This document shows, piece after piece, positions 1-64,000 of a stretch of DNA of 64,000 nucleotides. The stretch is from Eukaryota sp. TZLM1-RC (lineage: Eukaryota; Protista; Metamonada: BaSk clade). Under the pieces are notes generated by a model. The model was not told where the DNA came from. It made no database searches and saw only the letters and a list, made by a program, of their open reading frames with translations. Both the position numbers and the translations under genes were made by a program. Within the stretch, counting starts at the first letter, position 1. Each line of letters begins with the position of its first letter. Where the stretch lies: assembly GCA_040285825.1 (NCBI GenBank), contig JAUPSS010000005.1:1798001-1862000 (forward strand). Direction: 5' to 3'.

Positions 1-14
1 ATTTTTAAAACTTC

Positions 15-960
15 TCAATCTGAAAATCTTTCGGAAAACTCATATAATGCATTTCTGCATCCACCTATAAAAGCACACGAAGTAAGAATTGAGGCTTTTG
101 TCCAACCTAAACCGCCATAGTGTGGACTAAGATAAGCATGATCAGGAATTTGGGACATTTTATATCGCAATAATTGTGAAAAAACTTTTGCACGTGATTC
201 ATTGAACTTCTGGGCAAAAGGCGTAAAGATGAGAGGATTTGTAGATAGAAATATATTATTAAAGTTGGAATTGAAACAAAGTCTTATAATTTTAAATTTG
301 ATATGCTTCTGTCTATCCAATTTCATTATTTGGTCAATTTTCCATGAAATTAAATTCAACTTATTAAATAATTTTTTGGTAACTTCATCATTATTTCCAA
401 AACAAACCCAAATGACGAATAGCATCAGTTGAATATAACTTCCCTTGAATTTCAATACCATCAACTATGGTTGAAACTGAAGCGTTTGAAAGTAGAACAC
501 ATTTAAGTAAGTTAATTCGAAGGCCAACATTGTTGAATAATTCTTTGAAACAAAAGTTACTTCTCTGACAATCGTTAAGTCACCTATAAGAACAACGTCA
601 TCCATATAAGCAATCATATTTAAAGAAGGAAGCATTTCTTGAATCTGTTATAAAATCGCATGAATGGCCAGACACAACAAAAGAGATCCTAAAGAATCTC
701 TTTGCTTTACACCACTTGATGATTTTAAAATAAAATTACCAAAATGCAGATCTGAATGGGTGCAATATGTTGTTTGAAAATATGGTAACAATTCTGGTAA
801 GTAATTCAACAAAGCACCATGAATATTGCACCGATGAATTGAATTAAAGGCATTGATAAAATCCCACAACCTGCAAACATTTGATCCATTTTAATGAAAG
901 AAAACATCTGTAGCAAAAACAGTTAAAGCAACTCCATCAGTGATGTAAAAACCATATTGG
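15..960 (-). pseudogene. Decayed RT fragment of a CRE-like (RLE-type) non-LTR retrotransposon
   Basis: Broken minus-strand frames give DFINAFNSI, GVKQRDSLG (degenerate QGDPLG), AYMDDVV (revcomp of ~592-612) and YGGLGW. These parallel the element at 14950-18323. Confidence 0.8.
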
Positions 961-1885
961 AATGGCAACAAAATTCTACTTGCTTTTTCTTTGAATTTGT
1001 TTCAGCAGCAAACAAAAAAATATTGTGCAAAGATTCAGAAACAACAATTGCACTATCATCCATTTTTAAAACTAAATCACTTGTGACTAATTTCAGAGTC
1101 AATTTTGGTCCAGATGAGTACGTGTGCCTCAGGTCAGAGAATTGGACTACAGTGCATAATATAATGTGAATAGGATAAAGTTGGTTTATTTTGCCCTTAT
1201 TTTATTTACGCACAAAGCCGTCAACATACCAGCAATCGCCTTGCTGAACAACAACAAACATTTAAACCAGAAAACACCAACACAATATGCCCTTTTCCTG
1301 AAGCATTCCGCCTTCAAAACAGTGGTTGGAGTAGTCCATCTAATTTCAACACTATGGCCAAGCAAAGTCTGAACAAAACCATACCAGTTTACAAGTTTTA
1401 TAGAGCGAAAAGGTTATTTAAGACACTAAAACAAATTCTTCAATTGAAATGTCGTGAATGGAAGAGTATACTGCATTCTATTTGAAAGACGTATATTCAA
1501 AAAATTCTCCCTTAATTCTATACTTTACTTATGACACCATTTTTGTGCTGTTACAGTTAATTATTTGGAACATCAAGCCACTTTTGACAATAAGTAAAAG
1601 ACATAGAAAATCTTGAAAAAAGACAGCCCTTCCTCATAGTCAAGATAGTCCAGAAATTGTCCACTTACGACTAAATTGGACTATAGCCAATTTTGATAGG
1701 ATCTCACTGAACATGCAAAATTCAGTTGATGACTATACGGTTAGTGAAGATTTGACACCATCAAACGGTTTTTGATCAAAATACAATTGAAATAAAACTA
1801 ACAATTGCGCTTCCTAGATTATTTTAAATTACACAATACATTTGAAAATACAGTAACAACACAATCTGCCACAATACAAAATATA

Positions 1886-3614
1886 TTAGTTGATGGTCAT
1901 GAAAATAAACATTTGGGAGTCCCCGGTTTCGACTATTCTTTTGAGTTCATTGGCATTGATATTAGAAGAGTTTTTAAAGGATGCCAATGTCGAATCACAC
2001 GTTACTCCACCGTCATGCCTAGCACAGTCTGCGTCGACCAACCTAAGTTCAGAGTCGAGGCTTGGACTAGCTTTCAGTGATAAAAAACCTTTTGAGTGGT
2101 TGGAAGCAGTGCCTAACGGTACTGTGAAATTTTCAATGTTTACCTTAGAGACCACTTCGTAAGCTTCAGTGAGGGAATTATAGAACGAATCTGAGCTTAA
2201 GTGAAAGAAGAAGGAGGAAAATTGATAAAGGCGTTTTCTTTGGAAGCGAAAGAAGAGCTGAAAGAACCTATGTTCTGGAAAAGATACCAAAATTTATCAT
2301 TATGCTTTTTTGTTAATGTAAATGTTGTTCCTTGAGAGTCTCTTGGATTGAATCAACTATAAAAGTGACAGAAATATCATTGGAGTCATTGCAGTCGGTT
2401 ACAGGGTCGATGAATTGGCTGAAGCCTCGGCGACTGATGTGCTTCTTTGGTAACTAAAGGCTGATAACGGTCTTGGCTGCGACAAGACTTTCGACTAGCT
2501 TTGTAGCCTGATTTAGAACAATCTTTATTCAAGTCGCTGCGTTTCTTACAGTAGAAACAGATAAGAGGAGAGTTTTGACAATGAGTTGAATAATCAAATT
2601 TTTGAGAACGAGTTGAAGCCAAAGACAGAACAGAAACCAGTGTTACGGGATTGTTCTGTAAGTAGAAGAGTTACAGGAAGGGCGAGAATCTCTGGGAGGC
2701 GGTTGAGTAACATCGCGGCTGACATAATATTCTGAAAACGGAATGTGGTAAGCGGTAAGCAGTATGCAGAAACGAAAAAAAGAGTAGGGAAGCTATAAAT
2801 CGTGCCAACTTCTATATTGATGTTAATTACAAGCCTGAGCTTGTGAGGGTGGACACCGTTAGCGAAAAACCTTATTCTTGAAACTTCAGAAAGTGTAGTT
2901 GGACAGAGACGAAGTGGCTTCAGGAACTGAAAGATATATGCTGCGATAGCATCATCAACAGTTGCGGCAGAGAAACTGGTACGGAGAGATTAAAAACAAT
3001 GAAAGCCACTAGCTGAATCTTCAACTGGCAAAGACAAAAATCACAATCGACGGCTTCATGACTTTTCGGATTTATTGGGGAAAATCTAGAAGTTTTCAAA
3101 ATACATAAAATAGAATGGCTTGATAAAGTTGGTCTTTTGCAGCACGAAGGACGCTAATCTGGGAGGGGAGACGGATTTTGCAGAAACTCTAATTGTAGCA
3201 CGGGAAACTTGCAGAGCTCGAAAGAAAACGGGAGTGGAACCATTTGCTGAAATAGGTTCAGTTTCGCTATCAAAAATGACTTCAGGCTGACTAACTGCGA
3301 AGGAGCCAAGGAATAATGTAAATCTAAGGTTTTTTATTTCCTTAGAGAGAGCAGCAAAGGTTTTAGTCCGTGCAGGACCGGAAGAAAGCTCTACATTGTC
3401 GTTGGCACATGAGGACTGGGAATAAGTGGACGGAGGGTATTATCTTATCTGACATGACATGAGCTGACATACAGAGCGCGTAAACTTTTCGAGCTTCCAC
3501 ATTGACGGAGACAGCTTTTCGAACTGTATGGTTGAAAAATAGTGCTACTAAATGGTTCGCCGAGTTAGGGACAGGATACAGGGCGGATTGCTGATGTTGT
3601 GTAGTTAAATACAA
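1886..3614 (-). mobile_element. Possible LTR retrotransposon gag/protease remnant
   Basis: Degenerate zinc knuckle CFYCKKRSDLNKDC in ORF 2386-2622, followed by a possible eroded aspartic-protease motif (PLGTASN) in ORF 1886-2290. Many stops; no LTRs found. Confidence 0.35.
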
Positions 3615-4439
3615 TTAACAACATAGCAGAAAAATGTTTTTTGGATTTCTTTTGTACCTGTTGAAGCCATTGCAAAAACAAAAATAGTAGAATACAACAA
3701 AGATTGTCAGAAGTACATTACTGAACCCAGTCACTTTTGAAATACAAAAGCTGAAATGAAACCAATAATGTTAATAACCACAACTGAAAATCTCAACCAC
3801 AACAATTTTTGAATATTGATGCAACAACGTTCAATTTAAAGCAAAATCTTTGTGAAAATCGCCTCAACAACAATTTTCTGTGTTCCCTTTTTGTTCTTGA
3901 ATTCTTTTAATAACAAAGATGAATACCTTATGGATCATTTCAACCAATGAATTGTGGAAAATCTACTAGATGTTATTAAGTGTAGTTGAAAATAACAGAA
4001 ATTTACTGGAACCATATAAGAGCAAAAACTTTCGACGATAGCATGTATAATACAGAGGAGGTAAACAAAAAGAGTAACCCAAAGTTGGTATTGGATTCTA
4101 CACTATATAAAGAACATATCGTTGAAAGATGAAAACATCTACTGTACCCAGCTCTTGTATGATTTCAGGAAGGGTATGGACGAAACTGAAGTGTTGTGTT
4201 GAGTATGTTAGAACTAACACATTGACTAGCGGCTTAGCGAATTCCTTATATCAATGAAAAATTTAGAATAGAGCGAATGGTAGAGGTTTTATAACAAGTG
4301 GAGGACGTAGCTCATTCTGAACCAGAAGTATTAAACATATGAGAAAACAAAAGAAGCAAACACTACAATTTAGTGGGGATGACAAACCAACTTTCACCTT
4401 GTTTCAAATCTTCACAATTGTTCTTTTTATTGTCAGATA

Positions 4440-5044
4440 ATGAGTGAACGTGAAGCATCCGGATCTCCTAGCCAGCGTAGTCCCTCCGACGATGAGTCAA
4501 CTTCCCCTTCCGGTACTGCGCAAAGAAAATCTTTAGCTCAACTCACTGAGCCAGCGAAGAAAACAAAAGCTTCCAAGACCCTCCCAAAGTCTGTCAAAGG
4601 AACTCCTCAAAAAACGATGCCTGCACGTGGAGCCAAAAGTGTAAAGGGCAAAGGAAAAGCTCCTGTGTCAAAGCGTCCAGCTCCCGCGAAGAAACCCGGT
4701 AAAACTGCTGAGAGAAAAAAGTACAGGCACCGTCCAGGTACAGTAGCTTTAAAAGAAATCAGGAAGTATCAAAAGTCTTGTGAACTTCTGCTTCGTAAAC
4801 TGCCATTCCAACGTGTTGTTAGGGAAATAGCCCGAGAACACGGTGCTGATCAGATGCGATTTCGTATGTGTTAATTCTTAATTATTGATCTTCAGAAAGT
4901 GTGGCTCTAGAAGCCCTACAAGAAGCAACTGAAACATATCTTGTTGGTCTCTTTGAAGACGCTAACCTGTGTACACTCCATGGGAAGCGCGTTACTCTTA
5001 TGCCAAAAGATCTAAATCTAGCTCTGCGACTCCGTGGACTTTAG
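4440..5044 (+). CDS. Histone H3 variant with long divergent N-terminal tail (CenH3/CENP-A candidate), 190 aa, 2 exons (4440-4863, 4896-5044)
   Basis: Exon 1 ends [46 protein letters not shown]. Splicing restores [55 protein letters not shown] at 5081-5086. Confidence 0.92.
4864..4895 (+). other. 32-nt spliceosomal intron
   Basis: GTATGT...TTCAG; its removal restores the histone-fold reading frame. Confidence 0.9.
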
Positions 5045-6889
5045 CTGCTCACCTGTACTTTTTAACTCAATTCAAGATATAATAAAGATGTGTTCTTTAG
5101 ATTCTGTCATGACTCAGTCATTTTATTGATACTCTTTTACCAGCTGCTCTTCTGTTTGTGTTGATCTTGTTCTAAGATACCTGTTAACTTAACAACAAGT
5201 GAGTTGTTCATTCGTTCAAGGTAAAGATAAACTGTTTTCAAAAACACTTGTATTCACTTTTGATTGGAAATAGAGGCAATTTGGTGAAATCTGCAAAACG
5301 AACAATATCAACGATTTCAATTGAGAAAATATATGACAAACCCACCTAATTACACTTCTGGATGTAATTAGTTTCAATACAGAATTAGTCTCAGTGAGAA
5401 TAATCATGTACAGCAGTGTATAAGATTGAATTGTCTGATTGACAGACAACAAAAGTCCTGGAATATCCGTTCTTTAGCAAAAATTTTGTCATTTGCGAAC
5501 CAAAAAAACATAACTAAATTGTTGAATTCTGTTGCTGTTTGCTTTTCAGTCTTAGCTACTGCCTCCAAAAGTGCTAGCTCTCCATCACAATTATTTCCCA
5601 TTATTTTTCACCCAATGTTGTTGTGAAAATCATGAAAAAACGTACTCAATACATTTTGTTGTTGTAAGTTTAATGCATCTTTTGAAAATAATGTTGTCCG
5701 AAAACATAAAATGCATCTCTTCCATGTTCACAACACTCACCAATAAATTCAACCTGATGCAAGTCGTTTAATGATCTTTCCATGCCCTCGCAAATTTTTT
5801 CATCTGTGGAGAAACACTTTTCCTAAGTGATATTACAAAAGCCCATGGTTTTTGAGATTTCGAAAGCAACATTAGCTTGCTTAAATTTTAATGCATTTGT
5901 GGTTTTTTGTCTCCTTGGATGCGTTTTCTTACCAAATGTTTCATGTGTTATTTGCCTTTCAACATTTAGCTCATACGGTGTGACTTTAGACTCTCAATGG
6001 ATACAGCATCTTTTCAACATGTCACCAGAATTAGTCCAATTTGATTGTCAAATTAATTAACTACAAAGCTCCACCCATCATATACACACAGTTTTGGCTG
6101 CTTTAAAACCTGGGTTCACTTCCTTCAGGCCCTCCATAAATATCTGAATTAAAGCTTCCTCATTGGCTTTCTTTTCCGCGAGTTTATATTCAGCCTTGAA
6201 AATATTATGAGCATAAACTTTGGCGTAAGATGATGTAAGTACTCCTTCGCCTTTGATTAGGGACCGTGATTCTCGCAGGGTTTTCAGTCCAATGTTAGAT
6301 CTTATCTGAGAACTCAAACTCAAATGAACCGGGGTGTATAAACCTATTCTGTTTGTCAGCGGTTTGTTTAAAGTCAGTATCAAGTAGATTCTTTAAATCC
6401 GTCAATATTTGTATATGATTATCAGACAAGAAGAACAACAACAATTCGGAAGTATTGTTAATAATACGCTGACCACCTTTGATACCGTAATAAGAAATAG
6501 TAATAGGACATTGCTGGTCATACTTCGGTGACGCATCAAAAGGAAAACATCGAAAATGAGGAAAAATGGGAATTCATTGGCAATATCAATTTGGAGTGCT
6601 CCACACAGACCACACGTCACGTAATAAACCTCAATTACCATTATTATTCTGTTGCTGTAATTTTTTAGACATATTCACATCATCTCTTGACATCTTTTTT
6701 TATCTTCACGTCTGCCCCTCTTTCTTTTCCACAATTTGTGAATACACAGTCCATTATTGTTTTGTCGAATAACAAATCTGTTTTGATGTTACTAACTTGA
6801 AACAATTGTATTTAGCATTTGTTTAAATCTGCCAAATCTAAGGCCGAAAAGAACTTGGCGTTGACTAAACATCACACACATGGCAACGG

Positions 6890-7370
6890 CGCTTCAATGA
6901 AAATGTTGTGTTCGGCTGCATTTGCAATTAACTAAGTGAACAATGAGGAGTTTAGGGATTTTGAAAAAATATTTGTCATGGCAACTATAAATTACCCTCT
7001 GATACATATTGTAAATCAGCTGTATTGGATTCAGTAGTGGAAGAAATTGAAACACAACTGTTACCAAAGATACATCAACAATCTGGTCTTGCATTGGTAA
7101 TTGATGGATGGACCGATGACACTACACAAAATCACCTGATAAACCTTGCAATTCAAAGTGATGACGGGCCATAGTTTGTCAAAAATGGATTGATAACTTA
7201 GAAGATGATTCATATATTTATTCTTCAACATTCGTTGATATAGCAATTTCACGTGTGCGAGATCTAGTGTACAAAAAGTGTACAAATGTTGACAGAGAGT
7301 CAACAACATCAGAAGAAGGTCCCTTCCAGATTTTTGATAGCTTAAGTATTGAAGAATTGAAAACAAACGT
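6890..7370 (+). mobile_element. hAT-type transposase remnant
   Basis: 7082-7153 translates SGLALVIDGWTDDTTQNHLINLAI, the hAT first catalytic DGWTD motif. Flanking frames are broken and the boundaries are approximate. Confidence 0.55.
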
Positions 7371-7774
7371 GGTGAATAGATAAGATAGTGAATCTGATCA
7401 TTTCAGATACGATTTCGATTTGAGTCGAGCCCAGTCACCTTTTTATCAAATGAGTGAATTTGAATTAGTAAACTTGTGATATAAAACTTCTTCCTATTTC
7501 TTTCTTCTATTACATGCCATGAATACGTAGTTGATCATTAGGAAATCAAGCACCTGTCTCTAACATATATCCTCCATCTCAAGAAGAGACTAAAAACTTT
7601 TGACAAAATACAGTCTATATCGAAAGTGTAGTGTAGAAGGTCATATTCGTAAAGATTGAACATCCTGGATTTGTAATAAAGACGCTGTTTTTTCACAACT
7701 TATATCTCAACTGTTATCCATTCTGTTATCAATGTCCAATAATCCTGTGTTTGACGTAGATCAACTCCAACAGC

Positions 7775-8016
7775 CTCGATAATTCTTGGGATGCTAAGAA
7801 AAATTGAAAAGGTATAGCCAGCACAATCAGAGGTATTGGGCTAAAGAAGAATTCTAAAAAGAGCTGGTATAAAAGTATACTTGGTTGACGACTACCGTAT
7901 CAATAAAAGATGTGCTGCTTGTGTTGAGGATCATCGCAAAAACGATATCAAACGTGATGTAAAGATCAAAGATCGCAATGCCAGGAAATTCAAACGTAAG
8001 AATGATTTCTGTGGTT
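7775..8016 (+). pseudogene. Fanzor remnant (RuvC-II region and first CxxC)
   Basis: Frameshifted RGIGL/RRILKRAGIKVYLVDDYRINKRCAAC matches the Fanzor G.G.R..L.R.G..V.LVDE..TS..C..C block seen in the other copies here. Confidence 0.7.
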
Positions 8017-8839
8017 GATTTTCATGTTGAATACTGTGCTTTGCATCCCAGGTCCTTAATTTTCATTTCACTCACACCTAAATCAATGACATCTAAAAAG
8101 CTTCTTTCGTCTCCCCAGACACCCGTAGTGTTCCCCAAAGCACCCAAATTGTCTCCAAAAAGTCTTCCTAAAACGCTATCACTGGAAAAGTTCGATGGTG
8201 CAACCTCAGCTGTCGTAGATGTTACTTATGCGCCCCATTCCAACGCTCGGAAACGGACCTTCAACGAGCAATTCTCTATGTTCTACTCTTTGCCCGACGA
8301 AGTTGAACTTCATCTTTTGAAGGAACTACTTATTCAACGATTTAAGCAGTATTGTATTGAGAACAATAAAGTCTTACACGAAAAATCTGTTCCAACGTTT
8401 CACTTTATGAGTGGGACTAATAAGAAAATTTTGCGTTGATGTCAAACTCTTTAACAGAAAGTTTGCAGCACCGAAGGCTGAATAAGCGGTTATTGCAATC
8501 AAATTTACTGTTGAAATTGTTGTTTGGTGAACTCAAATCAGTTGACCAACTTCGGTTTGGGTTCGACCAAGAAAAATTTGAAAATAAGCACCCGAGTTGC
8601 AAATCACTAGACAATACTCCCAAACATTCCCAATTTCAGCTTTCCCCCAAAAATTCTCCAAACAATATACCATTGATTTTTTGCATACTATCTGAATTCA
8701 AAATGGCTTTATAACTTAATTTGCATTGTTCAAAAGACATGATAATTTTTTTCCGTAAGCGTTTTCACCAACGATAGGTTCCTTGTTGAAAAACTGGTCA
8801 TAATTAATTTACCAAAGGTATTTGTATATTTGTACCACT

Positions 8840-9050
8840 TGTTCTGAAGGATAGTATTGGATAAGGAATAATTCAGATTTTCCAGGGCCCAGATTAGCAC
8901 TTGTACTACAGGAATGTGACAAATGTCCAATTGTATTCATTGCAGTTCGCAAGGTGGGTCTCAATTATTCCATATCATCACCATATGTGTCCGAATCGAA
9001 TCCAGTAGAAGCCTTTTATGGAGCGTTACAACAACGTGTTAGAAGTTTTT
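8840..9050 (+). mobile_element. IS630/Tc1-mariner DDE transposase remnant
   Basis: IVLDK (~8851) and SSPYVSESNPVEAFYGALQQRVR (~8975-9043) resemble the VLDN and PPYSPELNPIE..W..LK motifs. Confidence 0.55.
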
Positions 9051-9843
9051 TAGCAGCGCCTGCGACTCAAATAATACTATATGCTGTAAGAAATCTACGA
9101 TAAGGTGATTGATTATTTACTGTTTCAGCACGCGGGATGGATTGACGGTCAGTTCTACCATTCACTATATCTAAATAATTCCAAATTGGTGGATTGTGTT
9201 GAAATGGACACAGAAAACGCTATTTAAATTATTTTCATGTGTGTTATTGTTAATATTATTTTATTTAGTGAATTTATTCGTATTTAAACTAGTACAAACA
9301 ATCAAGACATCCAAATATATTAGATACACACCACATCAATATAATTATATGACTTCCTCTTGTAAAGTTGATGTGTTCATTTACATGACAAGTTTATTCA
9401 TCATAAGAGAAATAGTTTAAACGAAGATACGGAGTGATACTGTTCTTTATCCATTTTAGGACGAATAAATTGCTACTGGCAGGAAAGTTTATTTTTGAAA
9501 TAGTCTCATCAGTACCATGGTCTCTCGTTTATTCTATAAAGTTCACACTTCTTCACAACAAGGTATGAGTACGACCCAACCATCATGTTGAACAAAAACA
9601 AAGCAAAGAGGTTGTTGGCCTTAAGTGCAATCATCTTCATTGAGATCAGAGTCAACGTAAAGTACTGTGAAAAAGTTACATTAGCTTTGGAAGATTGATG
9701 GGGGAATAGAGTTGGAAATTCAGCTTAAGTAAAATTCACAGTTGTGAGTGGCTAAAAAACAGGATTATGAAGCTGATTTTATTCAAAATGTTAAAAACAA
9801 AATTCAAAAACTTTAACAAAATTGGAATATAGAAAGGGACAAT

Positions 9844-10000
9844 GTCAAACTAGTCCCATGCCATGGACTGCTACACTGTCAAAACAGTGAATGAGGGGTC
9901 TATTGCGATAGGAAATTTAACATTGCTCTGAACATGTACAGGATTACGTACTCTCAAATTCATGATAATTGTAGACCAATTGTACTGCAACGATCAGTGA
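9844..10000 (+). pseudogene. Fanzor C-terminal remnant (second CxxC and RuvC-III)
   Basis: Translates VKLVPCHGLLHCQNSE*GVYCDRKFNIALNMYRITYSQIHDNCRPIVLQRS, an eroded HGLL.C..C...WNRD.N.ALNM...RP..L.R. Confidence 0.7.
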
Positions 10001-10037
10001 TTGTGGAAATAAATGTTCAAAGTACTAGAATATTTGC

Positions 10038-10160
10038 GCTAAATTATCTAATTGGTTTAGCACCTCAGAAAGATTAAGCAGTAGAGTTGGCAATGTGGAA
10101 TAAATTTGCACATTTTCCATTGCGGCATTTATTCAAAAGTGCAAATAAAGGTTTATTCCA
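10038..10160 (+). ncRNA. Candidate Fanzor omegaRNA scaffold remnant
   Basis: Directly 3' of the Fanzor C-terminus. Hairpin GCTAAATTA/TGGTTTAGC (10038-10061) and nested stems TGGAATAAAT/GTTTATTCCA and TTGCAC/GTGCAA (10096-10160). Confidence 0.3.
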
Positions 10161-11003
10161 GGAACAGACACATTTTAAAACTAAACAGCAAACCTTAACT
10201 AAGCTATTACCTACACAAGCCCTATCAATTGAATGACGGGTCATTTTCACTATTTACTTGGATACCAACTCGCTTGTTTTGAAACTCGGTAATGTTATTC
10301 AAAATGGAGTTACTATAACGAGGAAGAGCTTTCAATAACGAAAATACAATTCTGTTTTTCCAAATCAAAAATCGAATGCACGACCACTTTCTTTGAAAAG
10401 ATTTTCTAAGTCATGTACAGAATTTAAACTTTCAGTTCCAATGGAATCAAAAATAAAAATAGCAATTGTGCCAAATTTTGATGTTTCTGCTTCTTGCTCC
10501 ATTAAGATGTTGCAGAAGGGCTTCGTATTTTGATTTCTTGGAAAGCTCTGCAACTTTGTGTAAATGTCGAATATCATAATTAAACTTCTTTTCTATGGAG
10601 ACACGGTAGTACAATCGATAATTGATTCAGTTCCATCATACTAAGCACATTGAATATCACTTCGTTTTTGGCTCAACCAGAAATTTAATTCATCAAACAG
10701 AAGTTCTAAGCGAACTGGATGATAAGCAATTTTGCCAGATCATAAATACAATCACGAACTGCGTTGTGGGTAATTGATCTTTTTTGAGTAAATTTACAGC
10801 AAAAAATAAAATGATTAAAAGAAGGGGGATTGACAAAACAGGTCCATCTGAATTCTTCATTTTGCAAAATTGGGTCCATCCACAAATGCTTTTGCAGAAT
10901 TGGGCCCTGTTTTCACTCTCATTGGACCTATCTTGTTAAGTACATTGCCATTGTCTCATTGCTTTCTGTTAAATAAACATCGTCACTTTTGTCAGTTATT
11001 TTG

Positions 11004-11290
11004 CTATTCACTATCACAACAATCGAACTCTCCCTTGAGTATAACATCAAGCTCCTTTTCTTCTAGCCGTTGTCTCTTCACAGTCTTTTTTGATTGTCTA
11101 CGGAATCGTTTCTTCCTTCTTCTACCAACTCTCTTTGTATAAACAGGAGGAACAACTGTTTCCACTAAAGTCCGCCATCTTTTTTGCAAAAGTCATTTGT
11201 AAGTACTTCATGGGTGGGAAGGTTCTATTGGAGAAGGTCCTATTTTTGCAAATTCATGATACCAAGTGGTCCTTTTGTGTAACTTTTTCT
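11004..11290 (-). mobile_element. Possible Mutator/MULE transposase C-terminal remnant
   Basis: VVPPVYTKRVGRRRKKRFRRQS resembles the PP...GRP.K.R motif that follows MULE SWIM fingers. No other support. Confidence 0.3.
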
Positions 11291-11316
11291 TAAAAGAGCC
11301 ATAAGCACCACATTTA

Positions 11317-11618
11317 CACTTCATATCTTTTTTTGTATTATTAATTATAAATGGAAGATTATCAGTTGAAGCAGAAACTTTTTTGAATGACTTCCAAAAA
11401 ATGATGCAAGAAAAAACAATGAAAAGATTTGATATTTTTTTGTGGCGTTCACGGATTTAATTTGCCATTATTAATAGATTACCACGGTTTTTCAATCGAA
11501 TAAGAGAAGCTTTAGCTAGACAGCAAGCAGATCAAGATTTTGTAGATGAAATCTTGGTTCAATGATAGTCATCCCATTAGTTATGAGTTAATTTAATTAA
11601 GTGTGCAAATTCAATAAA
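11317..11618 (+). mobile_element. 3' end of a CRE-like non-LTR element (RLE C-terminus and 3' UTR)
   Basis: Reads FFVLLIINGRLSVEAETFLNDFQKMMQEKTMKRFDIFLWRSRI*FAIINRLPRFFNRIREALARQQADQDFVDEILVQ* and ends in AATAAA. Similar to the C-terminus in ORF 14981-15223. Confidence 0.7.
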
Positions 11619-11881
11619 CAAAAATTAATTATATCAAAAAAATATAAATCAACATCTAAATAATCCATCTCTCCCAAAACAAAAACACTAGATGCAACTC
11701 TCTTATAGTGAGATTTAAAAGAAAGCAAAGCAACAGAAACCATCTTCAACATCCCCTTAAAGATAGAAAACACAATTCTATTTTGCCCAAAAAATCTGTT
11801 GAAGTTTCTGTTAATTCTTCTCTTTACAATCATTTCAAAATCTGCCAAAAAAACGTATAGCCGTTGGGGCAAGTGAACCAA
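11619..11881 (-). mobile_element. 5'-truncated 3' end of a CRE-like non-LTR element
   Basis: RNFNRFFGQNRIVFSIFKGMLKMVS here versus RIFNRVYWQNRIVFSIFKGMVKLIS in ORF 14981-15223. Confidence 0.8.
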
Positions 11882-12102
11882 ATCAATTTATATCTGATAA
11901 ACATTGAGGAGGAGGGAGATAGAGTCTGATTCGCATGACTGTCAAAAATTGAATCTCTGAGTGCAATAGTCTAAAACAGCGAGGAATTTGAGTAATCGAA
12001 CAAGATGAACTATTTTGGAAAAAATAGTGGAAATAGAAATGAAATCATATGGGAAATTACCACAAATACACGATCGACTTTCGTGTGGAATAATTACAAA
12101 AA

Positions 12103-14252
12103 CTAGCTGCTACACAGATACTGAGGCTTTTCATTACCACTCATTCCAACTTCAACAATTGCAAACATATTCAGACAAGCCAGCTCATCTCTATTGAAAA
12201 ACTTTGTTGAGCCTTTGTTACTGAGTTTGCAACTCTCACTGTTACAAGCTAATAAACCATGACGTGTAGTTACAGGAGTCTTTTCTCTCTTATAGAATCT
12301 GGGATTTGTTACTTTTAAAAGCGCAGCCACCTCTTCAAAACAAACAGGACATTTTCCTGAAGTGAAAATTTCATTAATCATCAATACTTCAAATCCATTC
12401 CTTTTCAGAGATTGAATCCATCCAATGCCTCGTGCAGGCCTATGATGTTTTAAATTCTTGGAACCGTTTTTAGCATAATCATTTCATTAGAATTAAAATG
12501 TCTTTTGGATTGCCAAATTTTTGAACAAGGTTTTTTAACAAACAATTTTCAGTCTTTTGCTTTTGAATATAAGCTTGTATTTTATGAATGCTCCACAAGT
12601 CAAGACTGTAAAATTTTATTGTCAACTAAAATTGTCGAAGTTATGTAACCTCAAAGTTTGAGAACTCTATAAAAGTTGCTGGATTTGCATCAAAGGTGGA
12701 TTTTTCGGTGTTTGCATCTTCGATTGTCTGGTTTCTGTCTTCCTCTGCCACAGTATTTTGGGTCCCATTTTCTTTGTTTTTCTTTAATTCTACTTTTAAA
12801 AGACCAAGACATTTGAGTCATTTTCAGCCATTTGAATTTCTTGGCTTGACTCATAACCCGACTGTTTCTTTGCTGTTCAGTTTCATGTTCAGGCACCATG
12901 GCTAATTCTTGATCCGTTTTTACTCCCAAAATACAATAAATCACATTTTCCAGGATCACAAACAACAATTCGTTTGCATTGAAAAGTTTCAACATCAACA
13001 TCATCAATAAATAAATCAAAAATACTAGCCTTGTTGTCTGGCTTACATTTCTGGCATTGCAAATCTCGATGAACAAATTCTGCAATATTAAATCTATTTG
13101 TGGAGATAATGTTGTCGAGTTTATAGCTCTTCTGTTTGAACATTGGTTGGTTTAAGTCGAGAATATTAGACCACAAGTCGAATTGTTCGGTTTGTTTGAA
13201 TTTCCTAATTTGGGCTAGTGTATTGGACATTTTCAGCGTATATGTAGGTGATAAATGATCAATTAATGTTTGTTCAATAATTCTTTTATATTGTTCTTGT
13301 ATCAATTGAAAAATAGAACCTACAGTAGTTGAAACAGGAGAAATATGATGAAATTTTCTCTCTCTACTGGAAATATATTTGGCATATGTAATTGCTGGTT
13401 TTAGAAATATTTGATGATCTTTTTCTACAGCGTCTGGATGAAAATGTATATCCAATGGAAATATGTTATCAACTAACTTCTCGTCAGCGACCAAATTCTC
13501 AATTTGACAAGTAAATGGTTCAATAAGATTTTCAATATGTCTTTACGTTCATTACCTCTTATATTATGTTGTTCACATAAATCGAAAAATTTATCATTCA
13601 GAAGGTCTAAAATATTTTCTGGATGGTGAAACGAAGAACTCAAGCAATCTTTATCATCAACTAAAAACAAGTTTTGGAATTGACGAAGCCTAAATCTATA
13701 TAGTAAAATAATTGAGGATAATGGCGTTGAATATCCACCCAACTTGTGCATTTCTGCTAACACATTTTCCACACCTGGCTTGTCAAAATAAACAATGATA
13801 AATCGATTAATATGTTTTTCATAATTTAATTTCAAAATATTCTAAAAATTGGCAAACAATACTGGGGCCATATACTCAGATGGTCTACTGAAACCATCAG
13901 TTGGAAATCGTGGATACTGTTCAGGCGTGTGTCTTAAGTGATCAAGATAACTCAATGTTTTGTTTAACTTTTGTTGCTCAAAAGTAGTTCTTAAAGTTTA
14001 AACTCCTCTACCATAAACAAAGATTTCAAAATCTTGTGGAAATGCACTTCTTGGTTTTACCATTTTTTGCCCATGATAATCAGCTGAAATACAACGAATT
14101 CTGGCCATCAAAGATTCATATAGTTTGGCAGATATTTGTGGTTGTATTAAATAACGTTCAAATCGGGACTGTAAATACATCTTCAAGCAACATGTAGTAT
14201 GAATTCGTAATGGTTGATATTTTGAAGCAGTTTCTTTCAATATGGATATCAC
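12103..14252 (-). pseudogene. Near full-length frameshifted Fanzor (Fanzor1-like RNA-guided nuclease)
   Basis: RuvC-I IVVCDPGKCDLL, RuvC-II MINEIFTSGKCPVC, RHGLLACNSESC, RuvC-III FFNRDELACLNM and terminal KPQYLCS. The N-terminal limit is uncertain and may extend to ~14807. Confidence 0.85.
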
Positions 14253-14949
14253 ATTTGAATGTTAAACCATTGAGTTGACGGTGGCACGAATGGTTTTATA
14301 AGATGGCAAAATGAATTTATCTTTTTGAAACAATACAAAAAGTTTGAGACATAATACACAATCATGGAGCCCGTATTGAATCAAATTTTGTCTAAGTGAA
14401 TCAGTTGCTAAACAATCAACAAATAAAATATTGATAAATTCTTGATGAAGTTTGAATTGCTTTTCACTAATCGTTTTATATGCCAGATTGCCTAAACTAT
14501 AACCATATTGTACTTTTATGAATTTTTTGGCAAATACCAGTATGTCTAAAAGAAAACAGCCATTGTTCCTGATGACAACTTCCCTCCATCTTGAAGAAAA
14601 GTGATTGAGTACATCAATTGCTGTATCATCTGGAACCGTGGGAAATGATAAACCAAAATAATTTAATCTATTTTTCAAAATCTGTGAATCAAACTGCATT
14701 AACTTGTGATTGAGACAACAATGAGGTTGATGATTACCAATAATGTTTAAAAACCTAGGAAGCAAGATTTTTTCGTAAGAAAATTTCTCCCTGAATATCC
14801 ATATCAATGTCTGGTAATCTGCTGACTTGAGGACTCATTCTCAAAATAAGTGAATATTTACTCTTTGAAAAGAAATTATGGCAGTCAAATCGTCCAAAAA
14901 CAATGAAAATTAAAAAGATTTTTTTGATCTGAATTTTTTTGAAATATTT

Positions 14950-17900
14950 TTTTATTTAACAAAAAATATGAGATACACAATTAAAACTCCACATCCTCAA
15001 AACCTGCCTCCCCTACATCAAAAAAATTAATTGCTAAAGATTCAGAAAATTTCCCAAAAGAAGATAGTGAATCAGAAATTAGTTTTACCATTCCCTTAAA
15101 AATAGAAAATACAATCCTGTTTTGCCAATAAACACGATTGAAAATTCTTCTAGTTCTTTCCTTTACAACTATAACAAAATTCTCAAGGAAAGCAATAGCA
15201 GCCTTACCTAGAGATCCAAGCAATGAAACAACAAAGGGACATAAATTATATTGGGCATGAGAATTTTCATTAACCGAGGAAATGGGTTACGTATATTTAG
15301 CAATTTTATATTTTTCGCCTGCAAGAAGAGGATTATTTACATCGGAGTTAATGAGATGTTCGTTAGAGGAATTACAAGGATCAATAGACATGGCGTCCAA
15401 AATAGTAAAACTACCATTTAAACCAGGAACAACTAGATCACCTCTTGTCAGACCCATGGATGCTCTGTTGTAATGCGTACTATCAATATTGGGATCATCA
15501 AGAATTAATTTTGATAACAACGGCTCTAAAAAGGAATCTACTCGATATGATTTGCACATTACATAAATTTGGTCCCTGACGTTATTATACACTTTGCTTC
15601 TAAACGTAATGAAATGTTTACAGTTCAAAAGATGAGTAAACAAAAGAGGTTTACCACATTTACAAGTTAAATGATTGGGCAAATTGTTTGGCCACAGAAA
15701 ACAACGAAAACGCATGTTTAGAAGCCATTCATTGTTTTTTAAACAAAAGTCCATAAACAGAGGGAACTTGAGTTACTAAAGCAGCAGCTGAACTATCACG
15801 AATATCCTTTAAAAAATTACCGAAAGCGGGATTTTTAGTTTTGGCCAAGCCAAGTCTTACTTCGTAATGCAAGCCTTCATATAATTTAACCAGATGGTGC
15901 TGAAGCTTTTTCAAGCAAAAACGTAAATTTGGAAGTGATCGGGTGGGAATTTCTTGAACATTTTGAGGAAAACACTGAATCCAGATATCACTAGGCAAAT
16001 TATCTTATTCGATTTGAAGTTGATTCAAATAAAAATTTGATTCACCATGGATCAGATGAACATCATAAGGAAACCTTGGAAAAAATTCAAAAACAAAATA
16101 TTTTCCACCTCCTAAAAAAGCTGCTTTACATAAAATCGAAGATTTCGTGAAACCAATTCCACCTAAATCAGTAGAACAAAAAACATGACTTCGAATTAAA
16201 GATTCATTTACCTCCAATAATGAGGAAAAAAATTTGACCCGAAGTTTGTTGAAGGATCTACAAAAATCAAGAGACACTGAAGGAGGAGTTGACCTTAAAA
16301 TATGAGTGAATTTTCCAGAATAACAAATTTTTAAAATGAAAAATTTGATGTGTTTTTCAATATCAAATTCAGCAATAAAACTAAGATCCTTGTCAAAATT
16401 TTCCAATAAATTGTTCAATTGGGAATAAATTTCATCCAAATTACCTAACCAACATCCAAGAAACTTGAACGCTTGTTGTTCATAATTAATGAAAGGAATT
16501 TGAACATCATCAATCAATAGAGATTGTTTTGTTCTTCCAATCAAGAGGCATTTTGTGGGATTCAAGGCTAATCCAATGTCTTTGTATTTCGCAGCAATGC
16601 CTTCAGAAACCCTACAAATGCTTTCATAAGAACCAATAATCGAAATGTCATCCATATAAGCAACAATACGTAACTCAGGGAATTCTTTCTGGGTCAATTC
16701 AATAGTATCATGAATAGCCAAACAAACAAGCAATGGACCAAGAGGATCACCTTGTTTGACACCAGAAAAGATTCAAGGGTAAAGGTGTCAAAGATTAAGT
16801 CCGACTTTTTTCCATATAATAAGTAAAAATAGGCTGAAAGTTCTGGAAATTTTTGAAGAAGGACATCGTAAATGCAATTACGTTTTACTGAATCAAAGGC
16901 ATTTTTAAAGTCCAAATTGAAAATATATTGATGTTGCTGACTATTGAAAAAACATCTGAAGTCATTGAGGCAACCGATGCACCTTCAATAGTTTTAATGC
17001 CAAATTGAAAAGGTTTCAAATAGTCCCTTGCCTTAGTAGAAATTCTATTGAAAATAATAGAAGAACGCAACCTGGTTAAAGACTCTCCAATAGCAATTGG
17101 TCTAACTCCATCGGGTTTGTTACTTTATCCTGGTTTAACTAAAGCAACTAACCGGGCAGCAGTCAATTCAGGCGGAGGAACATAATTCAAAGACATTAAA
17201 CTTTGAAAATAAATGGCAAGATCCTCAAAAATTTCTGGAGTATTTTTACAAGCAGTTTTTAACAAATCAAAAGAAATGCCTGAGGAACCAGCAGCTTTTC
17301 CTTTTGGCAATTTAGCAATAGCATTGAATACTTCTTGAGCCTGAAAAGGATTTTCGAGCCAATATTCACAAATTGGCGGCTTAAGTGGGCAAAAATTTTC
17401 AGTTGGATGAAGCGCTTTCAGTTTTTCAACAGTTTCATAATTATTATCAGCCAACTTACCTGAAAAATATTTTTTAAACCACTTCCATATCTACCTCTCA
17501 AGAACAATTTTCTTGATTGAAACGATGAACTGGTTTTACTTTTTTTCGGTTTGTAATTAATTGATTTTTTATTCTTTTTGGCAAAGAATTTCCAAAATCG
17601 TGTTATGTTCCATTTGTTTGAATTTAATTGAAAAAAACGCATTTCCATTGACACAGGAACAGATCTGACAGGACTCACCTCTACAAGAATTTTAACAGGT
17701 CCACGAAGAGAATCACTTGTTTGACAGTCAAAACAAAACAAGAGAGGGCGACCATTGGAAGAATTAGAGAGGAACTTTTTGCAAAAAGGACAATTATGTT
17801 TCAAGACAATATCCGTAGGATCAGGAGCAACAGTTTTTGGTAAATGTGTTTGATCAATATTTAAATCATAATTAACATCATCAGCAGAAACATTGGGAAC

Positions 17901-18323
17901 AAGAGGAAGATTTAGTGCGGATGACGTTTGCAAACAATTAACAATAGAAATATTTGTTTTCAGTCTCACTTTTTCGGTAATAATATCAGGACATTTTCTA
18001 ATGTTGTGACCAACCTTGCCACATTTGGAACAGGTATGTCTTCTTTTTTGCACTTTTTCAGGTGTAACATCAGGGGCATCACACAAAGGCAAAAACTCTT
18101 TTTTAAAAAATTTCAAATCTGAAATTTACTCATTCTTTTGCTCATCAGTTTTTCTTTTCAAAGGATTTGCATACTCTTTTCTCTTTTTGTTGAAAATCTT
18201 GTCAGGAGGGAGAAATTGGCCATCATGAGTTTGGTAAAAATGACCACACTGATAGGTTCCAAGATCAAAGCACATAACAGTGAAAAGACTTTGACTTGGG
18301 GTCATTGATTTGAATTGAATCAA
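14950..18323 (-). mobile_element. Decayed near full-length CRE-like RLE non-LTR retrotransposon (no RNase H seen)
   Basis: In order: CSKCGKVGHNIRKC knuckle, KGKAAGSSG, ARLVALVKP, FQFGI, DFKNAFDSV, AYMDD, LGGIGF, CKCGKPLLFTHLLNC, RGDLVVPG..ILD, KIAKY. AATAAA/A-rich tail at ~14950. Multiple frameshifts and stops. Confidence 0.9.
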
Positions 18324-19941
18324 AGAATGAAGCCACTAAAACTTGGCTCAACTTTTTTGACCATACTCGGTTTCAATTGTGTCTTTGCCAAAATTTTCCT
18401 GTTCTCGATATTCAACATTGTACTTTCAATACCAATTTCTCGGTTCAGTGTTTTTTGTTTTTTTACGCTGAAGCTTTGAAGTTTGTTGGTCAAAAATCGC
18501 TTTTCTACTTATTGTTAATGGAAGAGTTGATTTACAATTCGATCTTCTCTTTTTGCGACCAGAATTTGCTTAAACATCTTCATCCATTGTTAAATCAACA
18601 GAAAGTAATTTTGTTGATAGAAGATGTTGGAAGCTACTGGATACAAAACATAAATTATCAACATAATCATCAAACTCAACATTATCAAAATAACAATTTA
18701 AGACACAACATCCCAGAATTACAATACAAGTACCTAAACCACAACCAACAACAAACTCAAAAACATCAAAATAACAATTCAAAACAAAAAGCATACAACA
18801 ACAACAACACATATTTAAGGTAATTATGACCATGGCTGATTCAACAGCACCCATAGCATGACTCACATGAGGTCTCAAAAAAGTCATGTATTCTACCCCC
18901 ATGGAAGGATCAGAACGACGATTCCAATAGGAAATCGAGGCTTTGACATTCCGTTTATTTTTGTAAAGCAGGATGACTGTTCTCGACTGAGGAGTTCTGG
19001 ATGAAGTATTCTGCTGTTCTGCGAAGATCAGGTTGAAGGAGGAAATGGGAACTGAGTCCGTTACCTCGTTATCCTTTTTCTTCTTTTGCTGCATGATGTT
19101 AGAAGAATGTGAAATGTTAGAAGAATCTCGCTGAGAGATGTCTGACATGCTGATTGCATTTTCAAAATGATTGCTAATTTCCACAATGGTATCTAATTCG
19201 TATCTCTATCAGTGGTCATCAGCATCATCTTGATTTACCTTCTAGCTGTTTTGGTCAACTCTTTGTTTTTAGCCAGCTTCCTTCTTCTTCCTTTAGCTAT
19301 TGTTCTTTTCCCATTGAATGGACATCATTTCAACCGATTTATTACTCCCCAGATAATGTTGATACGTGATATAACATGACATGTTGTTGTGGTTTAGGGC
19401 CTTGACAAGATAATAGACCTTCCACCACAAGACTCACAGCTTTGATGTACTTTTGTATTGTCATTTTTTTAAATCAAATCACATTGATGTATTTAAGTTT
19501 CTCAGTTTTTTCTCTTTGTGTCACTTATTTCTTTTGATCAGTGGTTTCCGCTGTAGCTGACACGTTATGATGTCAACCTTTATCACATTCTACCACATTG
19601 AGAAATTTACCCTTCTTCTGCTAAACTTGATAATTATAAATAACTCACTTTTACATTTTGTTCACAATAGAGTCTTTCTCATCTGAATCAATTCGTTTTA
19701 TAAGTGTTGTATTTGTGTATATGTTTAGGGAACTCAAGATTTGCAACGTTCTGGTGAAATGAAATAAAAATTTATGGAATATCCGGAATGTAATCTAAGG
19801 ATCAGTCACCAGAGAAAAATAATTTACGGAATTCAAAAAATTTGTTGAAGGTCAATAAAAAACCATCAAGACAAACAAAAATCACATGAAACTGATTCGT
19901 AACTTTTTGGAATACAAAACGTATTGTTCAAAAAAATGTTT

Positions 19942-20038
19942 TGATGCCGTAGGTTGGACAAGTGGGGTTTAGATAATGATAATGAGGAAAAGTTGATTTA
20001 TTTTCTAATCATAACATATAAGCCTTAGGGCGCCAACA
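19942..20038 (-). repeat. 3' LTR (97 bp)
   Basis: Direct repeat of 21558-21654 with a few substitutions. Confidence 0.8.
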
Positions 20039-20056
20039 CTGCTTCTTTCCTTTTTC
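20039..20056 (-). promoter_or_regulatory. Polypurine tract
   Basis: Minus strand GAAAAAGGAAAGAAGCAG lies immediately before the TGTTGG start of the 3' LTR. Confidence 0.7.
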
Positions 20057-21557
20057 AAAATAAATCAGCTTACATGAATACGAAACAAAACTATAACAAA
20101 TAACTAAATAATTATAAATACTAAGAACTTAATACTGAATTCCACTGTTTTCTATTGTCTACAATTATCTTTGTAGTGATTGGGATTCGCACAAACACTA
20201 ATTTTACATTTTTAAGATCGACAATGGATGTACTATGACTCTCCTACAATAAGTAAAAAGGGCCTAGTTTCAAAGTCTGTGTGGTTGAGTACTTTGTTGT
20301 GTATGTTTTAATCGCTACATAAAGACACTTTGCTTCTTCCCTTTTTCGTAAACGAGAAACGTGGTAGTGTCGTTTAGAAAAGGTATCATGGAATCGAAGA
20401 ATGGATTCGTTAATGATCATGCAGGGTCAATGTTGGATCAAAAACAACAGTAAGCAAAGTAACAAACCTCAGAAACCCGAAGGCGGCGTCTTTTGTTGTT
20501 AAAATACTGGCTTTAGGACTAAAAATATCAGAGGAGCAAGGACCGTATCTTTGCATTGTAGTACAATAACAGTGGAGGTGGAGTTTCTACTCGTAACCTC
20601 GTATTTGGTCGACTTTTCTCGTTTCTGGTTCCATAAGGAAGGGAGCTGCTCGAATGGATCAGAGTCCATTGATTCGAGGTAAGCCTCCGCGTCCTTGTTA
20701 AAAGTTTGTAGAATCCATCACTGGAGCCATCTTCCCCTTCTGTGGTATGTACTCTCCTGAAGGGTGATTATGTAAAATGGGATTTCCATCCGTTTCTTTA
20801 CTAGATGCTACATTAGGGAGGAGAGAGGGAACTGGGCTGTTCTCGTGGCCTCCTCTGACTCTTCTAGGTTTTACTTCCTTTGTGAGGGGAGAGGGAACCG
20901 GGTCCGTCCTCTTAAACTCTGTTAGGGTCTCTCTTATAGCCCAAAGTTTGAAATCCAACGTTTCTTCCTATCTTTGGAATTTGCTTCCATAAAGGAGGGA
21001 CCTGCTCAAACAAACAGTAATCTGTAGGTTCGAGGTGAGCCTCCGCGTCCTTCATTATTTGTTGGCGAAGTTTTTTCTCTTCGTCATCCAATTTGTCTAA
21101 GACGGATTGAAGTTCTTCGTATCCTTTTAGGAAAGACGAAGTTTCTGAACTTGACCCAACATTTGTGTTTTTTGGTGAGGAGGGGGGTGGTCCCGTTCCT
21201 GAAACCTTTTGCGGCTTGTTGTACTTGGAAGAGGCGGGAGGTGGTTCCGAGCCTGGTACCTTTATATCGGACTTGGAAGAAACGGGAGGTGGTTCCGTAC
21301 CTGATTCCATGGGCTTTCTTTGAGAAGGAGCGGAGGGTGGTCTCGAGCTTGAGTCCTCATCTATATTCGTCTTTACTACTTTTCCTGTTGATGTATGTAT
21401 GCTGAAAGCATCCCTGGCGTGTTCCTGCATGTTAATTTTAAAGAAGTCAGTGCTCTGGCTGGGAGGAACTGACATGATATCTGCTAAAGATATCCTCTGT
21501 AAAAAGGCTGTGTGTTGTCAAAGTGGTATACCTATAACCTAAATGGCCAATAATTAT

Positions 21558-21654
21558 TGATGGCGTACTTTGGAAAAGTGGGGTTAAGATAAAGATAATG
21601 AAGAAAAGTTGATTTATTTTCTAATCATAACATATAAGCCTTAGGGCGCCAACA
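21558..21654 (-). repeat. 5' LTR (97 bp)
   Basis: Direct repeat of 19942-20038. Confidence 0.8.
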
Positions 21655-22065
21655 TATTTGTTAAATTTTCACTTTGCACCATCACTTGCAGTAAAGATGG
21701 TTTTTAAGATGAATTTTTTTAAATCAAAATGATATGGCTGCGCTGTGTGGGTGGTTTTTGGCAAAAAGTGGTGAGATGTTGATGAATTTACATGTGGTTT
21801 TATTGGTCATGAATGAATGGCTGTTCACACTAATCAAACCTCTTCGTCCTAGATTTCATCATCGTCAGATGCGTCCATCAACATGGAATCGGCGAGATCT
21901 TCATTGTACTGATTGTAAACAGAATTAACAATGGCAGGATCATCAACAACGGAATAACTTGACAGATCGTTCATATAATCAGCTTTCAACAATACTAGTT
22001 CTTCACGACGGTGGTCAGATGGATTCTATTTCCACATCATTTTAAATTTCTTAAATGTTAGGCTT

Positions 22066-22317
22066 TTCAAAATAGACGATAGCTATGAGGTTTTTGGTTT
22101 CCTTGGCCGTGGTTCTCATGGTGATGTGCTATATGGTATAGAGTGCGTCACAAACAAGGAGGTTGCAATAAAGACTGTTAGGAAATCATCTAGGCATCGT
22201 TGTTTTGATACACTGAGCCGTGAAATAGCATTTCCGAGAAAGTTAGACCATCCCAATACACTTAAGCTTCATGACGTCATCACACTGAGCTCTTTTTATT
22301 TATTTTATTATGGTTAA
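22066..22317 (+). pseudogene. Ser/Thr protein kinase N-lobe fragment (CMGC/MAPK-like)
   Basis: YEVFGFLGRGSHGDV (GxGxxG), VAIK, REIAFPRKLDHPNTLKLHDVI. No HRD/DFG seen downstream. Confidence 0.7.
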
Positions 22318-23047
22318 ATCGTGTCTTTTGATTTCCAACTTGTCATTTTTCAACTACAAGCTCATATGAGTACAATCCCAGGACGGTGATCAGAATTCAC
22401 AGTATATAAAACTCATGTCCTACAGTTATGTAGTTCCGTAGTTTGAAACATGATTGTCCATACAAAGGAGTAGCTCCAGGTTCTCCTCAATATTGGATTG
22501 CAACATATTGAATGTGTATTGGTGATGACTGGTAATGTTGACAAATTTGTGTATTACTAGTGACATCTAATAACCCAATGTTGCTGCCCATGTGGTATCC
22601 AGATACATAGATTGCTGCATGAAAGGTAACACTGAGAGTTGTATAGATTAAATCACAGTCATGAAATGAACAAATACACCATAACATTATTTACACAAAC
22701 GCTATCTATCTACGATTCATTATGAATCAAAGATACCTATAGAATATCGGGTTTCACATTTGTAATTGTGAAGGTAGGCAAGTGGTTTAAATATCCATAA
22801 GCACAACCGACCAAAGAACAAAGAAATGATACGATGGAGCTAGAACTACCTAAAACCTGAGGTAAGATGGTTCAAAAACAAGCAGAATCAGATAGCCAAG
22901 AGTAGTGGTCATCAAATGTTCTAACAACATAAGACACAAAGTCGCGAAACCATATCTCTCATTCATCACGATATAATAACAGTTGGAGACACATACAATG
23001 AAGGAAAAGAAAAGTGAAAAATTCTTTTCATTTTGCGTCATGTGTGA

Positions 23048-23180
23048 GGTTTTTCAATCGAATAAGAGAAGCTTTAGCTAGACAGCAAGCAGATCAAGAT
23101 TTTGTAGAGGAAATCTTGGTTCAATGATAGTCGTCCCATTAGTTATGAGTGAATTTAATTAAGTGTGCAAATTCAATAAA
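23048..23180 (+). mobile_element. 133-bp, severely 5'-truncated copy of the non-LTR tail at 11486-11618
   Basis: Near-identical (3 substitutions) to 11486-11618 and ends at the same AATAAA. Confidence 0.8.
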
Positions 23181-23919
23181 TACATTGTTTTGCGTCATTC
23201 AAAACCATTGTTTTTGAAGATGGACTCAATATACCTGCTGTGAGCCAAGGTTGATGAACATTAAAAAGAGTTGTTGAAATCTTGTAAAATCCTCAGTCAC
23301 CCAAAAACCTTGAGCACGTGTTTCTGTATTACAAAAAAGCTGCTCATTTGGGAAACAGGGATGCAATGTATATTTTGAATCTGGCTTATGAATTAGGCCA
23401 GGGTGTTGTCCGAGATCAGCAAATGGTACAACAGACGCTATTCATGAGGTGATTATTTGTTGATGTATTGCAAATATTTTTTATTAAATGAATAAATTTG
23501 GTTGTTTTAAATTATGATGGTTTATGTCAATTCCTTCAATGTAGCAATACGACATTTTAACAACATTTCATATATTTTCCTCTAGAAAAGGTTCACTGTC
23601 ATCTAGGAGGGTTCATTACCCAACTACTGACACATGATATAATTAAAAATACCAAAAACTATCAGAAAACTGCGGTTCATTTTGGGAGTGATACTATTTA
23701 TGGAATTTTGTGATCTTCCCTTTCCCTTACTTGGGTAATCTCATTTTGCTCAACTTAAAAGGACAAGTTTTGGCAACACTTCTTCCTTGTGAGGTTCCAA
23801 TGTCACTAAACCTACTCAGACATTTCTAACCTTGGGATTAAGTTTAGCACAACAAAATCACTTCCATTAATTTTCCCAAATTATTCGAACATAGAAAATA
23901 AATCCTATTATACAATAAT

Positions 23920-24440
23920 TTATTTTTTCTTGACTTCCAAATCATGAACCAGTAACAACTCCATATCGTCGATTCTCGCCAAAGGATTGGTGGTGGTGTT
24001 GATCTCAGAATTACGCCTTTCCAACTGAACAACAAAAACACCAGAAATAAACAGAAACGAACCAAACACTTGAAGAAACTTGAATAAAAATGAAACATCC
24101 TCCCATTCGTTTCGCACAGTGATTCCAGCCAAAAGACCAAAGAAGGGTAACATGTAACCGACAAGAGTTTGGCGCACTGCTCCAATAGTTTTCAAAAGAT
24201 AAAAATAGAGACCATAAGCGCAACAACTAGCAAAGAGTGCAACATAGAAAACAGAAATGATTGCTGGTTGAGATGCATTTCGTATCTGGTCTAAAAACTA
24301 AGGCAGGGTAACCAAAAAAGCAAACGATCCCAGCTTCATAAATTGAGGCAAAGACACATACTTGAATGTAACTTGAAGAGAGCTGCAAAGTAACTGCTAA
24401 GGCTCCAGGTACCTTTTGAAGGTACTTCTGCCCAAAAACT
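23920..24440 (-). CDS. EamA/DMT-family transporter, C-terminal part (gene or fragment)
   Basis: 24297->23920 reads FLDQIRNASQPAIISVFYVALFASCCAYGLYFYLLKTIGAVRQTLVGYMLPFFGLLAGITVRNEW...LQVFGSFLFISGVFVV. Possible GTATGT..TAG intron 24361->24298. The 5' part is unresolved. Confidence 0.6.
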
Positions 24441-24825
24441 GAAGCAAAACCATAACTTGCACAAGCTAGTGGTACAAGGAAGTCAGGAAGTCAGGAAGCC
24501 AAACCACATCCCTTTCATCAGTTATCAATGCATGTTTTGAAATGTAAACTCAATTGGAATGTATGCACAGTAACCAAAATAAAGTGGGAAAACTAGCAGG
24601 TAAACTGTCGAAAACAAGTGAAGTTACTCAATTACTATGGGATTCAGCTTTACTGATTTCAAATTGGGAGTTTGAGGTTCTTTCTCCGAAAAAAATCAAC
24701 AATTTTTCTGAAAGCACCATAAAATCACAAAACAAAGTGTTTAAAAAGTCGTAAAAGTTTCTCGAAAAAATTTTGAGGACGAAAAACTCAACTATCCCGA
24801 AGAAGCGTTATATGTTTTTGATAGT

Positions 24826-26230
24826 ATGATTGTAACCATTGGACATTCTGTCTCAATTCAATTTAGAAGAAGAGATTTGTTTGAGAAAAAATACACAACA
24901 AAACAACAACAAACTGAAGATGATTACTTGAGTAACCTATCAATGGAAAAAGTAGCATCCTTAAATTCTAGAAAATTATTCGCTGTAGATTCAAATGAAT
25001 ATGATTTGATTCATGCTGTTTCCAAGAAATTAAACCATTGTAAATGTTGCAACCAATTTTCAATCGTAAAAGATGAAGTAGAGCTGGATGACGAAACAAA
25101 CCAAAGAAAAAAGCACAAAAAGGGTATTCATACTATTGACTCATCTTTTACTCAAGGTGAACGAAATGTTTTTTGGTCTTCTCAAACATTAGAAAGATAC
25201 AAAGAAGCGGCAAGATGAATATTTCTTCAACGGAGAAATGGTGTTGGAGTAAGTGTAAGTGTCAAGGAAATTTTCAAAAAAAATTCTGATTCTCAAATGA
25301 AAAAACAATCAAAATCAACCAACTTAGATGAATTTTGTGAGTAAATTAATGCAAAAGAAATATTTGGAATAAAAACTTGGAATTTATTTATCCAAATACA
25401 ATATCGAAAAGAAAAATTCTCCCAACACGAGAAAAAACAAAAAGGTGTTATCAGGTTGATTCGTAAAATTGAACAAAAGTGTGGTGAACCTGGGGATTGT
25501 ATGATAGTCATTGGCGATTGGAGTAAAGAGTCTGGATTAAAAAGGAAAGGAAAGTATCCATCTAAAGGAACAAGTATAAGAAAAGTATTGAGACAAGCCG
25601 GTTACCTTGTATATTTAGTCAATGAGGCATATACTTCAAAAAGATACCATAATTGTGCTAGAAAGGATACAGATGGAGAAAACACGAAAACTTCCTATGA
25701 ATACGATGATCCCAACTTTACGAAAAAACTAAACTCAACTAGACAGGATATTCATGTCACAGGGAAAAACGGAATTTAAAGACAGATTCAAATAATGCAA
25801 AAAAAGTAAAAAAGAAGTAAAAGAAAAATTGGAAGAAGCAATGATAAGGGTAGAAACAGTGGCAAAAATGCGTAAGAGTGAACAAGGAAGTCTAGCAATT
25901 AGAGAATTAGTTGGAGAATTGAAAAATACCACCGACAAGAGAATAACAAAACGTATTTCAAAGCTTTTGGAAAAGGATGAATTAGGCAACTATAAGGTTC
26001 GACAAGTAGTTCCATGGGGTCTAAGGCAATGTAATCAATACAAAACGTTCCGGAATCGAGATAAAAATTCTGCTATAAATAATCATTGGTTGGCTGAAGA
26101 CATTTTGGCTGGAAGAGAGAGAGATCAGAGGTGTTCAAGAGACAACAGTCTCAAACCAATGTTATTGAACCCATTGATGAAAGTCAGAGAAATGTTGATA
26201 AGGATTTTGAAGGTGATGGTACATCAATGA
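24826..26230 (+). pseudogene. Frameshifted Fanzor with enlarged zinc-finger insertion
   Basis: IVTIGHSVSIQF (eroded I.TDG.SVSI.F), LFAVDSNEYDL (RuvC-I), IVIGDWS, RKVLRQAGYLVYLVNEAYTSK (RuvC-II), WGLRQC..RNRDKNSAIN (RuvC-III). Confidence 0.85.
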
Positions 26231-26342
26231 GTCCGAATCAACAAACAAACCTCAATACATTATCACGAGTAGTGAATGCGAAAGTTGAGAAACAATGTAT
26301 AGTTTTGGAAAAGTAACTTAAAACTTTCACCCATTATTATAA

Positions 26343-27377
26343 ATGGACTCGGACCCTGAAACACCACGACACCTTAAGACTTTCCGCTCCTCTTCAATTG
26401 AAGTAGGACGATCAGTAGTTCCTCGAGCTTATCAAGATTCATCACTTTCTTCCCAGATGTTTGGGGTTAAGACTCAACGGGACAATGATCCTTTAATTCC
26501 TGAACCTGTATCAATTGTTCAGGAACTTCATCATCAATGGGAGGAAAGACATTACAAGGATGTTAAAAACAAACCATTAGGACATTCGCGTGTTGTCATT
26601 GATGAACCTCCTGAGTTCACAAAGTCTCCTGACTTTGCTTTTGGAGTTTCCAATGTTATCCACGCTTCTGCCAGTGAAGCAAAAACTATACTCAACTTTG
26701 AAGATGACTCAGATAATGAAGATGTCAAGAACATGTACAAAAAGACCCATAACCATTACGAACCTGGTGAGCAAAAAAAGCGGGACTATAAGTACAATGT
26801 TGATGCAAATTCGTTCAAGTTTGGAGCTCCCTCTGCCAAAGGAATTGACTCTAAATCTGGACGTCAAGTAAAGGAAGTACTTGAACCATTGAAGGAAGCT
26901 TCATGTACAATAACTAAGAAGTTGAAGTCTCATGTTTCGCTTGGTGAATCTAAGTTTCGAAATAGTGCTCCACCACAGGTTCTTGAAAACGAACAACCAT
27001 TTGGCATTACAAACACAATCACTGAATCTGCTAAAGATTGTTTTATTGTCAATGAAGACCCAAATGATCCATCTTTAGGGAGGTCAATTCCCAGAATTTG
27101 TAAGGGAAACGAATCATTTGTTTATGGAGTGATACAGTCTGATGGAGTGGAAAGTGCATATCATTCTATTCAAGATGAAGCAGTTGCTTCTTTGGGACTC
27201 ACTGAAGCTGATTTTTGCAAGGTTTTGCCTATAAGAGTGTTGTCAAGAATTGTGCTTCAATCAAAGGTCGTTACTCAGGAGGAATTTGATGAAATTGTTG
27301 GCAATGATACTGAATTATCTATCAAAGAGTTTAAATTAAGATTAGCAAATCATGTTAATAATAAAATTGTATATTAA
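26343..27377 (+). CDS. EFHB/CFAP21-like axonemal protein, 344 aa
   Basis: Intact ORF with PLGHSR, FAFGV and MYKKTHNHYEPGEQKKRDYKY..FKFG motifs, recalled as typical of EFHB/FAP21. Confidence 0.7.
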   Translation: MDSDPETPRHLKTFRSSSIEVGRSVVPRAYQDSSLSSQMFGVKTQRDNDPLIPEPVSIVQELHHQWEERHYKDVKNKPLGHSRVVIDEPPEFTKSPDFAFGVSNVIHASASEAKTILNFEDDSDNEDVKNMYKKTHNHYEPGEQKKRDYKYNVDANSFKFGAPSAKGIDSKSGRQVKEVLEPLKEASCTITKKLKSHVSLGESKFRNSAPPQVLENEQPFGITNTITESAKDCFIVNEDPNDPSLGRSIPRICKGNESFVYGVIQSDGVESAYHSIQDEAVASLGLTEADFCKVLPIRVLSRIVLQSKVVTQEEFDEIVGNDTELSIKEFKLRLANHVNNKIVY

Positions 27378-27411
27378 GCACTATAAAAGTTTATTAAATA
27401 CAAAGAATATA

Positions 27412-27879
27412 CTATAGCGGTGGGGCACTGGGTTCTGTGGACTGATATACTACAGGCTGTCCATAGACAGGTTGTTGTTGATGTTGTGGAAGTGGAGGGG
27501 GTGGGGGAGCAACAGGCATCTGGGGTTCCTGTTGCTTTCGTTGACAGAGAAATAAAACACCAACAACTAAAACAACCACTGCTAGGAAAACTAAAGGTTC
27601 ATACATCATGGCTTCCATAAATGACACAAAAGCAATAAAAAGAAATACAATAATGAAAACTAGGCAAAATGAAGTAGACCGAACAGGGTGTGAATGACCA
27701 TATGGTCTGTAACGTGGATATCTGTGGTATCTATGACCGAAAGGACGACCCATTCGGTGGGCAAAGATAGGAGCAAAACCAAATGATTGACCAGGAGGAG
27801 CATATGGGCGACATCCTGGATGACAACCACGACGGTGTCCAGGATGTCCTCTATTAAAACCACCACCATAGCCAAACAT
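27412..27879 (-). CDS. Small membrane protein, 155 aa (Gly/His/Arg/Pro-rich N-terminus, two TM helices, Pro/Gln-rich tail)
   Basis: Intact ATG-to-stop ORF with two hydrophobic stretches and a PSAPP terminus. AATAAA lies just downstream on the minus strand (~27389-27394). Confidence 0.7.
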   Translation of the reverse strand: MFGYGGGFNRGHPGHRRGCHPGCRPYAPPGQSFGFAPIFAHRMGRPFGHRYHRYPRYRPYGHSHPVRSTSFCLVFIIVFLFIAFVSFMEAMMYEPLVFLAVVVLVVGVLFLCQRKQQEPQMPVAPPPPPLPQHQQQPVYGQPVVYQSTEPSAPPL

Positions 27880-27957
27880 AGTCAGTTGACAGAGAGAAAT
27901 GAAAATAAAGCAATGTAAGTAAGGTATATCAATAAAATGAAACCTACGAACATGTTC

Positions 27958-28260
27958 TTACTGTAAAGTAACACGGATATCGGTCGTTAAAATGAAGGTT
28001 TCCACACATCCAATCTTGAGAATCAAATCTGAAGAAACAGTTTTTGCAGAAAACGTTAACATTAAATGGGTTACTAGTAAAGACCATGCCAGAACAGTCG
28101 CCAGAACGACAACGAGAGATCGATACTTGGAACTAAAACGTGACAAGCAGCAAGATGCTTTTTGTACAGCAGCTTCGGATGTTGAAGAAGCTACGCCTTC
28201 ATCAGCCAGAGGAATATCGTTTATAGAAGACTCTCCATAGTGGTAATTAATTGTTGACAA
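27958..28260 (-). CDS. Hypothetical single-TM protein or exon
   Basis: 100-aa open frame with protein-like composition and one hydrophobic helix. It lacks an ATG start, so it may be a fragment. Confidence 0.3.
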   Translation of the reverse strand: MSTINYHYGESSINDIPLADEGVASSTSEAAVQKASCCLSRFSSKYRSLVVVLATVLAWSLLVTHLMLTFSAKTVSSDLILKIGCVETFILTTDIRVTLQ

Positions 28261-28379
28261 TTTATGTGTAAATCATGTTACAGCTATTGTCTATAACTAT
28301 CAAATATATCTCCTTTTTAAACAGTTGTTGAGGGACTGAGTTTTTCATAAGTCTTTTTTTTCATAGGTGTGTGCTCTCC

Positions 28380-28970
28380 TTAATATATTATCAATAATAC
28401 CATTTCCTTTGAACCGTCATCAACATTGGATCTCTGTGGGTATACTGGTCTATCTCCTCCTTTTACACGTGCTTTCATCACTGCCAACATATTCAGCGAA
28501 GCATTTCAATCTCTATTCCACAAACTTTCACATGATTTACACATGGTAACCCCATGACGAATATACATCTCATGCCTCTTCTTTGGCCTGAAATTACTGG
28601 ACCATCGAAATGTTTCAATTGTTTTCTCCGCGTTTTTACAATTGAAGCAACAACAACTGGTTGGAAACTCATCAATTAAAAAGACCCTATAACCAGCCTA
28701 TTTAAATAAAATTCTCAAACCCTCTTCTTTTGGTAGGTTCTTTGAATTTCATGTGTTTTCGTCGTTCCCAGTCTCCATATTCAATAACTACTTGACCTGT
28801 ATCACCAATTACTGATTTGAATCTCTAAATCATTTCTGCCTCAGATCTTGTGCGATTAATCTTAGCCCACCATCTCAGTTTTCTATAAATTGTTTGATGA
28901 CAGACTTTATCAACATTATTATTCACACAAAATTCTTGTGTTTAATATAAACCTGCAGCTTTTGGAATTG
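28380..28970 (-). pseudogene. Fanzor C-terminal half, truncated by the rDNA satellite
   Basis: Manual translation: YRKLRWWAKINRTRSEAEMI*RFKSVIGDTGQVVIEYGDWERRKHMKFKEPTK / LRILFK*AGYRVFLIDEFPTSCCCFNC...RHGVTMCKSCESLWNRD*NASLNM...DRPVYPQRS. Confidence 0.9.
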
Positions 28971-31900
28971 AAGAGTATCGTTTTTTATACGATTTACTGA
29001 CGCTCATATGAAGTTCCTAGTTTCGTACATTGACCAATGGTTTTTTTACAATCATTGGTCAAATTTTTGAAGTCCATTTTGGGACAATTAATATAACAAT
29101 TTTGGTGTTAAAGTCAGTGCTATGGTCATTTGAGTAGCCATTGGTATGATTGGTTGAATGGTAAGTGCTATGATTAGGTGAGTTGCATTTAGTCCTTATG
29201 TACTAGATGTGATCAACTTGTGATCAAACTTTGTGTGAAATTGTGTGTGACTAATGTAGGCTATGTGTTACTTGATCAGTACAAACTCATGATTACATTT
29301 TCAATTGATTTTGTATATATTTGAATTAATTGAGTTTATTAATTTTTAAACATTAAATTGTAAAAAAAATAAAAAATCAAAAAGTATACAATTGAATGTT
29401 GTAAACAATAAAACAATTGCTGTAAGTGTAAGAGTATCGTTTTTGATACGATTTACTGAAGCTCATATGAAGTTCCTAGTTTCGTATATTGACCAATGGT
29501 TGTTTATTACAATCGTTGGTCAAATCTTTAAAGTCCATTTTGGGACAAATATTATAACAATTGTGGTGTTAAAGTCCGTGCTATGGTCATTTGATTAGTC
29601 ATTGGTATGATTGGTTGAATGGTCATTGGTATGATTAGATGAGTTGCATGTAGTCCTTATGTACTAGATGTGACCAACTTGTGATCAAACTTTGTGTGAA
29701 ATTGTGTGTGAGTAGTGTTGGCTATGTTTTACTTGATCAGTACAAACTCATGATTACATTTTCAATTGATTTTGTATATATTTGAATTAATTGAGTTATT
29801 AATTTTTAAACATTAAATTGTAAAAATAGTAAAAAATCAAAAAGTATACAATTGAATGTTGCAAACTAATAAAACAATTGCTGTAAGTGTAAGAGTATCG
29901 TTTTTGATACGATTTACTGAGGCTCATATGAAGTTCCTAGTTTCGTATATTGACCAATGGTTGTTTATTACAATCATTGGTCAAATCTTTAAAGTCCATT
30001 TTGGGACAATTAATATAACAATTGTGGTGTTAAAGTCCGTGCTATGGTCATTTGAGTAGTCATTGGTTTGATTAGGTGAGTTGCATGTAGTCCTTATGTA
30101 CTAGATGTGATCAACTTGTGATCAAACTTTGTGTGAAATTGTGTGTGAGTAATGTTGGCTATGTGTTACTTGATCAGTACAAACTCATGATTACATTTTC
30201 AAATGATTTTGTATATATTTGAATTAATTGAGTGTATTAATTTTTAAACATTAAATTGTAAAAAAAGTAAAAAATCAAAAAGTATACAATTGAATGTTGT
30301 AAACTAATAAAACAATTGCTGTAAGTGTAAGAGTATCGTTTTTGATACGATTTACTGAGGCTCATATGAAGTTCCTAGTTTCGTATATTGACCAATGGTT
30401 GTTTATTACAATCATTGGTCAAATCTTTAAAGTCCATTTTGGGACAATTATTATAACAATTGTGGTGTTAAAGTCCGTGCTATGGTCATTTGAGTAGTCA
30501 TTGGTATGATTGGTTGAATGGTCATTGGTATGATTAGGTGAGTTGCATGTAGTCCTTATGTACTAGATGTGATCAACTTGTGATCAAACTTTGTGTGAAA
30601 TTGTGTGTGAGTAATGTTGGCTATGTGTTACTTGATCAGAACAAACTCATGATTACATTTTCAATTGATTTTGTATATATTTGAATTAATTGAGTTATTA
30701 TTTTTTAAACATTAAATTGTAAAAATAGTAAAAAATCAAAAAGTATACAATTGAATGTTGTAAACTAATAAAACCATTGCTGTAAGTGTAAGAGTATCGT
30801 TTTTGATACGATTTACTGAGGCTCATATGAAGTTCCTAGTTTCGTATATTGACCAATGGTTGTGTATTACAATCATTGGTCAAATCTTTAAAGTCCATTT
30901 TGGGACAATTATTATAACAATTGTGGTGTTAAAGTCCGTGCTATGGTCATTTGATTAGTCATTGGTATGATTGGTTGAATGGTCATTGGTATGATTAGAT
31001 GAGTTGCATGTAGTCCTTATGTACTAGATGTGACCAACTTGTGATCAAACTTTGTGTGAAATTGTGTGTGAGTAATGTTGGCTATGTTTTACTTGATCAG
31101 TACAAACTCATGATTACATTTTCAATTGATTTTGTATATATTTGAATTAATTGAGTTATTAATTTTTAAACATTAAATTGTAAAAAATAGTAAAAAAATC
31201 AAAAAAAGTATACAATTGAATGTTGCAAACTAATAAAACAATTGCTGTAAGTGTAAGAGTATCGTTTTTGATACGATTTACTGAAGCTCATATGAAGTTC
31301 CTAGTTTCGTATATTGACCAATGGTTGTTTATTACAATCGTTGGTCAAATCTTTAAAGTCCATTTTGGGACAATTATTATAACAATTGTGGTGTTAAAGT
31401 CCGTGCTATGGTCATTTGATTAGTCATTGGTATGATTGGTTGAATGGTCATTGGTATGATTAGATGAGTTGCATGTAGTCTTTATGTACTAGATGTGACC
31501 AACTTGTGATCAAACTTTGTGTGAAATTGTGTGTTAGTAATGTTGGCTATGTGTTACTTGATCAGTACAAACTCATGATTACATTTTCAATTGATTTTGT
31601 ATATATTTGAATTAATTGAGTTATTAATTTTTAAACATTAAATTGTAAAAAAAGTAAAAAATCAAAAAGTATACAATTGAATGTTGCAAACTAATAAAAC
31701 AATTGCTGTAAGTGTAAGAGTATCGTTTTTGATACGATTTACTGAGGCTCATATGAAGTTCCTAGTTTCGTATATTGACCAATGGTTGTTTATTTCAATC
31801 ATTGGTCAAATCTTTAAAGTCCATTTTGGGACAATTAATATAACAATTGTGGTGTTAAAGTCCGTGCTATGGTCATTTGAGTAGTCATTGGTTTGATTGG

Positions 31901-34900
31901 TTGAATGGTCATTGGTATGATTAGATGAGTTGCATGTAGTCCTTATGTACTAGATGTGATCAACTTGTGATCAAACTTTGTGTGAAATTGTGTGTTAGTA
32001 ATGTTGGCTATGTGTTACTTGATCAGTACAAACTCATGATTACATTTTCAATTGATTTTGTATATATTTGAATTAATTGAGTTTATTAATTTTTAAACAT
32101 TAAATTGTAAAAATAGTAAAAAATCAAAAAGTATACAATTGAATGTTGCAAACTAATAAAACAATTGCTGTAAGTGTAAGAGTATCGTTTTTGATACGAT
32201 TTACTGAGGCTCATATGAAGTTCCTAGTTTCGTATATTGACCAATGGTTGTTTATTACAATCATTGGTCAAATCTTTAAAGTCCATTTTGGGACAATTAA
32301 TATAACAATTGTGGTGTTAAAGTCCGTGCTATGGTCATTTGAGTAGTCATTGGTATGATTGGTTGAATGGTCATTGGTATGATTAGATGAGTTGCATGTA
32401 GTCTTTATGTACTAGATGTGATCAACTTGTGATCAAACTTTGTGTGAAATTGTGTGTGAGTAATGTTGGCTATGTGTTACTTGATCAGTACAAACTCATG
32501 ATTACATTTTCAAATGATTTTGTATATATTTGAATTAATTGAGTGTATTAATTTTTAAACATTAAATTGTAAAAAAAAGTAAAAAATCAAAAAGTATACA
32601 ATTGAATGTTGTAAACTAATAAAACAATTGCTGTAAGTGTAAGAGTATCATTTTTGATACGATTTACTGAGGCTCATATGAAGTTCCTAGTTTCGTATAT
32701 TGACCAATGGTTGTTTATTACAATCATTGGTCAAATCTTTAAAGTCCATTTTGGGACAATTAATATAACAATTGTGGTGTTAAAGTCCGTGCTATGGTCA
32801 TTTGATTAGTCATTGGTATGATTGGTTGAATGGTCATTGGTATGATTAGATGAGTTGCATGTAGTCTTTATGTACTAGATGTGATCAACTTGTGATCAAA
32901 CTTTGTGTGAAATTGTGTGTTAGTAATGTTGGCTATGTGTTACTTGATCAGTACAAACTCATGATTACATTTTCAAATGATTTTGTATATATTTGAATTA
33001 ATTGAGTGTATTAATTTTTAAACATTAAATTGTAAAAAAAGTAAAAAATCAAAAAGTATACAATTGAATGTTGTAAACTAATAAAACAATTGCTGTAAGT
33101 GTAAGAGTATCGTTTTTGATACGATTTACTGAGGCTCATATGAAGTTCCTAGTTTCGTATATTGACCAATGGTTGTTTATTACAATCATTGGTCAAATCT
33201 TTAAAGTCCATTTTGGGACAATTAATATAACAATTGTGGTGTTAAAGTCCGTGCTATGGTCATTTGATTAGTCATTGGTATGATTGGTTGAATGGTCATT
33301 GGTATGATTAGATGAGTTGCATGTAGTCTTTATGTACTAGATGTGATCAACTTGTGATCAAACTTTGTGTGAAATTGTGTGTTAGTAATGTTGGCTATGT
33401 GTTACTTGATCAGTACAAACTCATGATTACATTTTCAAATGATTTTTGTATATATTTGAATTAATTGAGTGTATTAATTTTTAAACATTAAATTGTAAAA
33501 AAAGTAAAAAATCAAAAAGTATACAATTGAATGTTGTAAACTAATAAAACAATTGCTGTAAGTGTAAGAGTATCGTTTTTGATACGATTTACTGAGGCTC
33601 ATATGAAGTTCCTAGTTTCGTATATTGACCAATGGTTGTTTATTACAATCATTGGTCAAATCTTTAAAGTCCATTTTGGGACAATTAATATAACAATTGT
33701 GGTGTTAAAGTCCGTGCTATGGTCATTTGAGTAGTCATTGGTATGATTGGTTGAATGGTCATTGGTATGATTAGATGAGTTGCATGTAGTCTTTATGTAC
33801 TAGATGTGATCAACTTGTGATCAAACTTTGTGTGAAATTGTGTGTTAGTAATGTTGGCTATGTGTTACTTGATCAGTACAAACTCATGATTACATTTTCA
33901 AATGATTTTGTATATATTTGAATTAATTGAGTGTATTAATTTTTAAACATTAAATTGTAAAAAAGTAAAAAATCAAAAAGTATACAATTGAATGTTGTAA
34001 ACTAATAAAACAATTGCTGTAAGTGTAAGAGTATCGTTTTTGATACGATTTACTGAGGCTCATATGAAGTTCCTAGTTTCGTATATTGACCAATGGTTGT
34101 TTATTACAATCATTGGTCAAATCTTTAAAGTCCATTTTGGGACAATTAATATAACAATTGTGGTGTTAAAGTCCGTGCTATGGTCATTTGAGTAGTCATT
34201 GGTATGATTGGTTGAATGGTCATTGGTATGATTAGATGAGTTGCATGTAGTCTTTATGTACTAGATGTGATCAACTTGTGATCAAACTTTGTGTGAAATT
34301 GTGTGTTAGTAATGTTGGCTATGTGTTACTTGATCAGTACAAACTCATGATTACATTTTCAAATGATTTTGTATATATTTGAATTAATTGAGTGTATTAA
34401 TTTTTAAACATTAAATTGTAAAAAAGTAAAAAATCAAAAAGTATACAATTGAATGTTGTAAACTAATAAAACAATTGCTGTAAGTGTAAGAGTATCGTTT
34501 TTGATACGATTTACTGAGGCTCATATGAAGTTCCTAGTTTCGTATATTGACCAATGGTTGTTTATTACAATCATTGGTCAAATCTTTAAAGTCCATTTTG
34601 GGACAATTAATATAACAATTGTGGTGTTAAAGTCCGTGCTATGGTCATTTGATTAGTCATTGGTATGATTGGTTGAATGGTCATTGGTATGATTAGATGA
34701 GTTGCATGTAGTCTTTATGTACTAGATGTGATCAACTTGTGATCAAACTTTGTGTGAAATTGTGTGTTAGTAATGTTGGCTATGTGTTACTTGATCAGTA
34801 CAAACTCATGATTACATTTTCAAATGATTTTGTATATATTTGAATTAATTGAGTGTATTAATTTTTAAACATTAAATTGTAAAAAAAGTAAAAAATCAAA

Positions 34901-37900
34901 AAGTATACAATTGAATGTTGTAAACTAATAAAACAATTGCTGTAAGTGTAAGAGTATCGTTTTTGATACGATTTACTGAGGCTCATATGAAGTTCCTAGT
35001 TTCGTATATTGACCAATGGTTGTTTATTACAATCATTGGTCAAATCTTTAAAGTCCATTTTGGGACAATTAATATAACAATTGTGGTGTTAAAGTCCGTG
35101 CTATGGTCATTTGATTAGTCATTGGTATGATTGGTTGAATGGTCATTGGTATGATTAGATGAGTTGCATGTAGTCTTTATGTACTAGATGTGATCAACTT
35201 GTGATCAAACTTTGTGTGAAATTGTGTGTTAGTAATGTTGGCTATGTGTTACTTGATCAGTACAAACTCATGATTACATTTTCAAATGATTTTGTATATA
35301 TTTGAATTAATTGAGTGTATTAATTTTTAAACATTAAATTGTAAAAAAGTAAAAAATCAAAAAGTATACAATTGAATGTTGTAAACTAATAAAACAATTG
35401 CTGTAAGTGTAAGAGTATCGTTTTTGATACGATTTACTGAGGCTCATATGAAGTTCCTAGTTTCGTATATTGACCAATGGTTGTTTATTACAATCATTGG
35501 TCAAATCTTTAAAGTCCATTTTGGGACAATTAATATAACAATTGTGGTGTTAAAGTCCGTGCTATGGTCATTTGATTAGTCATTGGTATGATTGGTTGAA
35601 TGGTCATTGGTATGATTAGATGAGTTGCATGTAGTCTTTATGTACTAGATGTGATCAACTTGTGATCAAACTTTGTGTGAAATTGTGTGTTAGTAATGTT
35701 GGCTATGTGTTACTTGATCAGTACAAACTCATGATTACATTTTCAAATGATTTTGTATATATTTGAATTAATTGAGTGTATTAATTTTTAAACATTAAAT
35801 TGTAAAAAAAGTAAAAAATCAAAAAGTATACAATTGAATGTTGTAAACTAATAAAACAATTGCTGTAAGTGTAAGAGTATCGTTTTTGATACGATTTACT
35901 GAGGCTCATATGAAGTTCCTAGTTTCGTATATTGACCAATGGTTGTTTATTACAATCATTGGTCAAATCTTTAAAGTCCATTTTGGGACAATTAATATAA
36001 CAATTGTGGTGTTAAAGTCCGTGCTATGGTCATTTGATTAGTCATTGGTATGATTGGTTGAATGGTCATTGGTATGATTAGATGAGTTGCATGTAGTCTT
36101 TATGTACTAGATGTGATCAACTTGTGATCAAACTTTGTGTGAAATTGTGTGTTAGTAATGTTGGCTATGTGTTACTTGATCAGTACAAACTCATGATTAC
36201 ATTTTCAAATGATTTTGTATATATTTGAATTAATTGAGTGTATTAATTTTTAAACATTAAATTGTAAAAAAAGTAAAAAATCAAAAAGTATACAATTGAA
36301 TGTTGTAAACTAATAAAACAATTGCTGTAAGTGTAAGAGTATCGTTTTTGATACGATTTACTGAGGCTCATATGAAGTTCCTAGTTTCGTATATTGACCA
36401 ATGGTTGTTTATTACAATCATTGGTCAAATCTTTAAAGTCCATTTTGGGACAATTAATATAACAATTGTGGTGTTAAAGTCCGTGCTATGGTCATTTGAT
36501 TAGTCATTGGTATGATTGGTTGAATGGTCATTGGTATGATTAGATGAGTTGCATGTAGTCTTTATGTACTAGATGTGATCAACTTGTGATCAAACTTTGT
36601 GTGAAATTGTGTGTTAGTAATGTTGGCTATGTGTTACTTGATCAGTACAAACTCATGATTACATTTTCAAATGATTTTGTATATATTTGAATTAATTGAG
36701 TGTATTAATTTTTAAACATTAAATTGTAAAAAAAGTAAAAAATCAAAAAGTATACAATTGAATGTTGTAAACTAATAAAACAATTGCTGTAAGTGTAAGA
36801 GTATCGTTTTTGATACGATTTACTGAGGCTCATATGAAGTTCCTAGTTTCGTATATTGACCAATGGTTGTTTATTACAATCATTGGTCAAATCTTTAAAG
36901 TCCATTTTGGGACAATTAATATAACAATTGTGGTGTTAAAGTCCGTGCTATGGTCATTTGATTAGTCATTGGTATGATTGGTTGAATGGTCATTGGTATG
37001 ATTAGATGAGTTGCATGTAGTCTTTATGTACTAGATGTGATCAACTTGTGATCAAACTTTGTGTGAAATTGTGTGTTAGTAATGTTGGCTATGTGTTACT
37101 TGATCAGTACAAACTCATGATTACATTTTCAAATGATTTTGTATATATTTGAATTAATTGAGTGTATTAATTTTTAAACATTAAATTGTAAAAAAAGTAA
37201 AAAATCAAAAAGTATACAATTGAATGTTGTAAACTAATAAAACAATTGCTGTAAGTGTAAGAGTATCGTTTTTGATACGATTTACTGAGGCTCATATGAA
37301 GTTCCTAGTTTCGTATATTGACCAATGGTTGTTTATTACAATCATTGGTCAAATCTTTAAAGTCCATTTTGGGACAATTAATATAACAATTGTGGTGTTA
37401 AAGTCCGTGCTATGGTCATTTGATTAGTCATTGGTATGATTGGTTGAATGGTCATTGGTATGATTAGATGAGTTGCATGTAGTCTTTATGTACTAGATGT
37501 GATCAACTTGTGATCAAACTTTGTGTGAAATTGTGTGTTAGTAATGTTGGCTATGTGTTACTTGATCAGTACAAACTCATGATTACATTTTCAAATGATT
37601 TTGTATATATTTGAATTAATTGAGTGTATTAATTTTTAAACATTAAATTGTAAAAAAAGTAAAAAATCAAAAAGTATACAATTGAATGTTGTAAACTAAT
37701 AAAACAATTGCTGTAAGTGTAAGAGTATCGTTTTTGATACGATTTACTGAGGCTCATATGAAGTTCCTAGTTTCGTATATTGACCAATGGTTGTTTATTA
37801 CAATCATTGGTCAAATCTTTAAAGTCCATTTTGGGACAATTAATATAACAATTGTGGTGTTAAAGTCCGTGCTATGGTCATTTGATTAGTCATTGGTATG

Positions 37901-40900
37901 ATTGGTTGAATGGTCATTGGTATGATTAGATGAGTTGCATGTAGTCTTTATGTACTAGATGTGATCAACTTGTGATCAAACTTTGTGTGAAATTGTGTGT
38001 TAGTAATGTTGGCTATGTGTTACTTGATCAGTACAAACTCATGATTACATTTTCAAATGATTTTGTATATATTTGAATTAATTGAGTGTATTAATTTTTA
38101 AACATTAAATTGTAAAAAAGTAAAAAATCAAAAAGTATACAATTGAATGTTGTAAACTAATAAAACAATTGCTGTAAGTGTAAGAGTATCGTTTTTGATA
38201 CGATTTACTGAGGCTCATATGAAGTTCCTAGTTTCGTATATTGACCAATGGTTGTTTATTACAATCATTGGTCAAATCTTTAAAGTCCATTTTGGGACAA
38301 TTAATATAACAATTGTGGTGTTAAAGTCCGTGCTATGGTCATTTGATTAGTCATTGGTATGATTGGTTGAATGGTCATTGGTATGATTAGATGAGTTGCA
38401 TGTAGTCTTTATGTACTAGATGTGATCAACTTGTGATCAAACTTTGTGTGAAATTGTGTGTTAGTAATGTTGGCTATGTGTTACTTGATCAGTACAAACT
38501 CATGATTACATTTTCAAATGATTTTGTATATATTTGAATTAATTGAGTGTATTAATTTTTAAACATTAAATTGTAAAAAAAGTAAAAAATCAAAAAGTAT
38601 ACAATTGAATGTTGTAAACTAATAAAACAATTGCTGTAAGTGTAAGAGTATCGTTTTTGATACGATTTACTGAGGCTCATATGAAGTTCCTAGTTTCGTA
38701 TATTGACCAATGGTTGTTTATTACAATCATTGGTCAAATCTTTAAAGTCCATTTTGGGACAATTAATATAACAATTGTGGTGTTAAAGTCCGTGCTATGG
38801 TCATTTGATTAGTCATTGGTATGATTGGTTGAATGGTCATTGGTATGATTAGATGAGTTGCATGTAGTCTTTATGTACTAGATGTGATCAACTTGTGATC
38901 AAACTTTGTGTGAAATTGTGTGTTAGTAATGTTGGCTATGTGTTACTTGATCAGTACAAACTCATGATTACATTTTCAAATGATTTTGTATATATTTGAA
39001 TTAATTGAGTGTATTAATTTTTAAACATTAAATTGTAAAAAAAGTAAAAAATCAAAAAGTATACAATTGAATGTTGTAAACTAATAAAACAATTGCTGTA
39101 AGTGTAAGAGTATCGTTTTTGATACGATTTACTGAGGCTCATATGAAGTTCCTAGTTTCGTATATTGACCAATGGTTGTTTATTACAATCATTGGTCAAA
39201 TCTTTAAAGTCCATTTTGGGACAATTAATATAACAATTGTGGTGTTAAAGTCCGTGCTATGGTCATTTGAGTAGTCATTGGTATGATTGGTTGAATGGTC
39301 ATTGGTATGATTAGATGAGTTGCATGTAGTCTTTATGTACTAGATGTGATCAACTTGTGATCAAACTTTGTGTGAAATTGTGTGTTAGTAATGTTGGCTA
39401 TGTGTTACTTGATCAGTACAAACTCATGATTACATTTTCAAATGATTTTGTATATATTTGAATTAATTGAGTGTATTAATTTTTAAACATTAAATTGTAA
39501 AAAAAGTAAAAAATCAAAAAGTATACAATTGAATGTTGTAAACTAATAAAACAATTGCTGTAAGTGTAAGAGTATCGTTTTTGATACGATTTACTGAGGC
39601 TCATATGAAGTTCCTAGTTTCGTATATTGACCAATGGTTGTTTATTACAATCATTGGTCAAATCTTTAAAGTCCATTTTGGGACAATTAATATAACAATT
39701 GTGGTGTTAAAGTCCGTGCTATGGTCATTTGATTAGTCATTGGTATGATTGGTTGAATGGTCATTGGTATGATTAGATGAGTTGCATGTAGTCTTTATGT
39801 ACTAGATGTGATCAACTTGTGATCAAACTTTGTGTGAAATTGTGTGTTAGTAATGTTGGCTATGTGTTACTTGATCAGTACAAACTCATGATTACATTTT
39901 CAAATGATTTTGTATATATTTGAATTAATTGAGTGTATTAATTTTTAAACATTAAATTGTAAAAAAAGTAAAAAATCAAAAAGTATACAATTGAATGTTG
40001 TAAACTAATAAAACAATTGCTGTAAGTGTAAGAGTATCGTTTTTGATACGATTTACTGAGGCTCATATGAAGTTCCTAGTTTCGTATATTGACCAATGGT
40101 TGTTTATTACAATCATTGGTCAAATCTTTAAAGTCCATTTTGGGACAATTAATATAACAATTGTGGTGTTAAAGTCCGTGCTATGGTCATTTGATTAGTC
40201 ATTGGTATGATTGGTTGAATGGTCATTGGTATGATTAGATGAGTTGCATGTAGTCTTTATGTACTAGATGTGATCAACTTGTGATCAAACTTTGTGTGAA
40301 ATTGTGTGTTAGTAATGTTGGCTATGTGTTACTTGATCAGTACAAACTCATGATTACATTTTCAAATGATTTTGTATATATTTGAATTAATTGAGTGTAT
40401 TAATTTTTAAACATTAAATTGTAAAAAAAGTAAAAAATCAAAAAGTATACAATTGAATGTTGTAAACTAATAAAACAATTGCTGTAAGTGTAAGAGTATC
40501 GTTTTTGATACGATTTACTGAGGCTCATATGAAGTTCCTAGTTTCGTATATTGACCAATGGTTGTTTATTACAATCATTGGTCAAATCTTTAAAGTCCAT
40601 TTTGGGACAATTAATATAACAATTGTGGTGTTAAAGTCCGTGCTATGGTCATTTGATTAGTCATTGGTATGATTGGTTGAATGGTCATTGGTATGATTAG
40701 ATGAGTTGCATGTAGTCTTTATGTACTAGATGTGATCAACTTGTGATCAAACTTTGTGTGAAATTGTGTGTTAGTAATGTTGGCTATGTGTTACTTGATC
40801 AGTACAAACTCATGATTACATTTTCAAATGATTTTGTATATATTTGAATTAATTGAGTGTATTAATTTTTAAACATTAAATTGTAAAAAAAGTAAAAAAT

Positions 40901-42846
40901 CAAAAAGTATACAATTGAATGTTGTAAACTAATAAAACAATTGCTGTAAGTGTAAGAGTATCGTTTTTGATACGATTTACTGAGGCTCATATGAAGTTCC
41001 TAGTTTCGTATATTGACCAATGGTTGTTTATTACAATCATTGGTCAAATCTTTAAAGTCCATTTTGGGACAATTAATATAACAATTGTGGTGTTAAAGTC
41101 CGTGCTATGGTCATTTGATTAGTCATTGGTATGATTGGTTGAATGGTCATTGGTATGATTAGATGAGTTGCATGTAGTCTTTATGTACTAGATGTGATCA
41201 ACTTGTGATCAAACTTTGTGTGAAATTGTGTGTTAGTAATGTTGGCTATGTGTTACTTGATCAGTACAAACTCATGATTACATTTTCAAATGATTTTGTA
41301 TATATTTGAATTAATTGAGTGTATTAATTTTTAAACATTAAATTGTAAAAAAAGTAAAAAATCAAAAAGTATACAATTGAATGTTGTAAACTAATAAAAC
41401 AATTGCTGTAAGTGTAAGAGTATCGTTTTTGATACGATTTACTGAGGCTCATATGAAGTTCCTAGTTTCGTATATTGACCAATGGTTGTTTATTACAATC
41501 ATTGGTCAAATCTTTAAAGTCCATTTTGGGACAATTAATATAACAATTGTGGTGTTAAAGTCCGTGCTATGGTCATTTGATTAGTCATTGGTATGATTGG
41601 TTGAATGGTCATTGGTATGATTAGATGAGTTGCATGTAGTCTTTATGTACTAGATGTGATCAACTTGTGATCAAACTTTGTGTGAAATTGTGTGTTAGTA
41701 ATGTTGGCTATGTGTTACTTGATCAGTACAAACTCATGATTACATTTTCAAATGATTTTGTATATATTTGAATTAATTGAGTGTATTAATTTTTAAACAT
41801 TAAATTGTAAAAAAAGTAAAAAATCAAAAAGTATACAATTGAATGTTGTAAACTAATAAAACAATTGCTGTAAGTGTAAGAGTATCGTTTTTGATACGAT
41901 TTACTGAGGCTCATATGAAGTTCCTAGTTTCGTATATTGACCAATGGTTGTTTATTACAATCATTGGTCAAATCTTTAAAGTCCATTTTGGGACAATTAA
42001 TATAACAATTGTGGTGTTAAAGTCCGTGCTATGGTCATTTGATTAGTCATTGGTATGATTGGTTGAATGGTCATTGGTATGATTAGATGAGTTGCATGTA
42101 GTCTTTATGTACTAGATGTGATCAACTTGTGATCAAACTTTGTGTGAAATTGTGTGTTAGTAATGTTGGCTATGTGTTACTTGATCAGTACAAACTCATG
42201 ATTACATTTTCAAATGATTTTGTATATATTTGAATTAATTGAGTGTATTAATTTTTAAACATTAAATTGTAAAAAAAGTAAAAAATCAAAAAGTATACAA
42301 TTGAATGTTGTAAACTAATAAAACAATTGCTGTAAGTGTAAGAGTATCGTTTTTGATACGATTTACTGAGGCTCATATGAAGTTCCTAGTTTCGTATATT
42401 GACCAATGGTTGTTTATTACAATCATTGGTCAAATCTTTAAAGTCCATTTTGGGACAATTAATATAACAATTGTGGTGTTAAAGTCCGTGCTATGGTCAT
42501 TTGATTAGTCATTGGTATGATTGGTTGAATGGTCATTGGTATGATTAGATGAGTTGCATGTAGTCTTTATGTACTAGATGTGATCAACTTGTGATCAAAC
42601 TTTGTGTGAAATTGTGTGTTAGTAATGTTGGCTATGTGTTACTTGATCAGTACAAACTCATGATTACATTTTCAAATGATTTTGTATATATTTGAATTAA
42701 TTGAGTGTATTAATTTTTAAACATTAAATTGTAAAAAAGTAAAAAATCAAAAAGTATACAATTGAATGTTGTAAACTAATAAAACAATTGCTGTAAGTGT
42801 AAGAGTATCGTTTTTGATACGATTTACTGAGGCTCATATGAAGTTC
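28971..42846 (+). repeat. ~461-bp tandem rDNA spacer satellite, ~30 copies
   Basis: Marker AAGTTCCTAGTTTCG recurs every ~459-462 bp (one 438-bp unit near 30060). Internal ~23-bp duplication and three TGATCA sites per typical unit. Confidence 0.98.
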
Positions 42847-43845
42847 TGCCTTTGAAAAATCGAAACGAATGGCGCAATTTACAGGAGAAGTTTTCAATTT
42901 ATGAATAGCACCATTGTTTGATCACATTTTGGTGTGAAAACATTGTTGCGTGAACTTTACATTGATAAAGAAAATTAGTTTTCTTTGTTATTTGACAGAA
43001 ACAAAAATAAAGTCCAAAAATTTACAGTTTCACTTTCATTTTGAATGTATTCTAGAAACAGATATCGTTTGTTTGATTTGAATCAAAAGGTGATCGTTTG
43101 TATATGGCAACGGTAACGCCATTTTCTGCACGATTATCATTCTTTTGATTAGATTAGTATTTCTCTCAAGATTTTGAGCTTTATACATCATTCATTTGAT
43201 TTGAATTCCTTTGTTGATAATCTTTTTACAACATTTGCGACAATTTATACATGGTTATCTTGCCTTTGAAAAAATGGAAACGAATGGCGCATTTTACATG
43301 AGAAGTTTTCAAGTTTATAAATACAGCATGTGTTCTTGATCACATTTATGGAGTAAAAAAACATTGTCGCGTGAACTTTTACATTGATAAAGAAAAATTA
43401 TTTTACTTTTGTTATTTGACAGAAACAGAAAAAATAAATTCTTAAAAAATTTACAGTTTCACTTTCATTTTGATTGTATTCTAGAAACAGATATCGTTTG
43501 TTTGATTTGAATCAAAAGGTGATCGTTTGTATATGGCAACGGTAACGCTATTTTCTGCACGATTATCATTCTTTTGATTAGGTCAGTATCTTTTTCAAAA
43601 TTTATGAGCTTTATACATCATTAAAACCAAAGTTCATGTCATTCATTTGATTTGAATTCCTTTGTTGATAATCTTTTTACAACATTTGCGACAATTTATA
43701 CATGGTTATCTTGCCTTTGAAAAAATCGAAACGAATGGCGCATTTTACAAGAGAAGTTTTCAAGTTTATAAATACAGCATGTGTTCTTGATCACATTTTT
43801 GGTGTAGAAAAACATTGTTGCGTGAACTTTTACATTGATAAAGAA
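42847..43845 (+). repeat. IGS sub-repeat, ~2.3 copies (414 bp, 451 bp, partial)
   Basis: TGCCTTTGAAAAA(A)T(C/G)GAAACGAATGGCGC starts at 42847, 43261 and 43712. Confidence 0.92.
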
Positions 43846-45248
43846 GTTTTTCTTTTTTTTATTAAACATAAATAAAAAATAAGTTTAAAATTTCATAAAT
43901 TCAACAAACACTTTTATTGCAAAATCAGTACACGAAACTAGATGCTCTATTGATCAAAAATACTGCACCAAAAAAGCTAAAACAATTTGTCATAGTTTTC
44001 ATTTGAAATCCCCATTTCTTATATGACAAAAAAAACTCCACACTTGACAATAAATCTTTGAATTGTAATATCCATATGAGTGTTTCAAACGCTGTTGAAT
44101 GTTATTGTGTTTTCACACTTTCTGTGAAAACATGCTTATGCACAAGTGATACAAGGCAGGTTTGATACATGAAGAAATGATTTATGTATTCTGTTTCAAT
44201 GGCAATCTTGAAAACAATAGTGTTGGCAGAAAAGATGATGTATGTACTGAAAAGAATACTGTCCAGGAAAACTTTATTATGATAGAGTCTTCATCAAAAA
44301 GAAAGTACAACGGTGAAGACATCAAGCCAATCCATGAACAATTGAGATCAAAAGAGTGATTGAGTCAAACGAAACACTTACAATAACCGATAGGTACAAG
44401 ATTTACGGAATAGAAATCCAAAATGCGCTAGGCAAGGCTGCTGCACTGATGGCAATTGTGATGCCTACCCTTCTGCCCCCAAGAATCATGGCACTAAGAG
44501 TATAATGTGTTTGAAGTTACAGACGCATCCCAAAGTCGGAGTACGGAAATGAGAAAAACCGCAGAAGGTTGCTCAGGTTGGAAGATCAGATTTTGGGTCT
44601 GGTTTCAAACTTCAGATTTTCCAATTTTGACATTGGAATTTTACCAACCCATTATCCAATAGATTTTGGTTCTGTTGTCCTGTTTTTTGTATAAACACGA
44701 ATCAAAGATTTCTAGTTACAGCATTTGCTGGTGTTGTTTCACAGTGATGACCATTATGGTCTAAAATTGTGGATTTTACAAAAAGGTTCTTTGTTTTATA
44801 CAAATTGATTCAAAATCATCCAAATGAGATCAGACCACAAAAAATGGCGAAACGTGAAATGGGGGTCAGGAAATGAAAGAAATTTTCATTTTTTTATCCC
44901 ATTTCGGAAAGTACTTGCTATTTGATCATTTTCAATTGATTGTTTTTAAATAATTTATGAAAATGTGAAAACAGCTCAATTGTTCATGTTGAACAAAATT
45001 TTGGTGTTGTATGTAAGCCTTAATGGAAACATTAAATTTTACTACACGTGTCGAATTTTATGGGAAATCATTTTTGATTGAAAATTTAAATTGACACATC
45101 AATAAGATTTGATTACATTTATCAGGATGTAATGGATCTTTATGGAAAGCACAAATGATCAACATTGATACAATCATATTTGATTGATTTCACAAAAGGT
45201 AACATTTATGAACTTTTCTGGTTTTTAATCGGAATGTTTTATTGTTGA
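43846..45248 (+). promoter_or_regulatory. Putative Pol I promoter and 5' ETS region
   Basis: Unique sequence between the IGS repeats and 18S. Inferred from position only. Confidence 0.6.
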
Positions 45249-46337
45249 TACCTGGTTGATCCTGCCAGTAGGCATATGCTTGTCTCAAAGATTAAGCCAT
45301 GCATGTCTAAGTTCAGGAGTTTTCTCCGAAACAGCGAATGGCTCATTAAATCAGTGATAATTTATTTGATAGTACTTACTACTTGGATAACCGTGGTAAT
45401 TCTAGAGCTAATACATGCAGCAAATACTTCTTTTGAAGTATGCATTTATTAGATACAAAACCAATCCTGGCAACAGGTCTTTGGTGAATCATAATAACTA
45501 TGCTGATCGCATGTCTTCGGACAGCGACATATCATTTAAATCACTGCCCTATCAACTAAATCGTAAGGTAGTGGCTTACGATGGTGATGACGGGTAACGG
45601 GGAATTAGGGTTTGATTCCGGAGAGGGAGCCTGAGAAATGGCTACCACATCCAAGGAAGGCAGCAGGCGCGAAAATTACCCAATCTCATTACGAGGAGGT
45701 AGTGACAAAAAATAACAATACTGGGCTCTTTTGAGTTCGTAATTGGAATGAGTACAACTTAAAACCTTTAACGAGGAGCTACTAGAGGGCAAGTCTGGTG
45801 CCAGCAGCCGCGGTAATTCCAGCTCTAGTAGTGTATCTTAAAATTGCTGCGTTTAAATCGTCCGTAGTTGAATCTCAGAATTTGCGTATCTTCAGGTTTT
45901 CCTGTTGGTAAACAGATTCTTCTGTCTGAGGACACTAGTCATTTGCTTCGGCGGTGGCTATTGAATTCAGACCGTTTACTTTGAAAAAATTAGAGTGTTC
46001 AAAGCAGGCTTTATGCAATTGAATAACTTAGCATGGAATAATAGAATAGGACTTTGGTTCTGTTTTATTGGTTTTGAGAACTAGAGTAATGATTAAAAGG
46101 GACAGTTGGGGGCATTAGTACTCCGGTGTCAGAGGTGAAATTCTTGGATTGCCGGATGACTAACTACTGCGAAAGCATTTGCCAAAGATGTTCTCATTAA
46201 TCAAGGTCGAAAGTTGGGGGATCGAAGACGATTAGACACCGTCGTAGTCTCAACCATAAACTATGCCGACTAGGGATTAGTAGGCGTTAAATACGACCCT
46301 ATTAGCACCTTATGGGAAACCATAAGTTCTTGGGTAA

Positions 46338-46396
<59 letters not shown>

Positions 46397-46845
46397 TTGT
46401 GGAGCCTGCGGCTTAATCTGACTCAACACGGAGAAACTTACCAGGTCCAGACGTGATAAGGATTGACAGATTGATAGCTCTTTCATGATCTTACGGTTAG
46501 TGGCGCATGGCCGTTCTTAGTTGGTGGAGTGATTTGTCTGGTTAATTCCGATAACGAACGAGATCTAAATTGCTAACTAGTTTTATTCTATTTTCGGATA
46601 GTTTGAACTTCTTAGCGAGACTGCTGTGGTTTTACACAGAGGAAGGTTTAGGCAATAACAGGTCTGTGATGCCCTTAGATGTTCTGGGCCGCACGCGCGC
46701 TACAATGGTAGGTACAACGAGTTTGTCCTTAACCGAAAGGTTTGGGTAATCTTGTGAATACCTATCTTGACTGGGATAGATCCTTGCAATTATGGGTCTT
46801 GAACGAGGAATAACTTGTAAGTGCATGTCATCAGCATGCGCTGAA

Positions 46846-46891
<46 letters not shown>

Positions 46892-47030
46892 GATGTTGAG
46901 GTGAAATGTTTGGACTCAATGGGTTAAGCTGCAAAGCAAGACTTGTTGGGAAAATTCAGTGAATCTTTGCATCTAGAGGAAGGAGAAGTCGTAACAAGGT
47001 ATCCGTAGGTGAACCTGCGGATGGATCATT
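45249..47030 (+). rRNA. 18S rRNA
   Basis: TACCTGGTTGATCCTGCCAG start, GTGCCAGCAGCCGCGGTAA, TTGTACACACCGCCC, GAACCTGCGGATGGATCATT end. Confidence 0.99.
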
Positions 47031-47128
47031 GTCGTTTGTGAGCTTGGCTTGCCAAGTTTCACTTTAACTGAAACCTAATACCGAACCAACCCTTTTTATT
47101 ATAAAAACTAATAGTTTCTATGAAACAT
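47031..47128 (+). other. ITS1 (~100 bp)
   Basis: Lies between the 18S end and the 5.8S start. Confidence 0.85.
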
Positions 47129-47291
47129 CCAACTTTCAGTGATGGATGTCTCGGCTCCTTTATCGATGAAGAACGCAGCGAATTGCGATACGTAATGTGA
47201 ATTGCAGAATCTGTGAATCATCGAAACTTTGAACGCAAATGGTAGTTCTTTAGAGCTTCGGCTTTATTGAACTATACTTGAATCAGCGTCG
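47129..47291 (+). rRNA. 5.8S rRNA
   Basis: AACTTTCAGTGATGGATGTCTCGGCTC, TCGATGAAGAACGCAGCG, GAATTGCAGAAT, CTTTGAACGCA. Ends approximate. Confidence 0.97.
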
Positions 47292-47448
47292 TCTTTTATT
47301 TTTCCATTTCGGATAATTGGAATTGAAGGTTACTTCTTTTCTTAAATAATCAAATATATGATTGACTTTTGTCAACATTTATTGTTGAAGGCAACTTTTA
47401 CATTAATTGACGACTCATCTCTTTCATATATTGTCTTTTAGACATCAT
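47292..47448 (+). other. ITS2 (~157 bp)
   Basis: Lies between 5.8S and the 28S start (CGACCTG). Confidence 0.85.
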
Positions 47449-47798
47449 TTCGACCTGATTTCAAGTAAGATCACCCCCTGGACTTAAGCATATCAATAAG
47501 GGGAGGAAAAGAAAATAACTATGATTTCCTTAGTAGCGGCGAGCGAACAGGAAAAAGCTCAAGACTGAATCTTTATGATCTTTAGATTGTGAAGAGTTGT
47601 AGTCTATGGAAACCAGTATTCGGTTCTCGATGTATAAGTCCTTTGGAAAAGGGTATCATGGAAGGTGAAAATCCTGTAAATGACATCGAAGTAATTGATT
47701 CACTACTGATTTTCCGAGAGTCGCGCTGTTTGGGAATGCAGCGTTAAATGTGGGGTAAGTTTCCCATAAAGCTAAATATAAAAGGAGACCGATAGTTC

Positions 47799-47829
<31 letters not shown>

Positions 47830-48670
47830 TCTGAAGAGAGAGTTAAAAGTACCTGAAATCACTGAAAGGATAAGCGATTGGAACTTGATATTGATAGCTT
47901 CGGCTGTCTTGCGTTGGAGTGATTTTGAAAATTGAGTGATTGTGGGGAAGGTAGCTATAATGAACTTCGGTTTATTGTAGTGTTATAGCCTCATAAATTG
48001 TTCTTTTTAAGAATCAGGAATACGGTTTTACCGAGACTCCAACATAAAAGGTTCAATTGTCCCGTCTTGAAACACGGACCAAGGAGTGTATCTCTTCTGC
48101 AAGTCGTAGGGTGTAAAAACCTGAAGGCGAAATGAAAGTAATTTTATGAGGGGAAGTTTCGACTGCACCCTCAACCAGTCCTTGCAAAGGGATCTGAGTA
48201 TGAGCAGAATGGATACGACCCGAAAGCCGCTGAACTATGCCTGAATAGGATGAAGCCAGGGGAAACTCTGGTGGAAGTCCGTAGCGATGTTGACGTGCAA
48301 ATCACTCGTCAAATTTGGGTATAGGGGCGAAAGACTCATCGAAGCGGCTAGTAGCTGGTTACGTTCGAAGTTTCCCCCAGGATAGCTGGAGCTTGTTTTA
48401 GTTTTGTCCGGTAAAGCTAATGATTAGAGGTACTAGGGACGCAATGTCCTTAGCCTATTCTCAAACTTTAAATGGGCAAGATTTGTGATGATACTTAAGT
48501 GATCGTTGCAATTGAATAATAGCTCTAAGTGGGCCATTTTTGGTAAGCAGAACTGGCGATGTGGGATGCTCCAAAAGACATGTTAAGGTGCCTAAGTGTG
48601 CACTCATTTAGACCCCAGAAAAGGTGTTGGTTGATATTGACAGCAGGACGGTGGCCATGGAAGTCGGAAT

Positions 48671-48704
<34 letters not shown>

Positions 48705-49614
48705 TCAACTAGCCCTGAAAATTGATGGCGCTAAAGTGTGCCACCTATACATGTCCATTAATTCATTTTATGAGTTAATGTGTAGAACGTCGTGGGGGTT
48801 GCGTAGAAGGTTCATTGTGAAATGGACTGGAGCAGCCTCTAGTGCAGATCTTGGTGGTAGTAGCAAATAAACAAGTTGGAATCTTGTTGACCGAAGTGGA
48901 GTAGGGTTCCATGGTAAAGGTATTCTGCCATGGGTTAGTCGGTCCTAAGGCACAGGTTAACTCTTTGAGAGGGGGCTTTTATAGCTCCGTCCTGTCGAAA
49001 GGGAAGCAGGTTAATATTCCTGCACCAACAGTGGGTGTTCGTGGTAACACAATCGAATCTAGAGATGTCGGGGAGGATCCTGGGAAGAGTTATCTTTTCT
49101 TATTAACTGTCTATTGTCCATGGAATCTGTTTAACAGGAGAAGTGGATATAAGATAGGAAGAGCATTACGTTTTTGTAATGTCCGGTGTATTCTCAACGG
49201 CCCTTGAAAATCTAGAGGAGTAATCACTTCATTGTTGTCCGTACCGATAACCGCATCAGGTCTCCAAGGTGTGTAGCCTCTGGTCTATAGAAGAACGTAG
49301 GTAAGGGAAGTCGGCAAAATAGATCCGTAACTTCGGGATAAGGATTGGCTCTAGGGGCCTTGTGTAAGAGCCCTAGTGGTGACGCACTGAGCGTTGATGT
49401 GATTGGCAACAATTGCGTTGATGCGAGGTGTTGATCCATTGGGATTACTTTTATGCAATTAAAGGTCAACCTAGAACTGTAACGGACAAAGGGAACCCGA
49501 CTGTTTAATCGAAACAAAGCTTTCTGATGGCCGGAAACGGTGTTGACAGAAAGTGATTTCTGCTCAGTGCTCTGAATGTCATTGTGAAGAGATTCAATCA
49601 AGCACGGGTAAACA

Positions 49615-49659
<45 letters not shown>

Positions 49660-49660
49660 C

Positions 49661-49693
<33 letters not shown>

Positions 49694-49715
49694 GTTCCCA
49701 CTGTCCCTACCTACC

Positions 49716-49751
<36 letters not shown>

Positions 49752-49757
49752 TAATTC

Positions 49758-49795
<38 letters not shown>

Positions 49796-50154
49796 TGATA
49801 TTGTGAACCGATTCAGGAGGTGTAGCGTACAGGGGAGTAGATTTATCTACGCCAATGAAACACCCTGACTCTTGACATTGGTTTGCTAACTTAATTAATC
49901 CGAAACAGGTTTCCTGTTTCAAGATTTAAGTGTCTTCGGATACGATCGGATTTAAGGACATTGTCAGATGGGGAGTTTGGCTGGGGCGGCACATCTCCAA
50001 AATAATAACGGAGGTGTCCTAAGGTGAGCTCAATGAGAACAGAAATCTCATGTAGAACATAAGGGTAAAAGCTCACTTGATTTTGATTTTCAGTATGAAT
50101 ACAAACCAAGAAATTGTGGCCTAACGATCCTTTAACTATAAGAAACTTTTAGCT

Positions 50155-50197
<43 letters not shown>

Positions 50198-50299
50198 AGC
50201 CAAGCGTTCATAGCGACGTTGCTTTTTGATTCTTCGATGTCGGCTCTTCCTATCATTGAGAAGCAGAATTCTCAAAGCGTTGGATTGTTCACCCATTAA

Positions 50300-50355
<56 letters not shown>

Positions 50356-50751
50356 AATAATTGTCATCCTAATAGTAAAGCAACCCAGTACGAGAGGAAC
50401 CGTTGTTTCGCATAATTGGTATTTACGCTTATCTGAAAAGATATTGGTGTGAAGCTAACATGCGTTGGATTATAGCTGAACGCCTCTAAGCTAGTATCCA
50501 ACCTAGAAAGGATGATATATTGACCTGCAAATTTAATCGATAAAGATTAGGATTGTGTTTACACAGTCCCAATATCTCATCAGTGGGATTGATGTTTAGT
50601 CTAAGTACTATTCATTGATCATTGAAACTATGAAGATTCGCAGGATCATGAAACCTTGGCAGACGACCAAGATACGGAACTCATTGCTGTAAGTGTAAGA
50701 GTATGGTTTTTATACGATTTACTGAGGCTCATATGAAGTTCCTAGTTTCGT
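47449..50751 (+). rRNA. 28S rRNA (uninserted copy)
   Basis: CTTAAGCATATCAATAAG, CCGTCTTGAAACACGGACC, CTCTTAAGGTAGCCAAATG (R2 site, empty), GAGACAGGTTAGTTTTACCCTACTG, sarcin-ricin loop AGTACGAGAGGAAC. Ends approximate. Confidence 0.99.
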
Positions 50752-53700
50752 ATATTGACCAATGGTTGTTTATTACAATCATTGGTCAAATCTTTAAAGT
50801 CCATTTTGGGACAATTAATATAACAATTGTGGTGTTAAAGTCCGTGCTATGGTCATTTGATTAGTCATTGGTATGATTGGTTGAATGGTCATTGGTATGA
50901 TTAGATGAGTTGCATGTAGTCTTTATGTACTAGATGTGATCAACTTGTGATCAAACTTTGTGTGAAATTGTGTGTTAGTAATGTTGGCTATGTGTTACTT
51001 GATCAGTACAAACTCATGATTACATTTTCAAATGATTTTGTATATATTTGAATTAATTGAGTGTATTAATTTTTAAACATTAAATTGTAAAAAAAGTAAA
51101 AAATCAAAAAGTATACAATTGAATGTTGTAAACTAATAAAACAATTGCTGTAAGTGTAAGAGTATCGTTTTTGATACGATTTACTGAGGCTCATATGAAG
51201 TTCCTAGTTTCGTATATTGACCAATGGTTGTTTATTACAATCATTGGTCAAATCTTTAAAGTCCATTTTGGGACAATTAATATAACAATTGTGGTGTTAA
51301 AGTCCGTGCTATGGTCATTTGATTAGTCATTGGTATGATTGGTTGAATGGTCATTGGTATGATTAGATGAGTTGCATGTAGTCTTTATGTACTAGATGTG
51401 ATCAACTTGTGATCAAACTTTGTGTGAAATTGTGTGTTAGTAATGTTGGCTATGTGTTACTTGATCAGTACAAACTCATGATTACATTTTCAAATGATTT
51501 TGTATATATTTGAATTAATTGAGTGTATTAATTTTTAAACATTAAATTGTAAAAAAGTAAAAATCAAAAAGTATACAATTGAATGTTGTAAACTAATAAA
51601 ACAATTGCTGTAAGTGTAAGAGTATCGTTTTTGATACGATTTACTGAGGCTCATATGAAGTTCCTAGTTTCGTATATTGACCAATGGTTGTTTATTACAA
51701 TCATTGGTCAAATCTTTAAAGTCCATTTTGGGACAATTAATATAACAATTGTGGTGTTAAAGTCCGTGCTATGGTCATTTGAGTAGTCATTGGTATGATT
51801 GGTTGAATGGTCATTGGTATGATTAGATGAGTTGCATGTAGTCTTTATGTACTAGATGTGATCAACTTGTGATCAAACTTTGTGTGAAATTGTGTGTTAG
51901 TAATGTTGGCTATGTGTTACTTGATCAGTACAAACTCATGATTACATTTTCAAATGATTTTGTATATATTTGAATTAATTGAGTGTATTAATTTTTAAAC
52001 ATTAAATTGTAAAAAAAGTGAAAAATCAAAGTATACAATTGAATGTTGTAAACTAATAAAACAATTGCTGTAAGTGTAAGAGTATCGTTTTTGATACGAT
52101 TTACTGAGGCTCATATGAAGTTCCTAGTTTCGTATATTGACCAATGGTTGTTTATTACAATCATTGGTCAAATCTTTAAAGTCCATTTTGGGACAATTAA
52201 TATAACAATTGTGGTGTTAAAGTCCGTGCTATGGTCATTTGATTAGTCATTGGTATGATTGGTTGAATGGTCATTGGTATGATTAGATGAGTTGCATGTA
52301 GTCTTTATGTACTAGATGTGATCAACTTGTGATCAAACTTTGTGTGAAATTGTGTGTTAGTAATGTTGGCTATGTGTTACTTGATCAGTACAAACTCATG
52401 ATTACATTTTCAAATGATTTTGTATATATTTGAATTAATTGAGTGTATTAATTTTTAAACATTAAATTGTAAAAAAAGTAAAAAATCAAAAAGTATACAA
52501 TTGAATGTTGTAAACTAATAAAACAATTGCTGTAAGTGTAAGAGTATCGTTTTTGATACGATTTACTGAGGCTCATATGAAGTTCCTAGTTTCGTATATT
52601 GACCAATGGTTGTTTATTACAATCATTGGTCAAATCTTTAAAGTCCATTTTGGGACAATTAATATAACAATTGTGGTGTTAAAGTCCGTGCTATGGTCAT
52701 TTGATAGTCATTGGTATGATTGGTTGAATGGTCATTGGTATGATTAGATGAGTTGCATGTAGTCTTTATGTACTAGATGTGATCAACTTGTGATCAAACT
52801 TTGTGTGAAATTGTGTGTTAGTAATGTTGGCTATGTGTTACTTGATCAGTACAAACTCATGATTACATTTTCAAATGATTTTGTATATATTTGAATTAAT
52901 TGAGTGTATTAATTTTTAAACATTAAATTGTAAAAAAGTAAAAAATCAAAAAGTATACAATTGAATGTTGTAAACTAATAAAACAATTGCTGTAAGTGTA
53001 AGAGTATCGTTTTTGATACGATTTACTGAGGCTCATATGAAGTTCCTAGTTTCGTATATTGACCAATGGTTGTTTATTACAATCATTGGTCAAATCTTTA
53101 AAGTCCATTTTGGGACAATTAATATAACAATTGTGGTGTTAAAGTCCGTGCTATGGTCATTTGATAGTCATTGGTATGATTGGTTGAATGGTCATTGGTA
53201 TGATTAGATGAGTTGCATGTAGTCTTTATGTACTAGATGTGATCAACTTGTGATCAAACTTTGTGTGAAATTGTGTGTTAGTAATGTTGGCTATGTGTTA
53301 CTTGATCAGTACAAACTCATGATTACATTTTCAAATGATTTTGTATATATTTGAATTAATTGAGTGTATTAATTTTTAAACATTAAATTGTAAAAAAGTA
53401 AAAATCAAAAAGTATACAATTGAATGTTGTAAACTAATAAAACAATTGCTGTAAGTGTAAGAGTATCGTTTTTGATACGATTTACTGAGGCTCATATGAA
53501 GTTCCTAGTTTCGTATATTGACCAATGGTTGTTTATTACAATCATTGGTCAAATCTTTAAAGTCCATTTTGGGACAATTAATATAACAATTGTGGTGTTA
53601 AAGTCCGTGCTATGGTCATTTGATTAGTCATTGGTATGATTGGTTGAATGGTCATTGGTATGATTAGATGAGTTGCATGTAGTCTTTATGTACTAGATGT

Positions 53701-55616
53701 GATCAACTTGTGATCAAACTTTGTGTGAAATTGTGTGTTAGTAATGTTGGCTATGTGTTACTTGATCAGTACAAACTCATGATTACATTTTCAAATGATT
53801 TTGTATATATTTGAATTAATTGAGTGTATTAATTTTTAAACATTAAATTGTAAAAAAGTAAAAATCAAAAAGTATACAATTGAATGTTGTAAACTAATAA
53901 AACAATTGCTGTAAGTGTAAGAGTATCGTTTTTGATACGATTTACTGAGGCTCATATGAAGTTCCTAGTTTCGTATATTGACCAATGGTTGTTTATTACA
54001 ATCATTGGTCAAATCTTTAAAGTCCATTTTGGGACAATTAATATAACAATTGTGGTGTTAAAGTCCGTGCTATGGTCATTTGATAGTCATTGGTATGATT
54101 GGTTGAATGGTCATTGGTATGATTAGATGAGTTGCATGTAGTCTTTATGTACTAGATGTGATCAACTTGTGATCAAACTTTGTGTGAAATTGTGTGTTAG
54201 TAATGTTGGCTATGTGTTACTTGATCAGTACAAACTCATGATTACATTTTCAAATGATTTTGTATATATTTGAATTAATTGAGTGTATTAATTTTTAAAC
54301 ATTAAATTGTAAAAAAGTAAAAATCAAAAAGTATACAATTGAATGTTGTAAACTAATAAAACAATTGCTGTAAGTGTAAGAGTATCGTTTTTGATACGAT
54401 TTACTGAGGCTCATATGAAGTTCCTAGTTTCGTATATTGACCAATGGTTGTTTATTACAATCATTGGTCAAATCTTTAAAGTCCATTTTGGGACAATTAA
54501 TATAACAATTGTGGTGTTAAAGTCCGTGCTATGGTCATTTGATTAGTCATTGGTATGATTGGTTGAATGGTCATTGGTATGATTAGATGAGTTGCATGTA
54601 GTCTTTATGTACTAGATGTGATCAACTTGTGATCAAACTTTGTGTGAAATTGTGTGTTAGTAATGTTGGCTATGTGTTACTTGATCAGTACAAACTCATG
54701 ATTACATTTTCAAATGATTTTGTATATATTTGAATTAATTGAGTGTATTAATTTTTAAACATTAAATTGTAAAAAAAGTAAAAAATCAAAAAGTATACAA
54801 TTGAATGTTGTAAACTAATAAAACAATTGCTGTAAGTGTAAGAGTATCGTTTTTGATACGATTTACTGAGGCTCATATGAAGTTCCTAGTTTCGTATATT
54901 GACCAATGGTTGTTTATTACAATCATTGGTCAAATCTTTAAAGTCCATTTTGGGACAATTAATATAACAATTGTGGTGTTAAAGTCCGTGCTATGGTCAT
55001 TTGATTAGTCATTGGTATGATTGGTTGAATGGTCATTGGTATGATTAGATGAGTTGCATGTAGTCTTTATGTACTAGATGTGATCAACTTGTGATCAAAC
55101 TTTGTGTGAAATTGTGTGTTAGTAATGTTGGCTATGTGTTACTTGATCAGTACAAACTCATGATTACATTTTCAAATGATTTTGTATATATTTGAATTAA
55201 TTGAGTGTATTAATTTTTAAACATTAAATTGTAAAAAAAGTAAAAAATCAAAAAGTATACAATTGAATGTTGTAAACTAATAAAACAATTGCTGTAAGTG
55301 TAAGAGTATCGTTTTGATACGATTTACTGAGGCTCATATGAAGTTCCTAGTTTCGTATATTGACCAATGGTTGTTTATTACAATCATTGGTCAAATCTTT
55401 AAAGTCCATTTTGGGACAATTAATATAACAATTGTGGTGTTAAAGTCCGTGCTATGGTCATTTGATTAGTCATTGGTTGAATGGTCATTGGTATGATTAG
55501 ATGAGTTGCATGTAGTCTTTATGTACTAGATGTGATCAACTTGTGATCAAACTTTGTGTGAAATTGTGTGTTAGTAATGTTGGCTATGTGTTACTTGATC
55601 AGTACAAACTCATGAT
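50683..55616 (+). repeat. ~461-bp satellite, ~10.7 copies; first unit overlaps the 28S 3' end
   Basis: Same unit as 28971-42846. It starts within 28S at ATTGCTGTAAG and is cut at ...AAACTCATGAT. Confidence 0.98.
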
Positions 55617-58600
55617 GTCCTATCTCCCTGTTCCCACCGCCATTGTATGAGGCAGACATCTCTTACAGGGTTTTTTATGCCCTCAAAGTCTCAACCTTCT
55701 TTATCTCCTTCAGAATTCTCTTCTCTTTTGGAAGGTCTAGAAGAGTCCAACATGACTGCCGATGTCAGCGGCATCGAGCAGAATAGCCCTAGTGCTATAG
55801 AGCTGTCCGTGGCAGATTCTCATGAATCTGGCCGAAATCTAGTGTTGGCTTCTTCCTATGACCAAACTCCACATTTATATGCGGAAGATAAGTCCTCTTT
55901 CTCCATTTCACAACTTACCTCTGATGACCCACCCACTTCCTCCGATCAACTTTGCACTGACCCTTCCTCAGATTCTTTCAATCACATTTCTCCAATCTCC
56001 GTTTCAGACGCTACTGAATTCTCTCTTCAAACAGCGCACTCTGATCCAGATAGTTCTCACCTTGCAACTCCATATGATAGTTATCAGCGCTCACCTGGTC
56101 TAGTGGATAAGACCTTTGACTCAGAGGTTGCGGTCCTGAGTTCGAATCCCACCACACGCACATTGTCTAGTGCCTCTCCATTGGGAGGTGCTAATTCCAG
56201 CGATTCTCGTAGTGAGCTTCGGCTCGCTACAAATAACCACTGTGGTGGGAAGGGGGGTTTTTGCTCTGTGTCCCTTTGTGATGATCCCCTCTCTGCTGAT
56301 CTCCAAAATTTAGACCAAATTTCAGGTGTTTGTCAAAATCGTAGAGAAAGAAAGTTCTGCTGCTTTGTCTCGCTCTGCCCCAGAACTGAACCGTTCTCTA
56401 AGCGGTCTGGGTTGACAAGGCATTTGATGAAAATGCATCCTGATGTCAGCCTTGATGTCTTAAAAGCCAATGGATACACAAGATGTAGCTGCTCTGACAT
56501 CATTTCTGTAGAAGGCATCGGGATGCATATAACTAAGAAAGGTTGTGCATTTTCTCTCAGTGAATCTGTCAATAATTCAGAGAGTCCTCTTCTTCCTTCT
56601 GAGGACTCTCCTATTCAATTGTACCATCAACCGATTAACCCAAGCCAACGTTATGGTCTTGGGTTTGGGTATCAACAGGGCCCTCTTGTGACTGAACCTG
56701 TTCGAGATATTTCACATCCACCTGTTTGTCCTTCTGACCTTGATAGTTCTCCTGTTGTCTCTTTTGATGCCAATGATGATGGTGATGAATCTAATCCAAT
56801 CATACTTCCTGATGACGATGGCCACATACTTGAATCGAATGCTTCCTCTGATATGGATGTTAATGTGAATCCCTTGGAGATTTACACAGATGGATCTTTT
56901 CTCAAGAAAAGAAATAAATCTGGCTTTGGGGGCTTTTATACTTTCAAGGATAAGCGATTCGAAATTTATGGCCCATCACGCCACAACACCCATAACGCAG
57001 CTGAGTTTGAAGCTGTTTTGATGACCATTAAATCCTTAGTGTTGCTCTCTCACTGTCCACAACACATTATCATTTTTTCTGACAGTAGCCTTGTTGTTGA
57101 TTCTCTTAACCTAAAAGCATCCCTAAAGAATCCTACTGTCAAAAGAATCCGCAGCCAAATAAAGGATCTCATAAATAGTTCTCGTTTTAGACTATTCTCC
57201 TTCTCCTTTAAGAAAGTGTTGGCACATTCTGACAATACCAATAATAATGTTGCTGATGTTTTAGCAAAACGTGGCGCTAATGGCTCTGAATGTTCACTGC
57301 TGAAGTATTTAAGAACACGTTATCATGTCCTTGAAGGCCCTATACCACTTTGTTCATTACCACCTGACCACTGTGAACACATTGCTGATAGTGATCCCCT
57401 TGACTCGTCCATTTTAGAAAAATCACACAATTGTCCTATCTGTCCCAGTTTCTTTTCCAAAGCAAGATCCTTATGCTGCCATATTGATACGCACCACTCC
57501 TCTATAGACACTGACACATTACACATTAATAATCTGGTTCGCTGCCCAGTTTGCTTGAAGGTATTCTCATCGGTTGGTTTTGACAACCATTTCAAACGTC
57601 ATGAGTCACCGACTCTAGATATGCCCTGTATTTCTGATTCTTTATTTATTCAGCTGAGCAATGAAATTGCAAGCTTCACTTACAAACGGCTCAGTGATCG
57701 TCCCTCATTCCGCTCTGCAGTCAAGTTGGTCACCCATTCTTCCCTGCCAATGGAACAAAAATGTAGATATCTTCTAGTGCTACCGGTAGTTTGCCTAAAG
57801 CTGGACAAAGGCTCATCACTTTTTAAACTTTTCCGATTCCAACACAGGGTTCACAAATTTAATATTGGTCAATGCGAAGATACTTCTTCCTTCTTTTGTA
57901 ACACAACCCCCATCAGACCACATACATTTAGCAATCGAGTCAATATAAAGAGAGTCAAAGAACTTATTCACGACAACGAACTGAGTCGCGCTATGAATCT
58001 GCTATCAAGAGAACCACCAACAGCAAACATAACTAATAACTCCATGCTAGAGCAATTGCAACACCTCCATCCAGCTGATCCAAATTTTTGTCAATATAAC
58101 AATATGCTAACTGAACACTACTCCTACCACGACTCCTCTTCCGTAGCTGACGCAATCCTTAATTCCCCTATGACGGAAGGTGGCCCCTCCCACTGGCATG
58201 CCAAACTTTTGAAACAGTGTATTGATGACCACTTGGTGTCATGTGTACAGTATATAGCAAACGGCCTGCTCAGTGGCAAAATAAGTGAGCCCCTCAGACG
58301 TGTTCTCACTTCCAGTAGATTGCTCGCCATCCCAAAGAAAAGTAATGGAGTGCGGCCCTTGGCAGTTGGAGAACTATTTTACCGCATTGCTGCCGGCCTT
58401 GCGCTATCTAAAGTAAATGTTGACTATTTGATCAATTCAAATCAATATGGCGTGAAAGTCCCTGGTGGTGGTGAAGCTATTGTCCATTCAATTCGTAGTA
58501 ATCTAGGCCTATCTTTCGAAAAACTGATCAAGTTTGATGTGCGCAATGCATTCAATGAGGTCGATCGTTGTCAGCTTGCCCAAGCTGTTGCTGAATATTG

Positions 58601-60201
58601 TCCTTTGCTGTTCCCATTCTTTAAAGCTAGCTATCTGAGCCCTTCCACATTACATTTTAGAAACTCAGTTATTTTCTCAGAACGTGGTGTTCGACAAGGC
58701 GATCCCCTCGGTCCCTTGCTATTTTCAACTGCCCTTGTCCCGTTTACAACACAGCTCCGTACCCTGCACCCATCCTGTCATTTTTATTTGTATTTAGATG
58801 ACCTCTTTGTTCTTTGCAACGACCATGAAACTGATGCTATTGTTGGGACTGTTTCAAGCTTTATCCAAGACATTGGTCTTGAAGTCAATCTTGACAAAAC
58901 TGCTGTTGTCTCTAGCAATGACAATTTCGAGGTGCTTGGTGCACATTTTGGCCCAAACGCCGAAGATGATCTTTCAAGCTCACTCCCACCAATGACTAGT
59001 TCTCTGTTGAAATGTCTCGAATCGCTGACGTTACAAGAGCAATTGCTTCTTGTGAGACACTGCATCAACACCAAACTGTCCTTTCATGCACGTGTTCATC
59101 GCCCAGCAGTCAGCAAGAATCCCCTCATTAGTTGTTTTCATCAAATAGTTTCTTTTGTTTCTTCGGCACTTGGGGTTGTTCCTTTGTTTCCTCAGTTGAT
59201 TTCTCTCCCGTCAGCCAGATTTGGAGGACTCGGTCTCACAAATTATGGGGAAATAGCTCATTTGTGCTTCGCAGCCTCCTACATCACCAGCAATAGGACT
59301 TTAAACCTCTTCCACTCTTCATTGCCACTTGATGATTTAGATCTTATGTGCGCTGAATCATTATTTCATGAACTTGGTACAGCTACCAACTCCCCCAACT
59401 TATCAAAACTTCAAGCTCTCTTAACTCAAAACCACTTTTTGGAGACTCTGAATTCTTTGACTAGGGACTTTAGATCCAAGCCTGCTGTACTCGCTTCATT
59501 TAGGTCGCCGGTAACTGACCCAGCCATAGCACCCATCCCAATCAAATATGAAAACGACGTTCTAATCAATTGCAAACCACTGTCTCAATCACTTTTATTT
59601 ATCAATCCATCTGAGGAACCTGTTGACGATTCATTGCTCAAGTATTTCTTAAGAACCCGCCTCCTCTGTTCTGAATTTGTACATCACTGTCCCTTTTGTA
59701 AACATGAATCCAATTCTCAGTATCATTCAGCCAATTGCGAACAACTATCATCTATGCGAATTAGAAGACATGATGATGTGGTTGAATTGATATCGCAACT
59801 GACAGGCTTACTCAAAGAACAGAACGTAGGTAACGGCAGAGTTGACCTTATTCGTCCCGATGGCAGCGAGTGTTATGACCTCACTTTAGTCGGTGGATAT
59901 TCTACCCCTCTCAATACACTGATTGAACGCCGTAGAATGTCGAAAATTGGTAAATATTCTCACCATGTTCCTTTGGTTCCACTAATCGCATTTCCTTCTG
60001 GAGGCATCGAACGAAGTTTTGTAAATTTTTTGCGTAAAAAAGAGATAGGCTCTTATGGGAAAAAAATATCGCTGTCATTTATAAGATCATGCTTTAAAAT
60101 GAGCAAAGTGTATGCCCGACTTGCCATTTGTGATCTTAGTGATGATTGATCGCTTTAGTTATAGTTTCTTCATTGTGATTGAACATTTCTTTCTTTAATA
60201 A
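55617..60201 (+). mobile_element. RLE-type (CRE-like) non-LTR retrotransposon with RNase H, 3'-joined to 28S rDNA
   Basis: Single intact ORF, 30-nt leader and ~52-nt 3' UTR ending in AATAAA, followed immediately by 28S sequence matching 50352 onward. Confidence 0.95.
55647..60149 (+). CDS. 1500-aa retrotransposon protein: PIP box, zinc fingers, RNase H, zinc fingers, reverse transcriptase, CCHC knuckle, restriction-like endonuclease
   Basis: QTSLTGFF; C2H2/C2HC fingers ~56355-56546; IYTDGS..NAAEFEA..FSDS..AHSD..NVADVLAK ~56874-57280; two C2H2 fingers ~57432-57602; RPLAVGE, FDVRNAFN, GVRQGDPLGP, YLDD (58791), FGGLGL; CPFC..H..C, RRHDDVV, RVDLIRPD..YDLT, KIGKY. Confidence 0.97.
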   Translation: MRQTSLTGFFMPSKSQPSLSPSEFSSLLEGLEESNMTADVSGIEQNSPSAIELSVADSHESGRNLVLASSYDQTPHLYAEDKSSFSISQLTSDDPPTSSDQLCTDPSSDSFNHISPISVSDATEFSLQTAHSDPDSSHLATPYDSYQRSPGLVDKTFDSEVAVLSSNPTTRTLSSASPLGGANSSDSRSELRLATNNHCGGKGGFCSVSLCDDPLSADLQNLDQISGVCQNRRERKFCCFVSLCPRTEPFSKRSGLTRHLMKMHPDVSLDVLKANGYTRCSCSDIISVEGIGMHITKKGCAFSLSESVNNSESPLLPSEDSPIQLYHQPINPSQRYGLGFGYQQGPLVTEPVRDISHPPVCPSDLDSSPVVSFDANDDGDESNPIILPDDDGHILESNASSDMDVNVNPLEIYTDGSFLKKRNKSGFGGFYTFKDKRFEIYGPSRHNTHNAAEFEAVLMTIKSLVLLSHCPQHIIIFSDSSLVVDSLNLKASLKNPTVKRIRSQIKDLINSSRFRLFSFSFKKVLAHSDNTNNNVADVLAKRGANGSECSLLKYLRTRYHVLEGPIPLCSLPPDHCEHIADSDPLDSSILEKSHNCPICPSFFSKARSLCCHIDTHHSSIDTDTLHINNLVRCPVCLKVFSSVGFDNHFKRHESPTLDMPCISDSLFIQLSNEIASFTYKRLSDRPSFRSAVKLVTHSSLPMEQKCRYLLVLPVVCLKLDKGSSLFKLFRFQHRVHKFNIGQCEDTSSFFCNTTPIRPHTFSNRVNIKRVKELIHDNELSRAMNLLSREPPTANITNNSMLEQLQHLHPADPNFCQYNNMLTEHYSYHDSSSVADAILNSPMTEGGPSHWHAKLLKQCIDDHLVSCVQYIANGLLSGKISEPLRRVLTSSRLLAIPKKSNGVRPLAVGELFYRIAAGLALSKVNVDYLINSNQYGVKVPGGGEAIVHSIRSNLGLSFEKLIKFDVRNAFNEVDRCQLAQAVAEYCPLLFPFFKASYLSPSTLHFRNSVIFSERGVRQGDPLGPLLFSTALVPFTTQLRTLHPSCHFYLYLDDLFVLCNDHETDAIVGTVSSFIQDIGLEVNLDKTAVVSSNDNFEVLGAHFGPNAEDDLSSSLPPMTSSLLKCLESLTLQEQLLLVRHCINTKLSFHARVHRPAVSKNPLISCFHQIVSFVSSALGVVPLFPQLISLPSARFGGLGLTNYGEIAHLCFAASYITSNRTLNLFHSSLPLDDLDLMCAESLFHELGTATNSPNLSKLQALLTQNHFLETLNSLTRDFRSKPAVLASFRSPVTDPAIAPIPIKYENDVLINCKPLSQSLLFINPSEEPVDDSLLKYFLRTRLLCSEFVHHCPFCKHESNSQYHSANCEQLSSMRIRRHDDVVELISQLTGLLKEQNVGNGRVDLIRPDGSECYDLTLVGGYSTPLNTLIERRRMSKIGKYSHHVPLVPLIAFPSGGIERSFVNFLRKKEIGSYGKKISLSFIRSCFKMSKVYARLAICDLSDD

Positions 60202-60602
60202 ACTGAATAATTGTCATCCTAATAGTAAAGCAACCCAGTACGAGAGGAACCGTTGTTTCGCATAATTGGTATTTACGCTTATCTGAAAAGATATTGGTGT
60301 GAAGCTAACATGCGTTGGATTATAGCTGAACGCCTCTAAGCTAGTATCCAACCTAGAAAGGATGATATATTGACCTACAAATTTAATCGATAAAGATTAG
60401 GATTGTGTTTACACAGTCCCAATATCTCATCAGTGGGATTGATGTTTAGTCTAAGTACTATTCATTGATCATTGAAACTATGAAGATTCGCAGGATCATG
60501 AAACCTTGGTAGACGACCAAGATACGGAACTCATTGCTGTAAGTGTAAGAGTATCGTTTTTGATACGATTTACTGAGGCTCATATGAAGTTCCTAGTTTC
60601 GT
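60202..60602 (+). pseudogene. Orphan 3' fragment of 28S rRNA (~400 nt, includes the sarcin-ricin loop)
   Basis: Matches 50352-50751 except G50527>A60377, C50660>T60510 and a satellite-type terminal hairpin. Confidence 0.97.
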
Positions 60603-63600
60603 ATATTGACCAATGGTTGTTTATTACAATCATTGGTCAAATCTTTAAAGTCCATTTTGGGACAATTAATATAACAATTGTGGTGTTAAAGTCCGTGCTA
60701 TGGTCATTTGAGTAGTCATTGGTATGATTGGTTGAATGGTCATTGGTATGATTAGATGAGTTGCATGTAGTCTTTATGTACTAGATGTGATCAACTTGTG
60801 ATCAAACTTTGTGTGAAATTGTGTGTTAGTAATGTTGGCTATGTGTTACTTGATCAGTACAAACTCATGATTACATTTTCAAATGATTTTGTATATATTT
60901 GAATTAATTGAGTGTATTAATTTTTAAACATTAAATTGTAAAAAAGTAAAAAATCAAAAGTATACAATTGAATGTTGCAAACTAATAAAACAATTGCTGT
61001 AAGTGTAAGAGTATCGTTTTGATACGATTTACTGAGGCTCATATGAAGTTCCTAGTTTCGTATATTGACCAATGGTTGTTTATTACAATCATTGGTCAAA
61101 TCTTTAAAGTCCATTTTGGGACAATTAATATAACAATTGTGGTGTTAAAGTCCGTGCTATGGTCATTTGATTAGTCATTGGTATGATTGGTTGAATGGTC
61201 ATTGGTATGATTAGATGAGTTGCATGTAGTCTTTATGTACTAGATGTGATCAACTTGTGATCAAACTTTGTGTGAAATTGTGTGTTAGTAATGTTGGCTA
61301 TGTGTTACTTGATCAGTACAAACTCATGATTACATTTTCAAATGATTTTGTATATATTTGAATTAATTGAGTGTATTAATTTTTAAACATTAAATTGTAA
61401 AAAAGTAAAAAATCAAAAGTATACAATTGAATGTTGTAAACTAATAAAACAATTGCTGTAAGTGTAAGAGTATCGTTTTTGATACGATTTACTGAGGCTC
61501 ATATGAAGTTCCTAGTTTCGTATATTGACCAATGGTTGTTTATTACAATCATTGGTCAAATCTTTAAAGTCCATTTTGGGACAATTAATATAACAATTGT
61601 GGTGTTAAAGTCCGTGCTATGGTCATTTGATTAGTCATTGGTATGATTGGTTGAATGGTCATTGGTATGATTAGATGAGTTGCATGTAGTCTTTATGTAC
61701 TAGATGTGATCAACTTGTGATCAAACTTTGTGTGAAATTGTGTGTTAGTAATGTTGGCTATGTGTTACTTGATCAGTACAAACTCATGATTACATTTTCA
61801 AATGATTTTGTATATATTTGAATTAATTGAGTGTATTAATTTTTAAACATTAAATTGTAAAAAAGTAAAAAATCAAAAAGTATACAATTGAATGTTGTAA
61901 ACTAATAAAACAATTGCTGTAAGTGTAAGAGTATCGTTTTTGATACGATTTACTGAGGCTCATATGAAGTTCCTAGTTTCGTATATTGACCAATGGTTGT
62001 TTATTACAATCATTGGTCAAATCTTTAAAGTCCATTTTGGGACAATTAATATAACAATTGTGGTGTTAAAGTCCGTGCTATGGTCATTTGATTAGTCATT
62101 GGTATGATTGGTTGAATGGTCATTGGTATGATTAGATGAGTTGCATGTAGTCTTTATGTACTAGATGTGATCAACTTGTGATCAAACTTTGTGTGAAATT
62201 GTGTGTTAGTAATGTTGGCTATGTGTTACTTGATCAGTACAAACTCATGATTACATTTTCAAATGATTTTGTATATATTTGAATTAATTGAGTGTATTAA
62301 TTTTTAAACATTAAATTGTAAAAAAAGTAAAAAATCAAAAAGTATACAATTGAATGTTGTAAACTAATAAAACAATTGCTGTAAGTGTAAGAGTATCGTT
62401 TTGATACGATTTACTGAGGCTCATATGAAGTTCCTAGTTTCGTATATTGACCAATGGTTGTTTATTACAATCATTGGTCAAATCTTTAAAGTCCATTTTG
62501 GGACAATTAATATAACAATTGTGGTGTTAAAGTCCGTGCTATGGTCATTTGATTAGTCATTGGTATGATTGGTTGAATGGTCATTGGTATGATTAGATGA
62601 GTTGCATGTAGTCTTTATGTACTAGATGTGATCAACTTGTGATCAAACTTTGTGTGAAATTGTGTGTTAGTAATGTTGGCTATGTGTTACTTGATCAGTA
62701 CAAACTCATGATTACATTTTCAAATGATTTTGTATATATTTGAATTAATTGAGTGTATTAATTTTTAAACATTAAATTGTAAAAAAGTAAAAAATCAAAA
62801 GTATACAATTGAATGTTGTAAACTAATAAAACAATTGCTGTAAGTGTAAGAGTATCGTTTTGATACGATTTACTGAGGCTCATATGAAGTTCCTAGTTTC
62901 GTATATTGACCAATGGTTGTTTATTACAATCATTGGTCAAATCTTTAAAGTCCATTTTGGGACAATTAATATAACAATTGTGGTGTTAAAGTCCGTGCTA
63001 TGGTCATTTGATTAGTCATTGGTATGATTGGTTGAATGGTCATTGGTATGATTAGATGAGTTGCATGTAGTCTTTATGTACTAGATGTGATCAACTTGTG
63101 ATCAAACTTTGTGTGAAATTGTGTGTTAGTAATGTTGGCTATGTGTTACTTGATCAGTACAAACTCATGATTACATTTTCAAATGATTTTGTATATATTT
63201 GAATTAATTGAGTGTATTAATTTTTAAACATTAAATTGTAAAAAAGTAAAAAATCAAAAAGTATACAATTGAATGTTGTAAACTAATAAAAACAATTGCT
63301 GTAAGTGTAAGAGTATCGTTTTTGATACGATTTACTGAGGCTCATATGAAGTTCCTAGTTTCGTATATTGACCAATGGTTGTTTATTACAATCATTGGTC
63401 AAATCTTTAAAGTCCATTTTGGGACAATTAATATAACAATTGTGGTGTTAAAGTCCGTGCTATGGTCATTTGATTAGTCATTGGTATGATTGGTTGAATG
63501 GTCATTGGTATGATTAGATGAGTTGCATGTAGTCTTTATGTACTAGATGTGATCAACTTGTGATCAAACTTTGTGTGAAATTGTGTGTTAGTAATGTTGG

Positions 63601-64000
63601 CTATGTGTTACTTGATCAGTACAAACTCATGATTACATTTTCAAATGATTTTGTATATATTTGAATTAATTGAGTGTATTAATTTTTAAACATTAAATTG
63701 TAAAAAAGTAAAAATCAAAAGTATACAATTGAATGTTGTAAACTAATAAAACAATTGCTGTAAGTGTAAGAGTATCGTTTTGATACGATTTACTGAGGCT
63801 CATATGAAGTTCCTAGTTTCGTATATTGACCAATGGTTGTTTATTTCAATCATTGGTCAAATCTTTAAAGTCCATTTTGGGACAATTAATATAACAATTG
63901 TGGTGTTAAAGTCCGTGCTATGGTCATTTGATTAGTCATTGGTATGATTGGTTGAATGGTCATTGGTATGATTAGATGAGTTGCATGTAGTCTTTATGTA
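60533..64000 (+). repeat. ~461-bp satellite, at least 7.5 copies, runs off the window
   Basis: Same unit as the upstream arrays. Confidence 0.98.

Follow-up and report, generated by a model that had tools for sequence, protein, structure and literature searches.

Our analysis suggests that a lineage of non-LTR retrotransposons in the anaerobic flagellate Skoliomonas litria TZLM1-RC (Metamonada) is specific for a single site in 28S rDNA, a reading to which we give a probability of about 0.85. Nine of nine 3' junctions in rDNA fall at one nucleotide, with family 1 supplying six of them, family 2 two and Skoliomonas sp. GEM-RC1 a single one; this junction is precise and sequence-specific. The family 1 copy in the window, by which we mean the whole 64,000-nucleotide stretch analysed here, spans 55617–60201 (4,585 bp), and its 3' end, …TTTAATAA at 60201, adjoins 28S sequence at the point corresponding to 50351/50352 of the intact gene. 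Since the preceding base is T in the intact 28S and A in the element, the junction is exact; an earlier note on this DNA had given the same position with an ambiguity of one nucleotide, and of the two only the position stands.

50331–50372 (+): unoccupied target in the intact 28S gene; insertion falls between T at 50351 and A at 50352
50683–55616 (+): about 10.7 spacer repeats of 461 bp each, from the intact 28S to the 5' end of the element
55617–60201 (+): full element of family 1, the sole intact copy
60202–60532 (+): 28S 3' fragment, equal to 50352–50682 of the intact gene
60533–64000 (+): spacer repeats after the 28S fragment, to the contig end

The target reads …TTTTACCCT/ACTGA…, and the R2 site (…TTAAGG/TAGCC…) is uninterrupted at 49641/49642, 710 nt upstream of the insertion point. 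The sarcin-ricin loop motif starts at 50387, placing the insertion point 35 nt 5' of the loop, while the sequence 5' of the nick is a highly conserved part of the LSU rRNA adjoining the peptidyl-transferase centre. The 3' side of the target differs between the two Skoliomonas species, suggesting that recognition relies on the conserved 5' side of the site. A literature search, in which reviews left out the positions of R4, R5, R6, R9 and RT1, tied no non-LTR element to a site beside the sarcin-ricin loop. The earlier note had proposed specificity for a non-R2 28S site in a protist, with an empty R2 site ~710 nt upstream; this is upheld by mutually independent junctions, which come from two families and from two species, by a host that is indeed a protist, and by a tabulation across assembled copies in which the 3' flanks in rDNA are not random but all the same 28S nucleotide.

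Architecture of the intact element

The window copy encodes a stop-free frame of 1500 aa, the sole ORF of at least 100 aa within 54000–62000, in which a C2H2 zinc finger, an RNase H domain, two further C2H2 fingers, a reverse transcriptase (RT), a CCHC motif and a restriction-like endonuclease (RLE) follow one another.

55617–55646 (+): 5' UTR, 30 nt
55647–60149 (+): single ORF, 1500 aa plus stop
55617–56717 (+): 5' 1.1 kb, with a Ser-rich region and the first zinc finger, aa 1–357
56361–56438 (+): C2H2 zinc finger 1, aa 239–264 (Pfam, weak C2H2, plus regular expression and eye)
56874–57278 (+): RNase H domain upstream of the RT, aa 410–544 (Pfam, E 5.8e-15)
57432–57602 (+): C2H2 zinc fingers 2 and 3, aa 596–617 and 633–652 (Pfam, weak C2H2, plus regular expression and eye)
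58329–58946 (+): reverse transcriptase core, aa 895–1100 (Pfam RVT_1, E 1.4e-21)
59688–59738 (+): CCHC motif, aa 1348–1364 (eye and regular expression; C/C/H/C columns near-invariant in the alignment)
59754–59996 (+): restriction-like endonuclease region, RHD…PD…D-L-T…K (eye and regular expression)
60150–60201 (+): 3' UTR, 52 nt, ending in TTTAATAA, with no poly-A

The element is an RLE-type (R2-group) non-LTR retrotransposon. A CCHC motif followed by a predicted PD-(D/E)XK RLE is the arrangement expected of this type; Pfam found no APE domain in the ORF, and self-comparison gave no terminal repeats except rDNA, hence no LTRs. The RLE motif columns are near-invariant in the alignment, and R2 chains align structurally through the C-terminal RLE. 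An AlphaFold model of aa 700–1500 (pLDDT 76) has R2 and LINE-1 reverse transcriptases as its best matches, led by R2Tg and R2Bm (E about 1e-20), and its structural alignment to R2 covers 695 residues, extending through the RLE. An RLE-type element with an intact ORF, as the earlier note described it, is thus borne out by the domains and the open frame, and its remark that no Myb domain could be recognised agrees with Pfam, which gives no Myb match at E up to 1; the fold model covered aa 700–1500, and a cryptic Myb-like fold in the N-terminal part is possible. The RNase H domain, with its usual acidic-residue motifs recognisable by eye, had no place in that account. At the termini, the window copy starts without ~13 nt (CCCTGCAACTCAC) found in other copies, the predicted fold of the 3' UTR is not significant (z -0.5), and a search of the element against Rfam, HDV-like ribozymes included, gave no match at E up to 1.

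Copies, junctions and rDNA context

Seven family 1 copies were compared, six in rDNA including the window copy and one ectopic. Family 2 has ~40–48% amino acid identity to family 1 over the RT–RLE, and the GEM-RC1 element, a decayed relative, about 46–50%. The RT tree pairs family 1 with the GEM-RC1 element as sister lineages, with family 2 branching next (support 100/99), and the 18S-inserting family 3 falls outside the three 28S lineages, within one clade (97/91). The first 1.1 kb (55617–56717) is 96% identical in nucleotides between families 1 and 2, against 40–57% protein identity over the remainder; to judge from this profile, it is an N-terminal module exchanged between the two families. 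Environmental relatives at two loci (L009 and L010) have no rRNA flanks.

At least five different 5' junctions accompany the common 3' junction, which argues that the latter arose repeatedly. Family 1 copies start at positions 89 (plus filler), 338 and 446 of the spacer repeat, family 2 at position 382 and, in another case, within a third element following a T22 run, and the GEM-RC1 element in the spacer of its own species; truncations, filler nucleotides and T-runs occur at these 5' ends. The one copy outside rDNA (L001) lies at a similar sequence, since its native site, …CACC/AACTGC…, matches the 28S site at 14 of 30 positions, clustered in GGTT, TT, CC and ACTG, and the copy keeps ACTG, with the 28S tail absent beyond it. 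This copy could be read as a sign that site specificity is lacking, and that a single chance landing in rDNA was later amplified with the rDNA. Such a history is very improbable, because two families, and elements of two species, join 28S at one and the same nucleotide with differing 5' junctions and because the ectopic site itself resembles the 28S target.

The 5' end of the window copy (55616/55617) adjoins position 338 of a 461-bp intergenic-spacer repeat, not 28S, so the element does not simply lie within a 28S gene; the earlier note had overlooked the spacer on its 5' side. Indeed, 28S was found on the 5' side of no copy, the 5' ends joining spacer kilobases away, and canonical insertion is therefore not seen. 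The distant join equals either a multi-kb target duplication or the loss of the 5' part of one unit. The two are equivalent modulo one rDNA unit, and a comparison by spacer register, with 99.3 versus 99.4% identity in and out of register, was uninformative. We also considered the constant placement of 5' ends in spacer as a bias, which is not significant alone because spacer makes up about 75% of the unit; the notable part is the absence of a local 5' junction. That the T-run and CCCT at 5' ends are a remnant of upstream 28S (…TTTTACCCT), though the A is missing, is speculation.

Contig JAUPSS010000005.1 stops in spacer repeats ~4.2 kb beyond the window copy, and the array on contig 7 abuts inverted rDNA. 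Such placements might raise the suspicion of a chimeric join of element and rDNA reads at a repeat-rich contig end. The source assemblies are nanopore-based and of repeats. Contigs 1, 5, 7 and 14 all show this architecture, as does the separate assembly of GEM-RC1, which makes an artefact of this kind extremely improbable.

Alternatively, one or a few ancient fusions between an element and the terminal 331 nt of 28S could have created a composite unit, which segmental duplication, unequal crossing-over or read-through transcripts priming on homologous spacer repeats then multiplied, with an endonuclease that does not now recognise the 28S site. The 5' flank is spacer in every case, and the first part of the spacer repeat copies the final ~69 nt of 28S, as this would have it. 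The window copy and L003a alone share two rare 28S-tail variants, together with variants in the first spacer repeat, implying that the element and its 28S tail can travel together, by DNA duplication or read-through. Also, type-89 copies on two contigs have the same 5' junction and a pN/pS of about 0.65 (0.64–0.69 among the duplicated copies), the GEM-RC1 copies are array-level duplicates, the element being present in every 22.7-kb rDNA super-unit, and L007 holds a spacer/18S junction that contains no element. However, three lineages whose RT–RLE proteins are only about 40–50% identical share one junction and carry 28S tails 99–100% identical to the functional gene, which would need repeated insertion or constant gene conversion. 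The GEM-RC1 spacer lacks 28S-end repeats on which transcripts could prime, and its duplicated non-repetitive block is 5.7 kb; the ectopic copy, moreover, has no 28S tail past ACTG. We regard spread of a composite unit as improbable, and retain specificity for the 28S site.

One of the seven copies is intact, the window copy, which is a candidate active master. The pN/pS between copies of different junction type is 0.11–0.47, and between-copy values of 0.1–0.5 indicate past activity; for the earlier description of the element as "young, probably active", the single intact copy and a pN/pS below 1 offer only indirect support. The copies on contig 7 differ by 0.04–0.5%, and several copies are clearly, by their sequence, DNA-level duplicates in subterminal rDNA loci.

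Proposed route of integration

For a site-specific element of this kind, integration might proceed as follows. The protein would bind conserved 28S sequence, probably via its zinc fingers; the N-terminal finger module is common to both S. litria families using the 28S site. The RLE would nick the antisense strand between T and A, and the freed 3'-OH would prime reverse transcription from the 3' end of the element (target-primed reverse transcription). The template would probably be a read-through RNA carrying downstream 28S bases; the ectopic copy retains ACTG at a site with AACTG microhomology. RNase H would remove the RNA strand, and the 5' end would be joined to a distant spacer 3' end, not to adjacent 28S, resulting in a permuted unit of spacer, element, 28S tail and spacer.

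A bolder reading, which we consider rather unlikely, is that integration and rearrangement of the rDNA unit on a kilobase scale are mechanistically linked, with a spacer-primed second strand and new distal blocks. Once the 28S nick had served for priming, the second strand would be synthesised from a spacer 3' end, such as one at a stalled fork or a terminator in the repeats carrying the 28S-end copy. Each event would leave spacer, element, 28S tail and spacer as a promoter-distal block at the distal margin of subterminal rDNA loci, and read-through RNAs would co-mobilise the 28S tail. If true, this would be a mode of integration unlike that of R2, and a retrotransposon-driven building or renewal of chromosome-end rDNA. 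We set aside a model in which an RNA of element plus 28S tail inserts into spacer repeats, as it fits S. litria but not the duplicated 5.7-kb non-repetitive block of GEM-RC1; such a co-transcript route is possible as a secondary one.

Relation to known elements and significance

The Skoliomonas element resembles R2 in its single ORF with N-terminal zinc finger(s), RT, CCHC and C-terminal RLE, in its precise 3' junction in 28S with no poly-A, in its variable 5' junctions and 5' truncations, in the best structural match of the modelled protein, and in long-term vertical persistence at a single site. In contrast to R2, it targets a site 710 nt further downstream, has fingers with no detected Myb where R2 combines finger and Myb, carries an RNase H and two extra fingers upstream of the RT, shows only marginal sequence similarity to R2 proteins in the PDB (E 5e-4), yields no HDV-like ribozyme in Rfam, is joined at its 5' end to spacer kilobases off, and resides in a metamonad. 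In the RT tree, an R2-like beetle protein lies outside the Skoliomonas elements, with APE-type and Giardia sequences. By site, Myb and RT phylogeny alike, the element falls outside the R2 clade proper, which has been reported only from animals (PMC5035012).

Like members of the CRE clade, among them SLACS, CZAR and CRE of trypanosomatids, it is an RLE-type, zinc-finger-bearing, site-specific element of a protist; its target is 28S, whereas theirs are spliced-leader genes or telomeres. Among named database relatives the nearest is a protein of Diplonema that carries an automatic name after SLACS; this protein sits in a neighbouring clade of the RT tree and not with the Skoliomonas elements. The Giardia elements GilM and GilT have been placed in the CRE clade (PMC10088271), and Giardia elements occupy subtelomeric rDNA-bearing regions in head-to-tail arrays (PMC10999387); the Giardia RT/endonuclease is a distant match only (profile E 3.7e-13) and far away on the tree. 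An RNase H upstream of the RT has been published only for the oomycete Utopia elements of the NeSL clade, where its position was called unique (PMC4640811). Utopia shares an RLE and this domain order, but targets U2 snRNA instead of 28S. Protein searches returned no oomycete proteins among the relatives, a protein atlas search gave generic RT clusters only, and no relatives of the RNase H and finger region were detected outside Skoliomonas, so the RNase H may have been acquired independently.

With R1, R4, R5, R6, R8, R9, Anopheles RT1/RT2, planarian LIN9/24/26 and Pokey, all of them, to our knowledge, from animals, the element has in common that conserved sites of rRNA genes serve as a safe niche. 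Target duplications can be long, as with R9 (126 bp), and Anopheles RT1 may insert somewhat upstream of the site described here, judging from expansion-segment lengths.

We know of R2-type site-specific rDNA retrotransposons almost only from animals; the present copies are well-supported elements of this type in a free-living, deeply branching protist, and they have been kept at a single 28S nucleotide in two species and at least two families. For RNA-templated gene insertion, an enzyme targeting this site would add a second multicopy landing site in rDNA. The RNase H upstream of the RT, together with the exchanged finger module, amounts to a natural experiment in the encoding of target specificity, and the kilobase-distant 5' junction may reveal how integration is completed without a local second-strand cut.

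The element, its protein and the surrounding rDNA

The window contains one complete rDNA unit by Rfam, and the element lies downstream of it within the spacer:

Features of the rDNA region (window positions)
28971-42846, 461-bp tandem spacer repeats (window self-comparison)
45249-47031, 18S (Rfam)
47131-47291, 5.8S (Rfam)
47451-50751, 28S (Rfam)
50683-55616, 461-bp spacer repeats
55617-60201, element
55647-60149 (+), element ORF, 1500 aa, sole long ORF in 54000-62000
60202-60532, 28S tail, a repeat of 28S 50352-50682; spacer repeats restart directly after it
60533-64000, 461-bp spacer repeats

Our analysis bears out the earlier observation of an element with an intact ORF, its 3' end joined to 28S, and of an empty R2 site, the latter being intact at 49641/49642, 710 nt upstream of the element target junction. 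With A as the last element base and T at 50351 of the intact gene, the 3' junction can be placed to the nucleotide; the sarcin-ricin loop motif begins 35 nt downstream of it. The earlier placement of the element in a 28S site holds for this junction but overlooked the 5' end (55616/55617), which adjoins spacer-repeat position 338, not 28S.

The protein carries a Ser-rich N-terminus, a zinc finger, RNase H, two further zinc fingers, RT, a CCHC motif and the RLE, in that order.

Domains of the 1500-aa protein
aa 239-264, 596-617, 633-652, C2H2 fingers (motif scans; weak Pfam C2H2 matches)
aa 410-544, RNase H (Pfam)
aa 895-1100, RVT_1 (Pfam)
aa 1348-1364, CCHC, then RHD…PD…D-L-T…K (motif scans)

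Neither a Myb nor an APE domain was detected in the protein by Pfam, in agreement with the earlier note, which had recognised no Myb domain. For aa 700-1500, an AlphaFold model from a 12-sequence alignment (pLDDT 76, pTM 0.74) has as its best PDB matches R2Tg and R2Bm structures initiating target-primed reverse transcription (Foldseek E about 1e-20, TM 0.57-0.60), and a structural aligner superposed 695 model residues on R2 chain residues 272-1169, thus including the RLE. By sequence, R2 is a marginal match (E 5e-4).

Every 461-bp spacer repeat begins 69 nt ahead of the Rfam 28S end and so opens with a copy of the ~69-nt 28S 3' terminus, followed by downstream spacer, with ~30 repeats upstream of the rDNA unit and ~10.7 between unit and element. 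Sub-repeats that are 84-89% identical (42847-43894) lie in the 2.4-kb region separating spacer repeats and 18S, which is repeated and rearranged in L005 and L006, two other loci of the same genome. At locus L007:15292, spacer-repeat position ~73-80, just beyond the 28S 3'-end copy, is joined straight to 18S (window 46791) with a 3-nt TAT overlap and no element between, which could be a 5'-truncated pre-rRNA retrocopy or a rearrangement. The window contig ends in spacer repeats, 4.2 kb past the element ORF, and TTAGGG was not found at that end. All observed rDNA loci sit at contig ends with outward transcription, apart from an internal one on contig 7 that adjoins inverted rDNA: here L005:12520-18390 holds a copy of the element 3'-truncated at element position 4140, with inverted-orientation rDNA ~1.2 kb further on, representing either a head-to-head rDNA junction or a contig-7 assembly mis-join.

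Recurrence at one 28S nucleotide

Close proteins came from 'Eukaryota sp. TZLM1-RC', which we take to be Skoliomonas litria, and from 'GEM-RC1'. Element, rDNA and spacer were mapped onto each contig encoding these proteins; the junctions rest on these two public assemblies, both nanopore plus Illumina. Seven copies of the window element (family 1) were found, differing by 0.04-2.3%, with the ORF uninterrupted in the window copy only.

Family-1 copies (copy; contig; extent; 5' junction)
Window copy; contig 5; full length; spacer position 338
L002a, L005a (= L002b), L005b; contig 7; full length, L005b 3'-truncated; spacer position 89 + T-run + CCCTGCAACTCAC
L003b; contig 1; full length; as in contig-7 copies (spacer position 89)
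L003a; contig 1; starts at element position 1541; spacer position 446 + 4 nt filler
L001; contig 2, outside rDNA; starts at element position 1603; mosaic of other repeats

In all family-1 rDNA copies that keep their 3' end, 28S follows from exactly 50352; the random 3' flanks that the earlier note had set against site specificity were not seen among them. A second family (P0003/P0070), about 40-48% identical to family 1 over RT-RLE, has two copies on S. litria contigs 1 and 14, L006:10518-15158 (full length, one frameshift) and L007:9537-13502 (5'-truncated). Both end in …GATTTAATAA immediately before 28S 50352, while their 5' junctions differ, one falling within a third RT element behind a T22 run and the other at spacer position 382. 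The GEM-RC1 relative, about 46-50% identical to family 1 over RT-RLE, ends in …TATAAAAA immediately before the homologous 28S nucleotide; between the two species, the upstream 60 nt of 28S are identical whereas the downstream 28S differs. In the RT tree, the GEM-RC1 element is sister to family 1, with family 2 branching next (100/99) and an 18S-inserting family 3 outside these; all of them fall into a single clade (97/91), separate from the Diplonema, Closterium and environmental groups and far from Giardia, R2-like and APE-type sequences. Identity to functional 28S is 99-100% in the 28S tails, whereas proteins of different lineages are only 40-50% identical. Insertion at the same nucleotide by a second family and in a second species, within one clade and with tails tracking functional 28S, argues for one site having been hit repeatedly over a long time, like that of R2, rather than a single frozen accident.

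Family 2 and the window element are alike at the nucleotide level only over their first ~1.1 kb (96%), suggesting that the N-terminal finger module was exchanged between families by recombination or template switching.

The earlier note had called the element young and probably active. Between copies of differing junction types pN/pS is 0.11-0.47, low enough to place much of the divergence in lineages still needing to transpose, which supports past activity of several lineages; among copies sharing the position-89 junction it is 0.64-0.69, and these look mostly like decaying DNA-level duplicates. The intact window copy is a plausible candidate active master, although pN/pS does not prove present activity.

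The 5' side and an ectopic copy

In neither species does any copy carry 28S on the 5' side of the element. Each copy has upstream of it a continuation of its own downstream flank, through 28S tail and spacer and onward:

Flanks of selected copies
Window copy: 50352-55616 before the element, 60202 onward after it
GEM-RC1: a 5.7-kb block, L004 3006-8716, recurs at 13969-19691
L006: spacer, ETS-like region and start of family 3 on both sides

Either the target was duplicated over several kb or one unit has lost its ETS-18S-5.8S-28S 5' part; in a tandem array the two give the same outcome. Family 3 (L006:21472-25124, running on into L003:1-3401), a related RT element with an ORF of at least 1408 aa and no RNase H match in it, has unambiguously lost 2.6 kb upstream of its insertion point: its 3' end joins 18S at 1202/1203 (window equivalent 46450/46451), whereas its 5' end joins ETS-like spacer at window-equivalent ~43806. 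Such a remote 5' join could arise if a spacer 3' end some distance away primed the second strand. Alternatively, the pattern may reflect survivorship, canonical insertions disappearing or being selected against where a genome carries few rDNA units, and in S. litria read-through RNA might also co-mobilise the 28S tail. The window copy and L003a have three rare flank variants in common; their coding differences, 13 synonymous and 10 non-synonymous, look to be under selection.

GEM-RC1 has a decayed element in every 22.7-kb rDNA super-unit. Each super-unit (L004, L008; JAUFOQ010000012.1) also has a duplicated 28S tail plus 5.7 kb of spacer, every spacer copy carrying a 5S rRNA gene, and two super-units 70 kb apart are 99.3% identical.

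Comparing the native target (…CACC/AACTGC…) with the junction of the ectopic copy L001 (…TAATA/AACTGC…) shows that the latter keeps the 28S bases ACTG. The L001 site resembles the 28S target at 14/30 positions, clustered as GGTT, TT, CC and ACTG. Both relaxed recognition of a look-alike site and priming by read-through RNA with downstream 28S bases, as known for R2 templates, fit these data; template switching would agree with the mosaic 5' flank.

A ~746-bp tandem repeat with 217-aa ORFs flanks this copy (L001:5606-15672) and occurs within the window at 11620-11882 and 15106-15853 (-); it starts AACTGCTTTACG directly after the apparent 3' end of another element. The unique DNA left of the rDNA holds decayed mobile elements, fragments at 14265-14807 (-) and 16008-16733 (-) with domains of DNA polymerase B exonuclease (E 1.6e-5) and RT (E 2.5e-5).

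Relation to known families

The element resembles R2 in having a fixed 3' junction in 28S and would, by analogy, likewise rely on a nick by the RLE and on target-primed reverse transcription. It is not R2, however, because it differs in site, has no detectable Myb domain, shows marginal sequence similarity and takes another position in the tree. With its RNase H upstream of RT, the element is reminiscent of oomycete Utopia, the sole RLE element described with this arrangement, which was termed unique there (PMC4640811); protein searches found no oomycete relatives. Together, these elements make up a new protist lineage of RLE retrotransposons specific for a 28S site. This lineage is real and well supported, and stands out for its unusual domain order and its unexplained integration outcome.

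Follow-up and report, generated by a model that had tools for sequence, protein, structure and literature searches.

In work on target-primed reverse transcription, retrotransposons with a restriction-like endonuclease (RLE), such as R2, serve as the model, and they are under development as gene-insertion tools. Elements of the I group and plant L1, unlike Dualen, use an AP-type endonuclease instead of the RLE. All three (I group, plant L1 and Dualen) are non-LTR elements that encode an RNase H of their own (PMC4640811). R2 encodes no RNase H and displaces its RNA template instead, which is a hallmark of this element (reviewed in PMC13586686). The oomycete elements named Utopia, which belong to the NeSL clade, are RLE-type, site-specific elements whose single ORF encodes zinc fingers as well as an RNase H located upstream of the RT (Kojima and Jurka, 2015; PMC4640811), a position that was termed 'unique' in that description. 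The Utopia domain is of the archaeal/plant type, with an Arg in place of the catalytic-loop His, and the targets of these elements are U2 snRNA genes (PMC4640811). Utopia is the only described group with a layout comparable to that of the element reported here, and in the literature we found no usable description of a Skoliomonas retrotransposon, no match to the exact target sequence of this one and no usable coordinates for the R4 and R5 sites.

The copy under study comes from the genome of the metamonad Skoliomonas litria TZLM1-RC, lies in a window of 64 kb (the whole stretch of DNA that was analysed) and belongs to a family referred to here as F1 (Table 1). It consists of a 30-nt leader, one ORF and a 52-nt 3' UTR with the end ...TTTAATAA, and junction alignments place its 5' end about 14 nt short of that of other copies. 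Along the ORF, a first zinc-finger module, an RNase H, a second zinc-finger module, the RT, a CCHC motif and the RLE follow one another. A profile extending from the RT to the C-terminus matched solved R2 proteins with an E of 2e-43, covering RT, CCHC and RLE; the single-sequence RT match to R2 is weak (E 4e-4). The RHD...D...D...K pattern is present, and the RLE motifs are also kept in F2, a second lineage of the same genome, and in a family from Skoliomonas sp. GEM-RC1. Pfam detected neither an AP endonuclease (no Exo_endo_phos match) nor a Myb domain in the ORF, and no ribozyme or other RNA family of Rfam matched positions 55400-60400 at E <= 0.1. Judged from its sequence, the element is an RLE-type (R2-like) non-LTR retrotransposon, with RT, CCHC and a C-terminal RLE and without an AP endonuclease.

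Table 1. Coordinates of the F1 copy, its predicted domains and its surroundings (positions in the 64-kb window).
Feature	Residues (aa)	Position	Strand	Basis or remark
460-bp spacer repeats		50683..55616	.	directly adjoin the 5' end of the element; upstream 28S absent
Element copy, family F1		55617..60201	+	junction alignments
Single intact ORF	1500 aa in total	55647..60149	+	sequence identical to protein P0003 (NCBI-derived collection)
Zinc-finger module 1	236-300	56352..56546	+	C2H2 finger, linker, RCxC...H...C finger
RNase H domain	410-545	56874..57281	+	Pfam, alignment, predicted fold
Zinc-finger module 2	594-657	57426..57617	+	paralogue of module 1
RT core (RVT_1)	895-1100	58329..58946	+	Pfam E 1.4e-21; YLDD at aa 1049
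CCHC motif (CPFC...H...C)	from 1348	59688..59738	+	motif location
RLE motifs RRHDD, RVDLI, YDLTLV, KIGKY	1373-1437	59763..59957	+	R2 RLE profile alignment, motif location
3' part of 28S rRNA gene, restarting at ACTGAATAATTG		60202..60601	+	matches 50352 onward of intact unit
Sarcin-ricin loop sequence		60235-60255	+	inside downstream 28S part

The insertion point in the 28S rDNA is ACCCT^ACTGA, some 35 nt before the sarcin-ricin loop, and every copy of F1, of F2 and of the GEM-RC1 family has this junction. On the 3' side, AATAA/ACTGA or AAAAA/ACTGA is common to the window copy and to nine copies at five other loci, in two species. On the evidence of these junctions, the element inserts sequence-specifically into a repeated gene, the 28S rDNA. 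R2 is also 28S-specific, but it inserts at TAAGG^TAGCC, and ACCCT^ACTGA is several hundred nt downstream of that site. Among the copies examined none has an intact 5' junction: the 28S sequence just upstream is always missing, and the 5' ends adjoin spacer repeats or distant 28S. A missing upstream junction is atypical of the RLE-type family, though an intact one does not define membership. Since the upstream 28S is absent throughout, many copies may have spread by duplication of the array rather than by ongoing retrotransposition.

The RNase H was recognized by the Pfam model PF00075 (RNase_H), which matched aa 410-544 with an E of 5.8e-15 and 56.1 bits (cut-off 25.8) and gave 67-69 bits with the F2 and GEM-RC1 homologues; RVT_3 reached only 31 bits on the same domain. 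The best NCBIfam model was the rnhA-type NF001236, above the archaeal RNase HI models. The best PDB sequence match was Chlorobium RNase HI (E 1.4e-8), and the other best sequence matches were E. coli RNase HI and RNase H1 proteins with a hybrid-binding domain (HBD). The preliminary description of this DNA had reported a complete RNase H, with four acidic residues and a His loop, flanked on each side by a zinc-finger pair over a span of 56355-57602. That span is accurate, and all of the motifs were located: IYTDGS at aa 412 (D415), AEFEA at aa 452 (E453), FSDS at aa 477 (D479), LAHSD (H527) and NVAD at aa 534 (D537). These residues occupy columns D21, E59, D85, H133 and D143 of an alignment of 108 RNase H sequences, columns that are invariant or nearly so, and all five are conserved in F2 and GEM-RC1 at 42-49% overall identity. 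With DEDD plus His, the RNase H is predicted to be catalytically complete.

Structure prediction of aa ~410-545, which the preliminary description had named as a check, also returned an RNase H. AlphaFold2 with the 108-sequence alignment gave a mean pLDDT of 92.3, a pTM of 0.87 and the strand and helix order of an RNase H; the fold rests on this alignment-based prediction, the single sequence of the domain having yielded a pLDDT of 34. The top Foldseek and VIA-align matches of the predicted fold were all type-1 RNases H (Z 15-18.2), including in VIA-align those of LC11, Sulfolobus, human, E. coli and HIV, with a Z of 18.2 and an rmsd of 2.3 over 132 residues for 4h8k. The domain is accordingly modelled as a type-1 RNase H fold. 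It shares this fold and the DEDD plus His site with cellular type-1 RNases H (bacterial RNase HI, eukaryotic RNase H1), but it forms part of a retrotransposon polyprotein and has no HBD, and neither helix C nor the basic protrusion is present in its predicted structure. These last two absences account for its marginally better superposition on archaeal-type enzymes that are themselves protrusion-less (VIA-align Z 17-18.2) than on the human, Chlorobium and E. coli enzymes (16-17; human RNase H1, 17.0). The earlier suggestion that an archaeal-like DSSLVV is combined with a His loop is borne out only in part: the predicted fold leans slightly towards the protrusion-less archaeal type, whereas sequence profiles point to a canonical RNase HI. 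A six-frame HMM scan of the window detected no further RNase H; this also holds for the decayed relative near 14950-18323, for which the lack of such a domain had already been noted.

The BLASTP match between modules 1 and 2 has an E of 9e-10 for GEM-RC1 and of 5e-6 for the window copy, and linker residues are conserved. Only four relatives outside Skoliomonas have a detectable zinc-finger module, in each case as one N-terminal copy, and the distance of this single module to YxDD is similar to that of module 2 in the Skoliomonas element. By position, module 2 corresponds to the single module of the outgroup relatives. The similarity of the two modules and the single copies in the outgroups support the view, surmised earlier, that the additional zinc-finger module arose by duplication of the element's own module.

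A search for the same domain order found it in three diverged lineages, namely F1, F2 and the GEM-RC1 family, which also have the insertion site in common. Identity to F2 and GEM-RC1 is 46-49% in the RNase H, 51-52% in the RT and 17-27% in the linkers; a comparison of F1 copies, with small counts, gave pN/pS values of 0.14 in the RNase H (from 5-6 substitutions within it), 0.10 in the RT and 0.7-2.7 in the linkers. By these measures, the RNase H has been kept with the same stringency as the RT across three lineages with the same target site. In a 36-row tree, in which deep forks are mostly open, the RNase H domains of the three lineages form one clade (support 99/97), also recovered in a separate tree run (SH-aLRT 96). 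Exhaustive phmmer against 1.84 billion representatives returned no RNase H relative outside Skoliomonas better than E 2e-9. By itself, the RNase H domain gave no match in a word-indexed protein search, and such a search restricted to long proteins matched only the element's own cluster. Outside Skoliomonas, the nearest RNase H matches come from short stand-alone proteins or from proteins bearing an N-terminal HBD like that of cellular RNase H1, none of them linked to an RT. The RT-RLE relatives outside the genus are 24-31% identical, and none has an RNase H in the precomputed Pfam lists. The independent capture proposed in the preliminary description gains support from the single clade, the RT-RLE relatives devoid of RNase H, the phmmer result, the presence of His rather than Arg and the higher scores of canonical models; it would amount to a single N-terminal capture, specific to this lineage, of a His-type RNase H without basic protrusion.

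We consider it likely that this is a 28S-specific R2-like element which gained an RNase H and a second finger module in the Skoliomonas lineage, and that the RNase H removes template RNA. The type-1 RNase H and the additional zinc-finger copy would have been acquired there as an N-terminal extension. During target-primed reverse transcription, the endonuclease would nick the 28S target and the RT would copy the element RNA; the built-in RNase H would then degrade the RNA of the RNA:cDNA hybrid, and second-strand synthesis would be freed from the need for strand displacement by the RT or for a host RNase H1. We infer the removal of template RNA by analogy with the function of RNase H in other retroelements. 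Because the domain has neither an HBD nor a predicted basic protrusion, it would probably be held on its substrate by the RT and/or the flanking zinc fingers, comparable to retroviral RNase H on its RT. Compensation by the element for a missing host RNase H1 was also considered and was rejected for GEM-RC1, which carries its own cellular HBD-type RNase H1 (P0028), so that the element is not replacing an absent host enzyme.

The RNase H might instead act at the target, clearing rRNA:rDNA R-loops for the endonuclease or trimming RNA to a defined second-strand primer, a role that we regard as unlikely. It is just as doubtful that the RNase H and the finger modules together constitute a target-site module with a role in recognition or second-strand priming, maybe tied to the upstream-target deletions. 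Circumstantial arguments for action at the target are that the domain lies between two homologous, putative DNA-binding modules and not beside the RT, that the 28S target is inside a highly transcribed gene and that the domain is predicted to lack a substrate-binding protrusion; against it, no precedent was found in the literature (including PMC4640811 and PMC13586686). As to origin, another retroelement with an RNase H, for example Utopia, Dualen/RandI or an I-group LINE, seems a rather improbable source of the domain, whether by inheritance or by exchange. The position of the Skoliomonas clade deep in the tree leaves room for such a source, most forks being unsupported in a tree that was built without Utopia, and P0148 (APE-RT-RNase H), the sole retroelement RNase H in that tree, sits in the same open half. 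However, the closest matches outside the genus are stand-alone or HBD RNase H1-like proteins not linked to an RT, the RT relatives have no RNase H, and the archaeal-type Utopia domain has an Arg in place of His, whereas the Skoliomonas domain has the His and fits canonical RNase HI models best. Moreover, in the AU test on the 36-row tree a sister position of the host RNase H1 P0028, and with it a host source, was neither shown nor rejected (p-AU 0.54).

There is very little to recommend the view that the RNase H is a dispensable passenger or that the fused ORF is an artefact of assembly or annotation. NCBI gene models of other copies are indeed in pieces (1244, 1224, 990 and 681 aa) and several copies have frameshifts, but the domain order is identical and in frame in the window copy, in copies on at least four further TZLM1-RC contigs, in a second assembly (GEM-RC1) and in contigs from the independent runs X1 and X3. 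A passenger role is further opposed by the retention of the five catalytic residues at the overall identity given above and by a conservation equal to that of the RT.

The preferred reading, an R2-like element with an RNase H gained in the Skoliomonas lineage, can be set against the systems described at the outset. With R2, the element shares the single ORF, N-terminal zinc fingers, RT, CCHC and RLE as well as 28S specificity; it differs in the RNase H, in the lack of a detected Myb domain and in the 28S site. The Skoliomonas family thus appears to have kept an R2-like core, added a catalytically complete RNase H of its own and used a different 28S site. In I-group, plant L1 and Dualen elements, the RNase H is downstream of the RT, as in P0148. 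Utopia is alike in its RLE type, site specificity, single ORF, zinc fingers and RNase H upstream of the RT. It differs in target (U2 snRNA genes, not 28S rDNA) and in host (oomycete, not metamonad). Compared with the Utopia domain as published, the Skoliomonas RNase H has H527, scores higher with PF00075 than with RVT_3 and with NF001236 than with archaeal models, and lies between two paralogous finger modules. The element would be a second, independent case, after Utopia, in which an RNase H precedes the RT, and one with a different type of RNase H. This adds weight to the idea that retroelements have gained RNase H repeatedly and as a module. The element also provides a comparison case for whether a built-in RNase H changes second-strand synthesis or the fidelity of the 5' junction, and it puts rDNA-specific retrotransposons on record for a metamonad lineage that branches deeply and has been described recently. 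For a relation to the CRE clade (CRE, SLACS, CZAR and GilM, with spliced-leader or telomeric targets), the single hint is an Atlas cluster with few labelled members, mostly from Euglenozoa, an observation that serves as a lead only; the target of the present element is 28S rDNA.

The region 56355-57602 falls within a single unbroken ORF (55647-60149, +; 1500 aa), which belongs to a copy of an RLE-type, R2-like non-LTR retrotransposon of family F1 (55617..60201, +) located in 28S rDNA. The element protein has identical or 99% identical counterparts among the NCBI entries for 'Eukaryota sp. TZLM1-RC', which is the type strain of Skoliomonas litria, a metamonad (PMC11603281). The preliminary description placed an RNase H between two zinc-finger pairs, and its outer coordinates are matched almost exactly by the two finger modules listed in the table. 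All of its catalytic motifs were located, namely D415 (IYTDGS), E453 (AEFEA), D479 (FSDS), H527 (LAHSD) and D537 (NVAD), and these residues occupy invariant or near-invariant columns in a 108-sequence RNase H domain alignment. The related Pfam model RVT_3 scores only 31 bits on this domain. A profile of the element protein and its relatives from the RT to the C-terminus matches solved R2 proteins (E 2e-43), in an alignment spanning the RT, a CCHC motif and the restriction-like endonuclease. The endonuclease motifs RHD, D, D and K are kept in 3/3 lineages (F1, F2 and a family of Skoliomonas sp. GEM-RC1), and Pfam found no AP-endonuclease domain in the element protein. As judged from the sequence, the active site of the RNase H is intact and conserved within the protein of a site-specific RLE retrotransposon. 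The window copy is a shorter variant: the three other full-length F1 copies examined (fetched loci L001 and L002), like contigs of sequencing runs X1 and X3, carry an in-frame insert of 24 nt (8 aa) after the equivalent of position 56200.

Features of the element protein and of the complete rDNA unit in the window
Feature	Position	Strand	Basis
Zinc-finger module 1	aa 236-300	+	finger-module HMM
RNase_H (PF00075)	aa 410-544	+	Pfam E 5.8e-15, 56 bits vs curated cut-off 25.8
Zinc-finger module 2	aa 594-657	+	finger-module HMM
RVT_1	aa 895-1100	+	Pfam E 1.4e-21
18S	45249-47031		Rfam
5.8S	47131-47291		Rfam
28S	47451-50751		Rfam

Structure prediction agrees with the Pfam assignment, and the domain models as an RNase H. 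AlphaFold gave a pLDDT of 34 with a single sequence, and a pLDDT of 92.3 and a pTM of 0.87 with the RNase H alignment A2. The predicted order of elements is beta1-3, helix A, beta4, helix B, helix D, beta5 and helix E, and RNase H structures make up 50/50 of the top Foldseek matches. VIA-align Z scores were 18.2 for LC11-RNase H1, 17.7 for Sulfolobus RNase HI, 17.0 for the human RNase H1 catalytic domain, 16.6 for the Chlorobium enzyme, about 16 for that of E. coli and about 15 for HIV-1 RNase H. A loop of just 8 residues joins helix B (model residues 87-93) to helix D (102-115), so that the model has neither helix C nor the basic protrusion, whereas the E. coli and human enzymes have both. 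Among solved structures, Chlorobium RNase HI is the closest in sequence (E 1.4e-8), and the best NCBIfam model is the canonical rnhA-type RNase HI (44.7 bits, against 28.8 for Thermoprotei and 19.8 for haloarchaeal models). Together, this ranking of sequence models and the predicted fold identify the domain as a His-type RNase H lacking a protrusion and a hybrid-binding domain. It is this combination that bears out the mixed character initially perceived; the DSSLVV string itself is not diagnostic.

An exhaustive phmmer search of the RNase H region against 1.84 billion representative proteins returned only five matches better than E 1e-10, all from Skoliomonas. Besides copies of the window family (F1), also recovered by phmmer, the domain is found in F2 of the same genome (P0009, P0157, P0158; 44% identical) and in the GEM-RC1 family (P0010, P0011, P0169; 46-48% identical). 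Pfam and the finger-module HMM give the order finger module, RNase H, finger module, RT and RLE in all three, with weaker support for module 1 in F2 than in F1 and GEM-RC1. The F2 copy in locus L005 is 5'-truncated and has no module 1, and in the F2 copy in L003 module 1 sits inside an F1-like 5' segment. The opening ~1.1 kb of F1 and F2 (leader, N-terminal part and module 1; window 55617-56717 vs L003:6518-7642 and L005:5464-5985) is 89-96% identical in nucleotide sequence, but starting ~150 nt ahead of the RNase H their proteins are only ~43% identical, which implies a recent exchange of the 5' module by recombination or template switch. P0011 of GEM-RC1 has three finger modules, two before the RNase H (aa 348-409 and 415-480) and one after it (786-851), which suggests that a module was duplicated again or that the gene model is chimeric.

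The RNase H domain appears to be kept by selection. That of F1 is 46% identical to F2 and 49% to GEM-RC1, the RT gives 52% and 51% and the RLE region 40% and 55%, but identity is only 17-27% in the two linkers on either side of the RNase H. Between F1 copies that are 98% identical, the pN/pS values are 0.14-0.19 for the RNase H, 0.08-0.10 for the RT, 0.04-0.08 for finger module 2 and 0.5-2.7 for the linkers, ratios that serve as supporting evidence only because counts are small (5-6 substitutions in the RNase H).

RNase H is absent from the precomputed Pfam lists of the RT-RLE relatives beyond Skoliomonas, which are 24-31% identical and come from metagenomes, a Closterium and a Pyropia; these lists hold RVT_1 and sometimes UCH, RFX, PHD or ankyrin. 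In the RNase H trees the three lineages group into a single clade (SH-aLRT 96 with 108 rows; 99/97 with 36 rows), and an independent capture, as the preliminary description proposed, fits both results. The proposed duplication of the finger module is likewise borne out. On sequence grounds modules 1 and 2 are homologous past their Cys/His ligands, with shared linker residues (BLASTP E 9e-10 between the pair in GEM-RC1 and 5e-6 in the window), and four RT-RLE relatives beyond Skoliomonas have just one module, situated at the N-terminus or close to it (E 5e-5 to 3e-3). In two of the four, P0180 and P0194, this module lies about 470-520 aa from YxDD, a spacing similar to the roughly 455 aa of module 2 in F1. 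The simplest history would be that an ancestral ZnF-RT-RLE element gained an N-terminal extension, comprising a duplicate finger module and the RNase H, ahead of the split into three lineages. The closest outside proteins (30-39% identity) are not RT-linked; they are short stand-alone RNases HI or carry the N-terminal hybrid-binding domain of cellular RNase H1. Among the matches is the RNase H1 of GEM-RC1 itself (P0028), with two hybrid-binding domains and an RNase H, and a tree in which it is forced to be sister of the element clade was not rejected (p-AU 0.54), making it a possible but not a demonstrated sister.

Domain capture seems frequent in this group of elements, since metagenome relatives (P0174, P0176, P0186, P0188, P0200) bear ubiquitin hydrolase, RFX DNA-binding, ankyrin and PHD accessory domains. 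Another RLE-type relative, 31% identical, lies at L002:358-3171 (annotated product 1408 aa, Pfam RVT_1 only); after it comes 18S rDNA, beginning at the counterpart of window 46451. No RNase H occurs in the visible part of this relative, the N-terminus lying outside the fetched locus, and it may represent an 18S-specific sister family without RNase H. Degenerate RT fragments at 585-866 (-) and 16029-17442 (-), 37% and 24-28% identical to the element RT, both sit outside rDNA. No RNase H was detected near either, in keeping with the initial remark that the decayed relative at 14950-18323 has none.

An RNase H upstream of the RT is known from oomycete Utopia families, where the position was called unique (Kojima and Jurka, PMC4640811), and this architecture has been confirmed in oomycetes only (Ustyantsev et al., PMC5348765). 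The Skoliomonas family shares this position but differs from the published description of Utopia in the type of RNase H, the gene targeted and the eukaryotic supergroup: the Utopia domain is of archaeal/plant type, with Arg replacing the conserved His (PMC4640811). The duplicated flanking finger modules are a further difference from that description. On this comparison, the family would seem to be a second and independent instance of an RNase H placed upstream of the RT. R2 lacks an RNase H and depends on strand displacement (R2 review, PMC13586686). A 2026 survey of animal R2 diversity nowhere mentions RNase H, and our literature search found no paper linking Skoliomonas with reverse transcriptase.

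After target-primed reverse transcription, the RNase H would strip the RNA template from the RNA:cDNA hybrid and so release the cDNA for synthesis of the second strand. We favour this function because it is what RNase H is established to do in retroelements; action at the target itself, by R-loop clearing or primer definition, seems less likely. The substrate would probably be positioned by the RT or the fingers, since the domain has neither protrusion nor hybrid-binding domain.

The 3' UTR of the element ends with ...TTTAATAA at 60201, and 28S resumes with ACTGAATAATTG from 60202, the equivalent of position 50352 of the intact unit, which defines the insertion site as ACCCT^ACTGA, ~35 nt upstream of the sarcin-ricin loop sequence AGTACGAGAGGAAC. 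Every copy fetched has the same 28S 3' junction. For F1 these are two full copies in L001 and, in L002, one full copy and one truncated at its 5' end; F2 is represented in L003 and L005, and the GEM-RC1 family by two copies in L004. Inspection of the 5' junctions (window 55560-55650; L001:9260-9370, 16610-16720; L002:9876-10050, 16667-16780; L004:9880-10010) showed that 28S directly upstream of the site is retained in none of the copies examined. Their 5' ends adjoin a 460-bp spacer repeat at three phases (window 55616 and the equivalents of 55376 and 55268), and those of the GEM-RC1 copies adjoin 28S near position 540. This pattern suggests either that upstream target sequence was deleted several times independently or that the 5' joining step is unusual. 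Other copies (L001:9300-9314; L003:6495-6517) open with a T-run and CCCTGCAACTCAC ahead of GTCCTATCTCCC, so the window copy, starting at 55617, lacks about 14 nt, (T)n CCCTGCAACTCAC; its ORF is intact despite this loss.

The complete rDNA unit is flanked by the same 460-bp spacer repeats. Each contains a ~118-nt copy of the surroundings of the 28S 3' end (window 50683-50800), so that the array appears to derive from duplications in which the end of the 28S gene was included. No 5S gene was found in the S. litria window; in GEM-RC1, one (L004:18470-18589) sits between an element-bearing 28S remnant and the next 18S, and 5S is thus linked to the rDNA unit in that genome.
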